From a virus (taxonomy: Duplodnaviria > Caudoviricetes), in IMG/VR virus record IMGVR_UViG_3300031702_000006, positions 1 through 57,627 of that record: a DNA stretch of 57,627 nt, one strand, 5' to 3'. Shown one piece after another: positions 1 to 57,627 of the stretch (positions are counted from its first letter, which is position 1; each line of letters begins with the position of its first letter). The translations under genes and the position numbers were made by a program. The notes beneath the pieces were generated by a model. The model saw only the letters and a program-made list of their open reading frames with translations. It was not told the DNA's origin and searched no databases.

Positions 1-2
1 TT

Positions 3-446
3 GAGTTAACACAAGAGTCTATTGACTGGATAATGGCTAATGCAAAAGTGTCTATGTATAATGACAAAAGGTCTTATATATACAACAAGGCTTTTTATGA
101 AGCTATATTAAGTCCTGTAGTTACTTTATTTAAAGCTCCTGAACTTAAAAATCAAAGATTTGATCTTATTAGAGAGTGGGCTACAGAAAGAGGTTTATAT
201 GAAAAAGGTAATGCCAATACGCAGTATATAAAGCTTATGGAAGAAGCAGGTGAGCTTGCTCAAGCTTTGCTTAAGAATGACGAACCAGAAGTAATAGATG
301 CTATCGGTGATATTGTTGTAGTGTTAACTAATTTAGCTCATTTAAAAGGCTATAAAATTGAAGACTGCGTAGACAAAGCTTATGAGGTTATAAGCGATAG
401 AAAAGGTGAGATGATTAATGGAACATTTGTAAAAGAAACATTATAA
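3..446 (+). CDS. MazG-like nucleotide pyrophosphohydrolase (5' end probably outside window)
   Basis: KLMEEAGEL...DAIGDIVVVL EExxE/D motif of all-alpha NTP-PPases; the frame is open from position 3 to the ATG at 33. Confidence 0.85.
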   Translation, partial: ELTQESIDWIMANAKVSMYNDKRSYIYNKAFYEAILSPVVTLFKAPELKNQRFDLIREWATERGLYEKGNANTQYIKLMEEAGELAQALLKNDEPEVIDAIGDIVVVLTNLAHLKGYKIEDCVDKAYEVISDRKGEMINGTFVKETL

Positions 447-778
447 TGGGATACGTAGTTAGAACAACTGATGAAGTAGTTATTAGAGCAATCAAAAAGA
501 TTGATGAAAGATCTTTAATAGGTCAAGAGAAATACGGAGATACAATGATGAGTGAAGTTAATTCTGGTAAAAAAGACTTAGCTAGATTTCTTATTGATGT
601 ACAAGAAGAAATGACTGATTCATTACTTTACTTAGAAGCTGCCAGATCTTGTCTTAGAGATGAGATAGAAGAAGCTATGTTAAAAGATCTCGACGTAACC
701 TTTGAAGAGAATGATGAACGTATGAGAATTGTTGGTCAAAACGGTAACACCGGAGAACATTATGAAAAAGAAATATAA
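446..778 (+). CDS. conserved phage protein, possibly all-alpha NTP-PPase-like
   Basis: RSLIGQEKYG...QEEMTDSLLYLE pattern; start overlaps upstream stop (TAATG). Confidence 0.55.
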   Translation: MGYVVRTTDEVVIRAIKKIDERSLIGQEKYGDTMMSEVNSGKKDLARFLIDVQEEMTDSLLYLEAARSCLRDEIEEAMLKDLDVTFEENDERMRIVGQNGNTGEHYEKEI

Positions 779-1208
779 AAAGAAAGGTCCTGTAAGATCT
801 AACAAGGTTCTTTATGATGGTATAAACTTTGCATCAGGCTTAGAGCGTTATATGTATATGGCTTTAAAGAAAGCTAAAATACAAGCTGAATATGAAGGTC
901 AAACGTATGAATTATTTCCTGCGTTTGATTTTCCTAATGAAAGCTATGAACGCTGCGGCAACGGCAAAGGTCATTACCAAAATAGAGGTAGTAAAAAAAT
1001 ACTTAATATAAAATATACTCCAGACTTTATAGGTAAAGGTTTTATAATAGAAACTAAAGGTAGAGCAAACGAAAGCTTTCCACTTAGATGGAAAATGTTT
1101 AAGTATCATGTTGTAAACAACCTTAATAATGTTATCTTATTTAAACCACAAAATCAAAAAGAATGCGACGAGACAATAAGATTAATCCTAGAAAGTCAAA
1201 AGAAGTAG
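762..1208 (+). CDS. endonuclease I-like PD-(D/E)xK nuclease / resolvase
   Basis: FASGLE...YTPDF...IIETKG motifs; ATG at 762 preferred to the upstream alternative start. Confidence 0.8.
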   Translation: MKKKYKKKGPVRSNKVLYDGINFASGLERYMYMALKKAKIQAEYEGQTYELFPAFDFPNESYERCGNGKGHYQNRGSKKILNIKYTPDFIGKGFIIETKGRANESFPLRWKMFKYHVVNNLNNVILFKPQNQKECDETIRLILESQKK

Positions 1209-1336
1209 CTAGGCAAATGTATGCACAGCGTCAAATTGATAGATGGATTAAATGGAGTATAGAGAATAAAGGTTATGTATTTTACAGAGATCTTGTAGAG
1301 AAACAAAATGAATTAAAAATAATGTGTTATGAGTAG
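1163..1336 (+). CDS. small hypothetical protein (57 aa, MRRDNKINPR...)
   Basis: hand-translated ORF filling the operon gap; alternative start at 1217. Confidence 0.45.
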   Translation: MRRDNKINPRKSKEVARQMYAQRQIDRWIKWSIENKGYVFYRDLVEKQNELKIMCYE

Positions 1337-1469
1337 AAATTGGGAAATAACAATGGGGTTTTACCCTGGATTATTAATAGGCATTAGAACCTACGAAGAA
1401 AAAGAGTTTTATGAACATGTATTGTATCTACCTATTTGTGTAGATATATCTTTAAAAATTGATAAGTAA
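1329..1469 (+). CDS. small hypothetical protein (46 aa, MSRNWEITMGFYPGLLIG...)
   Basis: hand-translated; its stop overlaps the nrdB start (TAATG). Confidence 0.6.
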   Translation: MSRNWEITMGFYPGLLIGIRTYEEKEFYEHVLYLPICVDISLKIDK

Positions 1470-2437
1470 TGGGATTATTTGATGAAAGAATAGCTTACAA
1501 ACCTTTTGAGTACCCAGAGTACTACACAGAAGGCTGGCTAAAGCAAGCTCAAGCATTTTGGCTTCACACAGAGATTCCAATGTCTGGCGATTTAAAAGAC
1601 TGGAATGAAAAGCTAACAAAAGAAGAGAAGAACTTAGTAGGGAATATCCTACTAGGTTTTGCTCAAACAGAGTGTGCTGTGTCTGATTACTGGACACAAA
1701 AAGTTGTTGGTTGGTTTCCTAAGCATGAAATACAGCAGATGGCCATGATGTTTGGCTCGCAAGAAACTATACACGCGGTAGCTTATAGCTATTTAAATGA
1801 AACACTAGGATTAGAAGATTATGAAGCATTCTTACACGAGCCCGCCACGTCGCAGCGCTTTGATAACCTTGTTAGTTACACTGGTTCTGACGCTCGTGGG
1901 ATTGGCAAGTCTATCGCTATTTTTTCTGCATTTGCAGAAGGCGTATCTCTCTATTCCGCTTTTGCTGTGTTATATAGTTTTCAGCTCCGTAATTTGCTTA
2001 AAGGCATTGGCCAACAGATGAAATGGTCTGTAAGAGATGAATCACTGCATAGTAAAATGGGTTGCAAGCTATTTAGACACATGTGTGAAGAAGATTCAAG
2101 TCTTTTAGACGAATGCAGAGAAGATGTAGTAACAGCAGCATCTACAATGCTAGTAGCTGAAGAAACCTATATTGACAAAATGTTTGAAATGGGCGATATA
2201 GAAGGTATAAAAGCCTATGATTTAAAACAATTTATTAGAAAAAGATTAAATGAAAAACTATCAGAACTCGGTTACTTCGACCTCGGGCAGTACTTTGCAT
2301 ATGACGAGTCAGGATCCGACAACCTCAACTGGTTCTACCACCTTACAGGTGGGCACACTCATACTGATTTTTTTGCTGTTCGTCCGACTGATTATTCAAA
2401 AGCAGGTGAAGGCGAAGATTTTGAAGATATTTGGTAA
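1469..2437 (+). CDS. nrdB: ribonucleotide reductase class Ia beta subunit
   Basis: YKPFEYP, FWLHTEI, ETIHAVAY (iron ligands and radical Tyr), EGVSLYSAF, RDESLH, DFF motifs. Confidence 0.97.
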   Translation: MGLFDERIAYKPFEYPEYYTEGWLKQAQAFWLHTEIPMSGDLKDWNEKLTKEEKNLVGNILLGFAQTECAVSDYWTQKVVGWFPKHEIQQMAMMFGSQETIHAVAYSYLNETLGLEDYEAFLHEPATSQRFDNLVSYTGSDARGIGKSIAIFSAFAEGVSLYSAFAVLYSFQLRNLLKGIGQQMKWSVRDESLHSKMGCKLFRHMCEEDSSLLDECREDVVTAASTMLVAEETYIDKMFEMGDIEGIKAYDLKQFIRKRLNEKLSELGYFDLGQYFAYDESGSDNLNWFYHLTGGHTHTDFFAVRPTDYSKAGEGEDFEDIW

Positions 2438-2697
2438 TGAATAGAGATTTCTTAAAAAAGTTAGTAAAAGACAGAAGATTAACCGTCAACGAAAGATTAT
2501 CAGGTCGTTTGGGTTATATGGGTACAGCATTTATAATGATGGGGCCATACATATTATCGTATGGCAATATTGGCGCTGTTAGCTACATAATAGGTGGTTT
2601 ACTATGTACGCCACAGGTTTGGATTGCTAAGCAATGGAATTTAGTGGCTATAAATATAAACGTAGTAATAGGTTATTTAGTGTATCTACTATGGTAA
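2437..2697 (+). CDS. small multi-pass membrane protein
   Basis: three hydrophobic segments; coupled to the nrdB stop. Confidence 0.65.
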   Translation: MNRDFLKKLVKDRRLTVNERLSGRLGYMGTAFIMMGPYILSYGNIGAVSYIIGGLLCTPQVWIAKQWNLVAININVVIGYLVYLLW

Positions 2698-2840
2698 GAA
2701 AACATACTATTAAATGCAGCGCTTGCGATAAAACATTTTCAAGTGGTTTTGATTACAGGATGCACTGGGAAGAATTACATTTAGATTATGCTATGGAACA
2801 AATTAAAATAAAAAACAATGAAGGAAAACACACTAGTTGA
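2691..2840 (+). CDS. C2H2-type zinc-finger mini-protein
   Basis: CSACDKTFSSGFDYRMHWEELH = C-x2-C-x12-H-x4-H. Confidence 0.65.
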   Translation: MVRKHTIKCSACDKTFSSGFDYRMHWEELHLDYAMEQIKIKNNEGKHTS

Positions 2841-3066
2841 AATGAAAAACAAAGTAGATGCATTAACTAGAGTCATGCAGAATGTTATTAATGAGTTTAC
2901 TACAATAAAAGATATGTCAGTTGGTACATTAGAAGTTGTTAAAAAACTACCTAATTATCAAGATGCTATTGATGAGCTAAAAGAAGAAATGATTAAGGCT
3001 AATAAACTAGCTAAACAAGCTGAAGACAAAGTAAATAAAGAAGATAAAAAATTAGAATTAAATTAA
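2818..3066 (+). CDS. hypothetical coiled-coil protein
   Basis: ORF track; operon position. Confidence 0.7.
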   Translation: MKENTLVEMKNKVDALTRVMQNVINEFTTIKDMSVGTLEVVKKLPNYQDAIDELKEEMIKANKLAKQAEDKVNKEDKKLELN

Positions 3067-3414
3067 ATGAAAAAAATAATGATAGTTTTAATGTTAACAC
3101 TAGGTGTTAATGTTAGCGCGCAGGTAAGTAATTTTGAAGGTTTTTGGATGTCATTAGATACGTCTTATAATATATTAATAACACATAATAATGATAATGA
3201 TTTATTAACTTTAAACTCTTTTAGCTTTAGTGACAATACTTTAGTTAAAGAGTCAATTAGCTCTATAGCTTACGATGAGATAAATACTGTTTCGCAATCA
3301 GAAAATAATTGGAATTTACTTATTAAATATACAATAGTAAATGATACAGTAATGAAAGCTCATTACACAGGCAGTACTACTCAAACTTTAATTTACGAAA
3401 AAATAACAGACTAA
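3067..3414 (+). CDS. hypothetical exported protein
   Basis: MKK + hydrophobic stretch + VSA/Q signal-peptidase-like site. Confidence 0.7.
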   Translation: MKKIMIVLMLTLGVNVSAQVSNFEGFWMSLDTSYNILITHNNDNDLLTLNSFSFSDNTLVKESISSIAYDEINTVSQSENNWNLLIKYTIVNDTVMKAHYTGSTTQTLIYEKITD

Positions 3415-5136
3415 ATGTGGAAAAATGAATGGATCAAAGGAGAAGATTACCCAGAATGGGGAGAAACAGAAGTTTACAAGAAGACTATATCCGGGGGATA
3501 TCTACTTAACGGAGAAACCCCAAGAGATGCCTACAACAGAGTATGCACAACGGTGGCTAGACGATTGGACAGACCAGAACTTGCAGAAACATTCTTCAAG
3601 TACATCTGGAAGGGATGGCTTTGTCTCGCCAGTCCCGTTCTCAGTAATACTGGGACCGATCGTGGGCTTCCTATTAGTTGTTTTGGGATTGATGTTGCTG
3701 ATAGTATAAAAGATATTGGTGAAAAGAACTTAGAGATGATGCTACTCGCTAAGCATGGCGGTGGAGTTGGTATTGGTATTAATCAAATTCGACCCGCTGG
3801 AGCTAAAATTACTGGTAATGGAACATCTGACGGAGTGGTGCCTTTTTGCAAAATCTACGATTCAACTATACTCGCCACTAATCAAGGATCTGTCAGACGA
3901 GGAGCTGCATCAGTTAACATCAATATTGATCACGCCGACTTTGAAGAGTGGCTGGAGATTAGAGAGCCTAAAGGAGACGTCAATAGACAATCACTCAACT
4001 TGCACCAGTGCGCAGTGGTCGGTGACAAGTTTATGCGAAGACTTGAGCAAGGAGATCAAGAAGCTAGACGTAAGTGGGGAAAATTACTACAAAAACGTAA
4101 AGCAACTGGAGAACCTTATATACTCTTTAAAGGTAATACAAACAAAAATAACCCAAAGGCATATAAACAGAACGGACTTAAGGTTCATATGACAAATATC
4201 TGTAGTGAAATAGTTTTACATACAGACGAAAGTCATAGTTTTGTTTGTTGCTTATCTAGTTTAAATTTAGCTAAATATGACGAATGGAAGAATACTAATA
4301 TTATTTATGATGCTATCTGGTTTCTTGATGGTGTACTTGAAGAGTTTATCCAAAAAGCCAAAGGAAAAATTGGGTTTGAAAACTCGGTTAGATCTGCAGA
4401 AAAGGGTAGAGCTCTTGGACTCGGAGCTCTTGGCTGGCATACTTACCTTCAGGAAAGGGGATTACCATTTGAAGGTTTATTATCTCAGTTTGAGACTAGA
4501 AAGATTTTTAGTCAAATCAAAATTGAAAGTGAAAGAGCTTCAATGGATCTCGCTGAGGTTTTTGGTGAGCCACTTTGGTGTGTTGGTACTGGCACACGTA
4601 ACACTCACCTTCGTGCTATTGCTCCAACAGTTTCAAACTCGAAATTATCTGGGAATGTTTCTCCTGGTATTGAACCTTGGGCTGCTAATGTATTTACAGA
4701 GCAATCAGCTAAAGGGACGTTCATAAGAAAAAACCCTACACTTGAAATTTTATTAGAACAATATAACTTAAACACCGAGGAAACTTGGGCAAAAATACTA
4801 GAAGATGGCGGATCTGTACAAGGAATTAAAAGGTTGGATGATATACTTGTGGGAGACCACGAAATACCAGCTAAAGAAGTTTTTAAAACGTTTAAAGAAA
4901 TTAATCAATTAGAATTAGTAAATCAAGCCGGACTAAGGCAACAGTATGTAGATCAATCAGTTAGTTTAAACTTAGCTTTTCCTTCAGAAGCAACTCCTAA
5001 ATGGATTAATCAAGTTCACTTTGATGCTTGGAAGAAAGGCATTAAAACATTGTATTATGTCAGAACTGAAAGCGTCTTGCGTGGTGATATTGCTGCAAGT
5101 GCTATGGATCCTTCTTGTGTATCTTGTGATGGTTAG
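3415..5136 (+). CDS. nrdA: ribonucleotide reductase class Ia alpha subunit (short, no obvious ATP cone)
   Basis: LASPVLSN, ISCF, GGGVG, TNICSEI catalytic motif, APTVSNS, KTLYY, C-terminal CVSC. Confidence 0.97.
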   Translation: MWKNEWIKGEDYPEWGETEVYKKTISGGYLLNGETPRDAYNRVCTTVARRLDRPELAETFFKYIWKGWLCLASPVLSNTGTDRGLPISCFGIDVADSIKDIGEKNLEMMLLAKHGGGVGIGINQIRPAGAKITGNGTSDGVVPFCKIYDSTILATNQGSVRRGAASVNINIDHADFEEWLEIREPKGDVNRQSLNLHQCAVVGDKFMRRLEQGDQEARRKWGKLLQKRKATGEPYILFKGNTNKNNPKAYKQNGLKVHMTNICSEIVLHTDESHSFVCCLSSLNLAKYDEWKNTNIIYDAIWFLDGVLEEFIQKAKGKIGFENSVRSAEKGRALGLGALGWHTYLQERGLPFEGLLSQFETRKIFSQIKIESERASMDLAEVFGEPLWCVGTGTRNTHLRAIAPTVSNSKLSGNVSPGIEPWAANVFTEQSAKGTFIRKNPTLEILLEQYNLNTEETWAKILEDGGSVQGIKRLDDILVGDHEIPAKEVFKTFKEINQLELVNQAGLRQQYVDQSVSLNLAFPSEATPKWINQVHFDAWKKGIKTLYYVRTESVLRGDIAASAMDPSCVSCDG

Positions 5137-5148
5137 TAATTAAAATCT

Positions 5149-5182
5149 AAAAAAGGGGACCACGTGAGTGATCCCCTTTCTT
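5149..5182. terminator. bidirectional intrinsic terminator between convergent blocks
   Basis: AAAGGGGA-c-CAC GTGA GTG-a-TCCCCTTT hairpin with A and T tracts on either side. Confidence 0.8.
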
Positions 5183-5197
5183 GGTTACAGGAACGGT

Positions 5198-5222
5198 TGG
5201 GTATGGTGCCCAGTTTTTATTT
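5198..5222 (+). terminator. second hairpin / tandem terminator
   Basis: TGGGTA TGG TGCCCA followed by GTTTTTATTT. Confidence 0.5.
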
Positions 5223-5239
5223 GTTCCTAGTGATATTAT

Positions 5240-5587
5240 TTATTCTCCGCATTTTTTGCTAGGATCACCAACTTGTCTCCAGTCTTGTTTGACCCAGTCT
5301 TTTAAATTCTTACTGGCAGTTCCACTTACGTTGGATTTACTTGATCTTTTGTAATCACCTTTAGCAGCTGCAGAGCGTTTAGCGTTTATAACTTTCTGTT
5401 TTTCTTCTTTGCTCATGCTAGCTATTTTAGCTTTAGGCAAACAAACTTTCTTAGTACCACCGCCTTTTGTACCTTTTTCTAGTGGCGATGATTCTTTACA
5501 ACTTCCTTTAGCTCCTTGTTTAGTTCCACGAACTCTTTCAAATCCTTTCCAACAATTAAGTGGCGACTCTGGCTGAACATAAGCCAT
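5240..5587 (-). CDS. small basic late protein
   Basis: CWKGF...GSC, CLPKAK and DWVKQDW motifs typical of small phage late proteins; ATG at 5587. Confidence 0.75.
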   Translation of the reverse strand: MAYVQPESPLNCWKGFERVRGTKQGAKGSCKESSPLEKGTKGGGTKKVCLPKAKIASMSKEEKQKVINAKRSAAAKGDYKRSSKSNVSGTASKNLKDWVKQDWRQVGDPSKKCGE

Positions 5588-5718
5588 TAGCACTTACCTT
5601 TTTTCTGTTGCTTAGATGCCCACATATTTGCATAAGCAGATGGATACACATCAAATTTTCTTTTAGCAGCCGCTTTACAACCTGCAGTTAATTTTCTTAA
5701 TAATGGTGTTACTTTCAT
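5587..5718 (-). CDS. small basic late protein (43 aa, YPSAYANMWASK motif)
   Basis: hand-translated MKVTPLLRKLTAGCKAAAKRKFDVYPSAYANMWASKQQKKGKC; stop overlaps next start. Confidence 0.7.
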   Translation of the reverse strand: MKVTPLLRKLTAGCKAAAKRKFDVYPSAYANMWASKQQKKGKC

Positions 5719-5734
5719 CTTTTTTAAATTTATA

Positions 5735-6091
5735 TTAATATGTCCACATTGTCATTTTAGGCGCTCCGGGGTATCCGATACCTAAATGTACAAAATTCTT
5801 TTTTCTACTTACGCCTATTCTTAAGAAGCCTATCTTTAAAGCGGCTTTTACTAATCTTAAGGTAGCTTCACCTCCAATACAAACAATATCTACAGCACAT
5901 CCATGAGCATGTTCTCCAGGTTTATCTTTAGCAGCCTCAATAGGGTGATCAGGAGACCTATAAGATGACGTCAGTTGAATAGGAAAACCATACTCAGCAC
6001 GTAATGCATCTAGCATACCTAGTAGCTTAGAATCCATCTTATCCATGTTACCTTTAAAATCGTGTTTGTCGTTAAAGTATTTTAATTTCAT
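5735..6091 (-). CDS. peptidase M15A-family endolysin
   Basis: LTSSYRS, GEHAHGCAVDI and FVHL zinc ligands. Confidence 0.88.
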   Translation of the reverse strand: MKLKYFNDKHDFKGNMDKMDSKLLGMLDALRAEYGFPIQLTSSYRSPDHPIEAAKDKPGEHAHGCAVDIVCIGGEATLRLVKAALKIGFLRIGVSRKKNFVHLGIGYPGAPKMTMWTY

Positions 6092-6462
6092 TTATCTCTT
6101 CTTTCAATTAAGTTATCTATAAAACTAGCACCAAGCACACTGATTTTATCAATCATATTTTCTTGTAAAGTTATAACCATATTCTCTAACTCATCTTTTT
6201 GTTTTACTAGGTGATCATTAGACGCTTGTAATGAATCTACTTTCTTAGTCAAAGCATTAACTTCGTCTGGATTACGGCCTATTATAGTATATATTACAAC
6301 AGATAAACTACCTACCACCATTCCTGTGACTGTCACAAATATGTCTTTATTGACTGGAGGGATTTGATTAAAACTTAAAAATAATAACAACAATATGATT
6401 AAAATAAATATACCTGCCGCACCGGCGTAATGTCTTAAATCGTTTTTTGCTTTTAAACTCAT
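6088..6462 (-). CDS. membrane protein, holin-like
   Basis: two TM segments plus coiled coil, directly upstream of the lysin. Confidence 0.55.
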   Translation of the reverse strand: MSLKAKNDLRHYAGAAGIFILIILLLLFLSFNQIPPVNKDIFVTVTGMVVGSLSVVIYTIIGRNPDEVNALTKKVDSLQASNDHLVKQKDELENMVITLQENMIDKISVLGASFIDNLIERRDK

Positions 6463-9400
6463 TTAGTTTCTTGTTTTTTTAGATCTTGATTTTGATCTTG
6501 TTCTGTTTCTAGATTTAACCGTAGATTTTACTGACTTTTTAAATTTCTCTTTTTTAATATTCAATTCCCAAGCTGACCATCCTAAGGCCAAAGCTATTCT
6601 TTTATAATATTCAGTTTCTTCATTGCTAGCGTCGACTATATTGGTTATTTTCTTTACAGCTCTATCTAGTGGTACGTTTGTCAAGGCAGATATAACATTT
6701 GCATTAGCTAGATAAGCAGGGTTATCGATGGCCCAACCTTTAGCTCTCATTTCTTGTTTGTTCCAGGAATATGATCTACCAGCAGACTGTAATTTACCTA
6801 TTTTAGATGATATAGGTGGAGATATTTGTAACACTCCTTTAACTACAGCGTCTTGATATTTAGGTGATTTTTTGTCGGCTTCTTTAGCTAATCTTATAGC
6901 TGTATTTTTAACTACAGAAACTATAGCACCTCCAAGTCCAATACCTCGCAATATACTGTCAGACATACCATTTACTATGTTAAAGTATTTTTCGTCTTTC
7001 TTTTTGTCTTCTTCGTCATCATCAAAAGCAAGAGCAAATAATGCTTGCTGTAAAGCAGAGAATAAAAGGTTTTGTGCTACCCCATAGTATATGATCTTAG
7101 ATATGTTTGTTTTAGCATCTCCTCGACCATTCTTAAGGTCGCTAGCAGCTTTTTTAATTAGTCGTGCATATTGTGCTGGCGTATTAGCAAAAGCTAGCAC
7201 TACTCGCCCTAATGGACCAGCTTGTTGTTGGCTAATTTTATCAGGTCTGCTTGACTGTTGAGACTCTTCTGCAATTTCTCTAAAATCTCTAAACGCTTGA
7301 TCTTCAGCTTCAGTCTTTGTTAAACCTTCTTTCTGTAAAGCTTTAATTCTATTTCTATAAAACGAAGCTCCACCCGATGCAATAGCAAAACTATCTGCTA
7401 GTTGTGTTGGCAAGAAACCAGCTTTAAGTATTCCAGCAATTACATTTCTAGCACTATTTCCAGGACCCTTAGCCATATCAGCAATATCAGCTTCATTTAC
7501 ATTTAATTTTAAGCCGCTACGTCTATCTAATAAAAACGGTGAATTAAATAACTTTTTAAAATCACTCCAATATTGAGGTTGATTAGCAAATGCAACTCCA
7601 GCTTTTAATACGTTATTATCACTAAAGTTTATAAAGTTAACAGCTGATATAGTCTGCAATACAGCTGATCTAGTATTAAAAAACATAATAGCACCAACTG
7701 AATTTGTTAACCAGTCTGTAAACCTAGCAGTTAGATTATCAGAACCTGAATTAGTATTTCTACCAGTACTCATTCTTTGAAGCATATTCTCCATAGATTC
7801 TCTATAAGGCTTACCGTAAGCTGCTTCAAGTTTATTGAGATTTGTTTCAGAAAATATTTGATCTACATTTTGCTGCCACACTTCTAGATATTTATCTCTT
7901 TTAACTGTATTTAAAGCTTTTATAAAGTCTGTATCAATAGTTCCAGCAACCCAACCGCCATCAGGAGCAGCATACGCATCTCCTTTACCCATAGCTATTA
8001 ATTGATCTGCAAAAACAGTTAAATCAGCATCATTATTCACATAGTCAACTAATTCTTGTTGATCTTTTTGAGACAATCCAGGCACTGTCATACCTTGTTT
8101 ATTCCAAATAGCAACTCTTACAGCTTGCTCTTTAGTGAAGTCACTATCTTTTATTTTTTTACGTAAGTTTTTAGGTACAATTTTTAAAGCTTTTTTAAGG
8201 CCTTTAAAGTCTTCCATCAATGTAACTCTATCGTTGGCTAAGTTTTCCATTGCTCTTGCAAATGGATTAAGCAAATGAGCTTTATACCAAGCCATTTGAG
8301 CATCTCCAACGTCACCTTTTCCTAAAGTAGAGTATAATAAACCTACAAAGTCTTCAGCAGACGGTGGAATAAAGAAGTTAAATCTACCTTTATTAGCTCC
8401 AGCAACCTCAGCTTTAACTCTAGCATAAGTTTTATCTGATGCAATACCGGTTTTGTTCTCTATAATATCATTAAAATCTTTATCAAGATCTAATGATTTG
8501 CTAAATTTAAGTTCAGATTCTTGGCTATCGTTGTCTATTTCAGACATTTCGCTTAAAACGTTGTTGTTTATGAAATCACCTTTTAATTTAAATTCAGAAG
8601 GTAACATATTATTGTTAGACTTAGAAGCCTTTAATACAGAGTTATTTAAAGCTAAATAATTCTCTCCATACACAACACCTTTATCTTTACCTCCAATCGA
8701 TTCTAAGGTAAACATATTCTTGTATCCTTTAGTTAAAGCATTGAAGTATCTAGTTAAAGGACTCATTCCTAATTTAAACCAAGAAGGCATAGAAGCTTGA
8801 TGAACAATGTTTATTCTTTTGTCCATATCTCTAGGAATCATAGCAACCTGTTGACTTTCTTTCAACACCTCTAAGTCAACACCACCTTCATAGAAGTGCT
8901 TAACCATCTCCTTTAAAGTATAGAGTGATGGTAACATATGCTCAAAAACAGTTGCTGAATCGCTTTTGCCATTATAAAAATACTTAACATAAGCAACGCG
9001 TTTACCTAAAGCACTCATGTTAGATTTTAAAGCCATAAGAGCCATACCAAACTGCAGTTTGTCACCTTTACTTGATATAAAACTAAGATAATCAACCATA
9101 GCATCAAAACCTTCTCCTGCTTCTTTTTTTCTATCACCATACTCAGCTTCTACAGTTTCTCTTTTGAGATTATTTGATTGAGAAAAAGTTTTAATTTTAG
9201 CTTTAAGTTCAGCTTGATTTTTAAATTGTTTTACCCCGTTAATTAAAACGTTAACAGGAACAACTCCAGTTCCGGTTTTTCTATACTTTATTATAATATC
9301 TTTATTTTTTAAAGCTCTGTTTGTAGCTTTAAACCAATCTAAAGATCCAGCATAACCTTGATATCTACCGTCACCTATTTTACCCGCACTAGTGTGATAA

Positions 9401-12400
9401 TCTTTGTGGAATTTTAAAATACTTATAATTCCATCTATATCTCCTAGTTTTTTTATTTGATATAACTGATATTCATGTTGTGTTTTTCTAAATTTATTTA
9501 AAAATTTAGGATCATCAAAAGCACTTCCTGGGTTTATATCAATACCAAGTAAAGCTTTTAATGTTATAGCGCTTAAAGCTTGTTCTATCTGTTCGTTAGT
9601 CACTTCACCAAAATCACTCTCAGTTACAAGTTGTTTTTCTAGATCAACAATAAACTTTTTAGCAGGAGAAGTTAATTCTTTAGCATATTTACCTATAGTT
9701 TCGTCAGACACGCCAGTATCTTCAAGCACATCACTAAGTATTAAGCGCATACTCTTAACGCTGCGGTCGGAAGATACAAATCTCTGTATTATCTCACCTT
9801 GCTCTTGTTTAACTAAGTTAAGTTGTTTTTTAGTTAAATTAGATTTACTAAATTTTAAAGTAGGCTGTTCTTTTGCGGTTTGTTCTGGTTTGTACATTTC
9901 AAAACCAATCTCATCTACAACTCCATCTGATCCGTAATCAAACGTTTCCGCAGTCCAGCCTAATTCTTTAGATAGTTTATCTAATAGAACGTCATAAAGC
10001 TTAACTCTACTAGTTTCACTAGTTAAAGCATTAAAACGAACAGTAGCTATGTTTGGATTTGATTTTATTTCATCAATCACACCATTGTAAATAATACTCA
10101 CAGCTTTAAACTGATCTCCTTTACCTGTTAATTCTTGACTTCCATCTTGATCAAATTCTAATGAATAATCAGTAGGATCAGCATCTTGATCAGCTCCTAA
10201 GTCTCTAGCGTTTAATTGTACATTATATGTCTTATCGCCAATAGTAAAACTGGTATTACGATTCTCAGCTTCATCTATAGACCAATCTAAATCTTGTTTA
10301 GTACTTAGACTAAACTTTAAGGTAGGCGCTCTATCTATTTCTGATAATACTTTAGCTCTTTTAGCTGGTTCTATTTTACCTTCAGTAACTTCAGGAGCAG
10401 CATCTTTAACTAGAGTCTCAACTATTACAGATACTAAACCAGCTTTTCTTTTTTGAGTAAAAAACTTTTTAATTTGTTCTAATGTAGGAGTAGGTAGTTT
10501 TTCGTATACAAAAGCTCCAGACGTTAAGCTTTGATTTTTAGGCAATTTTCCTTGCTCTACAGCCTTTAATATTTCAGCTTTTTTAGTTAATCTTGGAAGT
10601 TGTTTAAAGAATATCTTATCTTCAACTTCTCGTTCTAATTTAACTAAATCTCTTTGAGAAAAATCTTTTAAAATATATTGAGAAGGATCTTTAGGGTTTA
10701 AATACTTATTTATAAATACATCGTCAATAGCTGTTTCTTTTCCTACAATTTTATAAATTTCTTTTTTTAGTCCACTTTCTCTTGCTTTTTTATTTACAAA
10801 AGCAACGAGCTTTTTATCAGGTAGATCTTTTTCTAATATTTCACTTGAAACTTTCTTAGCTAAGTCATATATTTTATCTCCTTGATTTATACCTAATTTT
10901 CCTCTAAGTTTAGACGTAGTTGATTTAATTTTAGTTTCGTCTATAGAAACTTCATCAGCAGCAATACCTTTAGCTTCAGTTACATCATCTGTAAATTCTT
11001 CACCTAGTATTCTTTTAGACGCTTCTATAGCTCTAGCTGGTAAAAACTTATTTATATAAGCAGCCAATGGAACACCAGACTCAGGTTTATATTCTTTAAT
11101 TAAATCTAATATACCACGTTTACCTGTTTCTACTTCGTCAGTAAGTAGCTGTCTGTCAAACCCTGGAGCTTGAGATCTTTTTTCTACTATTTTATTTGTT
11201 ATAGGTTTAAACTGCTCTATAATGTCAAAAGCAGCAGCTTCACCTTGTGTATCATATAGCTCTTGAACTTTAGTCGATGCTTCTTCAGATCTAGAATCTT
11301 TTATAATCTGTTCGTCTGTTTGAATTTTATCAGCAACTAATTTACCTTTAATTCCTTCAGCTGCTTTCACTTGAGCTTTAGTTAATCCTGTAGAGTCTAA
11401 GCTTTTATTATAATCTTTTATAAAATTATAAACATCTTTACCATTGTTAAACTTAACTTTAACTCCTAAAGCTTGAAGCGTTTTACGTATAACGTCACCA
11501 ATTTTAGTAAATACACCTTCATTAAACTTAATGTCTTCTGTTCTAATAGCATCAGAAAACAAAGTTAACACCTCTTCAGCTTGAACAGCTGATGGATCTG
11601 ATTTATACTGTTCTAGTCTTTTAGCAAAATTACTGTCTTTTACCTTGTTAGCATCTATGCTATTTATATATTCTTTTAAAGAATTACCTAAAGCTAATTG
11701 CGTTTCAGGACTATTACTAACGGTCTTAAACAGAAGTGCATGTAAAAACTCGTGAGTAGGCGCAGCTACAGCCATTTCTAAGTTAGCTATTTCTCTATTT
11801 ATGACTATTGTTTGTTTTCCTGTTTTTGAGTTTTGAATTATAAAACCTTGTTGACCAGACGCTTTTTTATCTTGCCCTTGTTCGTTTAAAAATGCTTCAG
11901 TTTCTTCAGTGCTAGCAAACTCCTGAACGTCTAAATCTTTAATGCTTTCAGCAGCTTTTTTAACTTTTTCAATTTCTTGGGTAACTGCTTTAGAACCAAC
12001 GTCTTTTAGACCTTTGTCTATTTCTTTTACTCTATCCGATTGCTCGATAGTTAAATTAGGCTCGCCAATTTGTTTTATTTCGTCTTTCAACTGTTTCTTT
12101 TCTTTCATCAATCGAACAGCTAAAGCTTGATCTTCTGTTGAAAGTCTTAAGGGTTTTATTTGGTTTGAAGCTCCTTGAGTAGTTATAAAATTTTTTTTAA
12201 TTTCATTACCTTGCTCTAATGTTATTTCTCCTTTTTTAACTTTTTTATCAACTTCATAATCAACTATTTCTTGACCATTTTTAAGAGAAGAAATAGCTAT
12301 TTGAGCTTCTTCTGTTGAAGCGTCAGCAGTGAAAGCGTCTGCAGCATTTTCATATTTAGTTTCTCTTATAGCATTTGAAGCAGCAACTTCATCTTGCAAA

Positions 12401-13749
12401 ACTCTAACGTTATTATAAAAGCTTTTTACACTAGTTGCTTTTCCATAAGGACCAATAATTCCTTCTTCAACGATATCTTTAACATCTAGTTCTTGACCAG
12501 AAGCTAACATACCAGATACTTCACCAGTCATACCAACTCCCATTTCAACTCCGCCTGAAGCAACGGCACTTCCTCCTACAGCTGCTATCTTAGTAGCTAG
12601 TCCTCCACCTCCTTTTTTCGCTAGGCTTTTCATTACTTTTTTACCTATTTTACCAGGTAAAAATGCAAGACCAGTTTCTATTGCCGCAACACCTAAACCT
12701 CTTGCGTTTGCTTTAGATATTAATTCATCTATAAAGTCTTCGTTGTCAAATTGCTTTATTATTTTATCTGTAGTAATTTCGCCTTTAATGTTTCCAATAA
12801 GATGTTCTGAAAAGAATAAGTTTTTTTCTAATTGCTTCATAGCACCAAAAGTAGCGCCTTTATATCCAAATCTAAGAAAACCACCAACACCACCTAAGCT
12901 TGAAACTATAGGGGCAGCTGGTCCAGTTAAGGTTCCAGCTAAAGCAGCTGTAGCTGCAGCTGTTCCTCCAGAAGCCAAACCATAACCTAAAGCTTCTTTT
13001 GCTACGCTTGGCACAACTATAGAACTCATTACTGTTGCCATAGATCCCATAGCCATAGGAAAACCAGCCTCTGGATTCATATACAAAGCCTTGGCTAATG
13101 CTACAAAATCATTATCACCTGTTTCTGAAAAAACTTTAAAAGAGTCGTTATAAGCTTTTACTGATTTTAACTCTTTATTATCTTTTATATTTGCATTAGC
13201 AATCATTAAAGCTTTAGCGCTTTCTTCGCTAACTCCTTCATCACTTTCAAATTCTTTCATTAAGTCAGAAGAAGCAATTTGCAAATCTATATTTTCAAGA
13301 CCCTCTAAGAAAGCTCTTGAAGATTGCTCCCATATGCTTTCATCTTTTTCACCATCAACGGTTTTACCTATAATATTCTCTACAGAAACATTTTCTTCAG
13401 ATTTATTCTCTAACTCCTCAAGTCTTTCTTTAGTGAAATTATCTTCTTTAGACATTTGCTTAGAGAACTTATTGTTCTGTAAGGATATTTTTTCATCTCT
13501 AGTTAAAGGAGTTTTGTATTTAGTTTCTTCTAATTCCAAAGAACCATCTTCCGATGGTGATTCCGTAATTTCGGACACTTCGGTTACATCCACAGACATG
13601 TCCTGATCTGTGGGAGTTGTCTTTCCCGCGTATTTATTTTTAAAATCATCTACAACAAATTGTATATCATCTTCAGACTCATTGTTAGAAATCATCTCTT
13701 GAACTATGCCATCTAACTGTTCTCTTTGTTCTTCTGAAAGTTCTGCCAT
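6463..13749 (-). CDS. giant internal virion / ejection polyvalent protein (zincin, sigma-2-like and His-Me-finger-like domains)
   Basis: 2428 aa; follows tail genes; Gly/Ala-rich hydrophobic N-terminal part, HEFLH motif, repeated LKFS linkers, helical C-terminus. Confidence 0.8.
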   Translation of the reverse strand: MAELSEEQREQLDGIVQEMISNNESEDDIQFVVDDFKNKYAGKTTPTDQDMSVDVTEVSEITESPSEDGSLELEETKYKTPLTRDEKISLQNNKFSKQMSKEDNFTKERLEELENKSEENVSVENIIGKTVDGEKDESIWEQSSRAFLEGLENIDLQIASSDLMKEFESDEGVSEESAKALMIANANIKDNKELKSVKAYNDSFKVFSETGDNDFVALAKALYMNPEAGFPMAMGSMATVMSSIVVPSVAKEALGYGLASGGTAAATAALAGTLTGPAAPIVSSLGGVGGFLRFGYKGATFGAMKQLEKNLFFSEHLIGNIKGEITTDKIIKQFDNEDFIDELISKANARGLGVAAIETGLAFLPGKIGKKVMKSLAKKGGGGLATKIAAVGGSAVASGGVEMGVGMTGEVSGMLASGQELDVKDIVEEGIIGPYGKATSVKSFYNNVRVLQDEVAASNAIRETKYENAADAFTADASTEEAQIAISSLKNGQEIVDYEVDKKVKKGEITLEQGNEIKKNFITTQGASNQIKPLRLSTEDQALAVRLMKEKKQLKDEIKQIGEPNLTIEQSDRVKEIDKGLKDVGSKAVTQEIEKVKKAAESIKDLDVQEFASTEETEAFLNEQGQDKKASGQQGFIIQNSKTGKQTIVINREIANLEMAVAAPTHEFLHALLFKTVSNSPETQLALGNSLKEYINSIDANKVKDSNFAKRLEQYKSDPSAVQAEEVLTLFSDAIRTEDIKFNEGVFTKIGDVIRKTLQALGVKVKFNNGKDVYNFIKDYNKSLDSTGLTKAQVKAAEGIKGKLVADKIQTDEQIIKDSRSEEASTKVQELYDTQGEAAAFDIIEQFKPITNKIVEKRSQAPGFDRQLLTDEVETGKRGILDLIKEYKPESGVPLAAYINKFLPARAIEASKRILGEEFTDDVTEAKGIAADEVSIDETKIKSTTSKLRGKLGINQGDKIYDLAKKVSSEILEKDLPDKKLVAFVNKKARESGLKKEIYKIVGKETAIDDVFINKYLNPKDPSQYILKDFSQRDLVKLEREVEDKIFFKQLPRLTKKAEILKAVEQGKLPKNQSLTSGAFVYEKLPTPTLEQIKKFFTQKRKAGLVSVIVETLVKDAAPEVTEGKIEPAKRAKVLSEIDRAPTLKFSLSTKQDLDWSIDEAENRNTSFTIGDKTYNVQLNARDLGADQDADPTDYSLEFDQDGSQELTGKGDQFKAVSIIYNGVIDEIKSNPNIATVRFNALTSETSRVKLYDVLLDKLSKELGWTAETFDYGSDGVVDEIGFEMYKPEQTAKEQPTLKFSKSNLTKKQLNLVKQEQGEIIQRFVSSDRSVKSMRLILSDVLEDTGVSDETIGKYAKELTSPAKKFIVDLEKQLVTESDFGEVTNEQIEQALSAITLKALLGIDINPGSAFDDPKFLNKFRKTQHEYQLYQIKKLGDIDGIISILKFHKDYHTSAGKIGDGRYQGYAGSLDWFKATNRALKNKDIIIKYRKTGTGVVPVNVLINGVKQFKNQAELKAKIKTFSQSNNLKRETVEAEYGDRKKEAGEGFDAMVDYLSFISSKGDKLQFGMALMALKSNMSALGKRVAYVKYFYNGKSDSATVFEHMLPSLYTLKEMVKHFYEGGVDLEVLKESQQVAMIPRDMDKRINIVHQASMPSWFKLGMSPLTRYFNALTKGYKNMFTLESIGGKDKGVVYGENYLALNNSVLKASKSNNNMLPSEFKLKGDFINNNVLSEMSEIDNDSQESELKFSKSLDLDKDFNDIIENKTGIASDKTYARVKAEVAGANKGRFNFFIPPSAEDFVGLLYSTLGKGDVGDAQMAWYKAHLLNPFARAMENLANDRVTLMEDFKGLKKALKIVPKNLRKKIKDSDFTKEQAVRVAIWNKQGMTVPGLSQKDQQELVDYVNNDADLTVFADQLIAMGKGDAYAAPDGGWVAGTIDTDFIKALNTVKRDKYLEVWQQNVDQIFSETNLNKLEAAYGKPYRESMENMLQRMSTGRNTNSGSDNLTARFTDWLTNSVGAIMFFNTRSAVLQTISAVNFINFSDNNVLKAGVAFANQPQYWSDFKKLFNSPFLLDRRSGLKLNVNEADIADMAKGPGNSARNVIAGILKAGFLPTQLADSFAIASGGASFYRNRIKALQKEGLTKTEAEDQAFRDFREIAEESQQSSRPDKISQQQAGPLGRVVLAFANTPAQYARLIKKAASDLKNGRGDAKTNISKIIYYGVAQNLLFSALQQALFALAFDDDEEDKKKDEKYFNIVNGMSDSILRGIGLGGAIVSVVKNTAIRLAKEADKKSPKYQDAVVKGVLQISPPISSKIGKLQSAGRSYSWNKQEMRAKGWAIDNPAYLANANVISALTNVPLDRAVKKITNIVDASNEETEYYKRIALALGWSAWELNIKKEKFKKSVKSTVKSRNRTRSKSRSKKTRN

Positions 13750-15287
13750 TAGTAATTGTATTTTTGTTGAAGTTCTTTTTTAGTATCTGTTCGTGTTTGG
13801 TTTCGAGTACTTGCTTTATTATCTTTAGATATCTTAGTTAATTCTTTTAATATTTTAGATTTTTCAGATGCAGTTCCTAATTTATCATCAAGTTCTTCTC
13901 TAAAAAATCTTTCTATGTCTGAAGGATTTGTTAAATCATATGTATAATTTGACACTTCACCTGACTTATTTACATAGTTAATAGTAAATCCTTTAGCCCC
14001 AGGACTTTCTGACATAGCAAAATCTTCTTCTTCAAAGTATCTACTTAAGAAGCTTTCTGTATCTCCAACTAAATCTTTTACCAATGTATTTACAACTTCT
14101 ATTGTTTTATTCTCTTTTTTATCTACCTTTTTCTCAATTTGCTTTATTCTAGAACCTAGTCTTTTTTTATAGTCTATAACAGTTTTTTGATCTACAATGT
14201 TATAATTAGGTAATTGTTTTCTACCATATTCTAAAACTTGTTTTCTAAAAATTTCAGCATCTTTTGGGGTTATATTGCCATCTAAAGCTCTTTCTAAAGG
14301 CTTTTCATTATTAGGTAATACTTCCATAAAAATCTTGTTAGCTTTATCTGGCCTTTCTAAATAATTATTAACTAAATTGTTTAATTGAGTTGTGGAGGTT
14401 GAGGCTATTAATGCTGAATTTGCAGGTGCTATTTCGGTTCGTCTAAAGCTCCCATCTTCGTCAACACTACCATCTTCAAATATAGTGTTCTCCATGTCTA
14501 AATACTCTTTACTGTATTCTCCGTTTTTTTGTAATATAGCAAAAGTTTTTCCATCTTCTCCTTGTCCAGAATCTGTTGAAAAAATTGAATCTACTTGTCC
14601 TTTTAAATCTGGAACCAAGCCTGGATCGTAAGACAAAGACTTTAAAGCGTCTACAGTTGTTGTTGAATCTCCAAACACACCTCCGGTGTATTGTAAATCC
14701 CAACCACTATTATCTGATCTTCTAACGTAATCTTCACTGCCTCCTCTACCCATACCGCCTCTAACATTCATTCTATTTATGAACTTACTAGTTTGTTCTC
14801 CAGTAATAGACATACCTCCTTGGTCTCCAGGCTTCTTCCATCCTTCTACTCCTTGATTGACCCTATCACCTACATAGGTCCTGTCAGCATCTCCACCTAT
14901 TTTTATTATTTTAACTAAATCAGTGTATAGTTTTTGAAGTTCAGACGCTTCGTTAAGAGCAGCTTGCTGTAATTCTTGTGTTTTTGCAGTTTTAATCTTA
15001 CTAGTAGCTTTAGCCATGTCGTTTATCAAATCTTTTCCAGCCTTAAAAAGACTTGGATTGTTCATTCCATTTGAATTAGCGGCTTTAGCAAACTCTTCTT
15101 GATTGTTTAAAATGTAATCAGCTTCTTGAGCAAATAGCTGTTGCATTCTTTTTTGCTCTGTATTTTTTTCTGCTTCTTTTTTTTCTTGCTTTTTTAGGTA
15201 TTGATTGCTCAATGTGTTTATAGCATTAGTCCATATTTTACCGGACTCTCTATCTATTACCGCTAATGGATTTTCGTATGTGCTCAT
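13749..15287 (-). CDS. putative internal virion / ejection protein
   Basis: 512 aa; lies between the small and giant ejection-like genes. Confidence 0.6.
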   Translation of the reverse strand: MSTYENPLAVIDRESGKIWTNAINTLSNQYLKKQEKKEAEKNTEQKRMQQLFAQEADYILNNQEEFAKAANSNGMNNPSLFKAGKDLINDMAKATSKIKTAKTQELQQAALNEASELQKLYTDLVKIIKIGGDADRTYVGDRVNQGVEGWKKPGDQGGMSITGEQTSKFINRMNVRGGMGRGGSEDYVRRSDNSGWDLQYTGGVFGDSTTTVDALKSLSYDPGLVPDLKGQVDSIFSTDSGQGEDGKTFAILQKNGEYSKEYLDMENTIFEDGSVDEDGSFRRTEIAPANSALIASTSTTQLNNLVNNYLERPDKANKIFMEVLPNNEKPLERALDGNITPKDAEIFRKQVLEYGRKQLPNYNIVDQKTVIDYKKRLGSRIKQIEKKVDKKENKTIEVVNTLVKDLVGDTESFLSRYFEEEDFAMSESPGAKGFTINYVNKSGEVSNYTYDLTNPSDIERFFREELDDKLGTASEKSKILKELTKISKDNKASTRNQTRTDTKKELQQKYNY

Positions 15288-15299
15288 TTATTTTTATTT

Positions 15300-16106
15300 T
15301 TAATTTCCTCCTTCGTCAGAAAATCTACTATAGTAATTTGTTGAATTTGTTGCATCAGTTGAAGTATTTTTAGGTTGAGGAACAGGAGTAGATTTGGTTT
15401 TATTATTCGATCCAAAGTCAATATTACCAAAGGCAGTTAAACCAGCAGCTACAGCAGAAGATTGTCTCTGTCTAGCAACCATTTGAGATTGCTGTTGCCC
15501 TGTTATCTGTGCTTGAAGTCTGTTTAATTCCTGCATATCTCTAGTTTCTTGTTCTCCATAAACAAACTCTTTACCTGAAACATCAGCTTGTTGAAGTCTT
15601 TGTGCTTCACCAAACGCAACACCTTGCTGTCTTTTAGCTTCATTCATTTTGTTGTTTATTAGATTTTCTTGGCCTTGAGCGCGTAATTGATTATTATTAA
15701 CTTCTTGTCTCTGTATGTCATTTGCAATACCTTTTTTACTCTCTAAAGCCATTCTAGCTAAAGCAGTTGCGCCCCCAGCGCTAGCCCCACTTGCTCTTAA
15801 AGTGTCTAATGTATTAGCTAATGCTATATCTGTTTCTTCTGCTTGCATTTCCGCTGCTCCAGTGGCAACGCCTAAAGAATCAAATGGGTTGCTAAGCATA
15901 GAACTTAAATCAGAAACCATGTCAGATAAATTAGTAACATCCGCGTAAGGATTTATTATTGGTTGTCTTTTTAAGTCTTTCATTTCTTTTTTCAAATCAG
16001 CTTCTCTAGCTGCCGCTTTGTTAGCTTGGCGCTCTGCGAATGCTAATTCTAGCCCTGTAACCGCAACCATTGCTCCGGCCTGTGCGTATCCACTTCCGTC
16101 TCCCAT
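15300..16106 (-). CDS. putative small ejection protein
   Basis: Ala/Gln/Gly-rich helical protein (GASAGGATALA); podovirus synteny. Confidence 0.65.
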   Translation of the reverse strand: MGDGSGYAQAGAMVAVTGLELAFAERQANKAAAREADLKKEMKDLKRQPIINPYADVTNLSDMVSDLSSMLSNPFDSLGVATGAAEMQAEETDIALANTLDTLRASGASAGGATALARMALESKKGIANDIQRQEVNNNQLRAQGQENLINNKMNEAKRQQGVAFGEAQRLQQADVSGKEFVYGEQETRDMQELNRLQAQITGQQQSQMVARQRQSSAVAAGLTAFGNIDFGSNNKTKSTPVPQPKNTSTDATNSTNYYSRFSDEGGN

Positions 16107-16112
16107 AATTCT

Positions 16113-16532
16113 TTATTTTAATATTTTTATATAATAATCTTCATCATATTGTTTAATGTCTACCCAGTTGTTTGATTTCAAAAAACTTTTATAATCTTCA
16201 GGATTAGCTGTAGTTATCAAAACCCCTATTTTTAATTTTTTACAATAAAAATCTACAGCCTCGTATAGAAAACTTAAACCACCTTTAGCATGAGTTTTAT
16301 CTTTATTAGCTAAAGGAAAAAGTGTAAATCCAATATGATCCGCTACAAATAAAGAAACACAAAAAACATCTACTCCATTCTCTTTTAGCACAAAAATATC
16401 ATATGGCATGACCACCCTTGGCCACGTTCCAAACTCTTGAGCTTTAGCCCATTTTTGCATTGTTTCAAAAAAATCAGTAGCATTGTCTAATCTTGCTTCC
16501 CATTTTTTTTCTTTATTTGTTTTTAATATCAT
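16113..16532 (-). CDS. hypothetical protein, possibly GNAT-fold assembly factor
   Basis: size and position between nozzle and ejection genes as for T7 gp13 / P22 gp14; weak sequence support. Confidence 0.45.
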   Translation of the reverse strand: MILKTNKEKKWEARLDNATDFFETMQKWAKAQEFGTWPRVVMPYDIFVLKENGVDVFCVSLFVADHIGFTLFPLANKDKTHAKGGLSFLYEAVDFYCKKLKIGVLITTANPEDYKSFLKSNNWVDIKQYDEDYYIKILK

Positions 16533-16547
16533 TTAATTTAATTTAAT

Positions 16548-18017
16548 TTAATATGACGACTCTACGTATTCAGATGATGCAGCGAATAATTCTTTCATGC
16601 CACCTACATCTGTAACAGAATCGGTTGACATTGTAACTGTTGCAAAATAACCTTTTATACCGGTCATATTTGCTCCAAATAATACTTCTCCAGCAGCTGC
16701 AATACTATTATTTGTTAAATTAGTCATATATTTATTCTCTTTTCGGTTAAATCCAGCATGATTTATTGGAGGAATTAATATTACTCCAGGACCAGATTCA
16801 TTGCCATAATCATCATAAGAACCTTGATTATAACTATATACAACAGGTGCTAAAGTGTTTCCGCTAGAATCAATAGATCCAACTATATCTTGATTACCTT
16901 CTGTATAAGCTAAGACATCTATAGGAGTTCCTTGACTAGCTACTCCTGTTGTATCAGAAACAAAATTATCAACTTGCCAACCATTTCCACCTTCGTAATT
17001 TAAAGTTTTAAAAACCTTAGACATACTTACCTTAGGATTAAATATAAATTTTATTTTAGAAGGACTAGAAACTCCATAAAAAACACCTCTAGTATTAGGA
17101 GCGGTACTGTATTGTTTATATAATATACCGTTATTCATAGTGTAAAATGAATTTCTAACGCTAACTCCACCAGAAGGTTTATATGTAAAAAAGCTAGGAA
17201 AACCGTTTACACTATCATCGAAAGCAACTGTAGAGTACAAACCGCTACTAGGCTGTAATGATAACACGTATTGTTTATTGTGAATATCCCACATACCTAA
17301 AGCTTTACCTGTAGAACTAACGGTTGTATCTAAAGCGCTTAGTTGATCTCTAAAGAAATCACTCATACCGTAATTAGAAATTTCAGTTATACCATCATTA
17401 GAAAGCCTTAAAACAACATTTCTATCTTTGTCTGTAAAGTATTTTCTAGTACCGTATATAGCAAAACTTTCTGGATTTCTACTTATACCGTAATTACCAC
17501 TATAAGGAGTTATAGCTCCTATGACTAAACTAGAAGAAGTGATAGAACCTCCACCTTCAGCTGAATATATAGCGTCTTTATCTATTAAAGCTCTACTTAC
17601 TTTGGATTCTTGAAATATAGTTAAATTAGTATTTTCAGCATGTAATTTCTGTATAGAACCTTTTGCTGGATTTAAGCTTTTAGTAATATCATCTCCAATA
17701 GAAAAAACATTAGTATTATTTACGCCTGTCCGCGAATTAAAAATACCAGAATATATAAGTGAACTTGTTCTGCTAATTGCATTAGGTTCGTCTTCTACTA
17801 AATAAGCTTTAGCGCCTAAACTTACAGATGTATTATTATAACCACCTCTAATTCTAGATTCTTCTACAGCCCAATTTAAAGGATTAACTTCGTTTTCTGC
17901 TTGAGGGTGAGTATTATCACCTCTAGAGCCGTTCCAGTAAGGTTCGCCATTGGCGCCTGTTGTGCTTGTCTTTCTTAGTATGAAGCTGTTAAAGTATTTT
18001 ACTTCTATTACACCCAT
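16548..18017 (-). CDS. tail stabilisation / nozzle protein, C-terminal-type subunit
   Basis: YGISRNPESFA, YFTDK, GITEISNYGM, KVFKTLNYEG motifs of crAss-like stabilisation proteins. Confidence 0.75.
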   Translation of the reverse strand: MGVIEVKYFNSFILRKTSTTGANGEPYWNGSRGDNTHPQAENEVNPLNWAVEESRIRGGYNNTSVSLGAKAYLVEDEPNAISRTSSLIYSGIFNSRTGVNNTNVFSIGDDITKSLNPAKGSIQKLHAENTNLTIFQESKVSRALIDKDAIYSAEGGGSITSSSLVIGAITPYSGNYGISRNPESFAIYGTRKYFTDKDRNVVLRLSNDGITEISNYGMSDFFRDQLSALDTTVSSTGKALGMWDIHNKQYVLSLQPSSGLYSTVAFDDSVNGFPSFFTYKPSGGVSVRNSFYTMNNGILYKQYSTAPNTRGVFYGVSSPSKIKFIFNPKVSMSKVFKTLNYEGGNGWQVDNFVSDTTGVASQGTPIDVLAYTEGNQDIVGSIDSSGNTLAPVVYSYNQGSYDDYGNESGPGVILIPPINHAGFNRKENKYMTNLTNNSIAAAGEVLFGANMTGIKGYFATVTMSTDSVTDVGGMKELFAASSEYVESSY

Positions 18018-18021
18018 AGTA

Positions 18022-18050
18022 TATTATTACTTGTTAATTTATTTAATTCC
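18022..18050 (-). promoter_or_regulatory. putative late promoter
   Basis: GGAAT-N15-GTAATAATA in a short intergenic gap. Confidence 0.55.
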
Positions 18051-18051
18051 A

Positions 18052-21000
18052 CTACCTTACTCTTTGCGTCACTATTGGTGTAGCTGTTTTAGGTACTTTT
18101 TTCATTAATACATCAAATTGAGCTATCCATTTTCTAGATTCATTTGATCCCGGTGTGTTTAAATCAACAATAGTATTGTCAAAAGACACTGAAGAGTTAC
18201 CAGAACCCCAAATAGAGTTAATTCCCTCGCCTTGACTAGAATAAATATAAGAACCAGCTCCCTCTCCTACGTAAAGAGTCTCTAACGAAGCTTCATTGTA
18301 AAATTGAGTGACATATTTAAACGACCATTCTCTAGCATAAACAGGTTTGTTAGGTTCAGGTTCAGGATTTGTAACGCTAACCTTAGCACTAACTCTATAT
18401 GCAAAACTACCTTTTCCATTTGCTTGTGGGAAAGGAGGATAATAAAAATCACCGAAAGACAACCTAACACTCATTGCTTGAGCTCCAGATGTCCCATTAG
18501 GGGGATTACGAAAAGCCCAAACGTCTGTATTTGGATTTTCGTAAGGTTTTTTTATGCTTGACAGCCAAGGACCTTGTGTCCTTGTATTTTGAGCGTAAGA
18601 TCCTCTAGGATATCCAACTACTAGCCTGTAGTCTCCAAAACTAGATGAGTTACCATAAGATTGATCTTCACCAAATACAAATGTTGTAGTGTTTATTGCA
18701 GAATTAATTCCACCACTTACTATTGGGTGATCAGGGTTTTGGCTATTAGTTCTTTGATTAAGTACAGGGGTTTTACATTCAACAATATCTTCATTAGATA
18801 AAACTCCATAACGATCAAAATCATCAGCCGTTACAGCTCCATCTCTAATACCATTACTAGGAAACTTTTCATTCCAAGCCACAGATCCACCAAATTTTAT
18901 TTCAGCATTTTCTACATCTAAAGCAGTTTTCCAATCGTCAACGCTCGCTCCTTCTTCTCTATACTGAAGATAACAAGGCCATCCTAAACTTATTAATCCT
19001 ATTGCTCTTTGCTGATTTGGATTAGTTCGAGTTGTCATACTACCTATGTATTCTGCTCTAGTGTCTACTGCGGTATTTCTTCTGCTTTCGCTTAACTCAC
19101 CAAACACGCCACTAGAAAATCTAGCAGGATGCAGACAAGATAACTGAATAAAAGCAGTTCCAGCTGTTAAGCCAGTTGAAGCAGGATTACTAGGAAGATT
19201 AAATACTGAAGATGATGAATTTAAGTTAGCTGCAGTCCAAGAATAAAAATTACCTGATACCTCACTCGATGGATCCGTTTGTGTTCTTGATATTTGGTTA
19301 AAATAATCATTACTTATAGATTCAGGTTGCAAGGCTGAATTAGGATATCTATTAATGCTATTTTCAGATCCTCCATTGTTTTGTACAGCTTGTGGTAATA
19401 AGTTTGCACCTGAATTTATAGCATTACTACTATTAGACCAGTACATACCAACACTTCCCATGCCTGTTAAAATCAATTTATCTGACGCTTTACCAAACCC
19501 TACGTTTATTGGTATTTCTCCAAAAATAGCGTTGTACACTACCGTATCAAAAAGTGATGTATTTCCTCCTGAAGCGTCTTTTACAGTTACAGTTGCAGTT
19601 ATTCTTCCAATAGCTGATCCGGAGTTTTGCGTTATCACTCCTCCTTGACTTATTTGAAGTACATCACTAGGGTTTATAGAATAAACTAAATTACTAGTAT
19701 CTTGCGATGCATCAACACATCCATTTACAGCTGTTATAGTATCAACAGCGGTATCTCCAATAGTCACTACTTTAGTAATAACTCCGTCTGGGTCTTGCGC
19801 ATTTTGGATTACTGGAGATTCATTTATTAGTAATTGGTTTCTCACTACAACTTGATTTATTAAACCAGTGTCTTGATTCTTAACTTGAAACGTAAAAATA
19901 TATTCATTTTCTGATTGAGTACTGCTAAATAATTGAATTTTTTTAACTATCAAATTAAATGATTTAGGCTGTATTTGACCAGATGGAATGCACTCCCATT
20001 CTGGAGTCGATCCTTCAACTAAATTTACTGTTGAAGAACCTCTAGTAACGCTAACTAACGTTACTTCTGAATTAGGAATAGCTACGCCTCCAACGATACC
20101 TTCAACTGACGGAGAAAATGGTAGTTTAGTGCATAAGCCGTTAATAGTAGTTCCTTCGCTTTGAATGAAATCAAAATCAACTAATCCGCTTACTTGAGCG
20201 GCGCCTTCAATGGTTTTATTTAAATCTGATATAAGTCCAGTTGTAGAAGTTTCCCAAAATATATCTAATAAAGAGGTTACTGGTGCGGTTTCATAAACAC
20301 CTAAAATTATATTTTGAACTGTTTCTTCGCCTGCCGGAACTAAAGAACCTATTGCAGTTCCAGAGACGCTTAGCCTAGCCAATGATGGGTTTGTTATGGT
20401 TTGATAAATAGTTCCATAACTTTTAGCTCCTTGACCGTTAAGAGTGTTATTAAATAAGTCGTTTTGTAAAGAAATAGTAGATACAACACTATCGTAAGGT
20501 ATATCATCTATAGTAGGATAATAAGGTTTATTGAAAACAGGATTTATATTTGCTTCAGGAGTTACTCTACCGTATAGAACAGTACTACTTCTGTATTGCG
20601 TTTGATCAGGTCCAACTTCAGTTAAATCTCTAGGTATTTTATTTATATTATCAGACAATAACGTTATAAAAGAAGTATTAGCGCCACCAGTTGCTGGTAT
20701 TAATGTGTCTGGATAACCTCCAATTATTCCAGGTAAATAAACATTGTAATACTCTTGTTCTGTTTGCTTGACAACTATTTTGTAAGAATACCATCCTAAA
20801 GGATTATATTTATCGCTTGAAACGTCTCCATTGTAAAGCCCAGGCCATCCAAAAACAGCAAGTTCAGGTGGTATTTCTTTGTTTAATTTTACTTTTAAAG
20901 AGTCACCAGGCCAAGAGTTTATATCGTTAACTCCAACAGGAATTAAAGTAGCTGGATCAGGAGAGTAGTTGTGGTAGTAGGTTGATCCGCCAAATTCAAT

Positions 21001-22578
21001 TTGTTCGTTGTTTATAACAGCTGTACTAACTTTATTAGTAACCTCAGAAAGTATAGTGGTAGATTGCCTTCCGAATCTATCTGATAAAACAAAACCAACT
21101 TGATATGTTCTGTTTTGTTTTAACGTATGATTTGGATACTCCGTAATGCTAGTACTCCATGTAGACGGATTTACAGTAGATCCAGTTTCAGGTCCATTAA
21201 AATTACTTTTATTTGAAACAGCTACATCGTAATCCATTGTGGATGGAGGGGTGTGTTTATCTTGAAAATTACTATAAACAACTCTATTACTTATTATTTC
21301 TTGACCTAAAGCTTTGACTGGAACCTTGTCGTAAACTCTTATTATTTCAGATTCAGGCAAAGTCTTGTACGGTTTTCTAGATTGATAATCGTATTTAACA
21401 GTAGTAGCTTGACTAGCTAAACCGTCTATTGGGGCAAATCCATTTACTCCATTAAAAGGTATAGATTCTAAAACTTTAACAGCCAAAGCATCAGATTCTT
21501 TAAATAAAATATCTATTTCTTGCACGTGAAACAAAGTATTTAATTCTTTTGCTGTACAGATAGTGCCATTTTCTTTAAAGGGTAAAGGTATATTTATTCC
21601 TACATTATTCACTTTATTTTCCATAAACTGAACAATAGTACTTTGATATGCATTATTCTCGTCTATAGAATTTGCAGACAATCCAGTACCTGGATCAGAC
21701 TGAATAAAATAACCATCTTGTTTTGGTATAAAAGCTTCTTGAGTAAAAGGCGCTAATATAGAATATTCACCATCTATAAATTTAAATCTATAACTAAAAG
21801 ACACAAATTTATCTTCTAAGTAATCAGGATCTCCAGGCCAACTAGGGTCGTAGTACATGTTTCTAGTTGTTGTGTTTGGAAGAAATTTAGAAGTAACATC
21901 TTGAGAACTACTTACGAATTTGTTTACGTTAGGATTAACTACTGGAACAGCGGGTGTTGAGTATGGAGTTTCTGCTGCTATGTCTTGATAATATAATTCT
22001 ATTGTTCTAAATGGATTTATTTTAGCAATAGATATTTGATCTTCATTACTGTAAAAAGCACCCCCTATACCTAATTTTATATTTATCTTTCTAGGTTGAT
22101 TTCTGTTGTCTGTAAAAAAGAGTAAATTCTCTAAAAGATTTATACCGTATATTCTGTTTCTTGTAGAAAAATTTAAAAAAGCTCCTTGCGCTAATAAATT
22201 AACATCTTCAGATAATGTATTATACTCAAATATAAAGTTTTTAGAATCTTTAGAGTATTCAACTTCTTTGTTACTTGTTAAAAAAACAAATATACTACTA
22301 TTGTTTTGGTCAGCTAGCATGCCTACGGTGTTTAGCGTTCCAGTTGAAAGTCCAGCCAAAACACTAAAATCAACAGGGACTCCTTGACTACCTCCACCTT
22401 GATTTCTAGTTAGAGCAATCTCGTTGCCTAGTACATTTTCTAAAGCACCAACATCTGATCCTTCTGATTTACTAACTTGTATATTAATTCCTTCACGATA
22501 TTCACCTGGAGGGATAAGTCTATCGTCCAGATCTTGATTCATTTTAGATTTAATAAAAGCATTTTTAACTTCAGCCAT
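18052..22578 (-). CDS. tail stabilisation / nozzle protein, N-terminal-type subunit with long extension
   Basis: KMNQDLDDRLIPPGEYR, LFFTDNRNQPRKIN, FSYRFKF, LKQNRTYQVGFVLSDRFGR motifs. Confidence 0.75.
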   Translation of the reverse strand: MAEVKNAFIKSKMNQDLDDRLIPPGEYREGINIQVSKSEGSDVGALENVLGNEIALTRNQGGGSQGVPVDFSVLAGLSTGTLNTVGMLADQNNSSIFVFLTSNKEVEYSKDSKNFIFEYNTLSEDVNLLAQGAFLNFSTRNRIYGINLLENLLFFTDNRNQPRKINIKLGIGGAFYSNEDQISIAKINPFRTIELYYQDIAAETPYSTPAVPVVNPNVNKFVSSSQDVTSKFLPNTTTRNMYYDPSWPGDPDYLEDKFVSFSYRFKFIDGEYSILAPFTQEAFIPKQDGYFIQSDPGTGLSANSIDENNAYQSTIVQFMENKVNNVGINIPLPFKENGTICTAKELNTLFHVQEIDILFKESDALAVKVLESIPFNGVNGFAPIDGLASQATTVKYDYQSRKPYKTLPESEIIRVYDKVPVKALGQEIISNRVVYSNFQDKHTPPSTMDYDVAVSNKSNFNGPETGSTVNPSTWSTSITEYPNHTLKQNRTYQVGFVLSDRFGRQSTTILSEVTNKVSTAVINNEQIEFGGSTYYHNYSPDPATLIPVGVNDINSWPGDSLKVKLNKEIPPELAVFGWPGLYNGDVSSDKYNPLGWYSYKIVVKQTEQEYYNVYLPGIIGGYPDTLIPATGGANTSFITLLSDNINKIPRDLTEVGPDQTQYRSSTVLYGRVTPEANINPVFNKPYYPTIDDIPYDSVVSTISLQNDLFNNTLNGQGAKSYGTIYQTITNPSLARLSVSGTAIGSLVPAGEETVQNIILGVYETAPVTSLLDIFWETSTTGLISDLNKTIEGAAQVSGLVDFDFIQSEGTTINGLCTKLPFSPSVEGIVGGVAIPNSEVTLVSVTRGSSTVNLVEGSTPEWECIPSGQIQPKSFNLIVKKIQLFSSTQSENEYIFTFQVKNQDTGLINQVVVRNQLLINESPVIQNAQDPDGVITKVVTIGDTAVDTITAVNGCVDASQDTSNLVYSINPSDVLQISQGGVITQNSGSAIGRITATVTVKDASGGNTSLFDTVVYNAIFGEIPINVGFGKASDKLILTGMGSVGMYWSNSSNAINSGANLLPQAVQNNGGSENSINRYPNSALQPESISNDYFNQISRTQTDPSSEVSGNFYSWTAANLNSSSSVFNLPSNPASTGLTAGTAFIQLSCLHPARFSSGVFGELSESRRNTAVDTRAEYIGSMTTRTNPNQQRAIGLISLGWPCYLQYREEGASVDDWKTALDVENAEIKFGGSVAWNEKFPSNGIRDGAVTADDFDRYGVLSNEDIVECKTPVLNQRTNSQNPDHPIVSGGINSAINTTTFVFGEDQSYGNSSSFGDYRLVVGYPRGSYAQNTRTQGPWLSSIKKPYENPNTDVWAFRNPPNGTSGAQAMSVRLSFGDFYYPPFPQANGKGSFAYRVSAKVSVTNPEPEPNKPVYAREWSFKYVTQFYNEASLETLYVGEGAGSYIYSSQGEGINSIWGSGNSSVSFDNTIVDLNTPGSNESRKWIAQFDVLMKKVPKTATPIVTQRVR

Positions 22579-22583
22579 TTAAT

Positions 22584-23807
22584 TTAGTATTTAATCCATT
22601 TAGATTTACCTCTAGCAATTTGAACAAATTCGTTTAATTTAATATTAGATAATCTAATTTTTGCATTTCTTAATTTAGCGCTTTTTTCTCTTCTAAGTCT
22701 TTGAACTATATACTCAGGTTGATTTATTTTGCTAGCTATAATAGCATGACTAATGTATGCATACATGGCTTCTTCTGCCATCTTAGGGACCTTCATGTCT
22801 TGATCGTAACCTAGTCCATCTGAAATATATTCTAACACTATTAATTTGCCAGCTAAGTCACTTGAAAAAGATATTTTACCTTCTCTTTCATTTATAGTAA
22901 ACCATCCGTTTATTTGTGCTGTTTCAGGTTGAAGACCATATCTTTGTCCAAAGTAATTATCTCCATACATGCCTGTAAATCCTAATCCTTCAGATAAAAG
23001 CAAACCTGTTAAGTTATCTCTAGCATTGTCTACAAGAGTTGAATTGTCTTTAGCCCATCTTTCTTCAGTTAAAGAAGTTCCAGTTGCATTATCTCCTTCA
23101 TTGTCTTGAATCGGCACACCATCATTATCTTGAATTGGTATCTCGTAGGGATTAGTAGTCAATGAAGTTGGATATATAATATGTTTAACGCCTTGTTCGT
23201 CTATTCTAGACATTTGAACATAATTTACATAGTCTTGAGGAATAGGCACGCTTAAATTTAAAGGTATGTTTAATTCTTGTGAATGAACACTTTTTAAAGT
23301 GTCGTAACTAAATTCCTGCAAAGAGCGCTTAGCGTGGAATATAACATCAGTTCTACTTACACTTGATATCAGTTTACCAGCACCAACGTAAGCAACTAAA
23401 AAATTATTTATTACATCTTTTATTTTTATATAAGAATATTCTCCGTAATTTTCTTGCACAACTTGTCCAAAAGCGTTTCTTGCACCAAACTCTCCACCTG
23501 TTTCTGTTTTTAATTGTAACGCAACGAAAGTACCAACAGCTAATGCAACAGGAAGAGTTATAACGTTACCAATAACAGTGTAAGATGTTACGTATTCTGA
23601 GAACGTGCTTGGACCGCCTGTGGTGCTAGTGTATAATTTAAAATTATTTGAATTATATAAAGGCGCAGTTGGATCAAAACTTCCAAAAGTTAAATTTGTA
23701 TCAAAAGTAGAAGCGTATGTAGTTCCACCGTCAGCAATGAACATTTGAGCTCCAGAGTAATACTGAGCATTAGTTTCGGTTATTAAACCGTTATTAGGTG
23801 TTGCCAT
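22584..23807 (-). CDS. tail ring / adaptor structural protein
   Basis: PQDYVNYV and LEYISDG motifs; position in tail module. Confidence 0.65.
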   Translation of the reverse strand: MATPNNGLITETNAQYYSGAQMFIADGGTTYASTFDTNLTFGSFDPTAPLYNSNNFKLYTSTTGGPSTFSEYVTSYTVIGNVITLPVALAVGTFVALQLKTETGGEFGARNAFGQVVQENYGEYSYIKIKDVINNFLVAYVGAGKLISSVSRTDVIFHAKRSLQEFSYDTLKSVHSQELNIPLNLSVPIPQDYVNYVQMSRIDEQGVKHIIYPTSLTTNPYEIPIQDNDGVPIQDNEGDNATGTSLTEERWAKDNSTLVDNARDNLTGLLLSEGLGFTGMYGDNYFGQRYGLQPETAQINGWFTINEREGKISFSSDLAGKLIVLEYISDGLGYDQDMKVPKMAEEAMYAYISHAIIASKINQPEYIVQRLRREKSAKLRNAKIRLSNIKLNEFVQIARGKSKWIKY

Positions 23808-23813
23808 ATTATA

Positions 23814-24569
23814 TTAGCTTTTTTTATTTGTTTCTTCTGCTTGAACTAAAGCAGCAGCAGTTTGCACTATTTGAGGGTCTCTTATTATGATACCAGAATA
23901 TAATAATATTTTTAAAATAATTTCTGTTTGCTCTGATTCATGTAATTCAAATTGAACAGATCCAGTTTGTTGATTAATAGGATCATAAGGTAAAGAATTA
24001 TATAGATATTGACCTAAAGTACCTACACCAAAACCCCATATAACATTGCTAGGCTTTCTTACATAATCTACTTCTATATCAGATTGTATACTGATTGGTT
24101 TTAAGAAAAGTTTTTCATTTTCATAAAGATAAACCGGAAAAGTTGTTGTTGGTTTTGTTATATTAGAATAATCTGCTTGATAAAAAGATCTTCTATCTAA
24201 TCTTTCTACCGTTTGTTCGTTTTTGTATATTACAGATCCAAGTCTATAGAAACTAACTGCAGAACCATAACCATCGTTAGTTGGCAGAACAAAATAAGAT
24301 AATGTATTTGTTATTTGAGTAAAAATAGCACTTCCAAAGGTTTTAAATATAGCTATTTTTTCGTCTATATTTTTTTGTCTATCTGCGTAGTCTGTATCTG
24401 TTTGTGGGACACGTAATTGCTGATTTAGATCATCAAAATATTTTTCAAATATTTCCAACTGTACTTGTGTTGCTACTTTATTAAATTCAGTAGGAGTCAT
24501 ATAACCCCGCTGTTCTTTATTAAGTATCATTAATACAGTTTGATATACTGTGTTTACGTTTATAGCCAT
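23814..24569 (-). CDS. tail ring / gatekeeper structural protein
   Basis: NKEQRGYMTPTEFN and DYVRKP motifs; synteny. Confidence 0.65.
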   Translation of the reverse strand: MAINVNTVYQTVLMILNKEQRGYMTPTEFNKVATQVQLEIFEKYFDDLNQQLRVPQTDTDYADRQKNIDEKIAIFKTFGSAIFTQITNTLSYFVLPTNDGYGSAVSFYRLGSVIYKNEQTVERLDRRSFYQADYSNITKPTTTFPVYLYENEKLFLKPISIQSDIEVDYVRKPSNVIWGFGVGTLGQYLYNSLPYDPINQQTGSVQFELHESEQTEIILKILLYSGIIIRDPQIVQTAAALVQAEETNKKS

Positions 24570-24591
24570 TGTTTATTTTTATTATAATAAA

Positions 24592-24608
24592 GGAGGCATT
24601 ACACCTCC
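24592..24608 (-). terminator. hairpin (terminator or 5' leader stem)
   Basis: GGAGG-7nt-CCTCC followed by TTTATT on the minus strand. Confidence 0.5.
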
Positions 24609-24613
24609 CTTAT

Positions 24614-24642
24614 TAATATTACATGTTATGCGAATTTTTTCT
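24614..24642 (-). promoter_or_regulatory. putative late promoter (degenerate)
   Basis: AGAAA-N15-GTAATATTA. Confidence 0.35.
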
Positions 24643-25390
24643 CTATAGATTTAAAGATTTCTACTCCTTCATCTGTTTTGAAAAATGATGCCATAGCTGA
24701 ATATGGGTTTTCATCAAAAGGCACTGTCATTAACTTTCTACCATTAGATGCCCATTTAAATGTTCTTTGATCGTCAGCTAAACTCAATATACCAGCTTCA
24801 GTAGCTTTTATAGCAAAGTTTCTTAATTGAACATTATCATCATTAGCAAGTTCTATGAACATAGATGGAGTTCTTTGAGCAAATAGTAAGATGTCTCTTT
24901 TGATCTCCTTAGAGCTCATGCTAGACACTTTAGATCCCATTTCAACTCTTAATATAGCTTCAGCTTGATCAATATCCATGTTTCTAGCGGCATTTAAAGC
25001 ATCTATAGATAATTCTAAATCACCTAATTCGTCTTCAGCAACTTCTACCGGATCATGTTCTTTATATTTCACGTTAACCAAAGGATGATACAGAGATAAA
25101 ATCTTCTGTAATGCTTGATTTTCTTTTTTAACCTCCATGCTTCCATCTCTAAAAATAATATGACCTAACGTAGCTTCGCCAGCTTGTTCGTCTTTAAATG
25201 GAGAGTTTTGGTTTGTTGCGTAACGCAGTTCTCTTTGTTCGTTTTTTTCCTTATCAAACCACAGCAGAGCATGTCTTGAAGTGTGTCTTGAAGGTATTTT
25301 GTAAGTTAAAGGACTATCGTTGTGTCCTGTTAAATAATAATTTCTGTCTTTTATCTCCCATGAGGAAGATTGTGTAGCTTTTTTAGCCAT
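24626..25390 (-). CDS. conserved protein downstream of major capsid gene
   Basis: ORF track; synteny. Confidence 0.7.
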   Translation of the reverse strand: MAKKATQSSSWEIKDRNYYLTGHNDSPLTYKIPSRHTSRHALLWFDKEKNEQRELRYATNQNSPFKDEQAGEATLGHIIFRDGSMEVKKENQALQKILSLYHPLVNVKYKEHDPVEVAEDELGDLELSIDALNAARNMDIDQAEAILRVEMGSKVSSMSSKEIKRDILLFAQRTPSMFIELANDDNVQLRNFAIKATEAGILSLADDQRTFKWASNGRKLMTVPFDENPYSAMASFFKTDEGVEIFKSIEKKFA

Positions 25391-25422
25391 GATATAATAT
25401 AATTAAAAATTAAAGAATAAGA

Positions 25423-25462
25423 GTAGAAGTTACCCCCGTTGATTGAACGAGGGTAAATCTAC
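25423..25462 (-). terminator. hairpin after major capsid gene
   Basis: GTAGA..TTACCC.CGTT / AACG.GGGTAA.TCTAC inverted repeat. Confidence 0.7.
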
Positions 25463-25470
25463 AATAGTTA

Positions 25471-26955
25471 TTAAATTCCTTGGAATAAAACAAAGTTATT
25501 AGCAGCTTGCACTACTAAACATCTTTCAGACAAGAAGTTAACTTGCATTGCATCTAGTTGAGATGTGAATGCGCCTCCAGCTGAACCAGTTAACCAAGAC
25601 TTCATACGTCTGTCTTCAGTTTCTGAAGCTCTGTATCGTACGTGTAAAAATGGTCTACGGATATTTGTTCCTAAAATTTGATCGTAAACTGTTGAAGTTC
25701 CAGCAGGAACAAGAACACCTTCGATTGAATTGATACCTACTTGAGCACCACGAGTTGAAGCGTCATTTAAGTATTTCCAGTCAGTTTTATAGAAGTCATA
25801 AGATCCTCTGCGGAAACCACTAAATCCAAGATTTAATGCCATTTCTTCAGAGTTTTCAAATAATCCATAAGCTGTACCACCTTGGAATCCAGAAGAAATA
25901 GCTCCTAACATGTTATCAAAGTCTAAAGACGTTTGACGCTGTAAGAACAACATGTTTTCTTCAATAGCTCCTTGAGTGTCTAAGTTTTTAAGGATTTCAT
26001 CGAAATCATCTAAACCACCAGCCCCTGAAAAAGCAACCTCAACATTACCTCTAGCTTGAATAGCAGCAAATAAACCTTGAGTTCCTTGGAAACCAGCAGT
26101 AGCTGCAGCTGCACCCGCGGTAGCAAGTTCACCTTCAATAACACTCATTTCTAAGTAATCTTCAAAACGCAAGCGAGTTTCAGATTCAGCTTTTAAATAC
26201 CATAAGTATCCAGACGTTCCGTCTTCAGCAGCAACTTCCACCCATCCAATCTGCGCCATGTCCGATCCGTTTACAACGTATTCGTTTCTGATGATAATTG
26301 GGTTATTAGAAAATTGAGTGAATGAAGGAGTAATGCTAATTTGTGGTTGAGCTGCATTTGCTAAAGCATTTGCACCTGCGTTGTTCGCTCCTACGGTATT
26401 AGAACCTTTTACAAATTCAGAACCATATACAAACATTTTAACCGTCGAAACAGCTGCAAAACCTAAAGGAGCAATAGTTAAATTGTTCGCTAAATAAGGA
26501 GCTAACTGTACTACTCCTGTAGCTGTATTACTTGAAGTAACAACACATTTTGCTTCGTTACCTACTTGATCCGTAACAACTACAGTTTGACCTGGAGAAA
26601 CAACATTCTGAATAGCTGTAGCACCGGCTCCACCGATAGGAATTACAACTTGACTAACGGCACCAACCAAAGCATGCGCTAATCCGCTATATGCTATGTG
26701 TAGTCTATTTTGTTCTGACCAAATTACTTGATCTGAAGTCATTGGAAGCTCTGCTCCAACCATACGTAGAAATCCTGAAAGAGTTCTGTTACCGTAACGC
26801 TCTACCTCTTGCTCGTAAACTTCAGGTAGGTACTGTTGAGCAAAACTAGAAAAGTTTGCACCAGCAGCATTGTTAAATTGTAAATAATTAGTTTGTAGCA
26901 ATTGTTGTGATTGCGACGGCACTAATGAGCCAAATTGTGGCTGTAATTGTCCCAT
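25471..26955 (-). CDS. major capsid protein
   Basis: QQYLPEVYE..VERYGNRT, WSEQNRLH and GFSGFRRGSYDF motifs; follows portal and scaffold; downstream hairpin. Confidence 0.88.
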   Translation of the reverse strand: MGQLQPQFGSLVPSQSQQLLQTNYLQFNNAAGANFSSFAQQYLPEVYEQEVERYGNRTLSGFLRMVGAELPMTSDQVIWSEQNRLHIAYSGLAHALVGAVSQVVIPIGGAGATAIQNVVSPGQTVVVTDQVGNEAKCVVTSSNTATGVVQLAPYLANNLTIAPLGFAAVSTVKMFVYGSEFVKGSNTVGANNAGANALANAAQPQISITPSFTQFSNNPIIIRNEYVVNGSDMAQIGWVEVAAEDGTSGYLWYLKAESETRLRFEDYLEMSVIEGELATAGAAAATAGFQGTQGLFAAIQARGNVEVAFSGAGGLDDFDEILKNLDTQGAIEENMLFLQRQTSLDFDNMLGAISSGFQGGTAYGLFENSEEMALNLGFSGFRRGSYDFYKTDWKYLNDASTRGAQVGINSIEGVLVPAGTSTVYDQILGTNIRRPFLHVRYRASETEDRRMKSWLTGSAGGAFTSQLDAMQVNFLSERCLVVQAANNFVLFQGI

Positions 26956-26963
26956 AATTTTTT

Positions 26964-28208
26964 TTAGTTAAATTTTCGTTTTTTTATTTTTAATCTTGAA
27001 GAGTCAACGCCTGAAATAGCTTTTATTTTAAATCCTTCAACAAATACATTACCATCTTGCGTGGCACGAGGTTCTGTAATTATGTTTTTAGATTTAGCAA
27101 TCTGACCTTTAATAGCATCGGTTTTACCTTGCTCATAAAAATGTTGTGCTAAAGTATCTGCATTTCGTGCAGCGTATAAAGCTTTGTGATAACCTTTTGC
27201 ATCTGATACTTCTCCTTTGTCGTTTAAGAACGTCTTAATGAAATTAGAAATATCCTTTTGTTTTTCACCTACTTTCACAGGGTCCTTTATGCCATATCTA
27301 AACTTTTGTTCACCAACTTTAAAATCAAAACCTTTGAAATTTTCATTGAGTAGACTGTCTGTTTGGCTAGAGAAATCTGCTTGGCTTACTTTATTGAGCT
27401 CTTGCTCTTCGTTGTATCGGTTGAAAAAATCAACGGCTTTTTGTTGCTCTTGACTAACTCCAGGTCTCAACTTGATATCTGCATAGTATTTGTCTTTAAG
27501 CGTGGTCAAATAGTCTTTGGCTTTTGCAACTTCTTCTTTATATGCGAGTTTCTTTTTACGGATATCTCGCGCTTCGTCTAAATCCTCATCAAAATCAAAA
27601 GAGTCTTCAATTACAAATGAAATCTCTTCGTCGTCTAAATGTGGTTTAGCTTTTTTATAATATTCTCTTAACAATGCAGTTCCATCTACATTGCTGTAAT
27701 CAGCGTTTAATCTAGCATAGTCATCTATAGTTCCGCCTGTTTCTTTCATAAAAGAAACTAACTTTTCTAGATTTTCTGGAACTTCTTGTGCTTGTGTTTG
27801 CGGTAATACTTCTTTTTGTTCCTGTGTGGTAACGGTATTTTCAGTGCCTCCAACCATTCTTGGTTCGTCACTATTATCTTCTTCATCTTCTATTAATTGT
27901 AAAGGAGATTCATTTTCTTTTACTTCTTCAGCTGGGATTTGAACTTTAATAACCTCGTTGGACTTCCATACTTGTTCTTCCACTTTAGGTATATCTCCGG
28001 TTTGTTTATCTTCAACCAGTTCTTTTGTTTCTCCGACTTGAATGGCATCTTCTTGTGTTTTTTTACTAAAATCAACTTTAGCGATACTTTGCTTTGATAA
28101 ACCAATGTCTTTATAACTTGGCTTAGATTTTTGAATCTTAAAGTTTCCTTCTTGTTTTACTTCTTTGCTCTCGTCGACTTTTGGAGCTTCTGTTACTTTT
28201 CCTTCCAT
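26964..28208 (-). CDS. capsid scaffolding protein
   Basis: acidic disordered N-half, helical C-half (HFYEQGKTDA); between portal and capsid genes. Confidence 0.75.
   Translation of the reverse strand: MEGKVTEAPKVDESKEVKQEGNFKIQKSKPSYKDIGLSKQSIAKVDFSKKTQEDAIQVGETKELVEDKQTGDIPKVEEQVWKSNEVIKVQIPAEEVKENESPLQLIEDEEDNSDEPRMVGGTENTVTTQEQKEVLPQTQAQEVPENLEKLVSFMKETGGTIDDYARLNADYSNVDGTALLREYYKKAKPHLDDEEISFVIEDSFDFDEDLDEARDIRKKKLAYKEEVAKAKDYLTTLKDKYYADIKLRPGVSQEQQKAVDFFNRYNEEQELNKVSQADFSSQTDSLLNENFKGFDFKVGEQKFRYGIKDPVKVGEKQKDISNFIKTFLNDKGEVSDAKGYHKALYAARNADTLAQHFYEQGKTDAIKGQIAKSKNIITEPRATQDGNVFVEGFKIKAISGVDSSRLKIKKRKFN
27920..28048 (-). CDS. overprinted small basic protein (MPFKSEKQ type) in the +1 frame of the scaffold gene
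   Basis: MPFKSEKQKNWLKINKPEIYLKWKNKYG resembles a recurrent small phage protein pattern. Confidence 0.55.
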   Translation of the reverse strand: MPFKSEKQKNWLKINKPEIYLKWKNKYGSPTRLLKFKSQLKK

Positions 28209-28236
28209 AATAAAATAATATAAAATTAATAATTCC

Positions 28237-30648
28237 CTAGCTAGGGCCGAACTGCTCTAAACCAAATCCATCTAAATTGTCATTACCTGTTGATTCGAAA
28301 TTCTTAGGTAGTAAATCATTTTGTCTTTGATCTATCAATTCACTTTGTTGAGTACCTTGCATTTGTATTCTTTTGTCTTTGCGGTTCTCTATTAAAGACT
28401 CTTTATCTTGTTGAGCTTTCATATTGAGCTGTGCTAGCTGTATTTGATATTGAAACTCTTCTGCCATTAATTGCTTTTTAATCAAAGCCTCTTGTTCCAT
28501 TCTTTGTATTTCGAATTGAGACTTAGCTTGTTCAATCTGCATTTCAGTTTGAGCTAAAGCTTGTCTTTTTTGAACCTCAGCTACAGCTGCTTTTTCAGCT
28601 GATTCAGCATTAGCTTGAGCTTGAGCTTGTATGTTTTGCATTTGAACAGCTTGCTCTTGTTCCGCTTTTTTCTTTTGTCTAGATTTTAAAAGTTCATTTG
28701 CAAGCTTAATGTTTTGTATTTGTCTAATGTCTATTGCATCAGCTAGACCTATACTTTTAGTTTGCAAAGCTATTTGTATGCTTTTCTCTAAATTAGCTTT
28801 TTCTTCTTCTTCTGGTTCTAATTCTAAAAATATACCAAAATCATGCATATGTAAATCTTCCATCTCAACTAAAGTAGCTGTATTGAAACTATTTATACTG
28901 CTCATTAAAGCTTGCTTTGTTAAAGGAAATTGCAGCATATCACTAGCTCTTAGGCTAATGTTTTCACATGTTCTTATGCTTAAGTACATTAGAGACTGCA
29001 GTATGTGTCTAGTTGCTGTGTTTGAATTGGCGGCGGCTAATTTCTGCAAACCTACTAAAGCGTTTTTATCTGGAGTACTTCCATCTCTAGCTTCGTTAAG
29101 ACCAGTTACATCACGTATCATCTGTAAATAATACTGATACGTTTGTATCATAGCTTGTATTTTGGAAATACCAGAAGAACTTTGAAGTTCTTGAATAGGC
29201 ACTTTACCTCTATTCATTTCGCCGTCTTGAGTAAGTGATCTACCTACTATAGTACCAGTCTGGAAATACATATTTAGTGCTTCTGCTGGGTTATAATTAG
29301 TTCCATTACCTAAATCTACTTCAGCTAATCCGTCTACATCTAAATAAACTCCATCTGGAACCATTCTCTGTAAAACTTGCTGTAGTTTTAAATGAGTTAA
29401 CTGTATCATGTCAGCAAAACTTATAGTTCTACTAACTAAAGATTCTATACGACCTTGATACATTCTAGGTGCTGAGATACAATAATTCATGTTTACCTTA
29501 GTTGTATCACCTAAAGGCCTTGTCATGTTTTCAGCTAATTTCCACTCTAGCATAGTGTCACCCATACCTAGTATCTTAGCGCCAGTATATAAAACCTCAA
29601 TAGATCTCGACACTCTTTCAAAATTATCACTAGGTGGTGGATTAAACGTATCTTCTTTTTCTAATGTCTTTTCTAAACCTTGTTCGGTTTTTTTAATTTT
29701 AAAAACTTGATCTTGATAGGTTTTATATTCAAAAAACAAAACTTGATGTAATTCTGGATCACTTTGAACCTGCCAATCGCTTCTCGCGTAATTTTGTCTA
29801 CCTGGATATTTTTGTATTACTTCTAATTCACTATTAGTTAGAGCAGGATATAATCTTTTTATTTCTGATAATGATAAACTTTTAATTTCACCAACATAAT
29901 AAATGTCTTCAAAATTAGGATCATCAGTAGCTGAATAAATTATATTAGCTGGATCAACGTAGTCTATTGTTATTCCTTCTGAAAGATTAAAGCTAGTTTT
30001 AACGGCTCCAATACCTAAAACTGTTAAATCGTAAGCTAATCTTTTTTTAGTTTCAGAATATTTGTTATAATCTAATACGTTATTTATTAGCTCTTCTTCA
30101 GCAATCTCTACACTCTGCTTGTAATTAAGCTGCATATATAGATCTAATTCTTCAGGATCATTTGGTAATGCTTCCGGTCTTGCTGAAGCATAATAATTTT
30201 TTCCAGTTAATTGAGCTAATTCTTCTATTTGATCTTTCTGCTGCATGTCTCTCAATGCGTTAAAAGCAAAATCAGTTCTTTGTTGAGTAGCAAAAGGATC
30301 TGATGCAAAAGATTTTATTTCATAACCTTTTTCAGTCATACCGTTAACTACTATGTCAACGAACTTTGATAAAACAGGTATTGGTTTCCAATCTAAATTA
30401 AGATAAGACAAGTCACCATTAGTAGACAACTCATCTTTATATTTTTGTATAGGTTGTTCACCTCTAGCATACAATCTAAGTTTGTTGAAATTTTGAAAAT
30501 TCCAAGAAAACCTGTTAGTTCCACTACTGTTTCTAAACCATTCTTGCTCTATAGCATTACCCACCTTCAAACCATATTCAAATGATTTTTTCTCTTCTTC
30601 AGGTACAACCTGATCTGGAAAGATGCTATTATTACTAGTGTAAACCAT
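28237..30648 (-). CDS. portal protein
   Basis: 803 aa after terminase; LRLYARGEQ, WKPIPVLSKFVD, RDVTGLNEARDG, Gln-rich barrel. Confidence 0.88.
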   Translation of the reverse strand: MVYTSNNSIFPDQVVPEEEKKSFEYGLKVGNAIEQEWFRNSSGTNRFSWNFQNFNKLRLYARGEQPIQKYKDELSTNGDLSYLNLDWKPIPVLSKFVDIVVNGMTEKGYEIKSFASDPFATQQRTDFAFNALRDMQQKDQIEELAQLTGKNYYASARPEALPNDPEELDLYMQLNYKQSVEIAEEELINNVLDYNKYSETKKRLAYDLTVLGIGAVKTSFNLSEGITIDYVDPANIIYSATDDPNFEDIYYVGEIKSLSLSEIKRLYPALTNSELEVIQKYPGRQNYARSDWQVQSDPELHQVLFFEYKTYQDQVFKIKKTEQGLEKTLEKEDTFNPPPSDNFERVSRSIEVLYTGAKILGMGDTMLEWKLAENMTRPLGDTTKVNMNYCISAPRMYQGRIESLVSRTISFADMIQLTHLKLQQVLQRMVPDGVYLDVDGLAEVDLGNGTNYNPAEALNMYFQTGTIVGRSLTQDGEMNRGKVPIQELQSSSGISKIQAMIQTYQYYLQMIRDVTGLNEARDGSTPDKNALVGLQKLAAANSNTATRHILQSLMYLSIRTCENISLRASDMLQFPLTKQALMSSINSFNTATLVEMEDLHMHDFGIFLELEPEEEEKANLEKSIQIALQTKSIGLADAIDIRQIQNIKLANELLKSRQKKKAEQEQAVQMQNIQAQAQANAESAEKAAVAEVQKRQALAQTEMQIEQAKSQFEIQRMEQEALIKKQLMAEEFQYQIQLAQLNMKAQQDKESLIENRKDKRIQMQGTQQSELIDQRQNDLLPKNFESTGNDNLDGFGLEQFGPS

Positions 30649-30651
30649 TTA

Positions 30652-32871
30652 TTATATTATTTTTGAATTCGCACCCATATTGTCGTATTTTTTAAAGCCT
30701 AATGAAACCTTAGACATAGTTCTTTTAGCTACAGGTGTATATCTGTTTTTATTGCAAGCCATTATAGCTAAACCAGAACTTATAGAAGCATCATGCTTTG
30801 TTCTATTGTTTATGTTGAATTTTTCCCAGTCTTCAAGCGTTCGCTGAAAATACATGTTACCATAACCTTCGTCTTGTAAACCTATATGGTTTTCTATATA
30901 ATCTTCTATAGCGGCTGCGTGAGCTTGCTTTATATCTTCGCTTGAATTGGGTATTCCACCTATTTCTTTTTCAGTAACAGATAATTTATGCATAACCTTG
31001 TCTGGTCTATTCATAGAGTATCCCCTGTAACCTCTTCTTTTTATATAATACAATAGTCTAGGCTTATTGTTCTCTGCTAATATTGGCATACCATAAAAAA
31101 CCAATGCCATTAACACATCCTCAAAAAATATCTCAGCAGTCTGTGGTCTAGCTATGTATTCTAAAAAGAATAAATTAGGAGGAACGTCTTCCATTGAAAA
31201 CTTAGTTAAACCGTGCAAAGCACCATTAGATCCTCTACCGTCTACTGTTCCTGATATGTCGTAACTATCACAGCCAAATGCACCACAATGATCATTACCT
31301 GGATATTTTGTATTGTTTTTTAATATATATTTATTCTGCAGATTACTTGGAGGAACCCAACTAACAAAAAATCTACCATTTTTACTTGGTAAAAACATCA
31401 CCCTAGTATCTTTAATCCCACCTTCCCATTGAAAATTACCCTGCGTAACAACATTAGTGTTACGAAGATCTTCATTATAGTCTATTTGCTCGTATATTTT
31501 AGTTAAATTAAACAAAGCTTGCTTAGCTTCGTCTCTAAAAGCATGCTTAGTTGTTCTTGGGAATTGTCTATAGTACTCATTTAAACCGTCTTGGTCGTTT
31601 TTTAAACCATCAACTTCGTTTTCCCAATGTGATATAACACCTATATCTATGTCTTCTCCGTCAATACCTTTAATGGCTTTTTTTGGAGTGTCGAATACAG
31701 GAAATCCATGAGCATCAATGTATCCTTCGTAGTTCCATTCCATAGGTATGAACAAACTATATAATCCTGAACTAGTCTGTCCATTGCGGTTTCTTTCGGT
31801 GACGTCCGAAGCTTCGTATAATTTCTTAAAATTTGCTCCACCTTTATCTAATGCGTTTGAGGTAGAACCCATCATACATTTTCCTACTATTTTTCTACCT
31901 AATCTTAAAGTTGTTTTCGTGACCCTCCAGTTGTTGAGGATGTTGTCCGGTCTCTCCCATTTACCCGATTCATCGTGGACGAGGAGCTTGAGTTTCTCTC
32001 CGTCGTACGAGTTGTCACCGGTATTCTTCCAGTCGATCGTGGTGTCGAGACCGTCTTGTATCTCCTCGCTGGCCTCTTTAATCGAGTTTCTCGTGAGCCG
32101 CTTAGACGGTACTTTGTAGGATAACTCCGTCTTTGGTCTTTCCATACCGTCTTGTACGGGCTTGAAAAAGAACGGGTAGTTAAGTGATATGGGTACAACC
32201 TTGTCTGTAAACATCTTCTTAGCATCAGCTCCCGATTTAGAGAGTATCCCAAACCTAGCATCTCTTGATATTGTAGCGAGGTTAACAGTGTCTGCGGATG
32301 CCATGAATGAGAATCCAGAACGCCTGTTCTTAAGATAGCACATTCCGTAACTACGGTTGTCTGCCTTGCAAGCCTCCCAGAATATATAGAATAATCTGTT
32401 TGACTCCCTAAAGTCTGCTGACCCCACATCAATTTTAGTCCACTGCAAGTACATGTACTGAGTACCAGTAATATAAGTAGGAATACCTTTGTTATAGTAC
32501 CAATAACCTTCTTCACGTTTAACAAACTCTTGGTTGATGTATTCATACCATTTATCTTTAAAGCTTTGTGGATATTGATTCCAATCAAAGACCGTTTGTA
32601 TTTTACTTAATTCTTCAGGCAATTTAATTACTTGCCAGAACTGCTCTTCTATTTTATCTGATCTTTTATATACTTTATCAGCTAAAGGTAAAGCTATTTT
32701 TAAGTTTTGTATTTCATATATTTCACCTATTTTACCAGTTTTACTGATAACAATAACGTCATGCTCTTTATTGTATCCGTAATCCCATTTGTTATAACGA
32801 TTGTTTTTCTTTATAACTTGAGGTTTTATATGATCTTTAACAATTTTAAATAAACTTTGTATATATATCAT
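30652..32871 (-). CDS. terL: terminase large subunit
   Basis: Walker A-like KNRRSGFS, Walker B LLVHDE, GSTSN, nuclease motifs GCDSYD and HDASIS. Confidence 0.93.
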   Translation of the reverse strand: MIYIQSLFKIVKDHIKPQVIKKNNRYNKWDYGYNKEHDVIVISKTGKIGEIYEIQNLKIALPLADKVYKRSDKIEEQFWQVIKLPEELSKIQTVFDWNQYPQSFKDKWYEYINQEFVKREEGYWYYNKGIPTYITGTQYMYLQWTKIDVGSADFRESNRLFYIFWEACKADNRSYGMCYLKNRRSGFSFMASADTVNLATISRDARFGILSKSGADAKKMFTDKVVPISLNYPFFFKPVQDGMERPKTELSYKVPSKRLTRNSIKEASEEIQDGLDTTIDWKNTGDNSYDGEKLKLLVHDESGKWERPDNILNNWRVTKTTLRLGRKIVGKCMMGSTSNALDKGGANFKKLYEASDVTERNRNGQTSSGLYSLFIPMEWNYEGYIDAHGFPVFDTPKKAIKGIDGEDIDIGVISHWENEVDGLKNDQDGLNEYYRQFPRTTKHAFRDEAKQALFNLTKIYEQIDYNEDLRNTNVVTQGNFQWEGGIKDTRVMFLPSKNGRFFVSWVPPSNLQNKYILKNNTKYPGNDHCGAFGCDSYDISGTVDGRGSNGALHGLTKFSMEDVPPNLFFLEYIARPQTAEIFFEDVLMALVFYGMPILAENNKPRLLYYIKRRGYRGYSMNRPDKVMHKLSVTEKEIGGIPNSSEDIKQAHAAAIEDYIENHIGLQDEGYGNMYFQRTLEDWEKFNINNRTKHDASISSGLAIMACNKNRYTPVAKRTMSKVSLGFKKYDNMGANSKII

Positions 32872-33140
32872 TTGGATCTACCTTCAGCAAACCCTTTAAA
32901 AGCCTCTACTTTAGTCTCGGCAGGTTTGTCATTTAAAATATTTTCTTCTGCTTCTATTCTTGATAGAATTTCAAAAGCATCAAAGATTGCTAATTTTTTT
33001 GTAGCGGCAGCGTTTTTAAGTCTGTCAGCCGAGATATCATCTTCTGAGTCTACGATCTTTTCTTTTGCTACCTTAATTAGTTCTTCAACTGCTACTTGCC
33101 CAGCTAGGATTATATTCTTTTTGGTTTCCTTTATGTTCAT
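32868..33140 (-). CDS. conserved protein, candidate terminase small subunit
   Basis: helical 90-aa protein translationally coupled upstream of terL. Confidence 0.5.
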   Translation of the reverse strand: MNIKETKKNIILAGQVAVEELIKVAKEKIVDSEDDISADRLKNAAATKKLAIFDAFEILSRIEAEENILNDKPAETKVEAFKGFAEGRSK

Positions 33141-33690
33141 ATTTAATTAGAATATCATTTGATTGCATGCAGTATAATAACTCTTTATCTACTAAGAATT
33201 CAAACTCTCTGTTCTTCTTGAAACCTACAAAGTCTTCTGGGTGCATATCAAGAGCTTCTAATGAGCTATTGCTATACTTTATTATCCCAACGTTCTTTTT
33301 TAGTTTCTCTAAGCTAGAGTCATCTTCTTTTAATATAGGTTTTATAAAACAATAGTTACCGTTTGGTTTCCAGGTTTTGTTTCTTTTGTACATGTAGACT
33401 TGATCTGGGCCAGCGAAATATAAGTCTTCTTTAAAGTAAGTACTGCTGTTTACAGATTTACCTTTCATGTTGTAATACCTTCTAAATATGTTATGGTGTA
33501 CTATAACTATATCTCCAGGTTCTAATTCACTCTTGTAGGCTAATGGAGTTGATACGACTACAGCTAATCTGTTTACGAATTTATGATCTGAAATACTAGA
33601 GTTAACTATTAGTTTCTTACCATCTATATCAATCTCATTACTATATCTACCTCCTAAAGGTTTGATAATGTATTGATATATGCTTTTCAT
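33085..33690 (-). CDS. tandem GroES-like fold protein
   Basis: IIKPLGGRY...AVVVSTP...LEPGDIVIVHH, then a second FIKPI...LYCMQSNDIL unit. Confidence 0.55.
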   Translation of the reverse strand: MKSIYQYIIKPLGGRYSNEIDIDGKKLIVNSSISDHKFVNRLAVVVSTPLAYKSELEPGDIVIVHHNIFRRYYNMKGKSVNSSTYFKEDLYFAGPDQVYMYKRNKTWKPNGNYCFIKPILKEDDSSLEKLKKNVGIIKYSNSSLEALDMHPEDFVGFKKNREFEFLVDKELLYCMQSNDILIKYEHKGNQKEYNPSWASSS

Positions 33691-33917
33691 TCGTATCCTA
33701 AATCATATTCAACAGAGATAGCCATATTAGAATTAAATTTCTTCCAAGGTAAAACTTCATCTTCTTTTTTTATAAATATATTATAAGAAGATTCTGCCTC
33801 GTCAAATAGTATGTCTGAAATAGTATGACCACCATACACTTGCTGTCCTGTAGCGTAGTGCATGGCATCATTTTTATAATCAGCTCCTATACTAATTTTT
33901 CTTATTATAGAAGCCAT
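33687..33917 (-). CDS. conserved hypothetical protein
   Basis: IRKISIGADYKNDAMHY; operon coupling. Confidence 0.7.
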   Translation of the reverse strand: MASIIRKISIGADYKNDAMHYATGQQVYGGHTISDILFDEAESSYNIFIKKEDEVLPWKKFNSNMAISVEYDLGYE

Positions 33918-33919
33918 TA

Positions 33920-34201
33920 TTACTTTTCTTCTTCTTTTTCGATATCTTCATAAGACCCGTCTTCAATATTGATATTGATAGCGCCATATTCTTTCTCTAA
34001 TTCAGTCTTGTATTTTTCTACCTCATCAACTATACTAGCGTATTCGTGCAAGAGTTGATGTTTTTGAGTTTCTAAAAATCCAATATTGGTCAATGACTTA
34101 TTTAGGTCTTTTTGGTGTTGTTGGATTTTTAGTAATTGTTCGTCAGTAATTTTGTTAACTTCTTGGCTCATTTCTTTTGTTTTGGTTTGTACTTTTTCCA
34201 T
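33920..34201 (-). CDS. coiled-coil protein
   Basis: heptad pattern, LEKEYGAININIEDG terminus. Confidence 0.7.
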   Translation of the reverse strand: MEKVQTKTKEMSQEVNKITDEQLLKIQQHQKDLNKSLTNIGFLETQKHQLLHEYASIVDEVEKYKTELEKEYGAININIEDGSYEDIEKEEEK

Positions 34202-34231
34202 TTGATTTGATTTAATTTAGTTTAGTTTAGT

Positions 34232-34942
34232 TTAATATAATGCTATTATTTGTGTAGCAGTTGTAGCGGTATCAGTTGTGTATATTTTTCTAACTGAAAA
34301 TGGTAATACAGTCCCAGGAACTGCTGTAATTGTTATCGTTTGATTTAGTGGAGCACTTACTAATTCCACTTTAATACCTGTTCCAGCTCCAACATATACA
34401 GAGCAAGAACCACCTTCTGCTTCATATATGCCATCTGTTCCTGCAGCAGCTCCACTAAACGGAGCTTGAAGGTCTGCAGCTGTCAATGTAACTGTAGATA
34501 ATCCTGTTATAGCTGGAGCTTGAACTCCAAAAGCAGTTGTCATCGTGGCGGCATCAAATAATATAGTTTGACCTGCTGCAGCCATGTTAGGACCAGATCC
34601 TGGATTAAATGGAGCAGCCGCTACCGCAGCGCCTTGAATTGACCCATTTGGTCGTGATTGTATCACTTGTATTCTATCAACAGCACCAGCGCCATTTGTT
34701 CTTATAGCGTATTGAGCTCCTGTAGCATTGTTTTGTTCGCCTGTACCAGGACCTCTTGTACTAGCAAAAGCAGAACCTAAAAAAGTTCCTCCAGATGCTG
34801 TAACTATTCGCTCTGTACTGGCTGGTAAATTAGCAAAATTATTAGCTTGTGCAGCTAATAAAGCTCCTTGAGAACGTAAAGTTCCTACTAATAACACGTC
34901 TACAGCGTGCGTTGCGTTTGTTGTAATATTTTTTGGAAACAT
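34232..34942 (-). CDS. putative virion structural / decoration protein
   Basis: Ala/Gly/Thr-rich, VYVGAG...GTVLPFSVRKIY...IIALY terminus. Confidence 0.6.
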   Translation of the reverse strand: MFPKNITTNATHAVDVLLVGTLRSQGALLAAQANNFANLPASTERIVTASGGTFLGSAFASTRGPGTGEQNNATGAQYAIRTNGAGAVDRIQVIQSRPNGSIQGAAVAAAPFNPGSGPNMAAAGQTILFDAATMTTAFGVQAPAITGLSTVTLTAADLQAPFSGAAAGTDGIYEAEGGSCSVYVGAGTGIKVELVSAPLNQTITITAVPGTVLPFSVRKIYTTDTATTATQIIALY

Positions 34943-34949
34943 ATCTTTT

Positions 34950-35330
34950 TTATTTTACTTTATCTTTTATTTTTTCATAAGTTCTAAGTCCACCTAATCC
35001 AAGCATACCGAGTAGTACCGTCATTAAGTGTTCCATTTGTAGTGGCGGTGGAACATCAGTTGCATTAGTTATCCATATAAATAAATCTCTAATAACAAAG
35101 TTGTAAGCTAATGCAAAGCCGCATATCCAACCTATAAACGGTCGCCATCCGGCAACGAATAAAGTTCGATGTGAAGCTTCAGCTAGGTTTATTTTGGTTT
35201 GAAGTTCTATTAATTTTTCAGGATCTAATTCTTTCCCTTTAATTGCTTCTCTTATTTCCCAAGCTAAACCACCAGCTACAGACTTCCTACCTTCACCTCC
35301 TTTTAAAAGACCTAGTAGTACCTTCCACAT
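34950..35330 (-). CDS. holin of the 3TM (GTA-type) family
   Basis: FVAGWRPFIGW and LLGMLGLGGLRTYEK signatures. Confidence 0.82.
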   Translation of the reverse strand: MWKVLLGLLKGGEGRKSVAGGLAWEIREAIKGKELDPEKLIELQTKINLAEASHRTLFVAGWRPFIGWICGFALAYNFVIRDLFIWITNATDVPPPLQMEHLMTVLLGMLGLGGLRTYEKIKDKVK

Positions 35331-35669
35331 CTATTTACCGTATTTACCTATATCTTTTATAGTTTTAACTAAAACAGATTTTTTCTTAAGAACTGGATCT
35401 TTAGTATCACGTAATCTTTTTCTTTCTGCAGCTATTTTAGCACTATCAATTTTATATTTTGCTAATTCTTTAGGTGATCGAAGTGAATCTGGCGCCTTGG
35501 GATCTGTTTTTTTAGTAAAAGCTTTAGAGTCTAACTGATCTCCTGGTCCGGGATGTGTTTTTTTACCAGTCGCAGGATCTACTTTTCCATGTGCGTGTAA
35601 AGCGCTAGCTTTGTTATCTATAGGCATTGTGCTAAGTAAATTCCTAGCATGTTTTTTCATCCAACTCAT
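35331..35669 (-). CDS. small basic late protein
   Basis: ORF track; Lys-rich. Confidence 0.65.
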   Translation of the reverse strand: MSWMKKHARNLLSTMPIDNKASALHAHGKVDPATGKKTHPGPGDQLDSKAFTKKTDPKAPDSLRSPKELAKYKIDSAKIAAERKRLRDTKDPVLKKKSVLVKTIKDIGKYGK

Positions 35670-35684
35670 AATATTGTTTTTTTG

Positions 35685-35996
35685 TTATGCATTTTTGTAA
35701 GCTTCTTTTTCCCAAGGCAAATTCTTTGCCCCTTCTTTCATTGAAGCTCTAGAGTATTTTTTTCCTTTCCAAGTAACCGTATCGTTATCATAGGATAAGT
35801 CACCTCTGTCCATTTGGTCTAAGTGTACTTTTTCATGATCTATAACTTCTTTAATCTGGTCAGGATCCGTAAGCTCTTTATTTATAACTATAGTACCATT
35901 GTCATTAGCTTTACCTAAAACGCCTTCTTCCATATCTATTTTATATATAGGAGTATTGTCGTTGTCATAAGGTGCGCCTTTCATTATAAATGCCAT
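35685..35996 (-). CDS. small zincin-like metallopeptidase
   Basis: HEKVH motif plus downstream PWEKEAY. Confidence 0.75.
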   Translation of the reverse strand: MAFIMKGAPYDNDNTPIYKIDMEEGVLGKANDNGTIVINKELTDPDQIKEVIDHEKVHLDQMDRGDLSYDNDTVTWKGKKYSRASMKEGAKNLPWEKEAYKNA

Positions 35997-35998
35997 AG

Positions 35999-36157
35999 TT
36001 ATTGTTTATACGGTAATATTTTATTCAATGCTTCTTTTCTTTGTTGACAACCACAGGGAATATTTAATCCCTGTGATACTGTGTCAACTAAAGTTTTAAT
36101 TCCGGTTGCTTCTGTAAATTTCTCTACGGTGTCGCCAAAACCTTTTGATTTGTTCAT
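35999..36157 (-). CDS. small conserved protein (52 aa, GFGDTVEK...CGCQQRKEALN)
   Basis: hand-translated; recurrent phage motif; coupled to upstream stop. Confidence 0.75.
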   Translation of the reverse strand: MNKSKGFGDTVEKFTEATGIKTLVDTVSQGLNIPCGCQQRKEALNKILPYKQ

Positions 36158-36543
36158 TAAGCTGTGAACGTTGCATTAGAAGCATACATTTGTAAATTAC
36201 CAACTAACGGCGCTTGCCCTGGAGTTGGTACTCCAGTTGTTTGGTCTTTTCCAAGAGTCACTGTAGCTTTAATACCACCTGGATTAGCGGTCATAGCTCT
36301 ATTAACTGATTGAATAACAGACGTTCCAGCTGTTATAACTGGAATATTTGCAGCTGCTCCCGTTGGTACTGTTTTAATTAAAAACGTAACAGTTGACGTT
36401 GCTGTTGCTGATAAACCTAAAGTAAGTAATCCGGTTCCAGTGTTGTAATTTACGTGTCTAATTAGATCTACGTTTACTAGAACTGGTCCTTCTGTAGTAG
36501 GTGCTGCGCTGTTTACGATGTTAAATGATAAAAATTTTGCCAT
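36157..36543 (-). CDS. putative structural protein
   Basis: Thr/Ala-rich beta-type sequence, AMTANPGG motif. Confidence 0.65.
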   Translation of the reverse strand: MAKFLSFNIVNSAAPTTEGPVLVNVDLIRHVNYNTGTGLLTLGLSATATSTVTFLIKTVPTGAAANIPVITAGTSVIQSVNRAMTANPGGIKATVTLGKDQTTGVPTPGQAPLVGNLQMYASNATFTA

Positions 36544-36613
36544 TGTGTTTGTTGTTTGTTGTTGTTTATGTAGTTATTTTTAGGTTTATCACAGTCCTAT
36601 CTGTTTTAGTCAT

Positions 36614-37060
36614 TTATTTTCTTAGTTTACCTTTAAGAACTTTACCCATGTTTTTAGCTGGTACTTCTTTTTTTCCGTACATTTTAGCAGGTGAAGAATA
36701 ATCTTTTTTAGATTTACTGTCGTCTCCTTTTTTTCCACCATACATTTTAACAGGAGCGTGAGTAATACCTTTAGATCTAGTAAATTCATCATGCATCATA
36801 GCAGCAGATCTACCGCCTGTCATGTCTTTATCTAACGGCATGTCAGTTAATTCATCACTCATGTAAGCCATAGGACCTTTTTCCTTGCCTTCCATATGAT
36901 TAGGTGATTTATGGTCTGCTATATTGTTTTTTAAATAATTCAAACGCGCGCTAGCGCTTAAGTTTTTGTCATAAGCTTGTTTAGCGTCGTATGCTTCATC
37001 GCTTTTTTTACTGAATTTTGGATGATTTCCAGAATATTGTCCGTAGTGTCCTTGTCCCAT
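36614..37060 (-). CDS. small basic repeat protein
   Basis: repeated xP(A/V)KMYG units. Confidence 0.7.
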   Translation of the reverse strand: MGQGHYGQYSGNHPKFSKKSDEAYDAKQAYDKNLSASARLNYLKNNIADHKSPNHMEGKEKGPMAYMSDELTDMPLDKDMTGGRSAAMMHDEFTRSKGITHAPVKMYGGKKGDDSKSKKDYSSPAKMYGKKEVPAKNMGKVLKGKLRK

Positions 37061-37093
37061 GTTAGTTGTTTTTAGTTATTGTTATTGTTGTTG

Positions 37094-37378
37094 TTATTTT
37101 TTTTTATTTGAATTACAAAAACTTTTTGCAGCTCCAATGCTTCCAAATCCCCATTTTTTTAAAGCCATTGCTTTTTTAGTTGGTTTTCCTTTAGCATCTT
37201 TCATTGCTCCTTGCATACCTGCAAATCTACAAGCAAAAGAAACTCTTCTAGAGTTTTTACCCTTAGTAAGTCTTTTACCCAACGTTTTACCTGTTTCTTT
37301 AGTGTAAGTAGAACGCATAGACCTGTTCTGTTTTTCGTAAGACTGGTCTGTTATTTTAAAAGGACTTTTAGACACCAT
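37094..37378 (-). CDS. small basic late protein
   Basis: RRVSFACRFAGM...PTKKAMALKKWG motif. Confidence 0.75.
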   Translation of the reverse strand: MVSKSPFKITDQSYEKQNRSMRSTYTKETGKTLGKRLTKGKNSRRVSFACRFAGMQGAMKDAKGKPTKKAMALKKWGFGSIGAAKSFCNSNKKK

Positions 37379-37390
37379 ATGCTATATCTT

Positions 37391-37419
37391 AATTATTACT
37401 TCTTTTCTTTAAGTTTTAC
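37391..37419 (-). promoter_or_regulatory. putative late promoter
   Basis: GTAAA-N15-GTAATAATT just upstream of the ATG at 37378. Confidence 0.55.
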
Positions 37420-37548
37420 CCACTTAGTTATTGTATAACCAATACTTATAAGTAATAAAAAAACCTTTAATCCAACTTCTACGTGAGTCATACTTATAGC
37501 TAACGTAGTTGTATTTAATATCAATATTTTCAAATCTGCCATTTTCAT
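37396..37548 (-). CDS. small membrane protein (50 aa)
   Basis: hand-translated MKMADLKILILNTTTLAISMTHVEVGLKVFLLLISIGYTITKWVKLKEKK. Confidence 0.65.
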   Translation of the reverse strand: MKMADLKILILNTTTLAISMTHVEVGLKVFLLLISIGYTITKWVKLKEKK

Positions 37549-37558
37549 TTTAAAAACG

Positions 37559-37780
37559 TTAGTAATTACCTTTAGCTATCTGAGTGATTGGCAGTCTTTT
37601 GTTCATGCTAACTGCTGATTCAGGAAATTTAGATACTTGCATACCCATAATACCTGAACTAGATCCAGAACCATGTAGTCTACCTTCTTGATTAAGAGGT
37701 CCATCCCATATATGAGATTCACCTACTACTCCTACTTTCTTGCCTTTACTTGCTTTTTGAAATGCTTCGTCGTTATGCAT
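37559..37780 (-). CDS. small late protein
   Basis: ORF track; operon packing. Confidence 0.65.
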   Translation of the reverse strand: MHNDEAFQKASKGKKVGVVGESHIWDGPLNQEGRLHGSGSSSGIMGMQVSKFPESAVSMNKRLPITQIAKGNY

Positions 37781-37784
37781 AATA

Positions 37785-37922
37785 TTATTTTTTATTTGCT
37801 CTTCTAGAGTCGTGATTATATCCTTTATCTTTTAACGATAAATGTTGTTTCATAGTATTAGCATCTTTTACTATACCAGTCTTGCTATACATTTTATGAG
37901 GTTTAAATTTCTTAGTTGCCAT
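37785..37922 (-). CDS. small basic protein (45 aa, MATKKFKPHKMY...)
   Basis: hand-translated; fills the gap. Confidence 0.65.
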   Translation of the reverse strand: MATKKFKPHKMYSKTGIVKDANTMKQHLSLKDKGYNHDSRRANKK

Positions 37923-37926
37923 GATT

Positions 37927-38091
37927 TTATTTGCTAGCGTGTAACGCTTTTATGTTATTCAAAGCAGCTTTTCTACTGGCAAAACCTTTTCTCCAGATTC
38001 CACCCTTCTTATTGTTTAATATATAAAAACTTCCGTTAGAACCTCTTATACATCCTTTGTCTGTGTCTGCACAACCTTTTCCTGATTTCAT
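37927..38091 (-). CDS. small basic protein (54 aa, MKSGKGCADTDKGCI...)
   Basis: hand-translated; fills the gap. Confidence 0.65.
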   Translation of the reverse strand: MKSGKGCADTDKGCIRGSNGSFYILNNKKGGIWRKGFASRKAALNNIKALHASK

Positions 38092-38094
38092 AAT

Positions 38095-38304
38095 TTATAC
38101 CATTTGTTGATTACCTACTGGCCCAAACATACCTTTAATCTTTTCTTGATTAGTCAAAGAATTTGAAGGTACAGGCTGAGGGTTAAAAGCTAAATTTCTA
38201 TTACCTTGCGGCTGTGTAGGATCAGTATTAACAATAGGAACAGCACCTAAATCATTTTGTGCTTGATCTTGTGGGACTGCGCCCGGGTTTATAGCTTGCT
38301 GCAT
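38095..38304 (-). CDS. small Gln/Pro-rich protein
   Basis: ORF track. Confidence 0.6.
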   Translation of the reverse strand: MQQAINPGAVPQDQAQNDLGAVPIVNTDPTQPQGNRNLAFNPQPVPSNSLTNQEKIKGMFGPVGNQQMV

Positions 38305-38305
38305 A

Positions 38306-38752
38306 TTATCTATTTTTATCGTTATTTACATTATGAATTGAAGTGATTAAAACTTTATCTGTGTAGCATAATCCTTTCATTATCTTATTACGTCTAGTGC
38401 TAGTTGGTATATCTTCTTCACCAAGCATTATACGATACATTCTTGCTATTAGCTGTCTACACTTGAATGAAACTTTATATATGTTATATTTCTGAGTGGT
38501 TCTGTTTCTATTTCTAAAAACTACAACCCATCCTTCTTTAACTAATTTGTTCCAGCGTCTATTATCCCAGCTGTAGGAGTATGTACCGATTTTAAAATCT
38601 TGTTTAGTAAATAAACCCATACAGTCAAAGTATATTAACAACTCTAACTCAGCATCATTAAGCTGATTGGTTTTGCAGGCCCATTTACGTATAATTCTAT
38701 AATGCTTAATTAAGTTTAATTCCTTAATATCACTAGATGTTAATTTTCTCAT
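38306..38752 (-). CDS. winged-helix-like DNA-binding protein
   Basis: LNDAELELLIY...WNKLVKEGWV...IYKVS, MarR-like pattern. Confidence 0.55.
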   Translation of the reverse strand: MRKLTSSDIKELNLIKHYRIIRKWACKTNQLNDAELELLIYFDCMGLFTKQDFKIGTYSYSWDNRRWNKLVKEGWVVVFRNRNRTTQKYNIYKVSFKCRQLIARMYRIMLGEEDIPTSTRRNKIMKGLCYTDKVLITSIHNVNNDKNR

Positions 38753-39009
38753 AACACCACAACGACATCCTGTAGCTTAATTACTGTGTATTTTTCTTTA
38801 TCAAACTCAACGCCGTGACCAGCGTGTTTGTCATAGTAGATCTTATCACCTTGTTTTAAAACTTTTATTTCATCACTAACTGAATGAATTGTAGCTTTTC
38901 TATACCTGATGTCTTCTCTATCTTTTTCTATTATAAGTAAACCGCCTTTTGACTTTTCAGCGATTACTTTGTCTGGTGTGATTATAATATTATTACCTAT
39001 TGCTTTCAT
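38749..39009 (-). CDS. groES: co-chaperonin GroES
   Basis: MKAIGNNIII...SKGGLLI...GDKIYY...DVVVVL; coupled to groEL. Confidence 0.9.
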   Translation of the reverse strand: MKAIGNNIIITPDKVIAEKSKGGLLIIEKDREDIRYRKATIHSVSDEIKVLKQGDKIYYDKHAGHGVEFDKEKYTVIKLQDVVVVL

Positions 39010-40549
39010 CGATACGTAAATTATTGATTACACAATCAGTTGATAATATTGTAGTAGCCACGGAAGCTGCATTACGAAGAGCACTTTTCGTAACTAATAA
39101 AGGATCAATAATTCCTGACTTAATCATATTAACCATATTTCCTGTAACCACATCTAGACCTTCTCCTGTACTTTCTGGTATATCATAGTCTAATATGCCA
39201 GCATTAACAAGTATTGTCTTAAACGGCGCCTTAACTGCTTCTAGTAGAGCTTGCTCACTTAATGAACTAGTATCTATAGAATTTGCTGCATTTAGCAGAG
39301 CAATTCCACCACCGGGAACTATACCTTCCTTTATCGCAGCCTTAGTAGCACATATTGCATCTTCTACTCTATCTGTTTTTTCTTTTAATTCAATATCAGA
39401 GTTTGCACCTACTTTAACAACTGCAATCTTAGCTGATAGTCTAGCTAATCGTTTCTCTAGCATTTGAACCTTGAAAGGAGGTGGATTCTTACTTAATTCA
39501 TCTTTAATAAAATCAATTAATCCTAAAACTTCTTCTGACTGACTTTCAATTTGAATGATAGTGTCTTTTTCAGAAGTAATAGACTTAACACATGAACCTA
39601 AGAACTCAGGTTGAATTAAATCCATATCATCGCCTAAATCCTCATTAATAACCGTAGCTCCTGTTAAGCAAGCTAAGTCATCTAGCATTTCTCTTTTGTT
39701 AATACCAAAAGTAGGGGCATTGATAACGTTTACCTTTATATTTCCTTTAGTTTTGTTCATTGCTAACGTAGCGGCAACCGCTGGTTCCATGTCAGCAACA
39801 ATAAGTAAAGGTTTATTGTTTTTTATAACATACTCTAATATAGATTGAATCTGTCTAACATTTTCTACTGGTGATTCCACTAATAGAACTGCAGGATTAT
39901 CTAATTCACATGTTTTCTTTTCTAAGTCAGTCATGAAATGCTGATTCGTAGTACCTTTATCATACTGAACGCCATCAACTATTTCTACTTCTGTATCTGC
40001 TGTAGCTACAGGTTCCATCATAACCACACCTGTCTCTCCTACCGCTCTAAAAGCATCTCCGATTACTTTACCTAAGTAAGGATCATTATTGGTTGAGATA
40101 GTTGCTATCTGGTCAATCATGTCTCCTTTAACTGGAGTACTGTTTTTTTCTAAAAACTTAATAACTTTATTAACAGCTAAGTTAATACCGTTTTTTAAGT
40201 CTCTAGGACTAATATCTTTTTTAACTTTAGATGCTTCAGCTAGTATAGCGTGTGCTAATACTGTTGCTGTTGTAGTTCCGTCGCCAGCTTCCATAACTGT
40301 TTTTCTCGCAGCTTCTTTTAAAAGAGTTGCGCCCATATTCTCTACGGGGTCTAGTAAAACAATTGAGTTGGCTACTGTAACTCCATCTTTAGTAATAATT
40401 GGTCTTCCGGTTGAATCTTCCAATAAAACACACTTACCGCTAGCTCCAAGCGTGGAGCTAACAGCTTTTGTGAGTTTACTTATACCTTCAAATACTTGAT
40501 CTTGAGCTTCTTGCCCAAAATTAAGGTTCTTGACTATTAAGTCTGACAT
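38993..40549 (-). CDS. groEL: chaperonin GroEL
   Basis: ITKDGVTVA, AGDGTTTATVLA, GIVPGGG and GIIDP motifs. Confidence 0.97.
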   Translation of the reverse strand: MSDLIVKNLNFGQEAQDQVFEGISKLTKAVSSTLGASGKCVLLEDSTGRPIITKDGVTVANSIVLLDPVENMGATLLKEAARKTVMEAGDGTTTATVLAHAILAEASKVKKDISPRDLKNGINLAVNKVIKFLEKNSTPVKGDMIDQIATISTNNDPYLGKVIGDAFRAVGETGVVMMEPVATADTEVEIVDGVQYDKGTTNQHFMTDLEKKTCELDNPAVLLVESPVENVRQIQSILEYVIKNNKPLLIVADMEPAVAATLAMNKTKGNIKVNVINAPTFGINKREMLDDLACLTGATVINEDLGDDMDLIQPEFLGSCVKSITSEKDTIIQIESQSEEVLGLIDFIKDELSKNPPPFKVQMLEKRLARLSAKIAVVKVGANSDIELKEKTDRVEDAICATKAAIKEGIVPGGGIALLNAANSIDTSSLSEQALLEAVKAPFKTILVNAGILDYDIPESTGEGLDVVTGNMVNMIKSGIIDPLLVTKSALRNAASVATTILSTDCVINNLRIDESNR

Positions 40550-40580
40550 ATTTAATTTAATTTAATTTGATTGAATTTTA

Positions 40581-40865
40581 CTATTTGAAAGTCTTTACAA
40601 CTTTAGGTCCATTGATGAACTCTACTTTTTTAGAGTAATGATCAACTGATTTATTGATAGCTGTTTCAGCTCCTTCTACAGTTTCTCTTCTTGTTACATC
40701 AATCCAGGCGTCGTTAAGATCCTGGTATTCGGTTTGATAAAACCCATTTGGCAATTGAACAATCCTCCAGTTTGATTTCTCTGATAGGGTTTTCCATAGC
40801 TTAATTGTTTCTTCGGTTACTTGTGGTTGACTATTCCACGATTGAGTCTGGTAAAAAAACGTCAT
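40581..40865 (-). CDS. conserved hypothetical protein
   Basis: NWRIVQLPNGFYQTEY; upstream of groEL. Confidence 0.7.
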   Translation of the reverse strand: MTFFYQTQSWNSQPQVTEETIKLWKTLSEKSNWRIVQLPNGFYQTEYQDLNDAWIDVTRRETVEGAETAINKSVDHYSKKVEFINGPKVVKTFK

Positions 40866-40936
40866 TGGTTTTGGTTTTATTGGTTGGTTTACACTTTTGG
40901 TTTAATCATAGCTAGTAAACCGTTAACTATGTTTTA

Positions 40937-40965
40937 TATTATCACTTGTTTTTAACTATATTTCC
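40937..40965 (-). promoter_or_regulatory. putative late promoter
   Basis: GGAAA-N15-GTGATAATA immediately after a terminator hairpin. Confidence 0.55.
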
Positions 40966-40969
40966 ATAA

Positions 40970-41001
40970 GTTATAGCGCACTGTATTGAGTACGCTATAA
41001 C
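40970..41001 (-). terminator. hairpin after tail fibre gene
   Basis: GTTATAGCG...CGCTATAAC 9-bp inverted repeat. Confidence 0.65.
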
Positions 41002-41012
41002 TATTTGAATTA

Positions 41013-44000
41013 TTATCTAGCTTTTAGTAGTTCTATTTCCGCTTTCAGCTCTTGTATTGATTTAACTAACAAGGGAACTATTTTAGAATAGTCAACCTGT
41101 TGAGTTTCTTCTGCATCTTTTTCTCCTGTTACTGCATCAGGTAAAACCTCTTGAAGTTCGTGAGCCATTACACCATAACTTCTGCTTTCGTCAGATTTCC
41201 ATTTAAAGTCATAAACAGGAATATCAGAAATCATATCCAAACCATTAAAGTCTTGTAAATCTTCTTTTAATCTATAATCAGAAGTTGTGTTGAAAGAGGT
41301 CGAATTACTATTTGCATGCGATATACTACCAGCAGAGGTACTTCCTACAACGAAAAGTGTTGAAATATTTGAGCTACTTACGCTATTTATACCGACTCGT
41401 AATGCTATTCCATCGTCGCCATTATAGCAATTAACTAAAGTTCCACCACTTGATCCAAGAGGATAAACGCCAAAACCATCAGCATCAGTATTTGCAGTTG
41501 TTTGGTTTACTAGAAATTGTCCAGCGTTTGTAAGACGCATTGCTTCTTTTAAGTCAGGCCCTGGTGATCGATTTTGTTTATAGGTGTAAAAAGACATACC
41601 CGCAAGGGCTCCATTAGTAGTTTCATTAACACTTTTTATGCTGCCTCCAATTCCTCCTGTTACCGAAGTATCATTAGCTCCAAAGTTTAATTCTGAATTT
41701 ATTGTACCTACTGCACCATTAATTGGACCTCCTTTAACTTCAATAGCACCTGTAACACCATCTACAGCTTGTACTTGAAGTAAAGCTCCTGGAGTGTCCG
41801 TTCCTATACCGACGTTGCCTTGGTAATCAATAGTGAAAGTTTTCGCCCCATCGCCAGTTATAGGGTTGTTGCCTATTGCTCCACTCTTATAAATATGAAA
41901 ATTACCAGGATTAGAATCCGCGGGACCAATACCCCAGTTTCTAACATTAGCTTGAGTAGCTGTTGAATCAAATCTAATTACAGGTGCTTGGGGGTAGCTA
42001 TTAGTGTTACCTAGTAAAGTAAGTTTACTAGCAGGAGCGTTTGATCCTATACCAACATTACCGTTAGCTGCAATTCTCATGCGTTCGGTATTGTTGTAAG
42101 TAGCAAATGCCATACCCATATCAGCACCACTTGCAATCTCTGCTTTCATAGACACAGAACCTCTAATCACTGCTCCTGGTCCTGAAGCATCTGCCGAGAA
42201 AAAGTCTAGTGAACCTATAGTGTTTCCTATAGCCCACGATCCATCATTCTTCAAGCATCCCAATCTAATTCTAGCTGTATCAACATTAGGACTTTCTACA
42301 TTTAAAAGTGCATCAGGAGTAAGAGTTCCGATACCAATATTGCCTCCTTGTGTTATGACTAAATTTGAACCTCCCACACTGTTAGTGAAATTATATAAAG
42401 GTCTTGCCGCTTCGCTTGTTGTAGCGTTGTAAAATTCTGTCTCAGTGTAAATAGCTCCTCTTTTCATACCTTGAAAAGACTGTGTTGCATTGTAAGAAAG
42501 GCTTATACTTCCGTCAACAGTTAAAGCTGTATCAGGAGCAGCAGTTCCTACACCAACGTTGCCGGTTGATGCTATACGCACTTTTTCTGTGTTGTCCGTC
42601 TTGAATATTATATTAGAATCTACAGAAGTATGATTAGCATCATAATCAGCACTTAAAGTTAAATTTTGATTAGCTAAAAGTTCCGTACTACCTGCTGACC
42701 TTGATATTTTAAAAACTTCATAATTAGGACTTACTCCTCTGCTAAAAATTTGAAAATCCTGACTACCACTTGTACCTACTGTCTGAATTTCTAATAAAGC
42801 AGAAGGTGTACCAGTTCCGATACCAACGCTTTTTGCAAAATTCATATTACCTAAGCTATTAAAAGAAAATGCTGTATCAGGAGCATTTATACCATAAGTA
42901 AAAAACATTGTATCTGAAGACCTTACTATCCTCATTGCTTCATTATTACTTTCTCCTGCTTGTGGTACAAAATAAATTTGATTAGTGCCATCTAAACTTA
43001 CAACTCCTGTAAAAGTCACAGATGTTCCTGTTAAATTTCCTGTTAAAGTTCCACCAGATAGTGGCAAATAAGGTCCACCTTCACCACCACCTGCCTGAAT
43101 AGAAACTACTCCAGCAGCATTAGTTACTAGAGTACCTGCAGATTGGTAACCTTTTAAAGTAAGAACACCAGCAGAAGATATAAGCATTCTTTCAGCAGAA
43201 TTGGTACCAAATCTCATTAAATCGCTACTATGATTATAATCTATAAAACCTCCGGATGTGCTTGCCGCATCTTGAAAATATACACTAGCAGTACCAGTGT
43301 TGGTAGTTGCTATAGTGATTCCATTGTCGTTGTTTGTTGTGTTACCAATAACTAGATTATCAGCATTGACATTAGGAAGTGGTGCCACGAAGTTGTTTCC
43401 GATACCTACGTTACCAGCAGTATTCATCATAACTTTAGTCGTACCCGATAAGTTAAATTCTAAAGCCCCTGTATTTCCTAAAGATATATTTGATCCTATA
43501 GACCATATCGTAGAAAAGTTAAGAATTTTAAAGTCTATCTGTGCGTTTTGACCGGCACCGGTGCTTTCTAGTCTTGCTATTGCATTATTACCTTCTACGT
43601 GTAATTTCCTATCAGGAGTATCAGTCCCGATACCTACATCGCCGGCACCATCAATAAACAAATCCGTATTTGTAGTTGCAGCACCTCTGAAAAATGCATG
43701 CTTACCAGTAGTTGCTTCAGTTCTATACTCATTACGTCCAGTGCCAGCGTCGTGGCCTATAGAACCTCTATATGTTGCATTATTACTAAATTCTATTTGT
43801 TTTCTAGCGTCTGATGTGTCAATAACCATAAGCATTGTTTTCGTACCTAAGTTAGTTACAGAACCAATACCTAATCTCTTATTAGTATTATCCCAATTAA
43901 ACTTTGCATCACCATTTAAATTAGAAGTTGCATCCCAAAAAGTAACTTGAGTAGCCGCACCAGTACCAGTAATTGTACTTCCAGCTTGCCAGGTTGGAGA

Positions 44001-47000
44001 AGCATTACCAGTAGAAGTTAATACTTGACCTGAAGTTCCGTATCCAGTTCCTGAAGAACCCAAAGAAAGAGCTCCAGTTGAAGTAAGACGCATTTTCTCA
44101 GCATTGTTTACTATAAAAGAAACTTCCCCTTGTGTACCTGTAGCAGTTTCCGTTCCTTGTACTGTTCCAATTCTTGCTATTTTAGATGATGATATTAAAT
44201 CCATCATTGCTCTTTGCGGTCCAGTGACAAAGCTAGTTGACTGGGCAGATGAATTTATTGAGCCAGCAACTACTAGTTTTTCGGTAGAAGCAGTAAACCC
44301 GATACCAACGTTACCGCTTGCTTTTACCGTGACAGAATTATTAATTAACATGTCTATAAAGCCACCACCCACGGCTCTATTATATCCTTGAATAAACGCA
44401 CTAGAACCTCCAGCTGAGTACCCTGCCTCGAAACCATTAGTAGCATCATCCGCCACTCTTAAATCTCCTCCAACAACATCTAATTTAAATCCACTGATAG
44501 GAGCATTAGTCCCCATACCAACGTTAGTTCCATTATCAAATATAACAGAATTACCTATACTTGTACCGCCTGCGTTATTCCATTTAGTAACAAAATTTTG
44601 AGTACCAGTTCCTACTACACCTCCAACAGCAGGCACAACACTCCAATCAGTAAATACGGAAGCGCCAGCAAGTTCAGTACTTAAAGCTATTGCTTCTTCA
44701 CCAACATTAACTGCAAGTGAACCGTAAAAACTACCAGCTGTATCAGCTATATAGAAATCACCTTTTGCTATAGCTATAACGCCCGCTGTCCCTGTATACA
44801 ATTGACTACCGCTATTTGCCCCTGAAGTTATAGCGCCAGTAGCGGCGTTAAATGTACCTCTAAACACTAAAGTTCCACTTAAAGCTGTGGTTATTTCGGT
44901 GTCTACATAGTTTTTAGTCGCCGCATCTTGAGCAATTGTAGGGTTTACTACATTCTTTATTTTATGTGTAGACATATCAAGCTCACCGGCAATTGAGATT
45001 ACTACATCAGTTACCAAGGTGTCTCCAGTAGAAATACTACCGCTTCCGCTTATATATGTAAGCACTTGGCCATTTAGATTGGATTGACCTTCTATGTAAG
45101 TTCCAAAACCTATTTGGTTATTACAAGCCTGCCCTATATCTCCACTTGGAACGCTGAATGTTATGGTGGCATTGTTTTGGAATGTTATAGTTACGTTTAC
45201 ACTACTAGCTATAGTTCCGGGGCGGGTACATGGTGAAATTTGCGTATTGGGTGTTACTCCATACTTAGTTCTAAATGCGACTGCTTCAGAAGAGCTTGAA
45301 AAAACCCAACGAATAAAAGAAACTTTACCGTCGTTAATAACATTGCCAAATGGGTCTGAAGAAAAATCAACAGTTGCAACGTTTAGCATATCACAGGACG
45401 TTGATCCTCCGCCCGTTGGTACACAGGGTCCACGACCAAAGAAGTTTATAGTTCCTCCTCCGTTTCCGGGTCCTTTTACTAGACCTATGGTAGAAACTTC
45501 AGAAGCAATTGAATCAACTAAAGAAGTTGTAGTACCAAATTTAGGTAGCTTGTTAATTGTCCCAGAGCCTGTTACATTGTCTATATTATCTACATAATTT
45601 TTAGTTGCGGCATCCTGAGCACTTGTTGGATTTACTACGTTTTTTATTTGATTGGTACTCATGTCAAGCTCACCTTCTACTGAAATTGTGGAAACTAAAG
45701 CGTTTAAGCTAGTAGTTGGACTTATTGTTATAGTTCCACTTCCAGAGACGTAAGTAAGTATTGGACCACATGTTACGCAACCAGGTACTACTCCGTATGA
45801 TCGGCCTAGGTCAATACCATTGGTGAAGTTATTGTTTATAGGTCCTGCTGGATGCGTAAACGTTACAGTAGCTCCATTTGAAAAGTTAAACGTAAATGTT
45901 TTTGTAGATGCAAAACTAGTAGTTCCATCACCAAATGCACCAGGTGGCACACCATATTGTGTTCTAAAAATATCTGCATCAGCAGTGCTATCAAATCTAA
46001 GCCTAAACACAGATAAGTCTGTTAGATTACCAATACCGGTACTTATTCTAAAATTGTCAGTACTAAGATCTAAACTTGCTAAGTTAACGCCTGTTGTAAA
46101 TTCATACGCCATCACCGCTAGCCCAGAACCAAGTCCTTGAGGTTTCATAGCCATACTAGTTGTTCCGTAATTCGAGTTTGCTTCTGAAACTTTAGAATCT
46201 TCTAAAACAGTTTTACCCGTTCCAGTTCCTGAAAACTTAGAAAGAACTTGTCCAGTTCCAGACCCTGTTACTCCTTGAGCTGTACCCGCTATTGTTATTT
46301 CTGTAGCTGAGGTTTGTGTTAGCGTTATACCAGTTCCTTCTGTTAAATTAACAGCAGAATTATCAGTGCCTGATCCAGAGGTTAAATTCAAAGGAACGCT
46401 AGTACCCACTTTAGTACCTGCACTTAAATCGTATTTTTCGTCGTCTACATCTCGCCATAAAAGTTGCGCGCCTGCACCACCAGACGCAAGAACTTGATTA
46501 GCAGTACCAACGGTTGATGGTAATACTAAGGTGTATGTAGCGTTTTGTGAGTGAGGCGGGCTTTGTATAATTACACCATGTGTACCAACTGAACAGTTTA
46601 ATTGTATTTTACCATCACCACCACCAGATCCACTTATAATAACAGCGGCATTATTTTGAGACACTAAAGAGTTGCCTACAACATCGGTATCTGTCCACAT
46701 GGTTAATGTGTTAGCTGTACCCGTACCGGTTAACGATTGTGTATTGTCTATTTTATCCCAAAAACCACCAGCTCCTGTTACTCCGCTAAACAAAGCCCAG
46801 TCACCAATTTGCCAATCTGTATTACCGTCCAATGAAGTAGTACCGGGCACATCTACAACATAGAAATGTCCATTTACACCTACTCCATCGGTTAAAGTAG
46901 GATCATTAATTAGCGCGTTCCAAGCACCTTGAAAAGTAAGTCCAGCTGCGTAGTCTTGCCATACCAAGGTACTATCATTTTGTGATATTAAAATTCTATT

Positions 47001-47435
47001 AGCTGTGCCTGCTAAGAATCCACCAGCTCTTATTGGACCTAGTAAACTAGTTGTTCCGTTAAGTATTATATTGTCAGTGCTATTTAACCCTATCGTCGAG
47101 TTACCAAGTACGCTTAAGTTACCGTTCACGCTGCTGTCTGCCGTGATTAATTGACTTCCAGCTATCGTCATTAATGTTCCGCCTGGAAAAGCATTTTGAG
47201 ACATTATAGAGCCTGTTATCTTAAGACCGTTTTTATTAAATATAGCAACTTGATGATCAAAAGCAGCTGGATCAATAAAATTACCTCCTTGAGCAAAGTC
47301 AGCAATTTGCTGCATTGAAAAGTTTCTAGTAACATTAGACGTGGCTCCGTTGACTATCTTCGTCGATGTACCGATTACTATATCTGTAGCTAATACTGGA
47401 TTAGAACTATCAGGATAACTGTATATTATTGACAT
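41013..47435 (-). CDS. long tail fibre with C-terminal intramolecular chaperone (peptidase S74)
   Basis: many GNVGIGT repeats, DAATKNYVD motifs, TTSDYRLKE cleavage site, GVMAHELQEVLP, VDYSKIVPLLVKSIQEL. Confidence 0.9.
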   Translation of the reverse strand: MSIIYSYPDSSNPVLATDIVIGTSTKIVNGATSNVTRNFSMQQIADFAQGGNFIDPAAFDHQVAIFNKNGLKITGSIMSQNAFPGGTLMTIAGSQLITADSSVNGNLSVLGNSTIGLNSTDNIILNGTTSLLGPIRAGGFLAGTANRILISQNDSTLVWQDYAAGLTFQGAWNALINDPTLTDGVGVNGHFYVVDVPGTTSLDGNTDWQIGDWALFSGVTGAGGFWDKIDNTQSLTGTGTANTLTMWTDTDVVGNSLVSQNNAAVIISGSGGGDGKIQLNCSVGTHGVIIQSPPHSQNATYTLVLPSTVGTANQVLASGGAGAQLLWRDVDDEKYDLSAGTKVGTSVPLNLTSGSGTDNSAVNLTEGTGITLTQTSATEITIAGTAQGVTGSGTGQVLSKFSGTGTGKTVLEDSKVSEANSNYGTTSMAMKPQGLGSGLAVMAYEFTTGVNLASLDLSTDNFRISTGIGNLTDLSVFRLRFDSTADADIFRTQYGVPPGAFGDGTTSFASTKTFTFNFSNGATVTFTHPAGPINNNFTNGIDLGRSYGVVPGCVTCGPILTYVSGSGTITISPTTSLNALVSTISVEGELDMSTNQIKNVVNPTSAQDAATKNYVDNIDNVTGSGTINKLPKFGTTTSLVDSIASEVSTIGLVKGPGNGGGTINFFGRGPCVPTGGGSTSCDMLNVATVDFSSDPFGNVINDGKVSFIRWVFSSSSEAVAFRTKYGVTPNTQISPCTRPGTIASSVNVTITFQNNATITFSVPSGDIGQACNNQIGFGTYIEGQSNLNGQVLTYISGSGSISTGDTLVTDVVISIAGELDMSTHKIKNVVNPTIAQDAATKNYVDTEITTALSGTLVFRGTFNAATGAITSGANSGSQLYTGTAGVIAIAKGDFYIADTAGSFYGSLAVNVGEEAIALSTELAGASVFTDWSVVPAVGGVVGTGTQNFVTKWNNAGGTSIGNSVIFDNGTNVGMGTNAPISGFKLDVVGGDLRVADDATNGFEAGYSAGGSSAFIQGYNRAVGGGFIDMLINNSVTVKASGNVGIGFTASTEKLVVAGSINSSAQSTSFVTGPQRAMMDLISSSKIARIGTVQGTETATGTQGEVSFIVNNAEKMRLTSTGALSLGSSGTGYGTSGQVLTSTGNASPTWQAGSTITGTGAATQVTFWDATSNLNGDAKFNWDNTNKRLGIGSVTNLGTKTMLMVIDTSDARKQIEFSNNATYRGSIGHDAGTGRNEYRTEATTGKHAFFRGAATTNTDLFIDGAGDVGIGTDTPDRKLHVEGNNAIARLESTGAGQNAQIDFKILNFSTIWSIGSNISLGNTGALEFNLSGTTKVMMNTAGNVGIGNNFVAPLPNVNADNLVIGNTTNNDNGITIATTNTGTASVYFQDAASTSGGFIDYNHSSDLMRFGTNSAERMLISSAGVLTLKGYQSAGTLVTNAAGVVSIQAGGGEGGPYLPLSGGTLTGNLTGTSVTFTGVVSLDGTNQIYFVPQAGESNNEAMRIVRSSDTMFFTYGINAPDTAFSFNSLGNMNFAKSVGIGTGTPSALLEIQTVGTSGSQDFQIFSRGVSPNYEVFKISRSAGSTELLANQNLTLSADYDANHTSVDSNIIFKTDNTEKVRIASTGNVGVGTAAPDTALTVDGSISLSYNATQSFQGMKRGAIYTETEFYNATTSEAARPLYNFTNSVGGSNLVITQGGNIGIGTLTPDALLNVESPNVDTARIRLGCLKNDGSWAIGNTIGSLDFFSADASGPGAVIRGSVSMKAEIASGADMGMAFATYNNTERMRIAANGNVGIGSNAPASKLTLLGNTNSYPQAPVIRFDSTATQANVRNWGIGPADSNPGNFHIYKSGAIGNNPITGDGAKTFTIDYQGNVGIGTDTPGALLQVQAVDGVTGAIEVKGGPINGAVGTINSELNFGANDTSVTGGIGGSIKSVNETTNGALAGMSFYTYKQNRSPGPDLKEAMRLTNAGQFLVNQTTANTDADGFGVYPLGSSGGTLVNCYNGDDGIALRVGINSVSSSNISTLFVVGSTSAGSISHANSNSTSFNTTSDYRLKEDLQDFNGLDMISDIPVYDFKWKSDESRSYGVMAHELQEVLPDAVTGEKDAEETQQVDYSKIVPLLVKSIQELKAEIELLKAR
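44900..45690 (-). repeat. internal duplication in tail fibre (two GELDMSTxxIKNVVNPTxAQDAATKNYVD units)
   Basis: near-identical units at about 45590-45690 and 44900-45000. Confidence 0.8.
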
Positions 47436-47455
47436 ATATGCTTGTGTTTTTTATT

Positions 47456-49996
47456 TTAACAGGTTGATGTATTTAATAATTGTCCGCTAGCTGCAACGTT
47501 GTATAAAATACTACCATCAGTAAACTGACCGGAGCTTCCGCTAACACCTATCGTTATGTTAGTACCGTTGTTTGCGGTAAATATAAATTCTCCACCCACA
47601 GGCCCATTAGGACTAGATGGAGCTCCTCCGCTTGATGTTCCATAGAAGCGAGTTACTATATTAGATTGATTATCACACGGAACTGGTGGATCGCCAGGAG
47701 GCTGTTGGTATTGATTTATCGTCATGCTCACAGGTTGTAAAGGATAAATCACAGTGACCGCGTTTTCACTTGTTGTCGTTTGTCTTACATTAGATCCTGC
47801 AGCTGCTACGGCGGTAAGTGTTGCTTGAGCCGGATTAAATGTAGCTGGCGTAATAGTTAAAACTGAAGGAGCAATTGCTACCAAAGTAGCAGACCAAGTT
47901 ACTGTAGCACCTACAGGGATGTTGGTTTGCGTTGGATTTTCTTCGTTAGTGAAACTAAATGAAGTACCATTAACATTACACGTGGCAGTTAAAGTTGCAT
48001 TAGTACCTAAAATTAAACCAGTTACATTAGTAGTCTTAATACCATACTGCGAAGTTGTTGTGGCTGCTTGAACTTCAGCCACTACATTAACTGTAAATGC
48101 AGATCCAATTGTTTGTGTTGGCGTAACTACTGTGGCTGTCGGAGTTCCTACAAAAGAATAAGCTATATCATTTAATGTAGGAGTAGCACTATTTAAAGTT
48201 ATTGACGTGCCTGCGGTTGCCGCTATTGTTTGACTAGGAACATTTCCAGAAACAGCATTTGCACCTGCTGTGTTAAGGACAGTTATTTTGCTATTATTAA
48301 ACCCGGCAGGTGTTCCAGTTATAGTGAAATTAGTAGTAATTGTTGAAGTTGAGCTTATAGCTTCATACGTTGCGTCAACAGATCCAGTAACAGTTTGATC
48401 AACTGTTGCAGTTCCTGCTTCGGTTACTGTCGGTGGAGATGCGTTAGTGAAAGGAGAATTCCATTGATATAGATTCTGATCAATTATTTTTGCTATTAAA
48501 GTAAAACTATAATTTAAAGAACCTATATCAGCCTGCGTATCGCCTGGCAAACTTCCACCACCATCTCTAGTCCAATTCCATATAGTACCTTCACCTCCAG
48601 CTGTATTACTTCCTAAACTACCATTAGCCGCTAACGTGACTGTTACGGTGTTAGCAACTCTTTGAGCTATAGTTGCTGTCATTGTATTTGTGACTGATGT
48701 TACACCAGCAATAAAATTTCTTGTTGGTTGATTGACGGATACCGCCGTAGAGAAGTAGTAACTTGCGTTAACAGTCGCCCCACTATTAAAAGTATACGGA
48801 GTTCCTATAAGGCCAGGTCCTTTAGTATCGCCATTTTGGGCACCGGTTACGGTAAATCCTGATGGACCTAATAAGGCAGCTGGGCCAACACCCGTGACGT
48901 CTAAAGCTAGTGTAACTGTTTCTGTTACTGGTGGGGTTGCTGGATTAGCAATGGTTAAATATAAGAAATTAGGATCTTTAGTGCCTAAGTTAGTATACTC
49001 AAGCTCTGTCAATGTTACTATTTGATTAGCGATAGGTACTGTGCCTGAGAAACCACTTGCGCTTTTATCGAAAGTATGCGTTATAGCATCGCCATTAGTT
49101 CCTCCGCCTGAATTAGCGTCTATATATGTCTTAACAGCTGTCAACGCTGTTACCGGTATAGATTCGAATGTTGTGGTTTTAACATCTCCAGCAGTGTTAC
49201 CACCTAGATGGTTAAACGCTATATAGTCTAATGGATCTGCAACCGTAGCCGCTTCACTTACTTCGATGTAATTATTATTACCTACTAAATCAACTGCTAG
49301 TGTTGGGTTCACTGTAGACACTCCAGTGCCTTGAAGTTTTAGACCTACGCCTGCGGATACAGACACTACAGATCCAACGTTTGTGTTGTTAGCTGTTATA
49401 GTTACTGCACCAGTTCCACCGGTGGGTGATATAGATATACCTACTCCTTCTACTATACTGGTTACACCGGTATTTATAAGTTGCACTGTACCTACACCTG
49501 TAGTAGGGGTTACACTAACACCTACGCCTGTTGTTATTTTTTCTACCACGTTCTGTGGACCTTGTATCTGTACATCTACTACTCCACCTTGGCTGCTAGC
49601 AAAAACTCCATCACCTGAAAAATTTATAGAAGTAACTGAATTAGTAAGTTCAGCTCCATCGCTTGATATAGATACCCCGCTATTAGTTGTAGGTATAGCC
49701 CATTGGCCGTCGCCTCTGTAGAATGTAGTAGCTGATGGCGTGCCTCCGTTTTGAGCCAAGCCAATTGTTATCGTACCTGGAGCAGGACCAGTTATTGGAC
49801 CACCTGTTGCCGTAAGAAAAGCATCTGTTGCTAGTTGAACAGAGGTAACTGTACCAGCTGAAGCTATTTGACCAACTAAAGCAGCTACTTGCCCCATGGT
49901 ATAACTAACCGTGGTGTTTTCGTTGCTAACATCAGTACCTATCAGTAGGTCTTCAGCTGTTGGCGTTGAGCCCGGGTATGAATAAATTATTGACAT
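47456..49996 (-). CDS. second fibre / spike-like structural protein
   Basis: shares the MSIIYSYP N-terminus with the long fibre; GTVTSV and TTFYRGDGQW motifs; Thr-rich Ig-like repeats. Confidence 0.75.
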   Translation of the reverse strand: MSIIYSYPGSTPTAEDLLIGTDVSNENTTVSYTMGQVAALVGQIASAGTVTSVQLATDAFLTATGGPITGPAPGTITIGLAQNGGTPSATTFYRGDGQWAIPTTNSGVSISSDGAELTNSVTSINFSGDGVFASSQGGVVDVQIQGPQNVVEKITTGVGVSVTPTTGVGTVQLINTGVTSIVEGVGISISPTGGTGAVTITANNTNVGSVVSVSAGVGLKLQGTGVSTVNPTLAVDLVGNNNYIEVSEAATVADPLDYIAFNHLGGNTAGDVKTTTFESIPVTALTAVKTYIDANSGGGTNGDAITHTFDKSASGFSGTVPIANQIVTLTELEYTNLGTKDPNFLYLTIANPATPPVTETVTLALDVTGVGPAALLGPSGFTVTGAQNGDTKGPGLIGTPYTFNSGATVNASYYFSTAVSVNQPTRNFIAGVTSVTNTMTATIAQRVANTVTVTLAANGSLGSNTAGGEGTIWNWTRDGGGSLPGDTQADIGSLNYSFTLIAKIIDQNLYQWNSPFTNASPPTVTEAGTATVDQTVTGSVDATYEAISSTSTITTNFTITGTPAGFNNSKITVLNTAGANAVSGNVPSQTIAATAGTSITLNSATPTLNDIAYSFVGTPTATVVTPTQTIGSAFTVNVVAEVQAATTTSQYGIKTTNVTGLILGTNATLTATCNVNGTSFSFTNEENPTQTNIPVGATVTWSATLVAIAPSVLTITPATFNPAQATLTAVAAAGSNVRQTTTSENAVTVIYPLQPVSMTINQYQQPPGDPPVPCDNQSNIVTRFYGTSSGGAPSSPNGPVGGEFIFTANNGTNITIGVSGSSGQFTDGSILYNVAASGQLLNTSTC

Positions 49997-50008
49997 ATAA
50001 TGTTTTTG

Positions 50009-50107
50009 TTAAATTGTAACTGGAATTGTACCTATATACATGTTAGTAACAGGTAGTATTCCGATATATATATTAGTTATTGGTTTTATACCTATTTTTA
50101 CCGCCAT
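50009..50107 (-). CDS. 32-aa triple-repeat peptide, first gene of late block
   Basis: hand-translated MAVKIGIKPITNIYIGILPVTNMYIGTIPVTI; lies downstream of a late-promoter motif. Confidence 0.65.
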   Translation of the reverse strand: MAVKIGIKPITNIYIGILPVTNMYIGTIPVTI

Positions 50108-50135
50108 AGTGTTGCTTGTTAGTTGTTATACTCTA

Positions 50136-50164
50136 TATACTTACAGGTTTTACATGTGTTTTAC
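50136..50164 (-). promoter_or_regulatory. putative late promoter heading the structural block
   Basis: GTAAA-N15-GTAAGTATA. Confidence 0.5.
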
Positions 50165-50203
50165 TATTCTTACATAACCTAATACCGGTAATTTTACAAA
50201 ACA

Positions 50204-50247
50204 GTGACACTTGCCCCTTACTAGTAACCTTAACAGGCTAATGTCAC
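50204..50247. repeat. operator-like element, copy 1
   Basis: GTGACACT-N19-TAACAGGCTAATGTCAC; recurs at 56285. Confidence 0.75.
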
Positions 50248-50528
50248 TAAAATATGCTATTATAGGGAAGTAAAGTCTTATACCCTATCTGCTTGACTGT
50301 CAGCCACTTACCAAAACGGTTTTCATTTAGCCCACGGCCCCACATTTTTCAGCATTTTGCCGAAACATTCCGGCTTTTACTAGCATATACCCCTAGTATT
50401 TCAGGCTTTACTATGCATAAACTATATTTATAGTTGCATATATACTATAACATATCATTATACTATTACTATAGGCTATATCTATACTATATTACTATTA
50501 TATAACTATTATTTATAGCTAAAGCATA

Positions 50529-50554
50529 TGACAGTGTGTCATGACATTGTGTCA
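50529..50554. repeat. tandem TGACA-N3-TGTCA palindromes
   Basis: TGACAgtgTGTCA TGACAttgTGTCA. Confidence 0.75.
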
Positions 50555-50606
50555 CTGCATTATACATTAACATACTATTATATAAATAAATATATACACA
50601 CCTTTA

Positions 50607-50638
50607 TACAAACTAAATACGATATCATATGGATAATA
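50607..50638 (+). promoter_or_regulatory. early promoter-like repeat 1
   Basis: TACAAACTAAATACGA-N8-GGATAATA. Confidence 0.8.
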
Positions 50639-50683
50639 TATATGTAAGCAAGCAACGAAGCTCTTACGCCTAATATCACTACA

Positions 50684-50860
50684 ATGACTGTACAAAACTT
50701 AGCTAAGCTAGAATTAGCGAAAATGAATGAAAGTTATTATGGTAGCGAAAAGCAGATAGCTAAAGAAATAGTTATAATGAAAGCTAGTAAGATAGAAATG
50801 CTTTACAATGAAACCATAGAAGAATGGCTTTACAAAGTAAGTACGAGTATAGCTGGATAA
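50684..50860 (+). CDS. small early protein (58 aa, MTVQNLAKLE...)
   Basis: hand-translated; lies between repeats 1 and 2. Confidence 0.55.
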   Translation: MTVQNLAKLELAKMNESYYGSEKQIAKEIVIMKASKIEMLYNETIEEWLYKVSTSIAG

Positions 50861-50862
50861 TA
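50831..50862 (+). promoter_or_regulatory. early promoter-like repeat 2
   Basis: TACAAAGTAAGTACGA-N8-GGATAATA. Confidence 0.8.
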
Positions 50863-50915
50863 CTAGTGAGAGTTTTATAGAATTGATTGCCTCTAAAATA
50901 TTAATCAATGAAAAA

Positions 50916-51023
50916 TGAGTGAATGGATTAGTGTAAACCACGATAGCTAGTAAGTTTGAGAAACTTGCATATAAAAAATAGTTCCGTCGATGTGTCCAGA
51001 AAGTTCGATTCTTTCTCACTCAA
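50916..51023 (+). ncRNA. tRNA-like RNA with non-canonical interior
   Basis: 7-bp acceptor TGAGTGA/TCACTCA, T-arm GAAAG-TTCGATT-CTTTC, no normal D or anticodon arm. Confidence 0.6.
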
Positions 51024-51037
51024 CTAAAATTATAAAT

Positions 51038-51172
51038 ATGAATGCAATAGAATTTGTAGGCGAAATGGATCGTCTAGCAGAAGTACACTTCGGCGAATTT
51101 GGTTATGCTACATGTAGCAGTGATGAACAAAAAGTAGTTATTAAACTGTTATTACACAACTTAAAAAAGTAA
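51038..51172 (+). CDS. small early protein
   Basis: MNAIEFVG...HFGEFGYATCS; ATG after the tRNA-like element. Confidence 0.65.
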   Translation: MNAIEFVGEMDRLAEVHFGEFGYATCSSDEQKVVIKLLLHNLKK

Positions 51173-51305
51173 ATATGAATAAAGTAAACAAGTTAATACA
51201 AACCTATTCAAACCCAAATATGAATAGAGAAAAGCTAAGTTATAAAATAAAAGACTATTATAACTTAAATGAAAGCGAAAGATTACATTTTTTATACTGG
51301 ATATA

Positions 51306-51485
51306 ATGATTAAAGAATTTGAATGGAACAAAGATACTTTAGAGTATTTTAGAAAGCATAACAAAATAGATTATGATAAGCAAAGTGAAATGAGAATGTT
51401 TGTAGAAAACAATTGTGTTTTAGAAGACGGTGAAAGCTATGAAGATTTAATAAAAGATTTAGAACTACAAAGTAAATACGAATAA
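51306..51485 (+). CDS. small early protein (59 aa, MIKEFEWNK...)
   Basis: hand-translated; ends inside repeat 3. Confidence 0.6.
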   Translation: MIKEFEWNKDTLEYFRKHNKIDYDKQSEMRMFVENNCVLEDGESYEDLIKDLELQSKYE

Positions 51486-51497
51486 AAAAGGATAATA
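51466..51497 (+). promoter_or_regulatory. early promoter-like repeat 3
   Basis: TACAAAGTAAATACGA-N8-GGATAATA. Confidence 0.8.
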
Positions 51498-51502
51498 CTA
51501 AT

Positions 51503-51631
51503 ATGAATAATATATACGACAAGAAGTTTGAAATCTACTTAGTAAAAAAAGGTTTTAACTTAGATACTATTAGCTTACAAGAATGCTTAACACAAATCAA
51601 AATATGGAAAAGGAATATCGCAAGCGTATAG
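51503..51631 (+). CDS. small early protein (42 aa)
   Basis: ATG 5 nt after repeat 3 (leaderless-like). Confidence 0.45.
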   Translation: MNNIYDKKFEIYLVKKGFNLDTISLQECLTQIKIWKRNIASV

Positions 51632-51713
51632 GTTATTTATCTACAAGAAGTAGATTTTGCTTAACCAGTAGAAAACAATTATTACAGTTACAAAAAGAAT
51701 TAAAAACATTATT

Positions 51714-51944
51714 ATGCAAATAGAAATAGACACTGTAGACTTACAGAACACACTCGAGCAATTATATGATCGCAAAGTAAAATTAGTTGCGTATGCGAGC
51801 GCTGATGGATTAGATACATTAGTACTTGAAGGAAATGAGGAAGATCTTTTTAATTTCTACTTAGAATCTTTCAATCCATTTAATGAATGGACTAATACAG
51901 ATGTTGTAAGATCAGAGTTTTTTGCTCACATACTTACAAAGTAA
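51714..51944 (+). CDS. small acidic early protein
   Basis: ORF track; stop lies inside repeat 4. Confidence 0.65.
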   Translation: MQIEIDTVDLQNTLEQLYDRKVKLVAYASADGLDTLVLEGNEEDLFNFYLESFNPFNEWTNTDVVRSEFFAHILTK

Positions 51945-51966
51945 ATACGATAATAAACGGATAATA
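51935..51966 (+). promoter_or_regulatory. early promoter-like repeat 4
   Basis: TACAAAGTAAATACGA-N8-GGATAATA. Confidence 0.8.
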
Positions 51967-51981
51967 TAATAAACAAACAAT

Positions 51982-52233
51982 ATGAATCAAATGCAAACAC
52001 CAAACGAGTACTTACATCAAATGCAAGAAGCATTAAGCGATTATGAGGTTAACGAAGATAATCATTACGACTATTTACATGAAGTCATAGACACTATGGT
52101 GATATATACATCGACTTGTAAACAAATTATAAACGATTTAGATTACGATATATTTCAAGAACACGAATTTGGTCAAGCTAAAAGTTACGAACAAGCAGCA
52201 TTTTGCGCACTATACGATTTATACACAGCATAA
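51982..52233 (+). CDS. acidic early protein, Ocr-like DNA mimic candidate
   Basis: YDYLHEVIDTMVIY resembles the Ocr-family D.IHE..D..V..Y pattern; very few basic residues. Confidence 0.5.
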   Translation: MNQMQTPNEYLHQMQEALSDYEVNEDNHYDYLHEVIDTMVIYTSTCKQIINDLDYDIFQEHEFGQAKSYEQAAFCALYDLYTA

Positions 52234-52234
52234 T

Positions 52235-52396
52235 ATGACAGACAAACAAATAGAAATACTAGACAGAACAGACAAGATCAAGCTACTAAACATAGATGGC
52301 AAAGTAAATTACATTTATAATGGCTTTAGAGAGCATTTTCCTAAAGAAACACTAGATGAAGCAAGAGAATATTTTAAATCAAATCTAACCAAGTAA
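52235..52396 (+). CDS. small early protein
   Basis: MTDKQIEILD...; ATG just after the previous stop. Confidence 0.6.
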   Translation: MTDKQIEILDRTDKIKLLNIDGKVNYIYNGFREHFPKETLDEAREYFKSNLTK

Positions 52397-52550
52397 TATG
52401 AAAAACGAAGACATAATAGCGCAATACAATATGCTACTAGATGCAGAGCTAGAAATTTACTTACAACAACAACAATACGAAAACTTATATGAGTAGAAAA
52501 TTTAAACTAAGACACAGTAACTTTTTTAACAAACCAAAAACCAGAACAAT

Positions 52551-52775
52551 ATGAATATGACAGAACTTAAACAATACATGATAGATAACAAGCGAATCAA
52601 AGTAGCTCAATGGAATAAAGATCGTCAAGGCAATCACTGTCAAGGCTTTACACAAAAAGAGTTTGAACAGTCTATGGAAGTTGATAGAATTAAATCTAGA
52701 ACGCGTAGAACCCACTCTAAAGGCAATCACTGGAATTTTAATGATACTAAAAACAGAGAGCTTTTTACAAAGTAA
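52551..52775 (+). CDS. small basic early protein
   Basis: ORF track; stop lies inside repeat 5. Confidence 0.65.
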   Translation: MNMTELKQYMIDNKRIKVAQWNKDRQGNHCQGFTQKEFEQSMEVDRIKSRTRRTHSKGNHWNFNDTKNRELFTK

Positions 52776-52797
52776 ATACGAGTACAAGTGGATAATA
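52766..52797 (+). promoter_or_regulatory. early promoter-like repeat 5
   Basis: TACAAAGTAAATACGA-N8-GGATAATA. Confidence 0.8.
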
Positions 52798-52810
52798 TAA
52801 TAAACAATAT

Positions 52811-53155
52811 ATGAGAATCAAAAGAAATTTAATGAATCAAATGATAGCTGAAGACGTAATGTCAGGCGTGTGGCCAGCTTATCACAACAGTAAAAACGGT
52901 AATAAGTGTTGGAGCTTATACAGAGGCTCTAAAGGGCTTTATTCAGAAGCCAATACTAATAGTCCTAAGAACACTTTAGTCTTACACAACGGCTCTCAAA
53001 GCTCTTACGTTTCACTATCGTGTGACAGCTTAGAGATGGCTGAGTATATAACTAATCACGAAATGAACTTCACTAAAACTTTAAAGCGTGACAAAGCAAG
53101 GTCAGAGTATCTAGCTAGCGAAGAAGGTAAATGGGGTAGACAAGACAGCTTTTAA
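52811..53155 (+). CDS. early hypothetical protein
   Basis: ORF track; directly after repeat 5. Confidence 0.7.
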   Translation: MRIKRNLMNQMIAEDVMSGVWPAYHNSKNGNKCWSLYRGSKGLYSEANTNSPKNTLVLHNGSQSSYVSLSCDSLEMAEYITNHEMNFTKTLKRDKARSEYLASEEGKWGRQDSF

Positions 53156-53160
53156 CGTCA

Positions 53161-53278
53161 GCGCAAGGTAGTTTATAAAAGGTAAAACGTTATAGCTTAT
53201 GATGCACGATATGTGAATTACGTAATAGCATAGAGAGGCTAGGTTATAATCTAGCGGGTTCAAATCCCGCTCTTGCGC
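53161..53278 (+). ncRNA. tRNA-like RNA with expanded anticodon arm
   Basis: acceptor GCGCAAGG/TCTTGCGC, D-arm GTTT..GG..AAAC, stem TTATAGC/GTTATAA enclosing about 46 nt, T-arm GCGGG-TTCAAAT-CCCGC. Confidence 0.75.
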
Positions 53279-53283
53279 CTAAA

Positions 53284-53354
53284 GCGAGATTGGCAGAATG
53301 GTTATGCATTGCCCTTCCAAGGCAACCAAGCAGGTTCGATTCCTGTATCTCGCT
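53284..53354 (+). tRNA. tRNA-Gly(TCC)
   Basis: full cloverleaf: GCGAGAT/ATCTCGC, TTGCC-CTTCCAA-GGCAA, T-loop TTCGATT, U discriminator; CCA not encoded. Confidence 0.93.
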
Positions 53355-53359
53355 CAACT

Positions 53360-53391
53360 TACAAACTAAATACGAACACAATAGGATAATA
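53360..53391 (+). promoter_or_regulatory. early promoter-like repeat 6
   Basis: TACAAACTAAATACGA-N8-GGATAATA. Confidence 0.8.
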
Positions 53392-53408
53392 TAATAAAAC
53401 AAAACAAT

Positions 53409-53750
53409 ATGACAACATTAGAAAAATTTCAAGAAGTAGCAAACATCGAATTTATTCAAACGCCTTCGCTTGCAGATATAGAGATCGGCGAATTAAATAC
53501 AGCTGACGGCTACGAATTATTTTATGTAACGCAAGACATTCAAAATTTAAACTACGAAAACGAATTGTTCTACTACAAGCCAGATTTTGATACTATCATG
53601 AGCGAAATATTAAATGCTAGAATATCATCAAATGTAGTCACAGTTTTTGTATACGATGTTGATGACCACTTTGACGAGTTCTACATGCTTGACTATATTG
53701 AAAGTGAAATAGATGAAGAAGAATTTGAAAAGTTCACAGAAAATGCATAA
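53409..53750 (+). CDS. highly acidic early protein
   Basis: ORF track; D/E-rich; directly after repeat 6. Confidence 0.7.
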   Translation: MTTLEKFQEVANIEFIQTPSLADIEIGELNTADGYELFYVTQDIQNLNYENELFYYKPDFDTIMSEILNARISSNVVTVFVYDVDDHFDEFYMLDYIESEIDEEEFEKFTENA

Positions 53751-53849
53751 GGCTTGGCGATTATACTTGCTCGATAACAAGAGCTTGACAGAGATAAGCA
53801 AAATGCTTAACATCACTAAAAACAAACTTATTAACGAATACGGATTAAA

Positions 53850-54047
53850 ATGAACAAATTAAAGAAAGTAAACAAAACAAGAATCAAACTTAATGGTAAA
53901 TCTTACAAAGGCTATTTAGTCGGCGATCTACCTCCTACATTTGCTTATATTACAGCAGAAGACATAAACGAGTTTGGCGAAGTAGAAAACACTCCAGGTA
54001 TTAAATCTTGGTTTAATCACAAGGGTTTAACATACATAGGACAATGA
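53850..54047 (+). CDS. small early protein
   Basis: ORF track. Confidence 0.65.
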   Translation: MNKLKKVNKTRIKLNGKSYKGYLVGDLPPTFAYITAEDINEFGEVENTPGIKSWFNHKGLTYIGQ

Positions 54048-54292
54048 GAAAGTTAATATTCCAACTGTACAACGATAATATAATAACAATTGAAGTAGCA
54101 AATCTACTCATAGACCAACACGAAAAATGAAACAATTCGCGCAAGAGAGTTATGATAAATTAAAATCTGTGAAAAGACATAGAATTAATTTCTTTTTAGA
54201 AGAAAACATAAAAGAAATCTTTGGCAAATGTACTAAAGAATTAAAACTACTTGTCTTACAAGACATGATAAGCGACACAAAAAAAACATAAT

Positions 54293-54511
54293 ATGACACA
54301 AAAAGAAAGAAAAGACAGAATATACAACAAAGCGTTTGCAATGATAGCAACGTTAAAGATAGAGATTAAATCTTTAGATGAGACAATCCCTTACTTTGCT
54401 TATACTCAAGATATGATTGATGGGCAAATAAACTTTAAAGAGCGTGAATTAGAACTATGGAATCATATAGCTTTTTTAAACGAACAAGACGAAGTCTGTC
54501 AGATTTACTAA
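54293..54511 (+). CDS. small early protein
   Basis: ORF track. Confidence 0.65.
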   Translation: MTQKERKDRIYNKAFAMIATLKIEIKSLDETIPYFAYTQDMIDGQINFKERELELWNHIAFLNEQDEVCQIY

Positions 54512-54518
54512 TTTAAAT

Positions 54519-54591
54519 TGGTCTATGGTGTAACTGGCAACACGTCTGGTTTTGGTCCAGAAGAGTCTAGGTTCGAGCCCTAGTAGACCAA
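54519..54591 (+). tRNA. tRNA-Gln(TTG)
   Basis: cloverleaf: TGGTCTA/TAGACCA, TCTGG-TTTTGGT-CCAGA, CTAGG-TTCGAGC-CCTAG; CCA not encoded. Confidence 0.93.
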
Positions 54592-54611
54592 CTAACATTA
54601 AACTATATACT

Positions 54612-54761
54612 ATGGCAGGAAATAAATACAATCCACCTAAAAGGCCTTATAAGCCTTATACATACACGCTAAACTATATTAACGAACAAGGTTCTAATGA
54701 AGCTGTTCAAGGTACAGCTAAGCAGATAATGCTACATATTCTTAATCAACATACAAAGTAA
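54612..54761 (+). CDS. small early protein (MAGNKYNPPK...)
   Basis: ATG after the tRNA; stop lies inside repeat 7. Confidence 0.55.
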   Translation: MAGNKYNPPKRPYKPYTYTLNYINEQGSNEAVQGTAKQIMLHILNQHTK

Positions 54762-54783
54762 ATACGAACAATAAAGGATAATA
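54752..54783 (+). promoter_or_regulatory. early promoter-like repeat 7
   Basis: TACAAAGTAAATACGA-N8-GGATAATA. Confidence 0.8.
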
Positions 54784-54786
54784 TAT

Positions 54787-55074
54787 ATGACAGACAAACA
54801 AATGGATGATCTAGCAGTGCGTGTAGCTACTAAAGTTATCAAAGCTATATTCAATATATCATCAGAAGTTCATCTAGTCTTCGATGGCAAAGAAAACCCA
54901 GATGACTTAATGATCAATGATACAGAAGATCTAGCAAGACAATCAATAGAGCTAGAACTTATAAGGTTGCAAAGCCTACTAGATAGATACATACAAGAAG
55001 AGGCTTTCGAAAAAGCACACATAATAAAAAGAAAAATACAAAAACTAAATGATGAATATGACGGATTTAATTAA
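54787..55074 (+). CDS. UVR (UvrB/UvrC) motif protein
   Basis: LDRYIQEEAFEKAHIIKRKIQKL matches the UVR helical hairpin. Confidence 0.65.
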   Translation: MTDKQMDDLAVRVATKVIKAIFNISSEVHLVFDGKENPDDLMINDTEDLARQSIELELIRLQSLLDRYIQEEAFEKAHIIKRKIQKLNDEYDGFN

Positions 55075-55900
55075 ACAAGGTAAATTTGCAATGCTTGCAT
55101 TCGCACAACAAAAAAAAGCAATTGATTGGCAACAACAGTTGTTCTTACAACCTAAACTCGATGGCGTACGTTGCTTGTTCACAAAGCAAGGTGCATACAG
55201 TCGCAGCGGTAAAAAGTTCAAAAACGTACAGCATCTACGTCGTGAGCTTAAACCTTTCTTCGCGGCTAATCCTAATCTAGTACTAGATGGCGAATTATAC
55301 AACCACGATTACAAAGACAACTTCAACAAGATTATATCTATTGTTCGTCAAGGTAAACCAACGGCTAACCAAACTCTAATACAGTTTCACTGCTATGACA
55401 TTGTGTCACCTTACTACGCATCCGCCCCTTACTCTGTTCGCGCAGAAGGCATTGCTCACTACTTTAAAACATATAATCTAACCTATTGTCACACTGTACC
55501 ATCAGTTCCAGTTACAAACAAAGGCTTAGCTGTTATCAATAACAATATCAACCTTAAAGCAGGCTACGAAGGCTCTATACTACGTACAAACTTACCTTAT
55601 GAAAACAAACGATCAAACAACTTACTCAAATTCAAAGCTTTCCAAGACACAGAAGCAACAATCACTGGCTTTGTCGAAGGCAAAGGTAAGCGAAGCGGTA
55701 CTATTGGCAAATTCATGGCTATTGATAGCAATGGTATTACTTTTGGCATGCCTGTCATGGAAAATTATGACATCATGCGTACTATGTTTGCCAACGCTAA
55801 TGATTATGTCGGCAAAGTAGCAACGTTCACTTTCTTCCAAAAAACTCCAGCAGGTTCTTATCGTCACCCGCTATTCAAAGCTATACGTAACTATGAATAA
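55058..55900 (+). CDS. lig: ATP-dependent DNA ligase (minimal)
   Basis: QPKLDGVRC adenylation motif, LDGELY, YEGSILR, LLKFK, RHPLF; exact start uncertain (55049-55058). Confidence 0.93.
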   Translation: MTDLIKQGKFAMLAFAQQKKAIDWQQQLFLQPKLDGVRCLFTKQGAYSRSGKKFKNVQHLRRELKPFFAANPNLVLDGELYNHDYKDNFNKIISIVRQGKPTANQTLIQFHCYDIVSPYYASAPYSVRAEGIAHYFKTYNLTYCHTVPSVPVTNKGLAVINNNINLKAGYEGSILRTNLPYENKRSNNLLKFKAFQDTEATITGFVEGKGKRSGTIGKFMAIDSNGITFGMPVMENYDIMRTMFANANDYVGKVATFTFFQKTPAGSYRHPLFKAIRNYE

Positions 55901-56065
55901 ACCGTTAGTAGATAGCACATGGAACTGTTTGTGCGGAGCTTTAAACGCAGGATATAAAGAAACCTGTGGTAAATGTAATAAAACAAAAACAAATGAGCGT
56001 AAGACTATTTAAACACATTACTGAAACAAACCTATTTAATATTAACCTTAAACGTAAAAGAAAAG

Positions 56066-56281
56066 ATGACAATAAAGTTCGGAAACAACAAAATCCTGTG
56101 CACTCGAAGAAGAGATCATAAAGCTTATCTTTGGAATGAGATATATACTCTTAGACAAGATATAATAGATGACGTGATGCTTGCCGCGAGAAACGACAAA
56201 TCACTTGATGAACCAGAATTAAAAAGAAAAGCTATGTTAATCAGAAAATATAGCCGTAGACTAAAAACCATTTCAATTTGA
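56066..56281 (+). CDS. hypothetical protein
   Basis: ORF track. Confidence 0.6.
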   Translation: MTIKFGNNKILCTRRRDHKAYLWNEIYTLRQDIIDDVMLAARNDKSLDEPELKRKAMLIRKYSRRLKTISI

Positions 56282-56284
56282 AAT

Positions 56285-56330
56285 GTGACACTAGGCTACT
56301 AATCAAAGAAGAGTAACAGGCTAATGTCAC
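56285..56330. repeat. operator-like element, copy 2, overlapping the start codon of the HTH gene
   Basis: GTGACACT-N21-TAACAGGCTAATGTCAC. Confidence 0.75.
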
Positions 56331-56941
56331 ACCGAAACATAGAACATTTAAACAATAATCGTATTATATACAGAAGACTACCTGTGTTAGATAAACCTAG
56401 TCATTCATTTGACTGGGGTTATTACTTTGAAGATGGTACGCATGAGTTTTATGATTTATTTAGAAGTAAAGCATTGATAAACACATACAAATCTTTAAGA
56501 TGGCACTTAAGAGTTATATGGCATTTAAATCCTGAGTTGACGCTTGATAAGTTTATTAACTTATGTAAGTTCATAGCAGATAAAAACAACGGATTTACTA
56601 CATTCACAATAAAGCCAGACAAATTACTGCATGTAATAAACGATATTAACAAATCAGATTTAGAAGAACCTCCTAATAATAAAGAAAGAAAAATAATATT
56701 TAAAGATTATTGCGGTCTTGATACTGAAGCGAAGCTAAAAGTAGTTGGCTCATTAAGCGGTAGAAGAAGTACAACTAGTGAGACCGATATATACGAGGCT
56801 ATGTTAATCATCAATCACAATAATAAGCGGATAACTATGCCTAGTTTGGCGAGCATGTTGAAATGCTCAGTAAGAACAATACACAGAAAAATGAATGATA
56901 AATTAAAACAAGAAAAAACAATTTTAAATGAAAAAGTATAA
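56324..56941 (+). CDS. C-terminal HTH DNA-binding protein (replication-initiator-like)
   Basis: ITMPSLASMLKCSVRTIHRKM helix-turn-helix. Confidence 0.7.
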   Translation: MSHRNIEHLNNNRIIYRRLPVLDKPSHSFDWGYYFEDGTHEFYDLFRSKALINTYKSLRWHLRVIWHLNPELTLDKFINLCKFIADKNNGFTTFTIKPDKLLHVINDINKSDLEEPPNNKERKIIFKDYCGLDTEAKLKVVGSLSGRRSTTSETDIYEAMLIINHNNKRITMPSLASMLKCSVRTIHRKMNDKLKQEKTILNEKV

Positions 56942-57627
56942 CGTACAAAACTATATAAGGTACAAAGAGGATGTTAAAATATCTCAGCCTAATTTAAAAG
57001 ATCTTACTGGTTATACTAGAGACGAACTTATAGTTAAATTTCTACCTTTAGTAGAAAACATAGCACGTAAGTTTTCAACCACTCAGCAAGCATCTGGCGT
57101 GATGACTATAACAGATCTAATTCAAGAAGGCAGTGCTGGTTTAATAAAATCAGTAGACAAGCTAGACTATGATATGCTAGGCGAGTCAGAAGACAAAGAA
57201 AAAACTCTTAAATCTTTCTTTTCAAAGAGAATTAAAGGATCTATTAGAAGAGCTGTAGATACTAACAGAGGCGATATAAGAATACCAGAGCATAAGATGA
57301 ATGAGATTCGCAAGAATCCTAATGATGAAGCTATGGTAAGCATGTTCTTTAATAGTATATTCTTAAGTATAGACTCTAAGCCTTATGATGACGATGAAGA
57401 TTTAACGTATCAAGTTCCTGATAATTCAGAGCCATACAATATAGCTCTAATGAATTCGTATTTAAAAGGTTTAATGCAAAAGCATTTAAATAAAAACGAA
57501 TATGAAGTACTTAGATTATCTTATGGATTAGACTGTGATAAGCATTCGGCAAAAGAAATTGCGTTCCTTTTAAACATCAAAGGAGCAAGCGATTACGTAA
57601 GAATATCAGAGCTAAAGAAGCAAGCTG
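56928..57627 (+). CDS. sigma-70 family RNA polymerase sigma factor (3' truncated, absent from ORF track)
   Basis: hand-translated: LIVKFLPLVENIARKF, DLIQEGSAGLIKSVDK, IRRAVD...IRIPEH, region 4 LNKNEYEVLRLSYGL...SAKEIA. Confidence 0.92.
   Translation, partial: MKKYNVQNYIRYKEDVKISQPNLKDLTGYTRDELIVKFLPLVENIARKFSTTQQASGVMTITDLIQEGSAGLIKSVDKLDYDMLGESEDKEKTLKSFFSKRIKGSIRRAVDTNRGDIRIPEHKMNEIRKNPNDEAMVSMFFNSIFLSIDSKPYDDDEDLTYQVPDNSEPYNIALMNSYLKGLMQKHLNKNEYEVLRLSYGLDCDKHSAKEIAFLLNIKGASDYVRISELKKQA

What the first reader, a model, noticed from the sequence alone, without database searches (positions are those of the whole stretch)
10315..11300. Sigma-factor-like domain embedded in the giant virion protein: candidate injected early sigma factor
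Seen: the segment AAFDIIEQFKPITNKIVEKRSQAPGFDRQLLTDEVETGKRGILDLIKEYKPESGVPLAAYINKFLPARAIEA (about 11240-11020) follows the sigma-70 region 2 pattern of L..I..., D.e.L, GL..A...FDP.rG..f.tY....i. It begins a block of about 325 aa bounded by IKDSRS and TLKFSLS. Established: crAss-like phages and N4 eject their own RNA polymerase from cargo proteins. I see no DxDxD polymerase motif here. Inference: this phage injects a sigma module that redirects host core RNAP to the unusual early promoter repeats before any phage gene is expressed.
Basis: partly seen in the sequence, partly recalled or inferred. Interest (0 to 1): 0.92.

Follow-up and report, generated by a model that had tools for sequence, protein, structure and literature searches.

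The report
Sigma-like domain inside giant phage protein
A giant protein that this marine flavobacterial phage probably carries in its particle contains a real but very diverged copy of the sigma-factor part that grips bacterial RNA polymerase, so the phage may seize the host's transcription enzyme on entry, though it is not a whole sigma factor and nothing shows that it reads the phage's early promoters.

Summary
The quoted peptide lies at window 11235-11020 (minus strand) in a 2428-aa ORF (6463-13749), between IKDSRS and TLKFSLS.

HMM searches see no sigma factor (Pfam 0 of 36 members; PDB profile none). Two other lines do:
- The AlphaFold model of aa 817-926 aligns to sigma domain 2 of at least 30 of the 50 best PDB representatives (Z up to 8.4).
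- 27 of 30 language-model neighbours are Sigma70_r2 clusters.

A co-fold with a Flavobacterium beta' fragment gave only weak support (0.58, best control 0.00).

The other 200 aa of the block have no recognisable sigma3 or sigma4 fold, so this is a sigma2-only module, not a whole sigma factor.

The "injected early sigma" reading is only partly supported.
- Packaging rests on gene order alone.
- In 30 related viral records the 26-nt promoter-like motif is kept (30 of 30). The module varies from 78% identity to unalignable.
- A free-standing sigma gene, which the window also has, is present in 19 of 19 near-complete records.

Most likely this is an RNA-polymerase-docking module delivered in a mosaic polyvalent virion protein.

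This scan found the same thing earlier in at least seven other windows of related phages. My literature searches found nothing in print.

The parts
6463..13749 (-). Giant mosaic ('polyvalent') late-module ORF, 2428 aa (P0001)
   Evidence: Open frame. It follows the terminase, portal, capsid-like and crAss-muzzle-like genes on the same strand. 1015 giant homologues of 1.3-3.0 thousand aa were found.
11740..11754 (-). HEFLH (HExxH) motif at aa 666-670, a candidate zincin metallopeptidase site
   Evidence: Motif located. An HExxH lies 110-300 aa upstream of the sigma-like pattern in all nine further giant ORFs examined. The fold was not tested.
11287..11304 (-). N-terminal boundary linker IKDSRS
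   Evidence: In homologues the same place reads IKESRS or x[F/M/L]SK (the strict form in 40 of 142 distinct contexts).
10972..11301 (-). Sigma2-like domain, P0001 aa 817-926 (model residues 8-117)
   Evidence: AF2 model. VIA-align: SigB 8x6g_H Z 8.4, rmsd 2.9, 86 aligned; sigma32 Z 7.9; sigma28 Z 7.3; pro-sigmaK Z 7.2; sigma70 1sig Z 6.7. ESM Atlas: 27 of 30 named hits are Sigma70_r2 clusters.
10921..10998 (-). Acidic linker predicted disordered (model residues 109-134, aa 918-943)
   Evidence: pLDDT below 50 over residues 109-134. Most representative hits end here. It overlaps the last few residues of the aligned sigma2 range.
10324..10920 (-). Second domain of the block (aa 944-1142), alpha/beta, fold unassigned
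   Evidence: Model m2bfd7c37c4c2: pLDDT 83.0, pTM 0.81. Best VIA Z 5.5 in a heterogeneous list. No Foldseek match at E<=0.001.
10303..10323 (-). C-terminal boundary linker TLKFSLS
   Evidence: LKFSKS-type strings mark cassette borders in most of the 120 listed homologues.
9841..9861 (-). Linker TLKFSKS (aa 1297)
8494..8514 (-). Linker ELKFSKS (aa 1746), just before the conserved C-terminal domain
6466..8493 (-). Conserved C-terminal domain (676 aa) shared by the whole family
   Evidence: Found in 28 of 30 related records and 19 of 19 near-complete ones, at 36-62% identity. Atlas neighbours are unnamed viral clusters; LPD39 and LPD38 appear only as leads.
50607..54783 (+). Array of seven promoter-like repeats TACAAASTAARTACGA-N8-GGATAATA, starting at 50607, 50831, 51466, 51935, 52766, 53360 and 54752
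   Evidence: 7 matches against 0.00 expected. This is context for the interpretation, not part of the protein.
56928..57626 (+). Free-standing sigma-70-family gene (P0261), cut by the window end
   Evidence: PF04542: 26 bits in the genome search; E 1.5e-5, 25.1 bits against a cut-off of 24 in hmmscan. Homologues are 250 aa.

Best explanation
Residues 817-926 of the 2428-aa late-module protein are a very diverged sigma-70-family domain 2. This is the domain that docks a sigma factor on the beta' clamp helices of core RNA polymerase.

The domain is one cassette of a mosaic polyvalent protein. That protein also has a glycine-rich hydrophobic N-terminal part, an HExxH site, exchangeable cassettes separated by LKFSKS-type linkers, and a conserved C-terminal domain. 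The gene lies where crAss-type podophages encode ejected cargo.

Proposed mechanism (inferred):
1. The protein is packaged and ejected with the DNA.
2. It may be cut at the linkers by its own metallopeptidase.
3. The sigma2-like module then docks on a few host core RNAP molecules at the entry site and helps the first round of phage transcription. It could act as a minimal sigma, as T4 gp55 does, or as a tether.

It is not a complete sigma factor, and I do not claim that it is what reads the early repeats.

Shown here: the fold, the conservation, the mosaic context and the gene order. Inferred: packaging, cleavage, RNAP binding and the effect on transcription.
For: Fold: VIA-align of the AF2 model (pLDDT 83.8) against 48,161 PDB representatives puts sigma2 domains first. 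Examples are SigB Z 8.4/rmsd 2.9/86 aa, sigma32 7.9, sigma28 7.3, pro-sigmaK 7.2, RpoS 6.8, AlgU 6.8, the T4 gp45-dependent activation complex 7d7d_F 6.8 and sigma70 6.7. At least 30 of the 50 rows are sigma factors. By contrast, the list for the neighbouring domain is heterogeneous.

Weak Foldseek rows are also mostly sigma factors, although none reaches E<=0.001.

Independent method: 27 of 30 named ESM-Atlas neighbours are PF04542 clusters (0.96-0.97, recognition 3203).

Register: hhalign lays the module on regions 2.1-2.2 of the phage's own sigma factor. The invariant and near-invariant columns G67, G70, I75, Y78 and P85 fall in the region-2.2-like stretch.

Conservation: 1015 proteins in the 90% clusters and 296 representatives at 50%, all inside giant proteins. 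The N-part occurs without the C-part in most of them.

Binding: the co-fold with RPOC_FLAJ1 residues 180-400 gave 'weak support'. The score was 0.58 (runs 0.36, 0.59, 0.58) and the best of 3 controls 0.00. The mark was reached by 58 of 80 solved complexes and 2 of 110 mismatched pairs. At 0.60 or under it was reached by only 7 of those 80 and by both mismatches. The runs agree in at least 56% of their contacts and the partner's pLDDT is at least 69. Sigma-beta' complexes are solved, so the pass may reflect likeness only.

Context: terminase, portal, capsid-like and crAss muzzle-like genes lie upstream on the same strand. No DFDxD is present. The zincin-plus-cassette architecture matches the polyvalent proteins of PMC5512222 (passages seen). 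Homologues carry other cassettes, namely an AAA_33/zeta-toxin-like kinase and DUF6934.
Against: No HMM-level homology to sigma factors. Z values of 6-8 lie in the range that the tool says helical domains can reach by a common arrangement.

No evidence that the protein is in virions:
- No isolate in the 50,697 phage records matches it.
- The giant proteins at the same position in Flavobacterium phage elemoA and in MW202828 lack the module by HMM.

The complex prediction is only weak support. It used a stand-in host, and no interface was given.

The module is hypervariable among close relatives. That is unusual for a part that must fit a highly conserved beta' surface, unless only a few contacts matter.

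Cleavage at the linkers is untested. The linkers could equally be recombination joints.
Confidence: 0.5

Rival explanations
1. The block is an injected early sigma factor: it is released from the ejected protein, binds host core RNAP and itself recognises the seven TACAAASTAARTACGA-N8-GGATAATA repeats before any phage gene is expressed.
For: - Sigma2 fold.
- The repeats are real: seven copies, all on the + strand and just upstream of small ORFs.
- They do not fit TTTG-N17-23-TAnnTTTG. That pattern has 6 matches in the window against 3.97 expected, none of them on the + strand of the early region.
- In relatives the free sigma gene always lies about 3 kb downstream of the repeat array in the same orientation (coordinates). 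The repeats could therefore fire before that sigma factor exists.
- A sigma2-only sigma factor has a precedent in T4 gp55 (recalled; the gp55-bearing complex 7d7d_F scores Z 6.8).
- Only a few injected molecules would be needed for one genome (inference).
Against: - No co-variation. The motif is kept in 30 of 30 records, with 1-12 copies each. In the same records the module matches at 26-78% identity in only 15 of 30, is another variant in 1, and is weak or undetectable by HMM in the nine others examined.
- The motif has two blocks about 21 bp apart, as expected for a sigma factor with both sigma2 and sigma4. No sigma4 was found in the block.
- The conserved free sigma factor (19 of 19 near-complete records, 53-72% identity) fits a conserved motif better.
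- Host RNAP of a Flavobacteriia species reads sigma70-type promoters (passages).
- Packaging is unproven.
Confidence: 0.15
2. Sigma mimic used as an inhibitor. The injected module occupies the beta' clamp helices and blocks host sigma binding, which shuts off host transcription.
For: - Sigma2 fold, with the best conservation in the region-2.2-like stretch.
- The putative DNA-reading helix varies freely among variants (inspection).
- Polyvalent proteins are described as carrying host-takeover enzymes (passages of PMC5512222 and PMC7824862).
Against: - Ejected proteins are present in few copies per virion (recalled for N4 and crAss-type cargo). They could not titrate the thousands of RNAP molecules in a cell (inference).
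- The phage itself needs host RNAP, since it encodes a sigma factor.
- A search of five complete relatives for a T7-type RNAP found none. That search had no positive control.
Confidence: 0.12
3. A helical structural or packaging domain whose likeness to sigma2 is convergent or vestigial, with no action on RNA polymerase.
For: - No HMM significance.
- Z values are at most 8.4.
- The module is hypervariable.
- Related isolates have giant proteins without it.
Against: - Sigma factors fill the first 20 VIA rows, in contrast with the neighbouring domain's list.
- An independent language-model search points to the same Pfam family.
- The sequence register matches regions 2.1-2.3.
- The co-fold with beta' scored above three controls, though only weakly.
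Confidence: 0.2

Closest known systems
Sigma-70 family, domain sigma2 (regions 1.2-2.4; Pfam PF04542), especially group 3 and ECF factors (SigB, sigma28/FliA, sigma32, SigE, AlgU)
   Same: Predicted fold over about 86-97 aligned residues (Z 6.8-8.4). The G-x-x-G, aromatic-x-P and aromatic-I/L pattern lies in the region 2.2-2.3 register.
   Different: - No HMM match.
- Embedded in a 2428-aa protein rather than free-standing.
- No recognisable sigma3 or sigma4.
- The tryptophan pair of region 2.3 of primary sigma factors (recalled) is not kept.
T4 gp55, the late sigma factor that consists essentially of a sigma2-like domain (function recalled; PDB 7d7d chain F listed)
   Same: A phage factor that is sigma2-only and can programme host core RNAP with a -10-like element alone. 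Structural match: Z 6.8, rmsd 3.4, 93 aligned.
   Different: gp55 is a free, newly made late protein that works with gp33 and the sliding clamp (recalled). Here the domain is part of a probable virion protein, and no partner is known.
Virion-delivered RNA polymerases: crAss-like phi14:2 gp66 (bioRxiv 10.1101/2020.03.07.982082, abstract and passages seen), N4 vRNAP (PMC13434306, abstract seen), P23-45 tape-measure-fused RNAP (bioRxiv 10.1101/2022.12.01.518664, abstract seen)
   Same: A giant protein encoded at the end of the virion module and proposed to start phage transcription on entry. The gene order matches crAss-type phages (muzzle, small cargo-like ORFs, giant gene).
   Different: No DFDxD or other polymerase motif, and no sequence match to any PDB chain. 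At most a polymerase-docking part is delivered, not a polymerase.
Polyvalent proteins of phages and conjugative elements (Iyer et al. 2017, PMC5512222; passages seen)
   Same: A giant multidomain protein with an HExxH zincin-type site and exchangeable cassettes, predicted to be delivered with the DNA, to be processed by the peptidase and to jump-start transcription (abstract passage).
   Different: The word 'sigma' does not occur in that paper's main text (0 occurrences). The module matches no Pfam family, so none of the LPD families that my copy of Pfam holds. The paper's supplements could not be seen.
Free-standing phage sigma factors (phiEco32 gp36 and SU10 gp32; this phage's own P0261)
   Same: Phages that rely on host core RNAP and supply promoter specificity. 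SU10's sigma factor was detected once in a particle preparation: 1 peptide, among many non-structural proteins (table passage of PMC4281155).
   Different: Those are separate early or middle gene products with both sigma2 and sigma4. They are not domains of a virion protein.

Membership tests
Sigma-70 family (PF04542 Sigma70_r2) | Significant match to the family HMM | tested here: not met
   No Pfam family on the block at E<=10. 0 of 36 aligned members match PF04542. The phage's free sigma factor does match (25.1 bits against a cut-off of 24).
Sigma-70 family (PF04542 Sigma70_r2) | Sigma2 fold (helical domain of regions 1.2-2.4) | tested here: met
   The predicted model aligns to sigma2 domains of at least 30 of the 50 best PDB representatives. 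Top rows: Z 8.4/rmsd 2.9/86 aa, 7.9, 7.4, 7.3. 27 of 30 Atlas neighbours carry PF04542. This rests on a predicted model, not a solved structure.
Sigma-70 family (PF04542 Sigma70_r2) | Binding of region 2.2 to the beta' clamp helices of core RNAP | tested here: inconclusive
   The co-fold with RPOC_FLAJ1 180-400 gave weak support: 0.58 against a best control of 0.00. Passes at 0.60 or under were reached by only 7 of 80 solved complexes and by both of the 2 mismatches that passed. It may reflect likeness to solved complexes.
Sigma-70 family (complete sigma factor) | Sigma4 domain (-35 recognition, beta-flap binding) | tested here: inconclusive
   The C-part was folded alone (pLDDT 83.0). No sigma3 or sigma4 row appeared in VIA-align (best Z 5.5) or in Foldseek.
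Sigma-70 family (complete sigma factor) | Sequence-specific recognition and melting of a -10 element | not testable with these tools
   Only indirect evidence is available. One aromatic residue of the region-2.3-like helix is kept in most variants (inspection). The motif does not co-vary with the module.
Polyvalent proteins (Iyer et al. 2017) | Giant phage protein with many unrelated, exchangeable domains | tested here: met
   Homologues of 1.3-3.0 thousand aa share the N-terminal part, the module and the C-terminal domain but carry different cassettes between the linkers.
Polyvalent proteins (Iyer et al. 2017) | Zincin-like metallopeptidase domain | tested here: inconclusive
   HEFLH is at aa 666, and an HExxH is present in all nine further ORFs. 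There is no Pfam match and the fold was not predicted.
Polyvalent proteins (Iyer et al. 2017) | Packaged in the particle and delivered with the DNA | not testable with these tools
   Synteny only. No cultured member and no proteome were found.
Virion RNA polymerases of crAss-like phages | DFDxD catalytic motif in a two-barrel polymerase | tested here: not met
   No DFD in P0001. The D.D.D strings at aa 1187 and 1754 are the only ones. No PDB sequence match at E<=1.

The most novel reading that the evidence does not exclude
This abundant family of marine Flavobacteriia podophages delivers a minimal, sigma2-only promoter-specificity subunit inside its particle. The subunit is cut out of a polyvalent cargo protein on entry. 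It programmes host core RNA polymerase to fire the conserved array of non-host-type promoters before any phage gene is expressed. This would be a third strategy beside injected polymerases (N4, crAss) and host-type early promoters.
Probability: 0.15. Interest if true: 0.9.

Novelty: new variant of a known kind. Interest (0 to 1): 0.62.

Why it matters
Phages are known to start transcription in two ways. Some have early promoters that the host holoenzyme reads. Others inject a whole RNA polymerase. A polymerase-docking sigma domain carried in the particle would be an intermediate solution that has not been described.

It would also add a transcription-factor domain to the repertoire of polyvalent virion proteins.

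The family is abundant in seawater: more than 1000 protein clusters, and the motif occurs in at least 119 stretches of viral contigs. The mechanism would therefore bear on how a common group of marine phages takes over Flavobacteriia.

The question is directly testable with a few recombinant proteins.

Tried and rejected
Sequence searches that found nothing:
- Pfam and PHROGs on the whole protein. The only hit was DUF2680, below its cut-off.
- Pfam on the block at E<=10.
- phmmer and a profile search against PDB sequences. The profile search gave only a SET-domain protein at E 0.027 on the C-part.
- tblastn of the whole protein and of the module against 50,697 phage records, with no match even at E<=1.

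Profile-profile comparison with the phage's own sigma family stayed insignificant (probability 2-4%). I could not build a diverse sigma alignment, because the homologues returned for P0261 were all at least 77% identical.

Foldseek gave no match at E<=0.001 for either model. The C-part has no assigned fold.

Giant proteins of elemoA (3694 aa) and MW202828 (3859 aa) were fetched and searched with the A1 HMM. Neither has the module.

T7-type RNAP (PF00940) was sought in five complete relatives: 0 of 5. The control genomes were also silent, so this shows nothing.

A host-type promoter pattern is not enriched: 6 matches against 3.97 expected.

RNA evidence:
- 12 of the 15 listed runs hold part of the early region, 9 of them on record as RNA, all as assembled contigs.
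- Laying four of them showed fragments at 90-100% likeness, but no starts, ends or strand. Nothing can therefore be said about transcription starts.

My first motif search used a 9-nt spacer by mistake and found nothing. With the correct 8-nt spacer it found seven copies.

I considered that the 2140-aa ORF 41013-47435 might be a polymerase. It is a tail fibre (Peptidase_S74).

Only 30 of the at least 119 motif-bearing stretches were taken further. I chose the longest contigs and those with several copies, so the tallies are not a random sample.

Supplements of the papers were closed. The domain lists of PMC5512222 may name this module, and I could not check.
Full report
WHAT IS THERE.
The window is an 89%-complete linear IMG/VR virus record of 57,627 bases. 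On the minus strand it carries a late module in this order:
- terminase 30652-32871;
- portal 28237-30648;
- a capsid-type virion protein 25471-26955;
- two ORFs that match the crAss-type muzzle family (18052-22578 and 16548-18017; the latter hits PF25729, crAss_MUZ_C);
- three small ORFs;
- a 2428-aa ORF at 6463-13749 (P0001);
- small ORFs that include an M15 peptidase.

By terminase the nearest deposited phages infect Flavobacterium (68 of 87 records), Cellulophaga (15), Tenacibaculum (2) and Maribacter (1). One uncultured record, MW202828, has 62% identity.

THE OBSERVATION.
The quoted peptide is in P0001 at aa 839-910 (window 11235-11020). IKDSRS is at aa 816 and TLKFSLS at aa 1143. P0001 has no DFD and no DFDxD. 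Its only D.D.D strings are at aa 1187 and 1754.

IS IT A SIGMA DOMAIN?
By HMM statistics it is not:
- Pfam and PHROGs give nothing on the protein.
- Pfam gives nothing on the block even at E<=10, and 0 of 36 aligned members hit Sigma70_r2.
- Sequence and profile searches of the PDB find no sigma factor.
- hhalign against the phage's own sigma family gives E 0.01-0.02 and probability 2-4%. The aligned register is the expected one, regions 2.1-2.2.

By fold and by language-model features it is:
- I built an alignment of 36 sequences (A1) and obtained a confident AF2 model (mean pLDDT 83.8, pTM 0.62). The model has two domains joined by a disordered acidic linker at residues 109-134.
- Foldseek found nothing at E<=0.001, but its weak rows are mostly sigma factors.
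- VIA-align against 48,161 PDB representatives put sigma2 domains first. Examples: SigB (Z 8.4, rmsd 2.9, 86 aligned), sigma32 (7.9), ShbA (7.4), sigma28 (7.3), pro-sigmaK (7.2), RpoS, AlgU and SigE (6.8), the T4 late-transcription complex 7d7d_F (6.8) and sigma70 (6.7).
- The first 20 rows are all sigma factors or sigma-bearing complexes, and at least 30 of the 50 rows are titled as such. All cover model residues about 8-117, that is P0001 aa 817-926.
- The tool warns that Z below 8 can arise from a common helical arrangement. What carries weight here is the uniformity of the list. The same search with the neighbouring domain gives a heterogeneous list with a best Z of 5.5.
- Independently, 27 of the 30 best named ESM-Atlas clusters for aa 810-925 carry PF04542 (scores 0.96-0.97, 157-167 shared features, recognition 3203).

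I take the sigma2 fold as established at about 85%.

WHAT THE REST OF THE BLOCK IS.
The second domain (aa 944-1142) folds confidently on its own (pLDDT 83.0, pTM 0.81). It has no clear structural relative, and no sigma3 or sigma4 row appeared. In the representative search most giant proteins match only the first 135 residues of the query, so the two domains are separable. The block is thus a sigma2-only module plus an unknown domain, not a complete sigma factor.

CONTEXT: A MOSAIC POLYVALENT PROTEIN.
- The module has 1015 homologues at E<=0.001 among 4932 candidates. All are giant proteins. There are 296 representatives at the 50% level.
- The homologues share a glycine-rich hydrophobic N-terminal part, an HExxH site, the module and a conserved 676-aa C-terminal domain. 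Between them they carry different cassettes bounded by LKFSKS-type strings. Two such cassettes are an AAA_33/zeta-toxin-like kinase and DUF6934.
- The N-terminal border of the module is a related string: IKESRS, or x[F/M/L]SK in 40 of 142 distinct contexts.
- The linker is conserved at the peptide level between unrelated cassettes, and an HExxH site sits in the same protein. This fits the zincin-processed polyvalent proteins of Iyer et al. 2017 (passages). Cleavage itself is inference.
- That paper's main text never mentions sigma (0 occurrences). My five other literature searches found no report of a sigma domain in a virion or polyvalent protein.
- The nearest item in print is one peptide of the SU10 sigma factor in a particle preparation that also held many non-structural proteins.

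DOES IT BIND RNA POLYMERASE?
A co-fold of the module (A1, residues 5-120) with residues 180-400 of Flavobacterium johnsoniae beta' gave 'weak support'.
- The score was 0.58 (runs 0.36, 0.59, 0.58), and the best of three controls was 0.00.
- The mark was reached by 58 of 80 solved complexes and 2 of 110 mismatched pairs. At 0.60 or under it was reached by only 7 of the 80 and by both mismatches.
- The runs agree in at least 56% of their contacts, and the partner's pLDDT is at least 69.
- Sigma-beta' complexes are solved, so this may only restate the likeness.

The repeats are real. TACAAASTAARTACGA-N8-GGATAATA occurs seven times on the + strand between 50607 and 54783, against 0.00 expected.

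- The motif, with up to 2 mismatches, is in 30 of 30 records, with 1-12 copies each. All or nearly all copies lie on one strand, and the reversed-pattern control gives 0-1.
- The conserved C-terminal domain of the giant protein is in 28 of 30 records and in 19 of 19 near-complete ones.
- The module of the window's type matches in only 15 of 30 records (11 of 19 near-complete), at 26-78% identity. A second type matches in 1 of 30.
- In nine further giant ORFs the A1 HMM gives weak hits in four (G020, G012, G021, G016) and none in five (G008, G002, G007, G024, G025).
- By eye all nine show an aromatic-x-P ... aromatic-I/L pattern at the same distance after the HExxH. That is inspection only, not a statistic.
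- A free-standing sigma-70-family gene is present in the window at 56928-57626. It is found in 27 of 30 records and in 19 of 19 near-complete ones, at 53-72% identity.

So the motif stays fixed while the module drifts beyond recognition, and a conserved two-domain sigma factor is always at hand. This counts against the module being the specificity determinant.

First, the free sigma gene always lies about 3 kb downstream of the repeat array in the same orientation. Second, no host-type promoter pattern stands in the early region. Something must therefore fire the array first.

That something may simply be the host holoenzyme. Passages of the phi14:2 preprint say that Cellulophaga RNAP transcribes the T7 A1 promoter, and that phi14:2 middle promoters have sigma70-like blocks.

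VIRION STATUS.
This rests on gene order alone. Flavobacterium phage elemoA and MW202828 have giant genes at the same place (3694 and 3859 aa; the elemoA gene is annotated 'structural protein'). They lack the module and are barely similar to P0001. No proteome of a member was found.

VERDICT.

My odds:
- sigma2 fold: 0.85;
- RNAP-docking module delivered in a polyvalent virion protein: 0.5;
- the full injected-early-sigma reading: 0.15;
- inhibitor by mimicry: 0.12;
- no RNAP role: 0.2.

The 0.5 for the docking module is a broad reading that overlaps the two narrower ones, so these odds are not meant to add up to 1.

It is a new variant of known kinds, namely a sigma domain and virion-delivered transcription takeover.

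Notes of this scan show that follow-up agents reached the same reading on at least seven other windows of related phages.

Noticed in passing
window 56928-57626 (+): A free-standing sigma-70-family gene (PF04542) is cut by the window end. Homologues are 250 aa. It is present in 19 of 19 near-complete related records and always lies about 3 kb downstream of the repeat array.
   Followed up: partly
window 50607-54783 (+); IMG/VR loci from L006 on: The promoter-like repeat is conserved far beyond this genome. At least 119 stretches of viral contigs hold it, and 30 of 30 chosen records do, with 1-12 copies each, all or nearly all on one strand.
   Followed up: yes
window 53392-53755: Contigs of three RNA-library runs join 53392 to 53755 with 10 other letters between, skipping ORF 53409-53750. 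The joint starts right after repeat copy 53360-53391. Relatives therefore lack this small gene, and the repeat bounds a gene cassette.
   Followed up: no
window 50200-50600: A non-coding stretch of about 400 nt lies between the divergent late and early blocks. It is AT-rich, with many short ACTAT/TATAC repeats and an inverted GTGTCA/TGACAC pair just before the first repeat copy. It may be an origin or a control region.
   Followed up: no
window 16526-16557, 34210-34241, 40550-40581: (ATTTA/TTTAA)n-rich 32-nt repeats lie at three gene boundaries of the late block (family D12). They are candidate late promoters or terminators.
   Followed up: no
window 16548-22578 (-): The crAss-type muzzle family phrog_14478 is matched by two consecutive ORFs. 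The 1508-aa ORF matches profile positions 1-178 and the 489-aa ORF positions 919-1216, as if the muzzle gene were split or rearranged.
   Followed up: no
window 38993-40549 (-): A GroEL-type chaperonin gene (PF00118, E 1.8e-58) lies inside the late block. Relatives elemoA and MW202828 also carry GroEL and GroES.
   Followed up: no
L004 (MW202828.1 741-12320) and L005 (NC_055852.1 50563-61647): Related phages have even larger proteins (3859 and 3694 aa) at the same genomic position. They lack the sigma-like module and have almost no similarity to P0001. The position is conserved but the content is not.
   Followed up: partly
window 6466-8493 (-): For the conserved C-terminal domain of the giant protein, the nearest named language-model clusters carry LPD39 (28% of members) and LPD38 (88%), which I recall to be polyvalent-protein-associated domains. 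These are leads only, and Pfam itself does not match.
   Followed up: partly
proteins P0053, P0002, P0003 (homologues): Cassettes seen in homologues but not in the window: an AAA_33/zeta-toxin-like kinase, DUF6934, and a stretch with a VFDFDDTLA string that looks like the phosphatase motif of HAD enzymes (the motif assignment is recalled).
   Followed up: partly

Follow-up and report, generated by a model that had tools for sequence, protein, structure and literature searches.

A repeated promoter-like motif and a candidate cognate sigma factor in the early-looking arm of an uncultured phage

Podoviruses phiEco32 and Salmonella phage 7-11 each encode a divergent protein of the sigma-70 family (gp36 and gp47, respectively), which redirects host core RNA polymerase (RNAP) to a highly conserved phage-specific motif, tAATGTAtA in the case of phiEco32 and GTAAtg-N16-aCTA in the case of 7-11 (PMC8948821). 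The motif is present in 6-8 copies, transcription starts 6-9 bp downstream of it, and the early/middle arm is divergent from the late arm. The sigma-dependent promoters precede middle/late genes and the early cluster relies on host sigma70 promoters; known phage sigma factors usually serve middle or late genes (PMC8948821).

Here we describe a comparable locus in a stretch of viral DNA of 57,627 nucleotides, which was analysed as a whole and is designated the window. It shares with phiEco32 and 7-11 a sigma-70-family gene, a conserved phage-specific motif in 6-8 copies, the divergence of the two arms, a start site predicted at a similar distance from the motif and, as we propose, the redirection of host core RNAP. 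Unlike in these phages, the motif is confined to an early-looking cluster of small genes upstream of the sigma gene, contains an additional invariant ACGA at -25..-22 and is predicted to yield many leaderless transcripts; moreover, the host belongs to another phylum, likely Bacteroidota. That the motif fronts small genes of unknown function, unlike the usual targets of phage sigma factors, is an observation counting against reading by such a factor.

Seven exact matches to TACAAASTAARTACGA-N8-GGATAATA are present at 50607, 50831, 51466, 51935, 52766, 53360 and 54752, all of them on the + strand within 4.2 kb (50607-54783) and all with a spacer of 8 nt that is constant in length and changes in sequence, exactly as a preliminary description of this DNA had stated. 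Allowing up to 3 mismatches revealed no further site in the window, and dinucleotide-preserving shuffles of the window (n=100) gave 0 matches to the 32-bp pattern. The core ACGA-N9-GATAATA retrieved these 7 sites again, and both the reverse strand of the window and a reversed-pattern control gave 0 hits. The same description placed most copies a few nt upstream of an ATG, which holds for five of them (next credible ATG 3, 5, 13, 15 and 17 nt past the motif end, as read from the sequence) and fails for the copies at 50607 (45 nt) and 50831 (~175 nt). Five of the motifs share bases with the final codons of the ORF before them.

Copy 1 (50607..50638, +) is an exact match in non-coding DNA at the head of the + arm; its putative start site G50644, a purine at +6 as in the 180 instances compared below, would give a ~40-nt leader to ATG 50684. 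Copy 2 (50831..50862, +), which carries the GTAAGTACGA variant, overlaps the 3' end of ORF 50684-50860, and its putative start site G50868 is followed by ~170 nt devoid of an ORF and containing a tRNA-like stretch, detected by ARAGORN with introns allowed as a tRNA-like gene at 50916-51024. At copy 3 (51466..51497, +) the putative start site A51503 coincides with the A of an ATG, and the mRNA would thus be leaderless. Copies 4 (51935..51966, +) and 5 (52766..52797, +), with putative start sites A51972 and A52803, would produce leaders of 10 nt (ATG 51982) and 8 nt (ATG 52811), and the TAA stop codons of ORFs 51714-51944 and 52551-52775 lie within the respective motifs. Copy 6 (53360..53391, +; putative start site A53397, 12-nt leader to ATG 53409) begins 4 nt past the end of a tRNA-Gly gene (53284-53355). 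Copy 7 (54752..54783, +), the final one ahead of the ligase and sigma genes, has its ATG (54787) only 3 nt past the motif, so that transcription would start at or near this ATG; in relatives, the ATG of the homologous gene (MTDKQ...) is located 5 nt past the motif. According to the gene map, the seven motifs would serve a cluster (50600..55074, +) that comprises ~20 small ORFs of unknown function and the genes for tRNA-Gly and tRNA-Gln. At E<=0.01, Pfam matched 0 of the 17 small ORFs scanned between 50684 and 56281, 16 of which belong to this cluster.

The position of the start site is suggested by 180 unique motif instances from an IMG/VR scan. The base 6 nt past GGATAATA, i.e. 7 nt past the last T of an invariant GATAAT, is a purine in 96% of these instances (A 58%, G 38%). 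This lies within the 5-8 nt anticipated earlier, and by sequence comparison the signals look like promoters, as had also been proposed. A start at this purine puts GATAAT at -12..-7 with A-11 and T-7, ~6-7 nt ahead of the start site as in promoters of the sigma-70 family. Among the upstream bases ACGA (-25..-22), which ends 9 bp before GATAAT, is the most invariant element; it is off the usual binding position of sigma region 4, which speaks against a phage sigma as the reader. The gap between TTACA and GATAAT is ~21 bp, as compared to 16-19 bp for a -35 element of sigma-70-family promoters. In 53 of the 180 instances, the commonest arrangement, an ATG opening an ORF of >=30 codons falls exactly on the putative start base, which would result in leaderless mRNA; the other main class has nnnRYGTAAC followed by an A-rich leader. 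Overall, leaders would range from 0 to ~190 nt. The consensus is exact enough for start sites to be annotated by eye and predicts many leaderless mRNAs, whereas 87% of transcripts in the host phylum have leaders >10 nt (PMC6847099).

The same source reports near-invariant T-12, A-11, T-8, T-7, T-6 and G-5 for promoters of Flavobacterium johnsoniae sigmaA and states that Bacteroidetes do not use E. coli-type promoters (PMC6847099). Only A-11 and T-7, that is 2 of these 6 positions, are matched by the motif, which bears out the earlier statement that it is unlike a Bacteroidota promoter. It shares with sigmaA promoters these two bases and a wide spacing of the upstream and downstream elements; lacking T-12, T-8, T-6, G-5 and TTTG, it was rejected as a sigmaA promoter of the -33 TTTG/-7 TAHHTTTG type. 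The pattern TTTG-N19-21-TAnnTTTG itself showed no excess in the window (3 matches versus 1.9 expected).

Exact copies of the 32-bp pattern occur in at least 169 stretches on ~107 IMG/VR contigs. Related genomes contain 3-12 same-strand copies each at the head of the early arm, and six whole genomes have 5-12 copies each, on one strand only and in the same location. The sigma gene is present on 30 of 31 motif-bearing long contigs; G021, which bears the motif and is rated complete, has no sigma match and carries its motifs at the contig end. Starting from the sigma gene, a canonical motif within 3 mismatches was detected in 47 of the 52 sigma-anchored loci having >=8 kb upstream, and the remaining 5 have lineage variants instead. 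By a relaxed rule, at least 3 motif-family copies were found in 56 of 56 loci, a count that leaves out 24 loci with <6.2 kb upstream. Across all 80 sigma-anchored loci there were only 2 reverse-strand hits. Five cultured TerL relatives (MW202828.1, elemoA, phi18:3, phi38:1 and Gundel_1) lack a sigma homologue and show core-motif counts equal to the level of the reversed-pattern control. Co-occurrence of motif and sigma gene is confounded by descent, since the contigs with a sigma gene are all related to one another.

The sigma gene (56928..57626, +) loses ~20 C-terminal residues at the record end. Its product matches Pfam Sigma70_r2 (1.5e-5) and the sigma factor family PHROG 351 (4e-19), the homologues of relatives have precomputed PF04542 and PF04545 domains, and an AF2 model (pLDDT 78.5) aligns over its full length to sigmaA, sigma70 and sigmaS chains. 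The protein is a full sigma factor with regions 2, 3 and 4, and is predicted to be the cognate reader of the motif. A protein search yielded at least 8000 clusters of homologues at E<=0.001, many of the weaker of which may be ordinary sigma factors, and tblastn against GenBank phages gave no match at E<=1e-5. The closest solved structure by sequence is FliA (1rp3; 2.5e-7). FliA (sigma28) promoters have TCTAAAG (-36..-30) and GCCGATAA (-15..-8) (PMC12784957). The motif bases G-12, A-11, T-10, A-9 and A-8 correspond to GATAA in GCCGATAA, and some lineages have CGATAA. A FliA-type promoter was nevertheless rejected: the motif lacks GC at -15/-14, and ACAAACT in its -35 region matches TCTAAAG at only 3 of 7 positions. 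With 40.8 bits against the FliA/WhiG cut-off of 189.6, the phage sigma is not a FliA orthologue.

The seven motifs are almost certainly promoters. We assign a probability of roughly 0.5 to the reading that they constitute one promoter class, recognized by host core RNAP together with the phage sigma factor, whose gene follows 2 kb downstream in the same orientation. Each motif would then fire a short rightward transcript from the purine 6 nt past GGATAATA. GATAAT would act as -10 element through the universal A-11 and T-7, and the 16-bp block (-37..-22) would provide upstream contacts, namely TTACA near -38..-34 and A-ACGA at -27..-22. Host housekeeping sigmaA is not expected to accept this -10 element. 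The sigma operon would be expressed first, either from its own conserved inverted-repeat control region or by read-through from upstream, and the sigma factor would subsequently turn on or boost the small-gene cluster. In this order of events the motif promoters would be delayed-early rather than immediate-early. The preliminary description had invoked a phage specificity factor that acts from the start of infection. Such a factor is plausible; its action from the start finds neither support nor refutation, as the sigma gene must be expressed before its product can act. Being located downstream of its own proposed promoters, the gene requires a separate host-read promoter, and none fitting the Bacteroidota consensus was identified. 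If the phage sigma reads the motif, the pair represents a defined transcription switch in a large, widespread group of uncultured marine flavobacterial phages (>100 IMG/VR contigs); a sigma/promoter pair ignored by host sigmaA would also make a tool for orthogonal expression in Bacteroidota, in which E. coli-type promoters fail.

The end of a phage-only gene for a protein of 205 aa with a C-terminal HTH (56324..56941, +) overlaps the start of the sigma gene. The protein has a weak Pfam HTH_11 hit (0.0025) and in the ESM Atlas falls into viral clusters only, some with HTH families; it may be a regulator or co-factor. Its gene lies upstream of sigma in most relatives, L266 and L299 being exceptions. 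An inverted-repeat element, GTGACAC...TAACAGGCTAATGTCAC (56285..56330, +), takes in the ATG of this gene with its right arm and is a candidate for an operator, or for a promoter by which the sigma operon is independently expressed. Except in L293, which has a different upstream ORF, the relatives compared keep the element in front of the 205-aa gene (L262/L263, L268 and L273 being shown from a different ATG). A second copy is located at the head of the + arm (50208..50249, +), 360 nt upstream of motif copy 1, and has the same placement in G014, G010 and G006.

Lineages change the upstream block and the -13 base and retain ACGA-N8-nGATAATA, and two lineages carry CGATAATA at the -10 block; these changes provide a natural mutational series for protein-base contacts. 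In lineages of one clade with T at -13 (L266, L291, L299), K replaces R in the 'IRIPEH' segment of the sigma protein, which is part of region 3.0 and adjoins the -13/-14 DNA. This exchange is absent from the other 50 sigma sequences; it represents a single evolutionary event, and L287 keeps R despite T at -13. Between the region 4.2 helix and the upstream block no covariation was detected (ISELKK in the window, which has the canonical block, and VSELKK in L294, which has a different one). Such a helix that does not track block changes, and a block that varies by lineage next to a constant -10 block and 8-nt gap, would also suit a host sigma on host RNAP reading GATAAT with the aid of a phage activator bound to the 16-bp block, in a MotA/AsiA-like or class II manner. 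We regard this as unlikely, yet as the strongest competitor. Activators and the T4 MotA box are located in an upstream region like -37..-22, the position of the block here. Other promoters, e.g. late ones, would then be left to the phage sigma, whose real target could be a separate A/T-rich motif, TTAATT..TATATTATATT-ATG, which precedes abundant late genes. Against an activator stand the -10 block, which agrees with the host -7 element at just 2 of its 6 invariant positions, and the report that Bacteroidetes make no use of E. coli-type promoters (PMC6847099). Furthermore, no protein could be named as the activator: for the 205-aa HTH protein, its own conserved palindrome is the more likely target, and its gene is absent from the usual place in L266 and L299, both of which still carry the motif family.

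In three MAG chromosomes of Flavobacteriaceae or Flavobacteriales, exact motifs also precede host genes, a finding in favor of host sigma plus activator; one MAG has the motif before a gene for a TerB-domain protein, the two others before a gene for a small secreted protein that belongs to a repeated segment. However, host genomes contain only 1-2 copies, all in one small repeated segment or a single locus, and therefore no host regulon exists, which argues against the activator. Tested against the phage sigma, the three MAG genomes produced only a remote match, a host sigma of 287-308 aa (E 1e-4 to 1e-3). As a close sigma homologue is missing there, the motif-fronted host genes would stay silent until the phage supplies its sigma. 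It is a long shot that the host captured the phage promoter as an infection sensor, a natural 'promoter trap' for defence or as a decoy, with the sigma and the 32-bp promoter forming an orthogonal pair.

Returning to the phage sigma with host core RNAP, a further competing reader would be a virion-carried factor or polymerase that is injected with the DNA and acts from the first moment of infection, which we consider improbable. The motifs do head an early-looking arm and misfit host promoters. The virion includes very large proteins of unknown function (2428 aa and 1508 aa), and the phage resembles the N4 vRNAP and phi14:2 gp66 systems in having the early cluster at one genome end and huge virion proteins. 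With crAss-like phages it shares a crAss-type muzzle domain (PF25729, 1.6e-10), and crAss-like phage phi14:2 sets a precedent by injecting a virion RNAP; however, phi14:2 early transcripts reportedly share no upstream motif, in contrast to the common 32-bp motif found here (bioRxiv 10.1101/2020.03.07.982082). The sigma-like domain that the preliminary description assigned to a virion protein was not recovered, and no structural protein shows similarity to sigma or RNAP. Pfam (E<=0.01) revealed no sigma-like domain in the virion proteins, phmmer of the 2428-aa protein against PDB (E<=1) no sigma-like match, a BLASTP comparison between sigma and 15 structural proteins a best E of 0.53, and hhalign probabilities of 0.13% and 0.19%. 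A faint sigma-4 look-alike in the 2428-aa protein (residues 1733-1780) was dismissed, as it is not conserved in five homologues. Early transcription by a gp66-type virion RNAP was rejected for want of the catalytic DFDxD motif in this protein, whose only two DxDxD strings, DQDAD (1187) and DLDKD (1754), are outside conserved blocks or not kept in homologues. N4 virion-RNAP promoters form hairpins; here, 0 of 7 copies fold better than shuffled sequences (z-scores +0.29 to +1.13, no hairpin), and an N4-type promoter was discarded, the virion proteins likewise giving no polymerase signal. The motif presumably resembles TAATACGA of the T7 promoter. A promoter for a T7-like single-subunit RNAP, a contiguous block of ~23 bp through +1, was rejected given the 8-nt variable gap, and neither an RNAP-sized ORF nor an RNAP family hit was found in the + arms of the window and of the complete relative G014, which counts against an encoded single-subunit enzyme.

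Least probable of all is that the motif is mainly a cassette-boundary or recombination signal, or an RNA-level processing or translation signal before start codons, as its tight spacing to ATGs and the divergence of metatranscriptome contigs exactly at its edges might suggest: it lacks RNA structure, leaders of 0 to ~190 nt exclude it as a constant component of a ribosome-binding site, the constant distance between a purine and a -10-like hexamer suits transcription initiation, and shuffling at shared promoters would be a by-product of any repeated sequence. The metatranscriptome contigs in question derive from related phages in four runs, share the motif and diverge at 53360/53392 and 54751/54783. 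At one of these joints, the gene directly 3' of the motif (53409-53750) is swapped out (3 runs).

All seven copies of the 32-bp repeat that the preliminary description had placed on the plus strand between 50607 and 54783 were recovered (starts at 50607, 50831, 51466, 51935, 52766, 53360 and 54752), and shuffled sequence yielded 0 matches. The motif consists of a 16-bp upstream block, an 8-nt variable spacer and a -10 block containing GATAAT. No additional site was detected in the window even when up to three mismatches were allowed, and nowhere else in the window were the two halves paired. Exact matches to the IUPAC pattern in IMG/VR comprise at least 169 stretches, which fall on at least 107 contigs among the matches listed, with several same-strand copies per contig. 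Six whole genomes carry 5–12 copies each (up to 3 mismatches), all on a single strand at the start of the early arm. The motif is thus a family trait of related phages; we regard it as real, widespread and very probably (about 0.9) a promoter class. The literature searched held no account of the motif or of a pair formed by it and the phage sigma factor, and the matches listed for 10–13-nt pieces of the motif were unrelated primers and aptamers.

For the position of the start site, 180 unique motif instances were aligned, which were chosen by pattern, so that their flanks alone are informative. At the sixth position after the motif, A makes up 58%, G 38%, T 4% and C 0% of the instances. In 53 of the 180, this base is the first of an ATG that opens an ORF of 30 or more codons, which implies putatively leaderless mRNAs. 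In a second class the place is taken by nnnRYGTAAC, with an A-rich leader (15–45 nt) behind it. Transcription would accordingly begin at the purine 6 nt past GGATAATA. With this purine taken as +1, GATAAT occupies -12 to -7, giving A-11 and T-7, while the block TACAAACTAAATACGA spans -37 to -22. We infer that the seven motifs are promoters whose transcripts start at about 50644, 50868, 51503, 51972, 52803, 53397 and 54787. The family consensus reads TTACA...A.ACGA-N8-nGATAATA, and the base at -13 is constant within many genomes but variable between them (G 24, A 12, T 4, C 3, mixed 13). None of the seven copies of the motif folds (z-scores +0.29 to +1.13). Ten public RNA-labelled runs, seawater metatranscriptomes among them, contain parts of the window; the four examined provide contigs only and hence no 5' ends, strand or timing, and where these contigs cross motifs (e.g. 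51289–51623 and 52557–52892), read-through and DNA carry-over are indistinguishable.

The claim that the motif is unlike the housekeeping promoter of Bacteroidota also held. In the -7 element of Flavobacterium johnsoniae, T-12, A-11, T-8, T-7, T-6 and G-5 are nearly invariant according to the excerpted text of PMC6847099, which also states that E. coli-type promoters do not work in Bacteroidetes; the marine flavobacterium Zobellia likewise uses this -7 box (excerpt of PMC7641319). Of these positions the motif retains A-11 and T-7 only, and the full host pattern TTTG-N19-21-TAnnTTTG occurs in the window at chance level.

The record, a linear IMG/VR virus sequence of 57,627 bp with an estimated completeness of 89%, is organized in two divergent arms. 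The minus-strand arm (5240–49996) encodes structural and lysis functions, i.e. large terminase, portal, GroEL/GroES, tail fibres and proteins of 1508 and 2428 aa. The plus-strand arm starts at ~50,600 with about twenty small ORFs of unknown function and two tRNAs, proceeds to the record end with DNA ligase, a 205-aa HTH protein (56324–56941) and a sigma-70-family gene truncated by the record end (56928–57626), and continues at the window start with MazG, a DUF1064 (endonuclease-like) protein and ribonucleotide reductase. In G014, a complete relative of 69.6 kb, the piece absent from the window encodes Erf, an exonuclease, primase/helicase and thymidylate synthase, and contains no gene for a DNA or RNA polymerase. 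By terminase, the closest GenBank phage is MW202828.1 (62% identity), followed by phages of Flavobacterium, Cellulophaga, Tenacibaculum and Maribacter. The most likely host is accordingly a marine member of the Flavobacteriaceae.

Among the candidate readers of the motif, the phage sigma factor ranks first, with a likelihood that we put at roughly even. The ORF at 56928–57626 matches Sigma70_r2 and PHROG 351, and full-length relatives (~254 aa) carry regions 2 and 4. Its best sequence match among solved structures is FliA/sigma28 (2.5e-7); NCBIfam places it in the sigma-70 superfamily only, below every subfamily cut-off. An AlphaFold model built from a 53-sequence alignment (pLDDT 78.5) aligns over its full length to sigmaA, sigma70 and sigmaS chains of holoenzyme structures. 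The -10 element of sigma28, given as (-15)GCCGATAA(-8) in the excerpt of PMC12784957, shares GATAA at -12 to -8 with the phage motif, and two phage lineages have CGATAATA. With the motif as the point of departure, the sigma factor (53–74% identity) turned out to be encoded on 30 of 31 long contigs, and in the remaining one the motifs sit at the contig end. Starting from sigma, 80 loci were retrieved, 52 of them with at least 8 kb upstream; the canonical motif lies on the sigma strand in 47 of these, mostly 1–10 kb upstream, with two reverse-strand matches across all 80 loci. The other five carry variants of the same architecture (AGATAATA, TGATAATA or CGATAATA) with altered upstream blocks, e.g. 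ATATAGGTTTAACACGA and CTCACCnnTTAAATAATT, and once the rule is relaxed, 3–12 copies are seen at each of the 56 loci whose upstream sequence measures at least 6.2 kb. Sigma-bearing contigs number at least 349. Five GenBank relatives identified by TerL lack sigma, and in these the motif does not exceed control level; a tblastn search of GenBank phages with sigma likewise disclosed no cultured member of the group. The co-occurrence is, in both directions, confounded by shared descent.

Of the known systems, the phage-sigma promoters of phiEco32 and 7-11 come closest. As excerpted from PMC8948821, they follow the logic proposed here, with a divergent phage sigma, a phage-specific motif under sharp conservation and transcription starting 6–9 bp downstream of it, but they differ in the class of genes served, promoter architecture and host phylum. 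Within the phage family, the region 4.2 helix of sigma is nearly constant and does not follow the changes in the upstream block; therefore, some other contact, or another protein, may read this block. The only structurally sensible correlated change is K for R in 'IRIPEH' of sigma in the clade with T at -13. This is a single event in one clade, with locus L287 as a counter-example. A search for sigma residues co-varying with the -13 base by mutual information gave mostly noise (43 lineages with clear label).

That a virion-borne factor reads the motif, as had been proposed with reference to a sigma-like domain in a virion protein, is unlikely. The structural proteins show no similarity to sigma factors or polymerases, and the domain was rejected by four tests. 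The proposal probably arose from residues 1733–1780 of the 2428-aa protein (6463–13749, minus strand), which align to sigma region 4 with an hhalign probability of 0.13% and whose sigma-like residues are not retained in five homologues. The protein has no family match and no solved relative, and is conserved among relatives at residues 630–985 and 1737–2398 only. It contains an HExxH motif (HEFLH) and repeated LKFS(K/L)S strings. Transcripts of the virion RNAP of the crAss-like phage phi14:2 are described as having no common upstream motif (excerpt of bioRxiv 10.1101/2020.03.07.982082).

Exact copies of the 32-bp motif were also found in genuine chromosomes of Flavobacteriaceae or Flavobacteriales, next to genes for SusD, a BCCT transporter, RecG, ParA/ParB and Nramp. 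On a 1.39-Mb MAG contig (L187) the motif lies 101 nt upstream of a TerB-domain gene, whereas on an 812-kb (L188/L200 and L201) and a 195-kb contig (L194/L199) it is part of a ~200-bp repeated segment before a small signal-peptide ORF. A host regulon was dismissed as each host genome has just 1–2 copies; no close homologue of the phage sigma was present in these genomes. A resemblance to T7 promoters was dropped for want of an RNAP gene. CBDICL010000005.1 (117 kb, binned as Flavobacteriaceae) contains two identical motif-bearing stretches 62,630 bp apart and looks like a concatemer of a ~62.6-kb phage genome, which would make a host link possible.

The 'early' status of the genes served by the motif is suggested by gene content and position. 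Activity from the start of infection, also part of the preliminary description, is not supported: all seven motifs are upstream of the sigma gene, whose expression must therefore be initiated by another signal. The 205-aa gene preceding sigma has its start codon within a strongly conserved inverted repeat, (G/A)TGACA..AGCC-N15-20-GGCT(A/T)ATGTCAC. In the window this repeat is located at 56285–56330 (GTGACA..AGCC...GGCTAATGTCAC), its right arm including the ATG, and a second copy is found at the head of the early arm (50208–50249). The former is kept in the relatives compared except one locus (L293) with a different upstream ORF, the latter in four of six genomes. The repeat may be a host-read, immediate-early promoter, an operator of the 205-aa protein, or both. 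PADLOC returned weak matches only, linking the 205-aa protein to IetA (1.2e-4) and giving 3.7e-4 for the host TerB-like protein.

In metatranscriptome contigs of related phages, the match covers the motif and breaks off precisely at its edges (53360–53392 and 54751–54783), so that the putative promoters mark cassette boundaries. In three metatranscriptome runs, the gene at 53409–53750 is replaced by 10 nt (region 53392–53755). Operator-like palindromes ATGACAnTGTGTCA occur three times, at 50528–50555 and 55395–55409, one being an exact 15-nt repeat within the ligase gene. In the late arm (minus strand, 25391–25473 and 28209–28236), abundant structural genes are immediately preceded by a terminator hairpin and, after it, TTAATT..TATATTAT(att)ATG, an arrangement common to all six genomes compared. 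As detected by k-mer enrichment in these six genomes only, this element may constitute a second, late promoter class, also yielding leaderless mRNAs. ARAGORN reported tRNA-like stretches at 50916–51024 and 53162–53279, Thr(agt) and Arg(acg), only with introns allowed; they were missed by default ARAGORN and by Rfam, which (E≤1) detected only the two tRNAs mentioned above and one chance match in 49900–57627. A motif copy precedes each stretch, copy 2 immediately so in the case of the first. Finally, the C-terminal domain of the crAss-virus muzzle protein (PF25729, 1.6e-10) was recognized in a 489-aa structural protein (16548–18017, minus strand), a hint of a remote structural relationship with Crassvirales.
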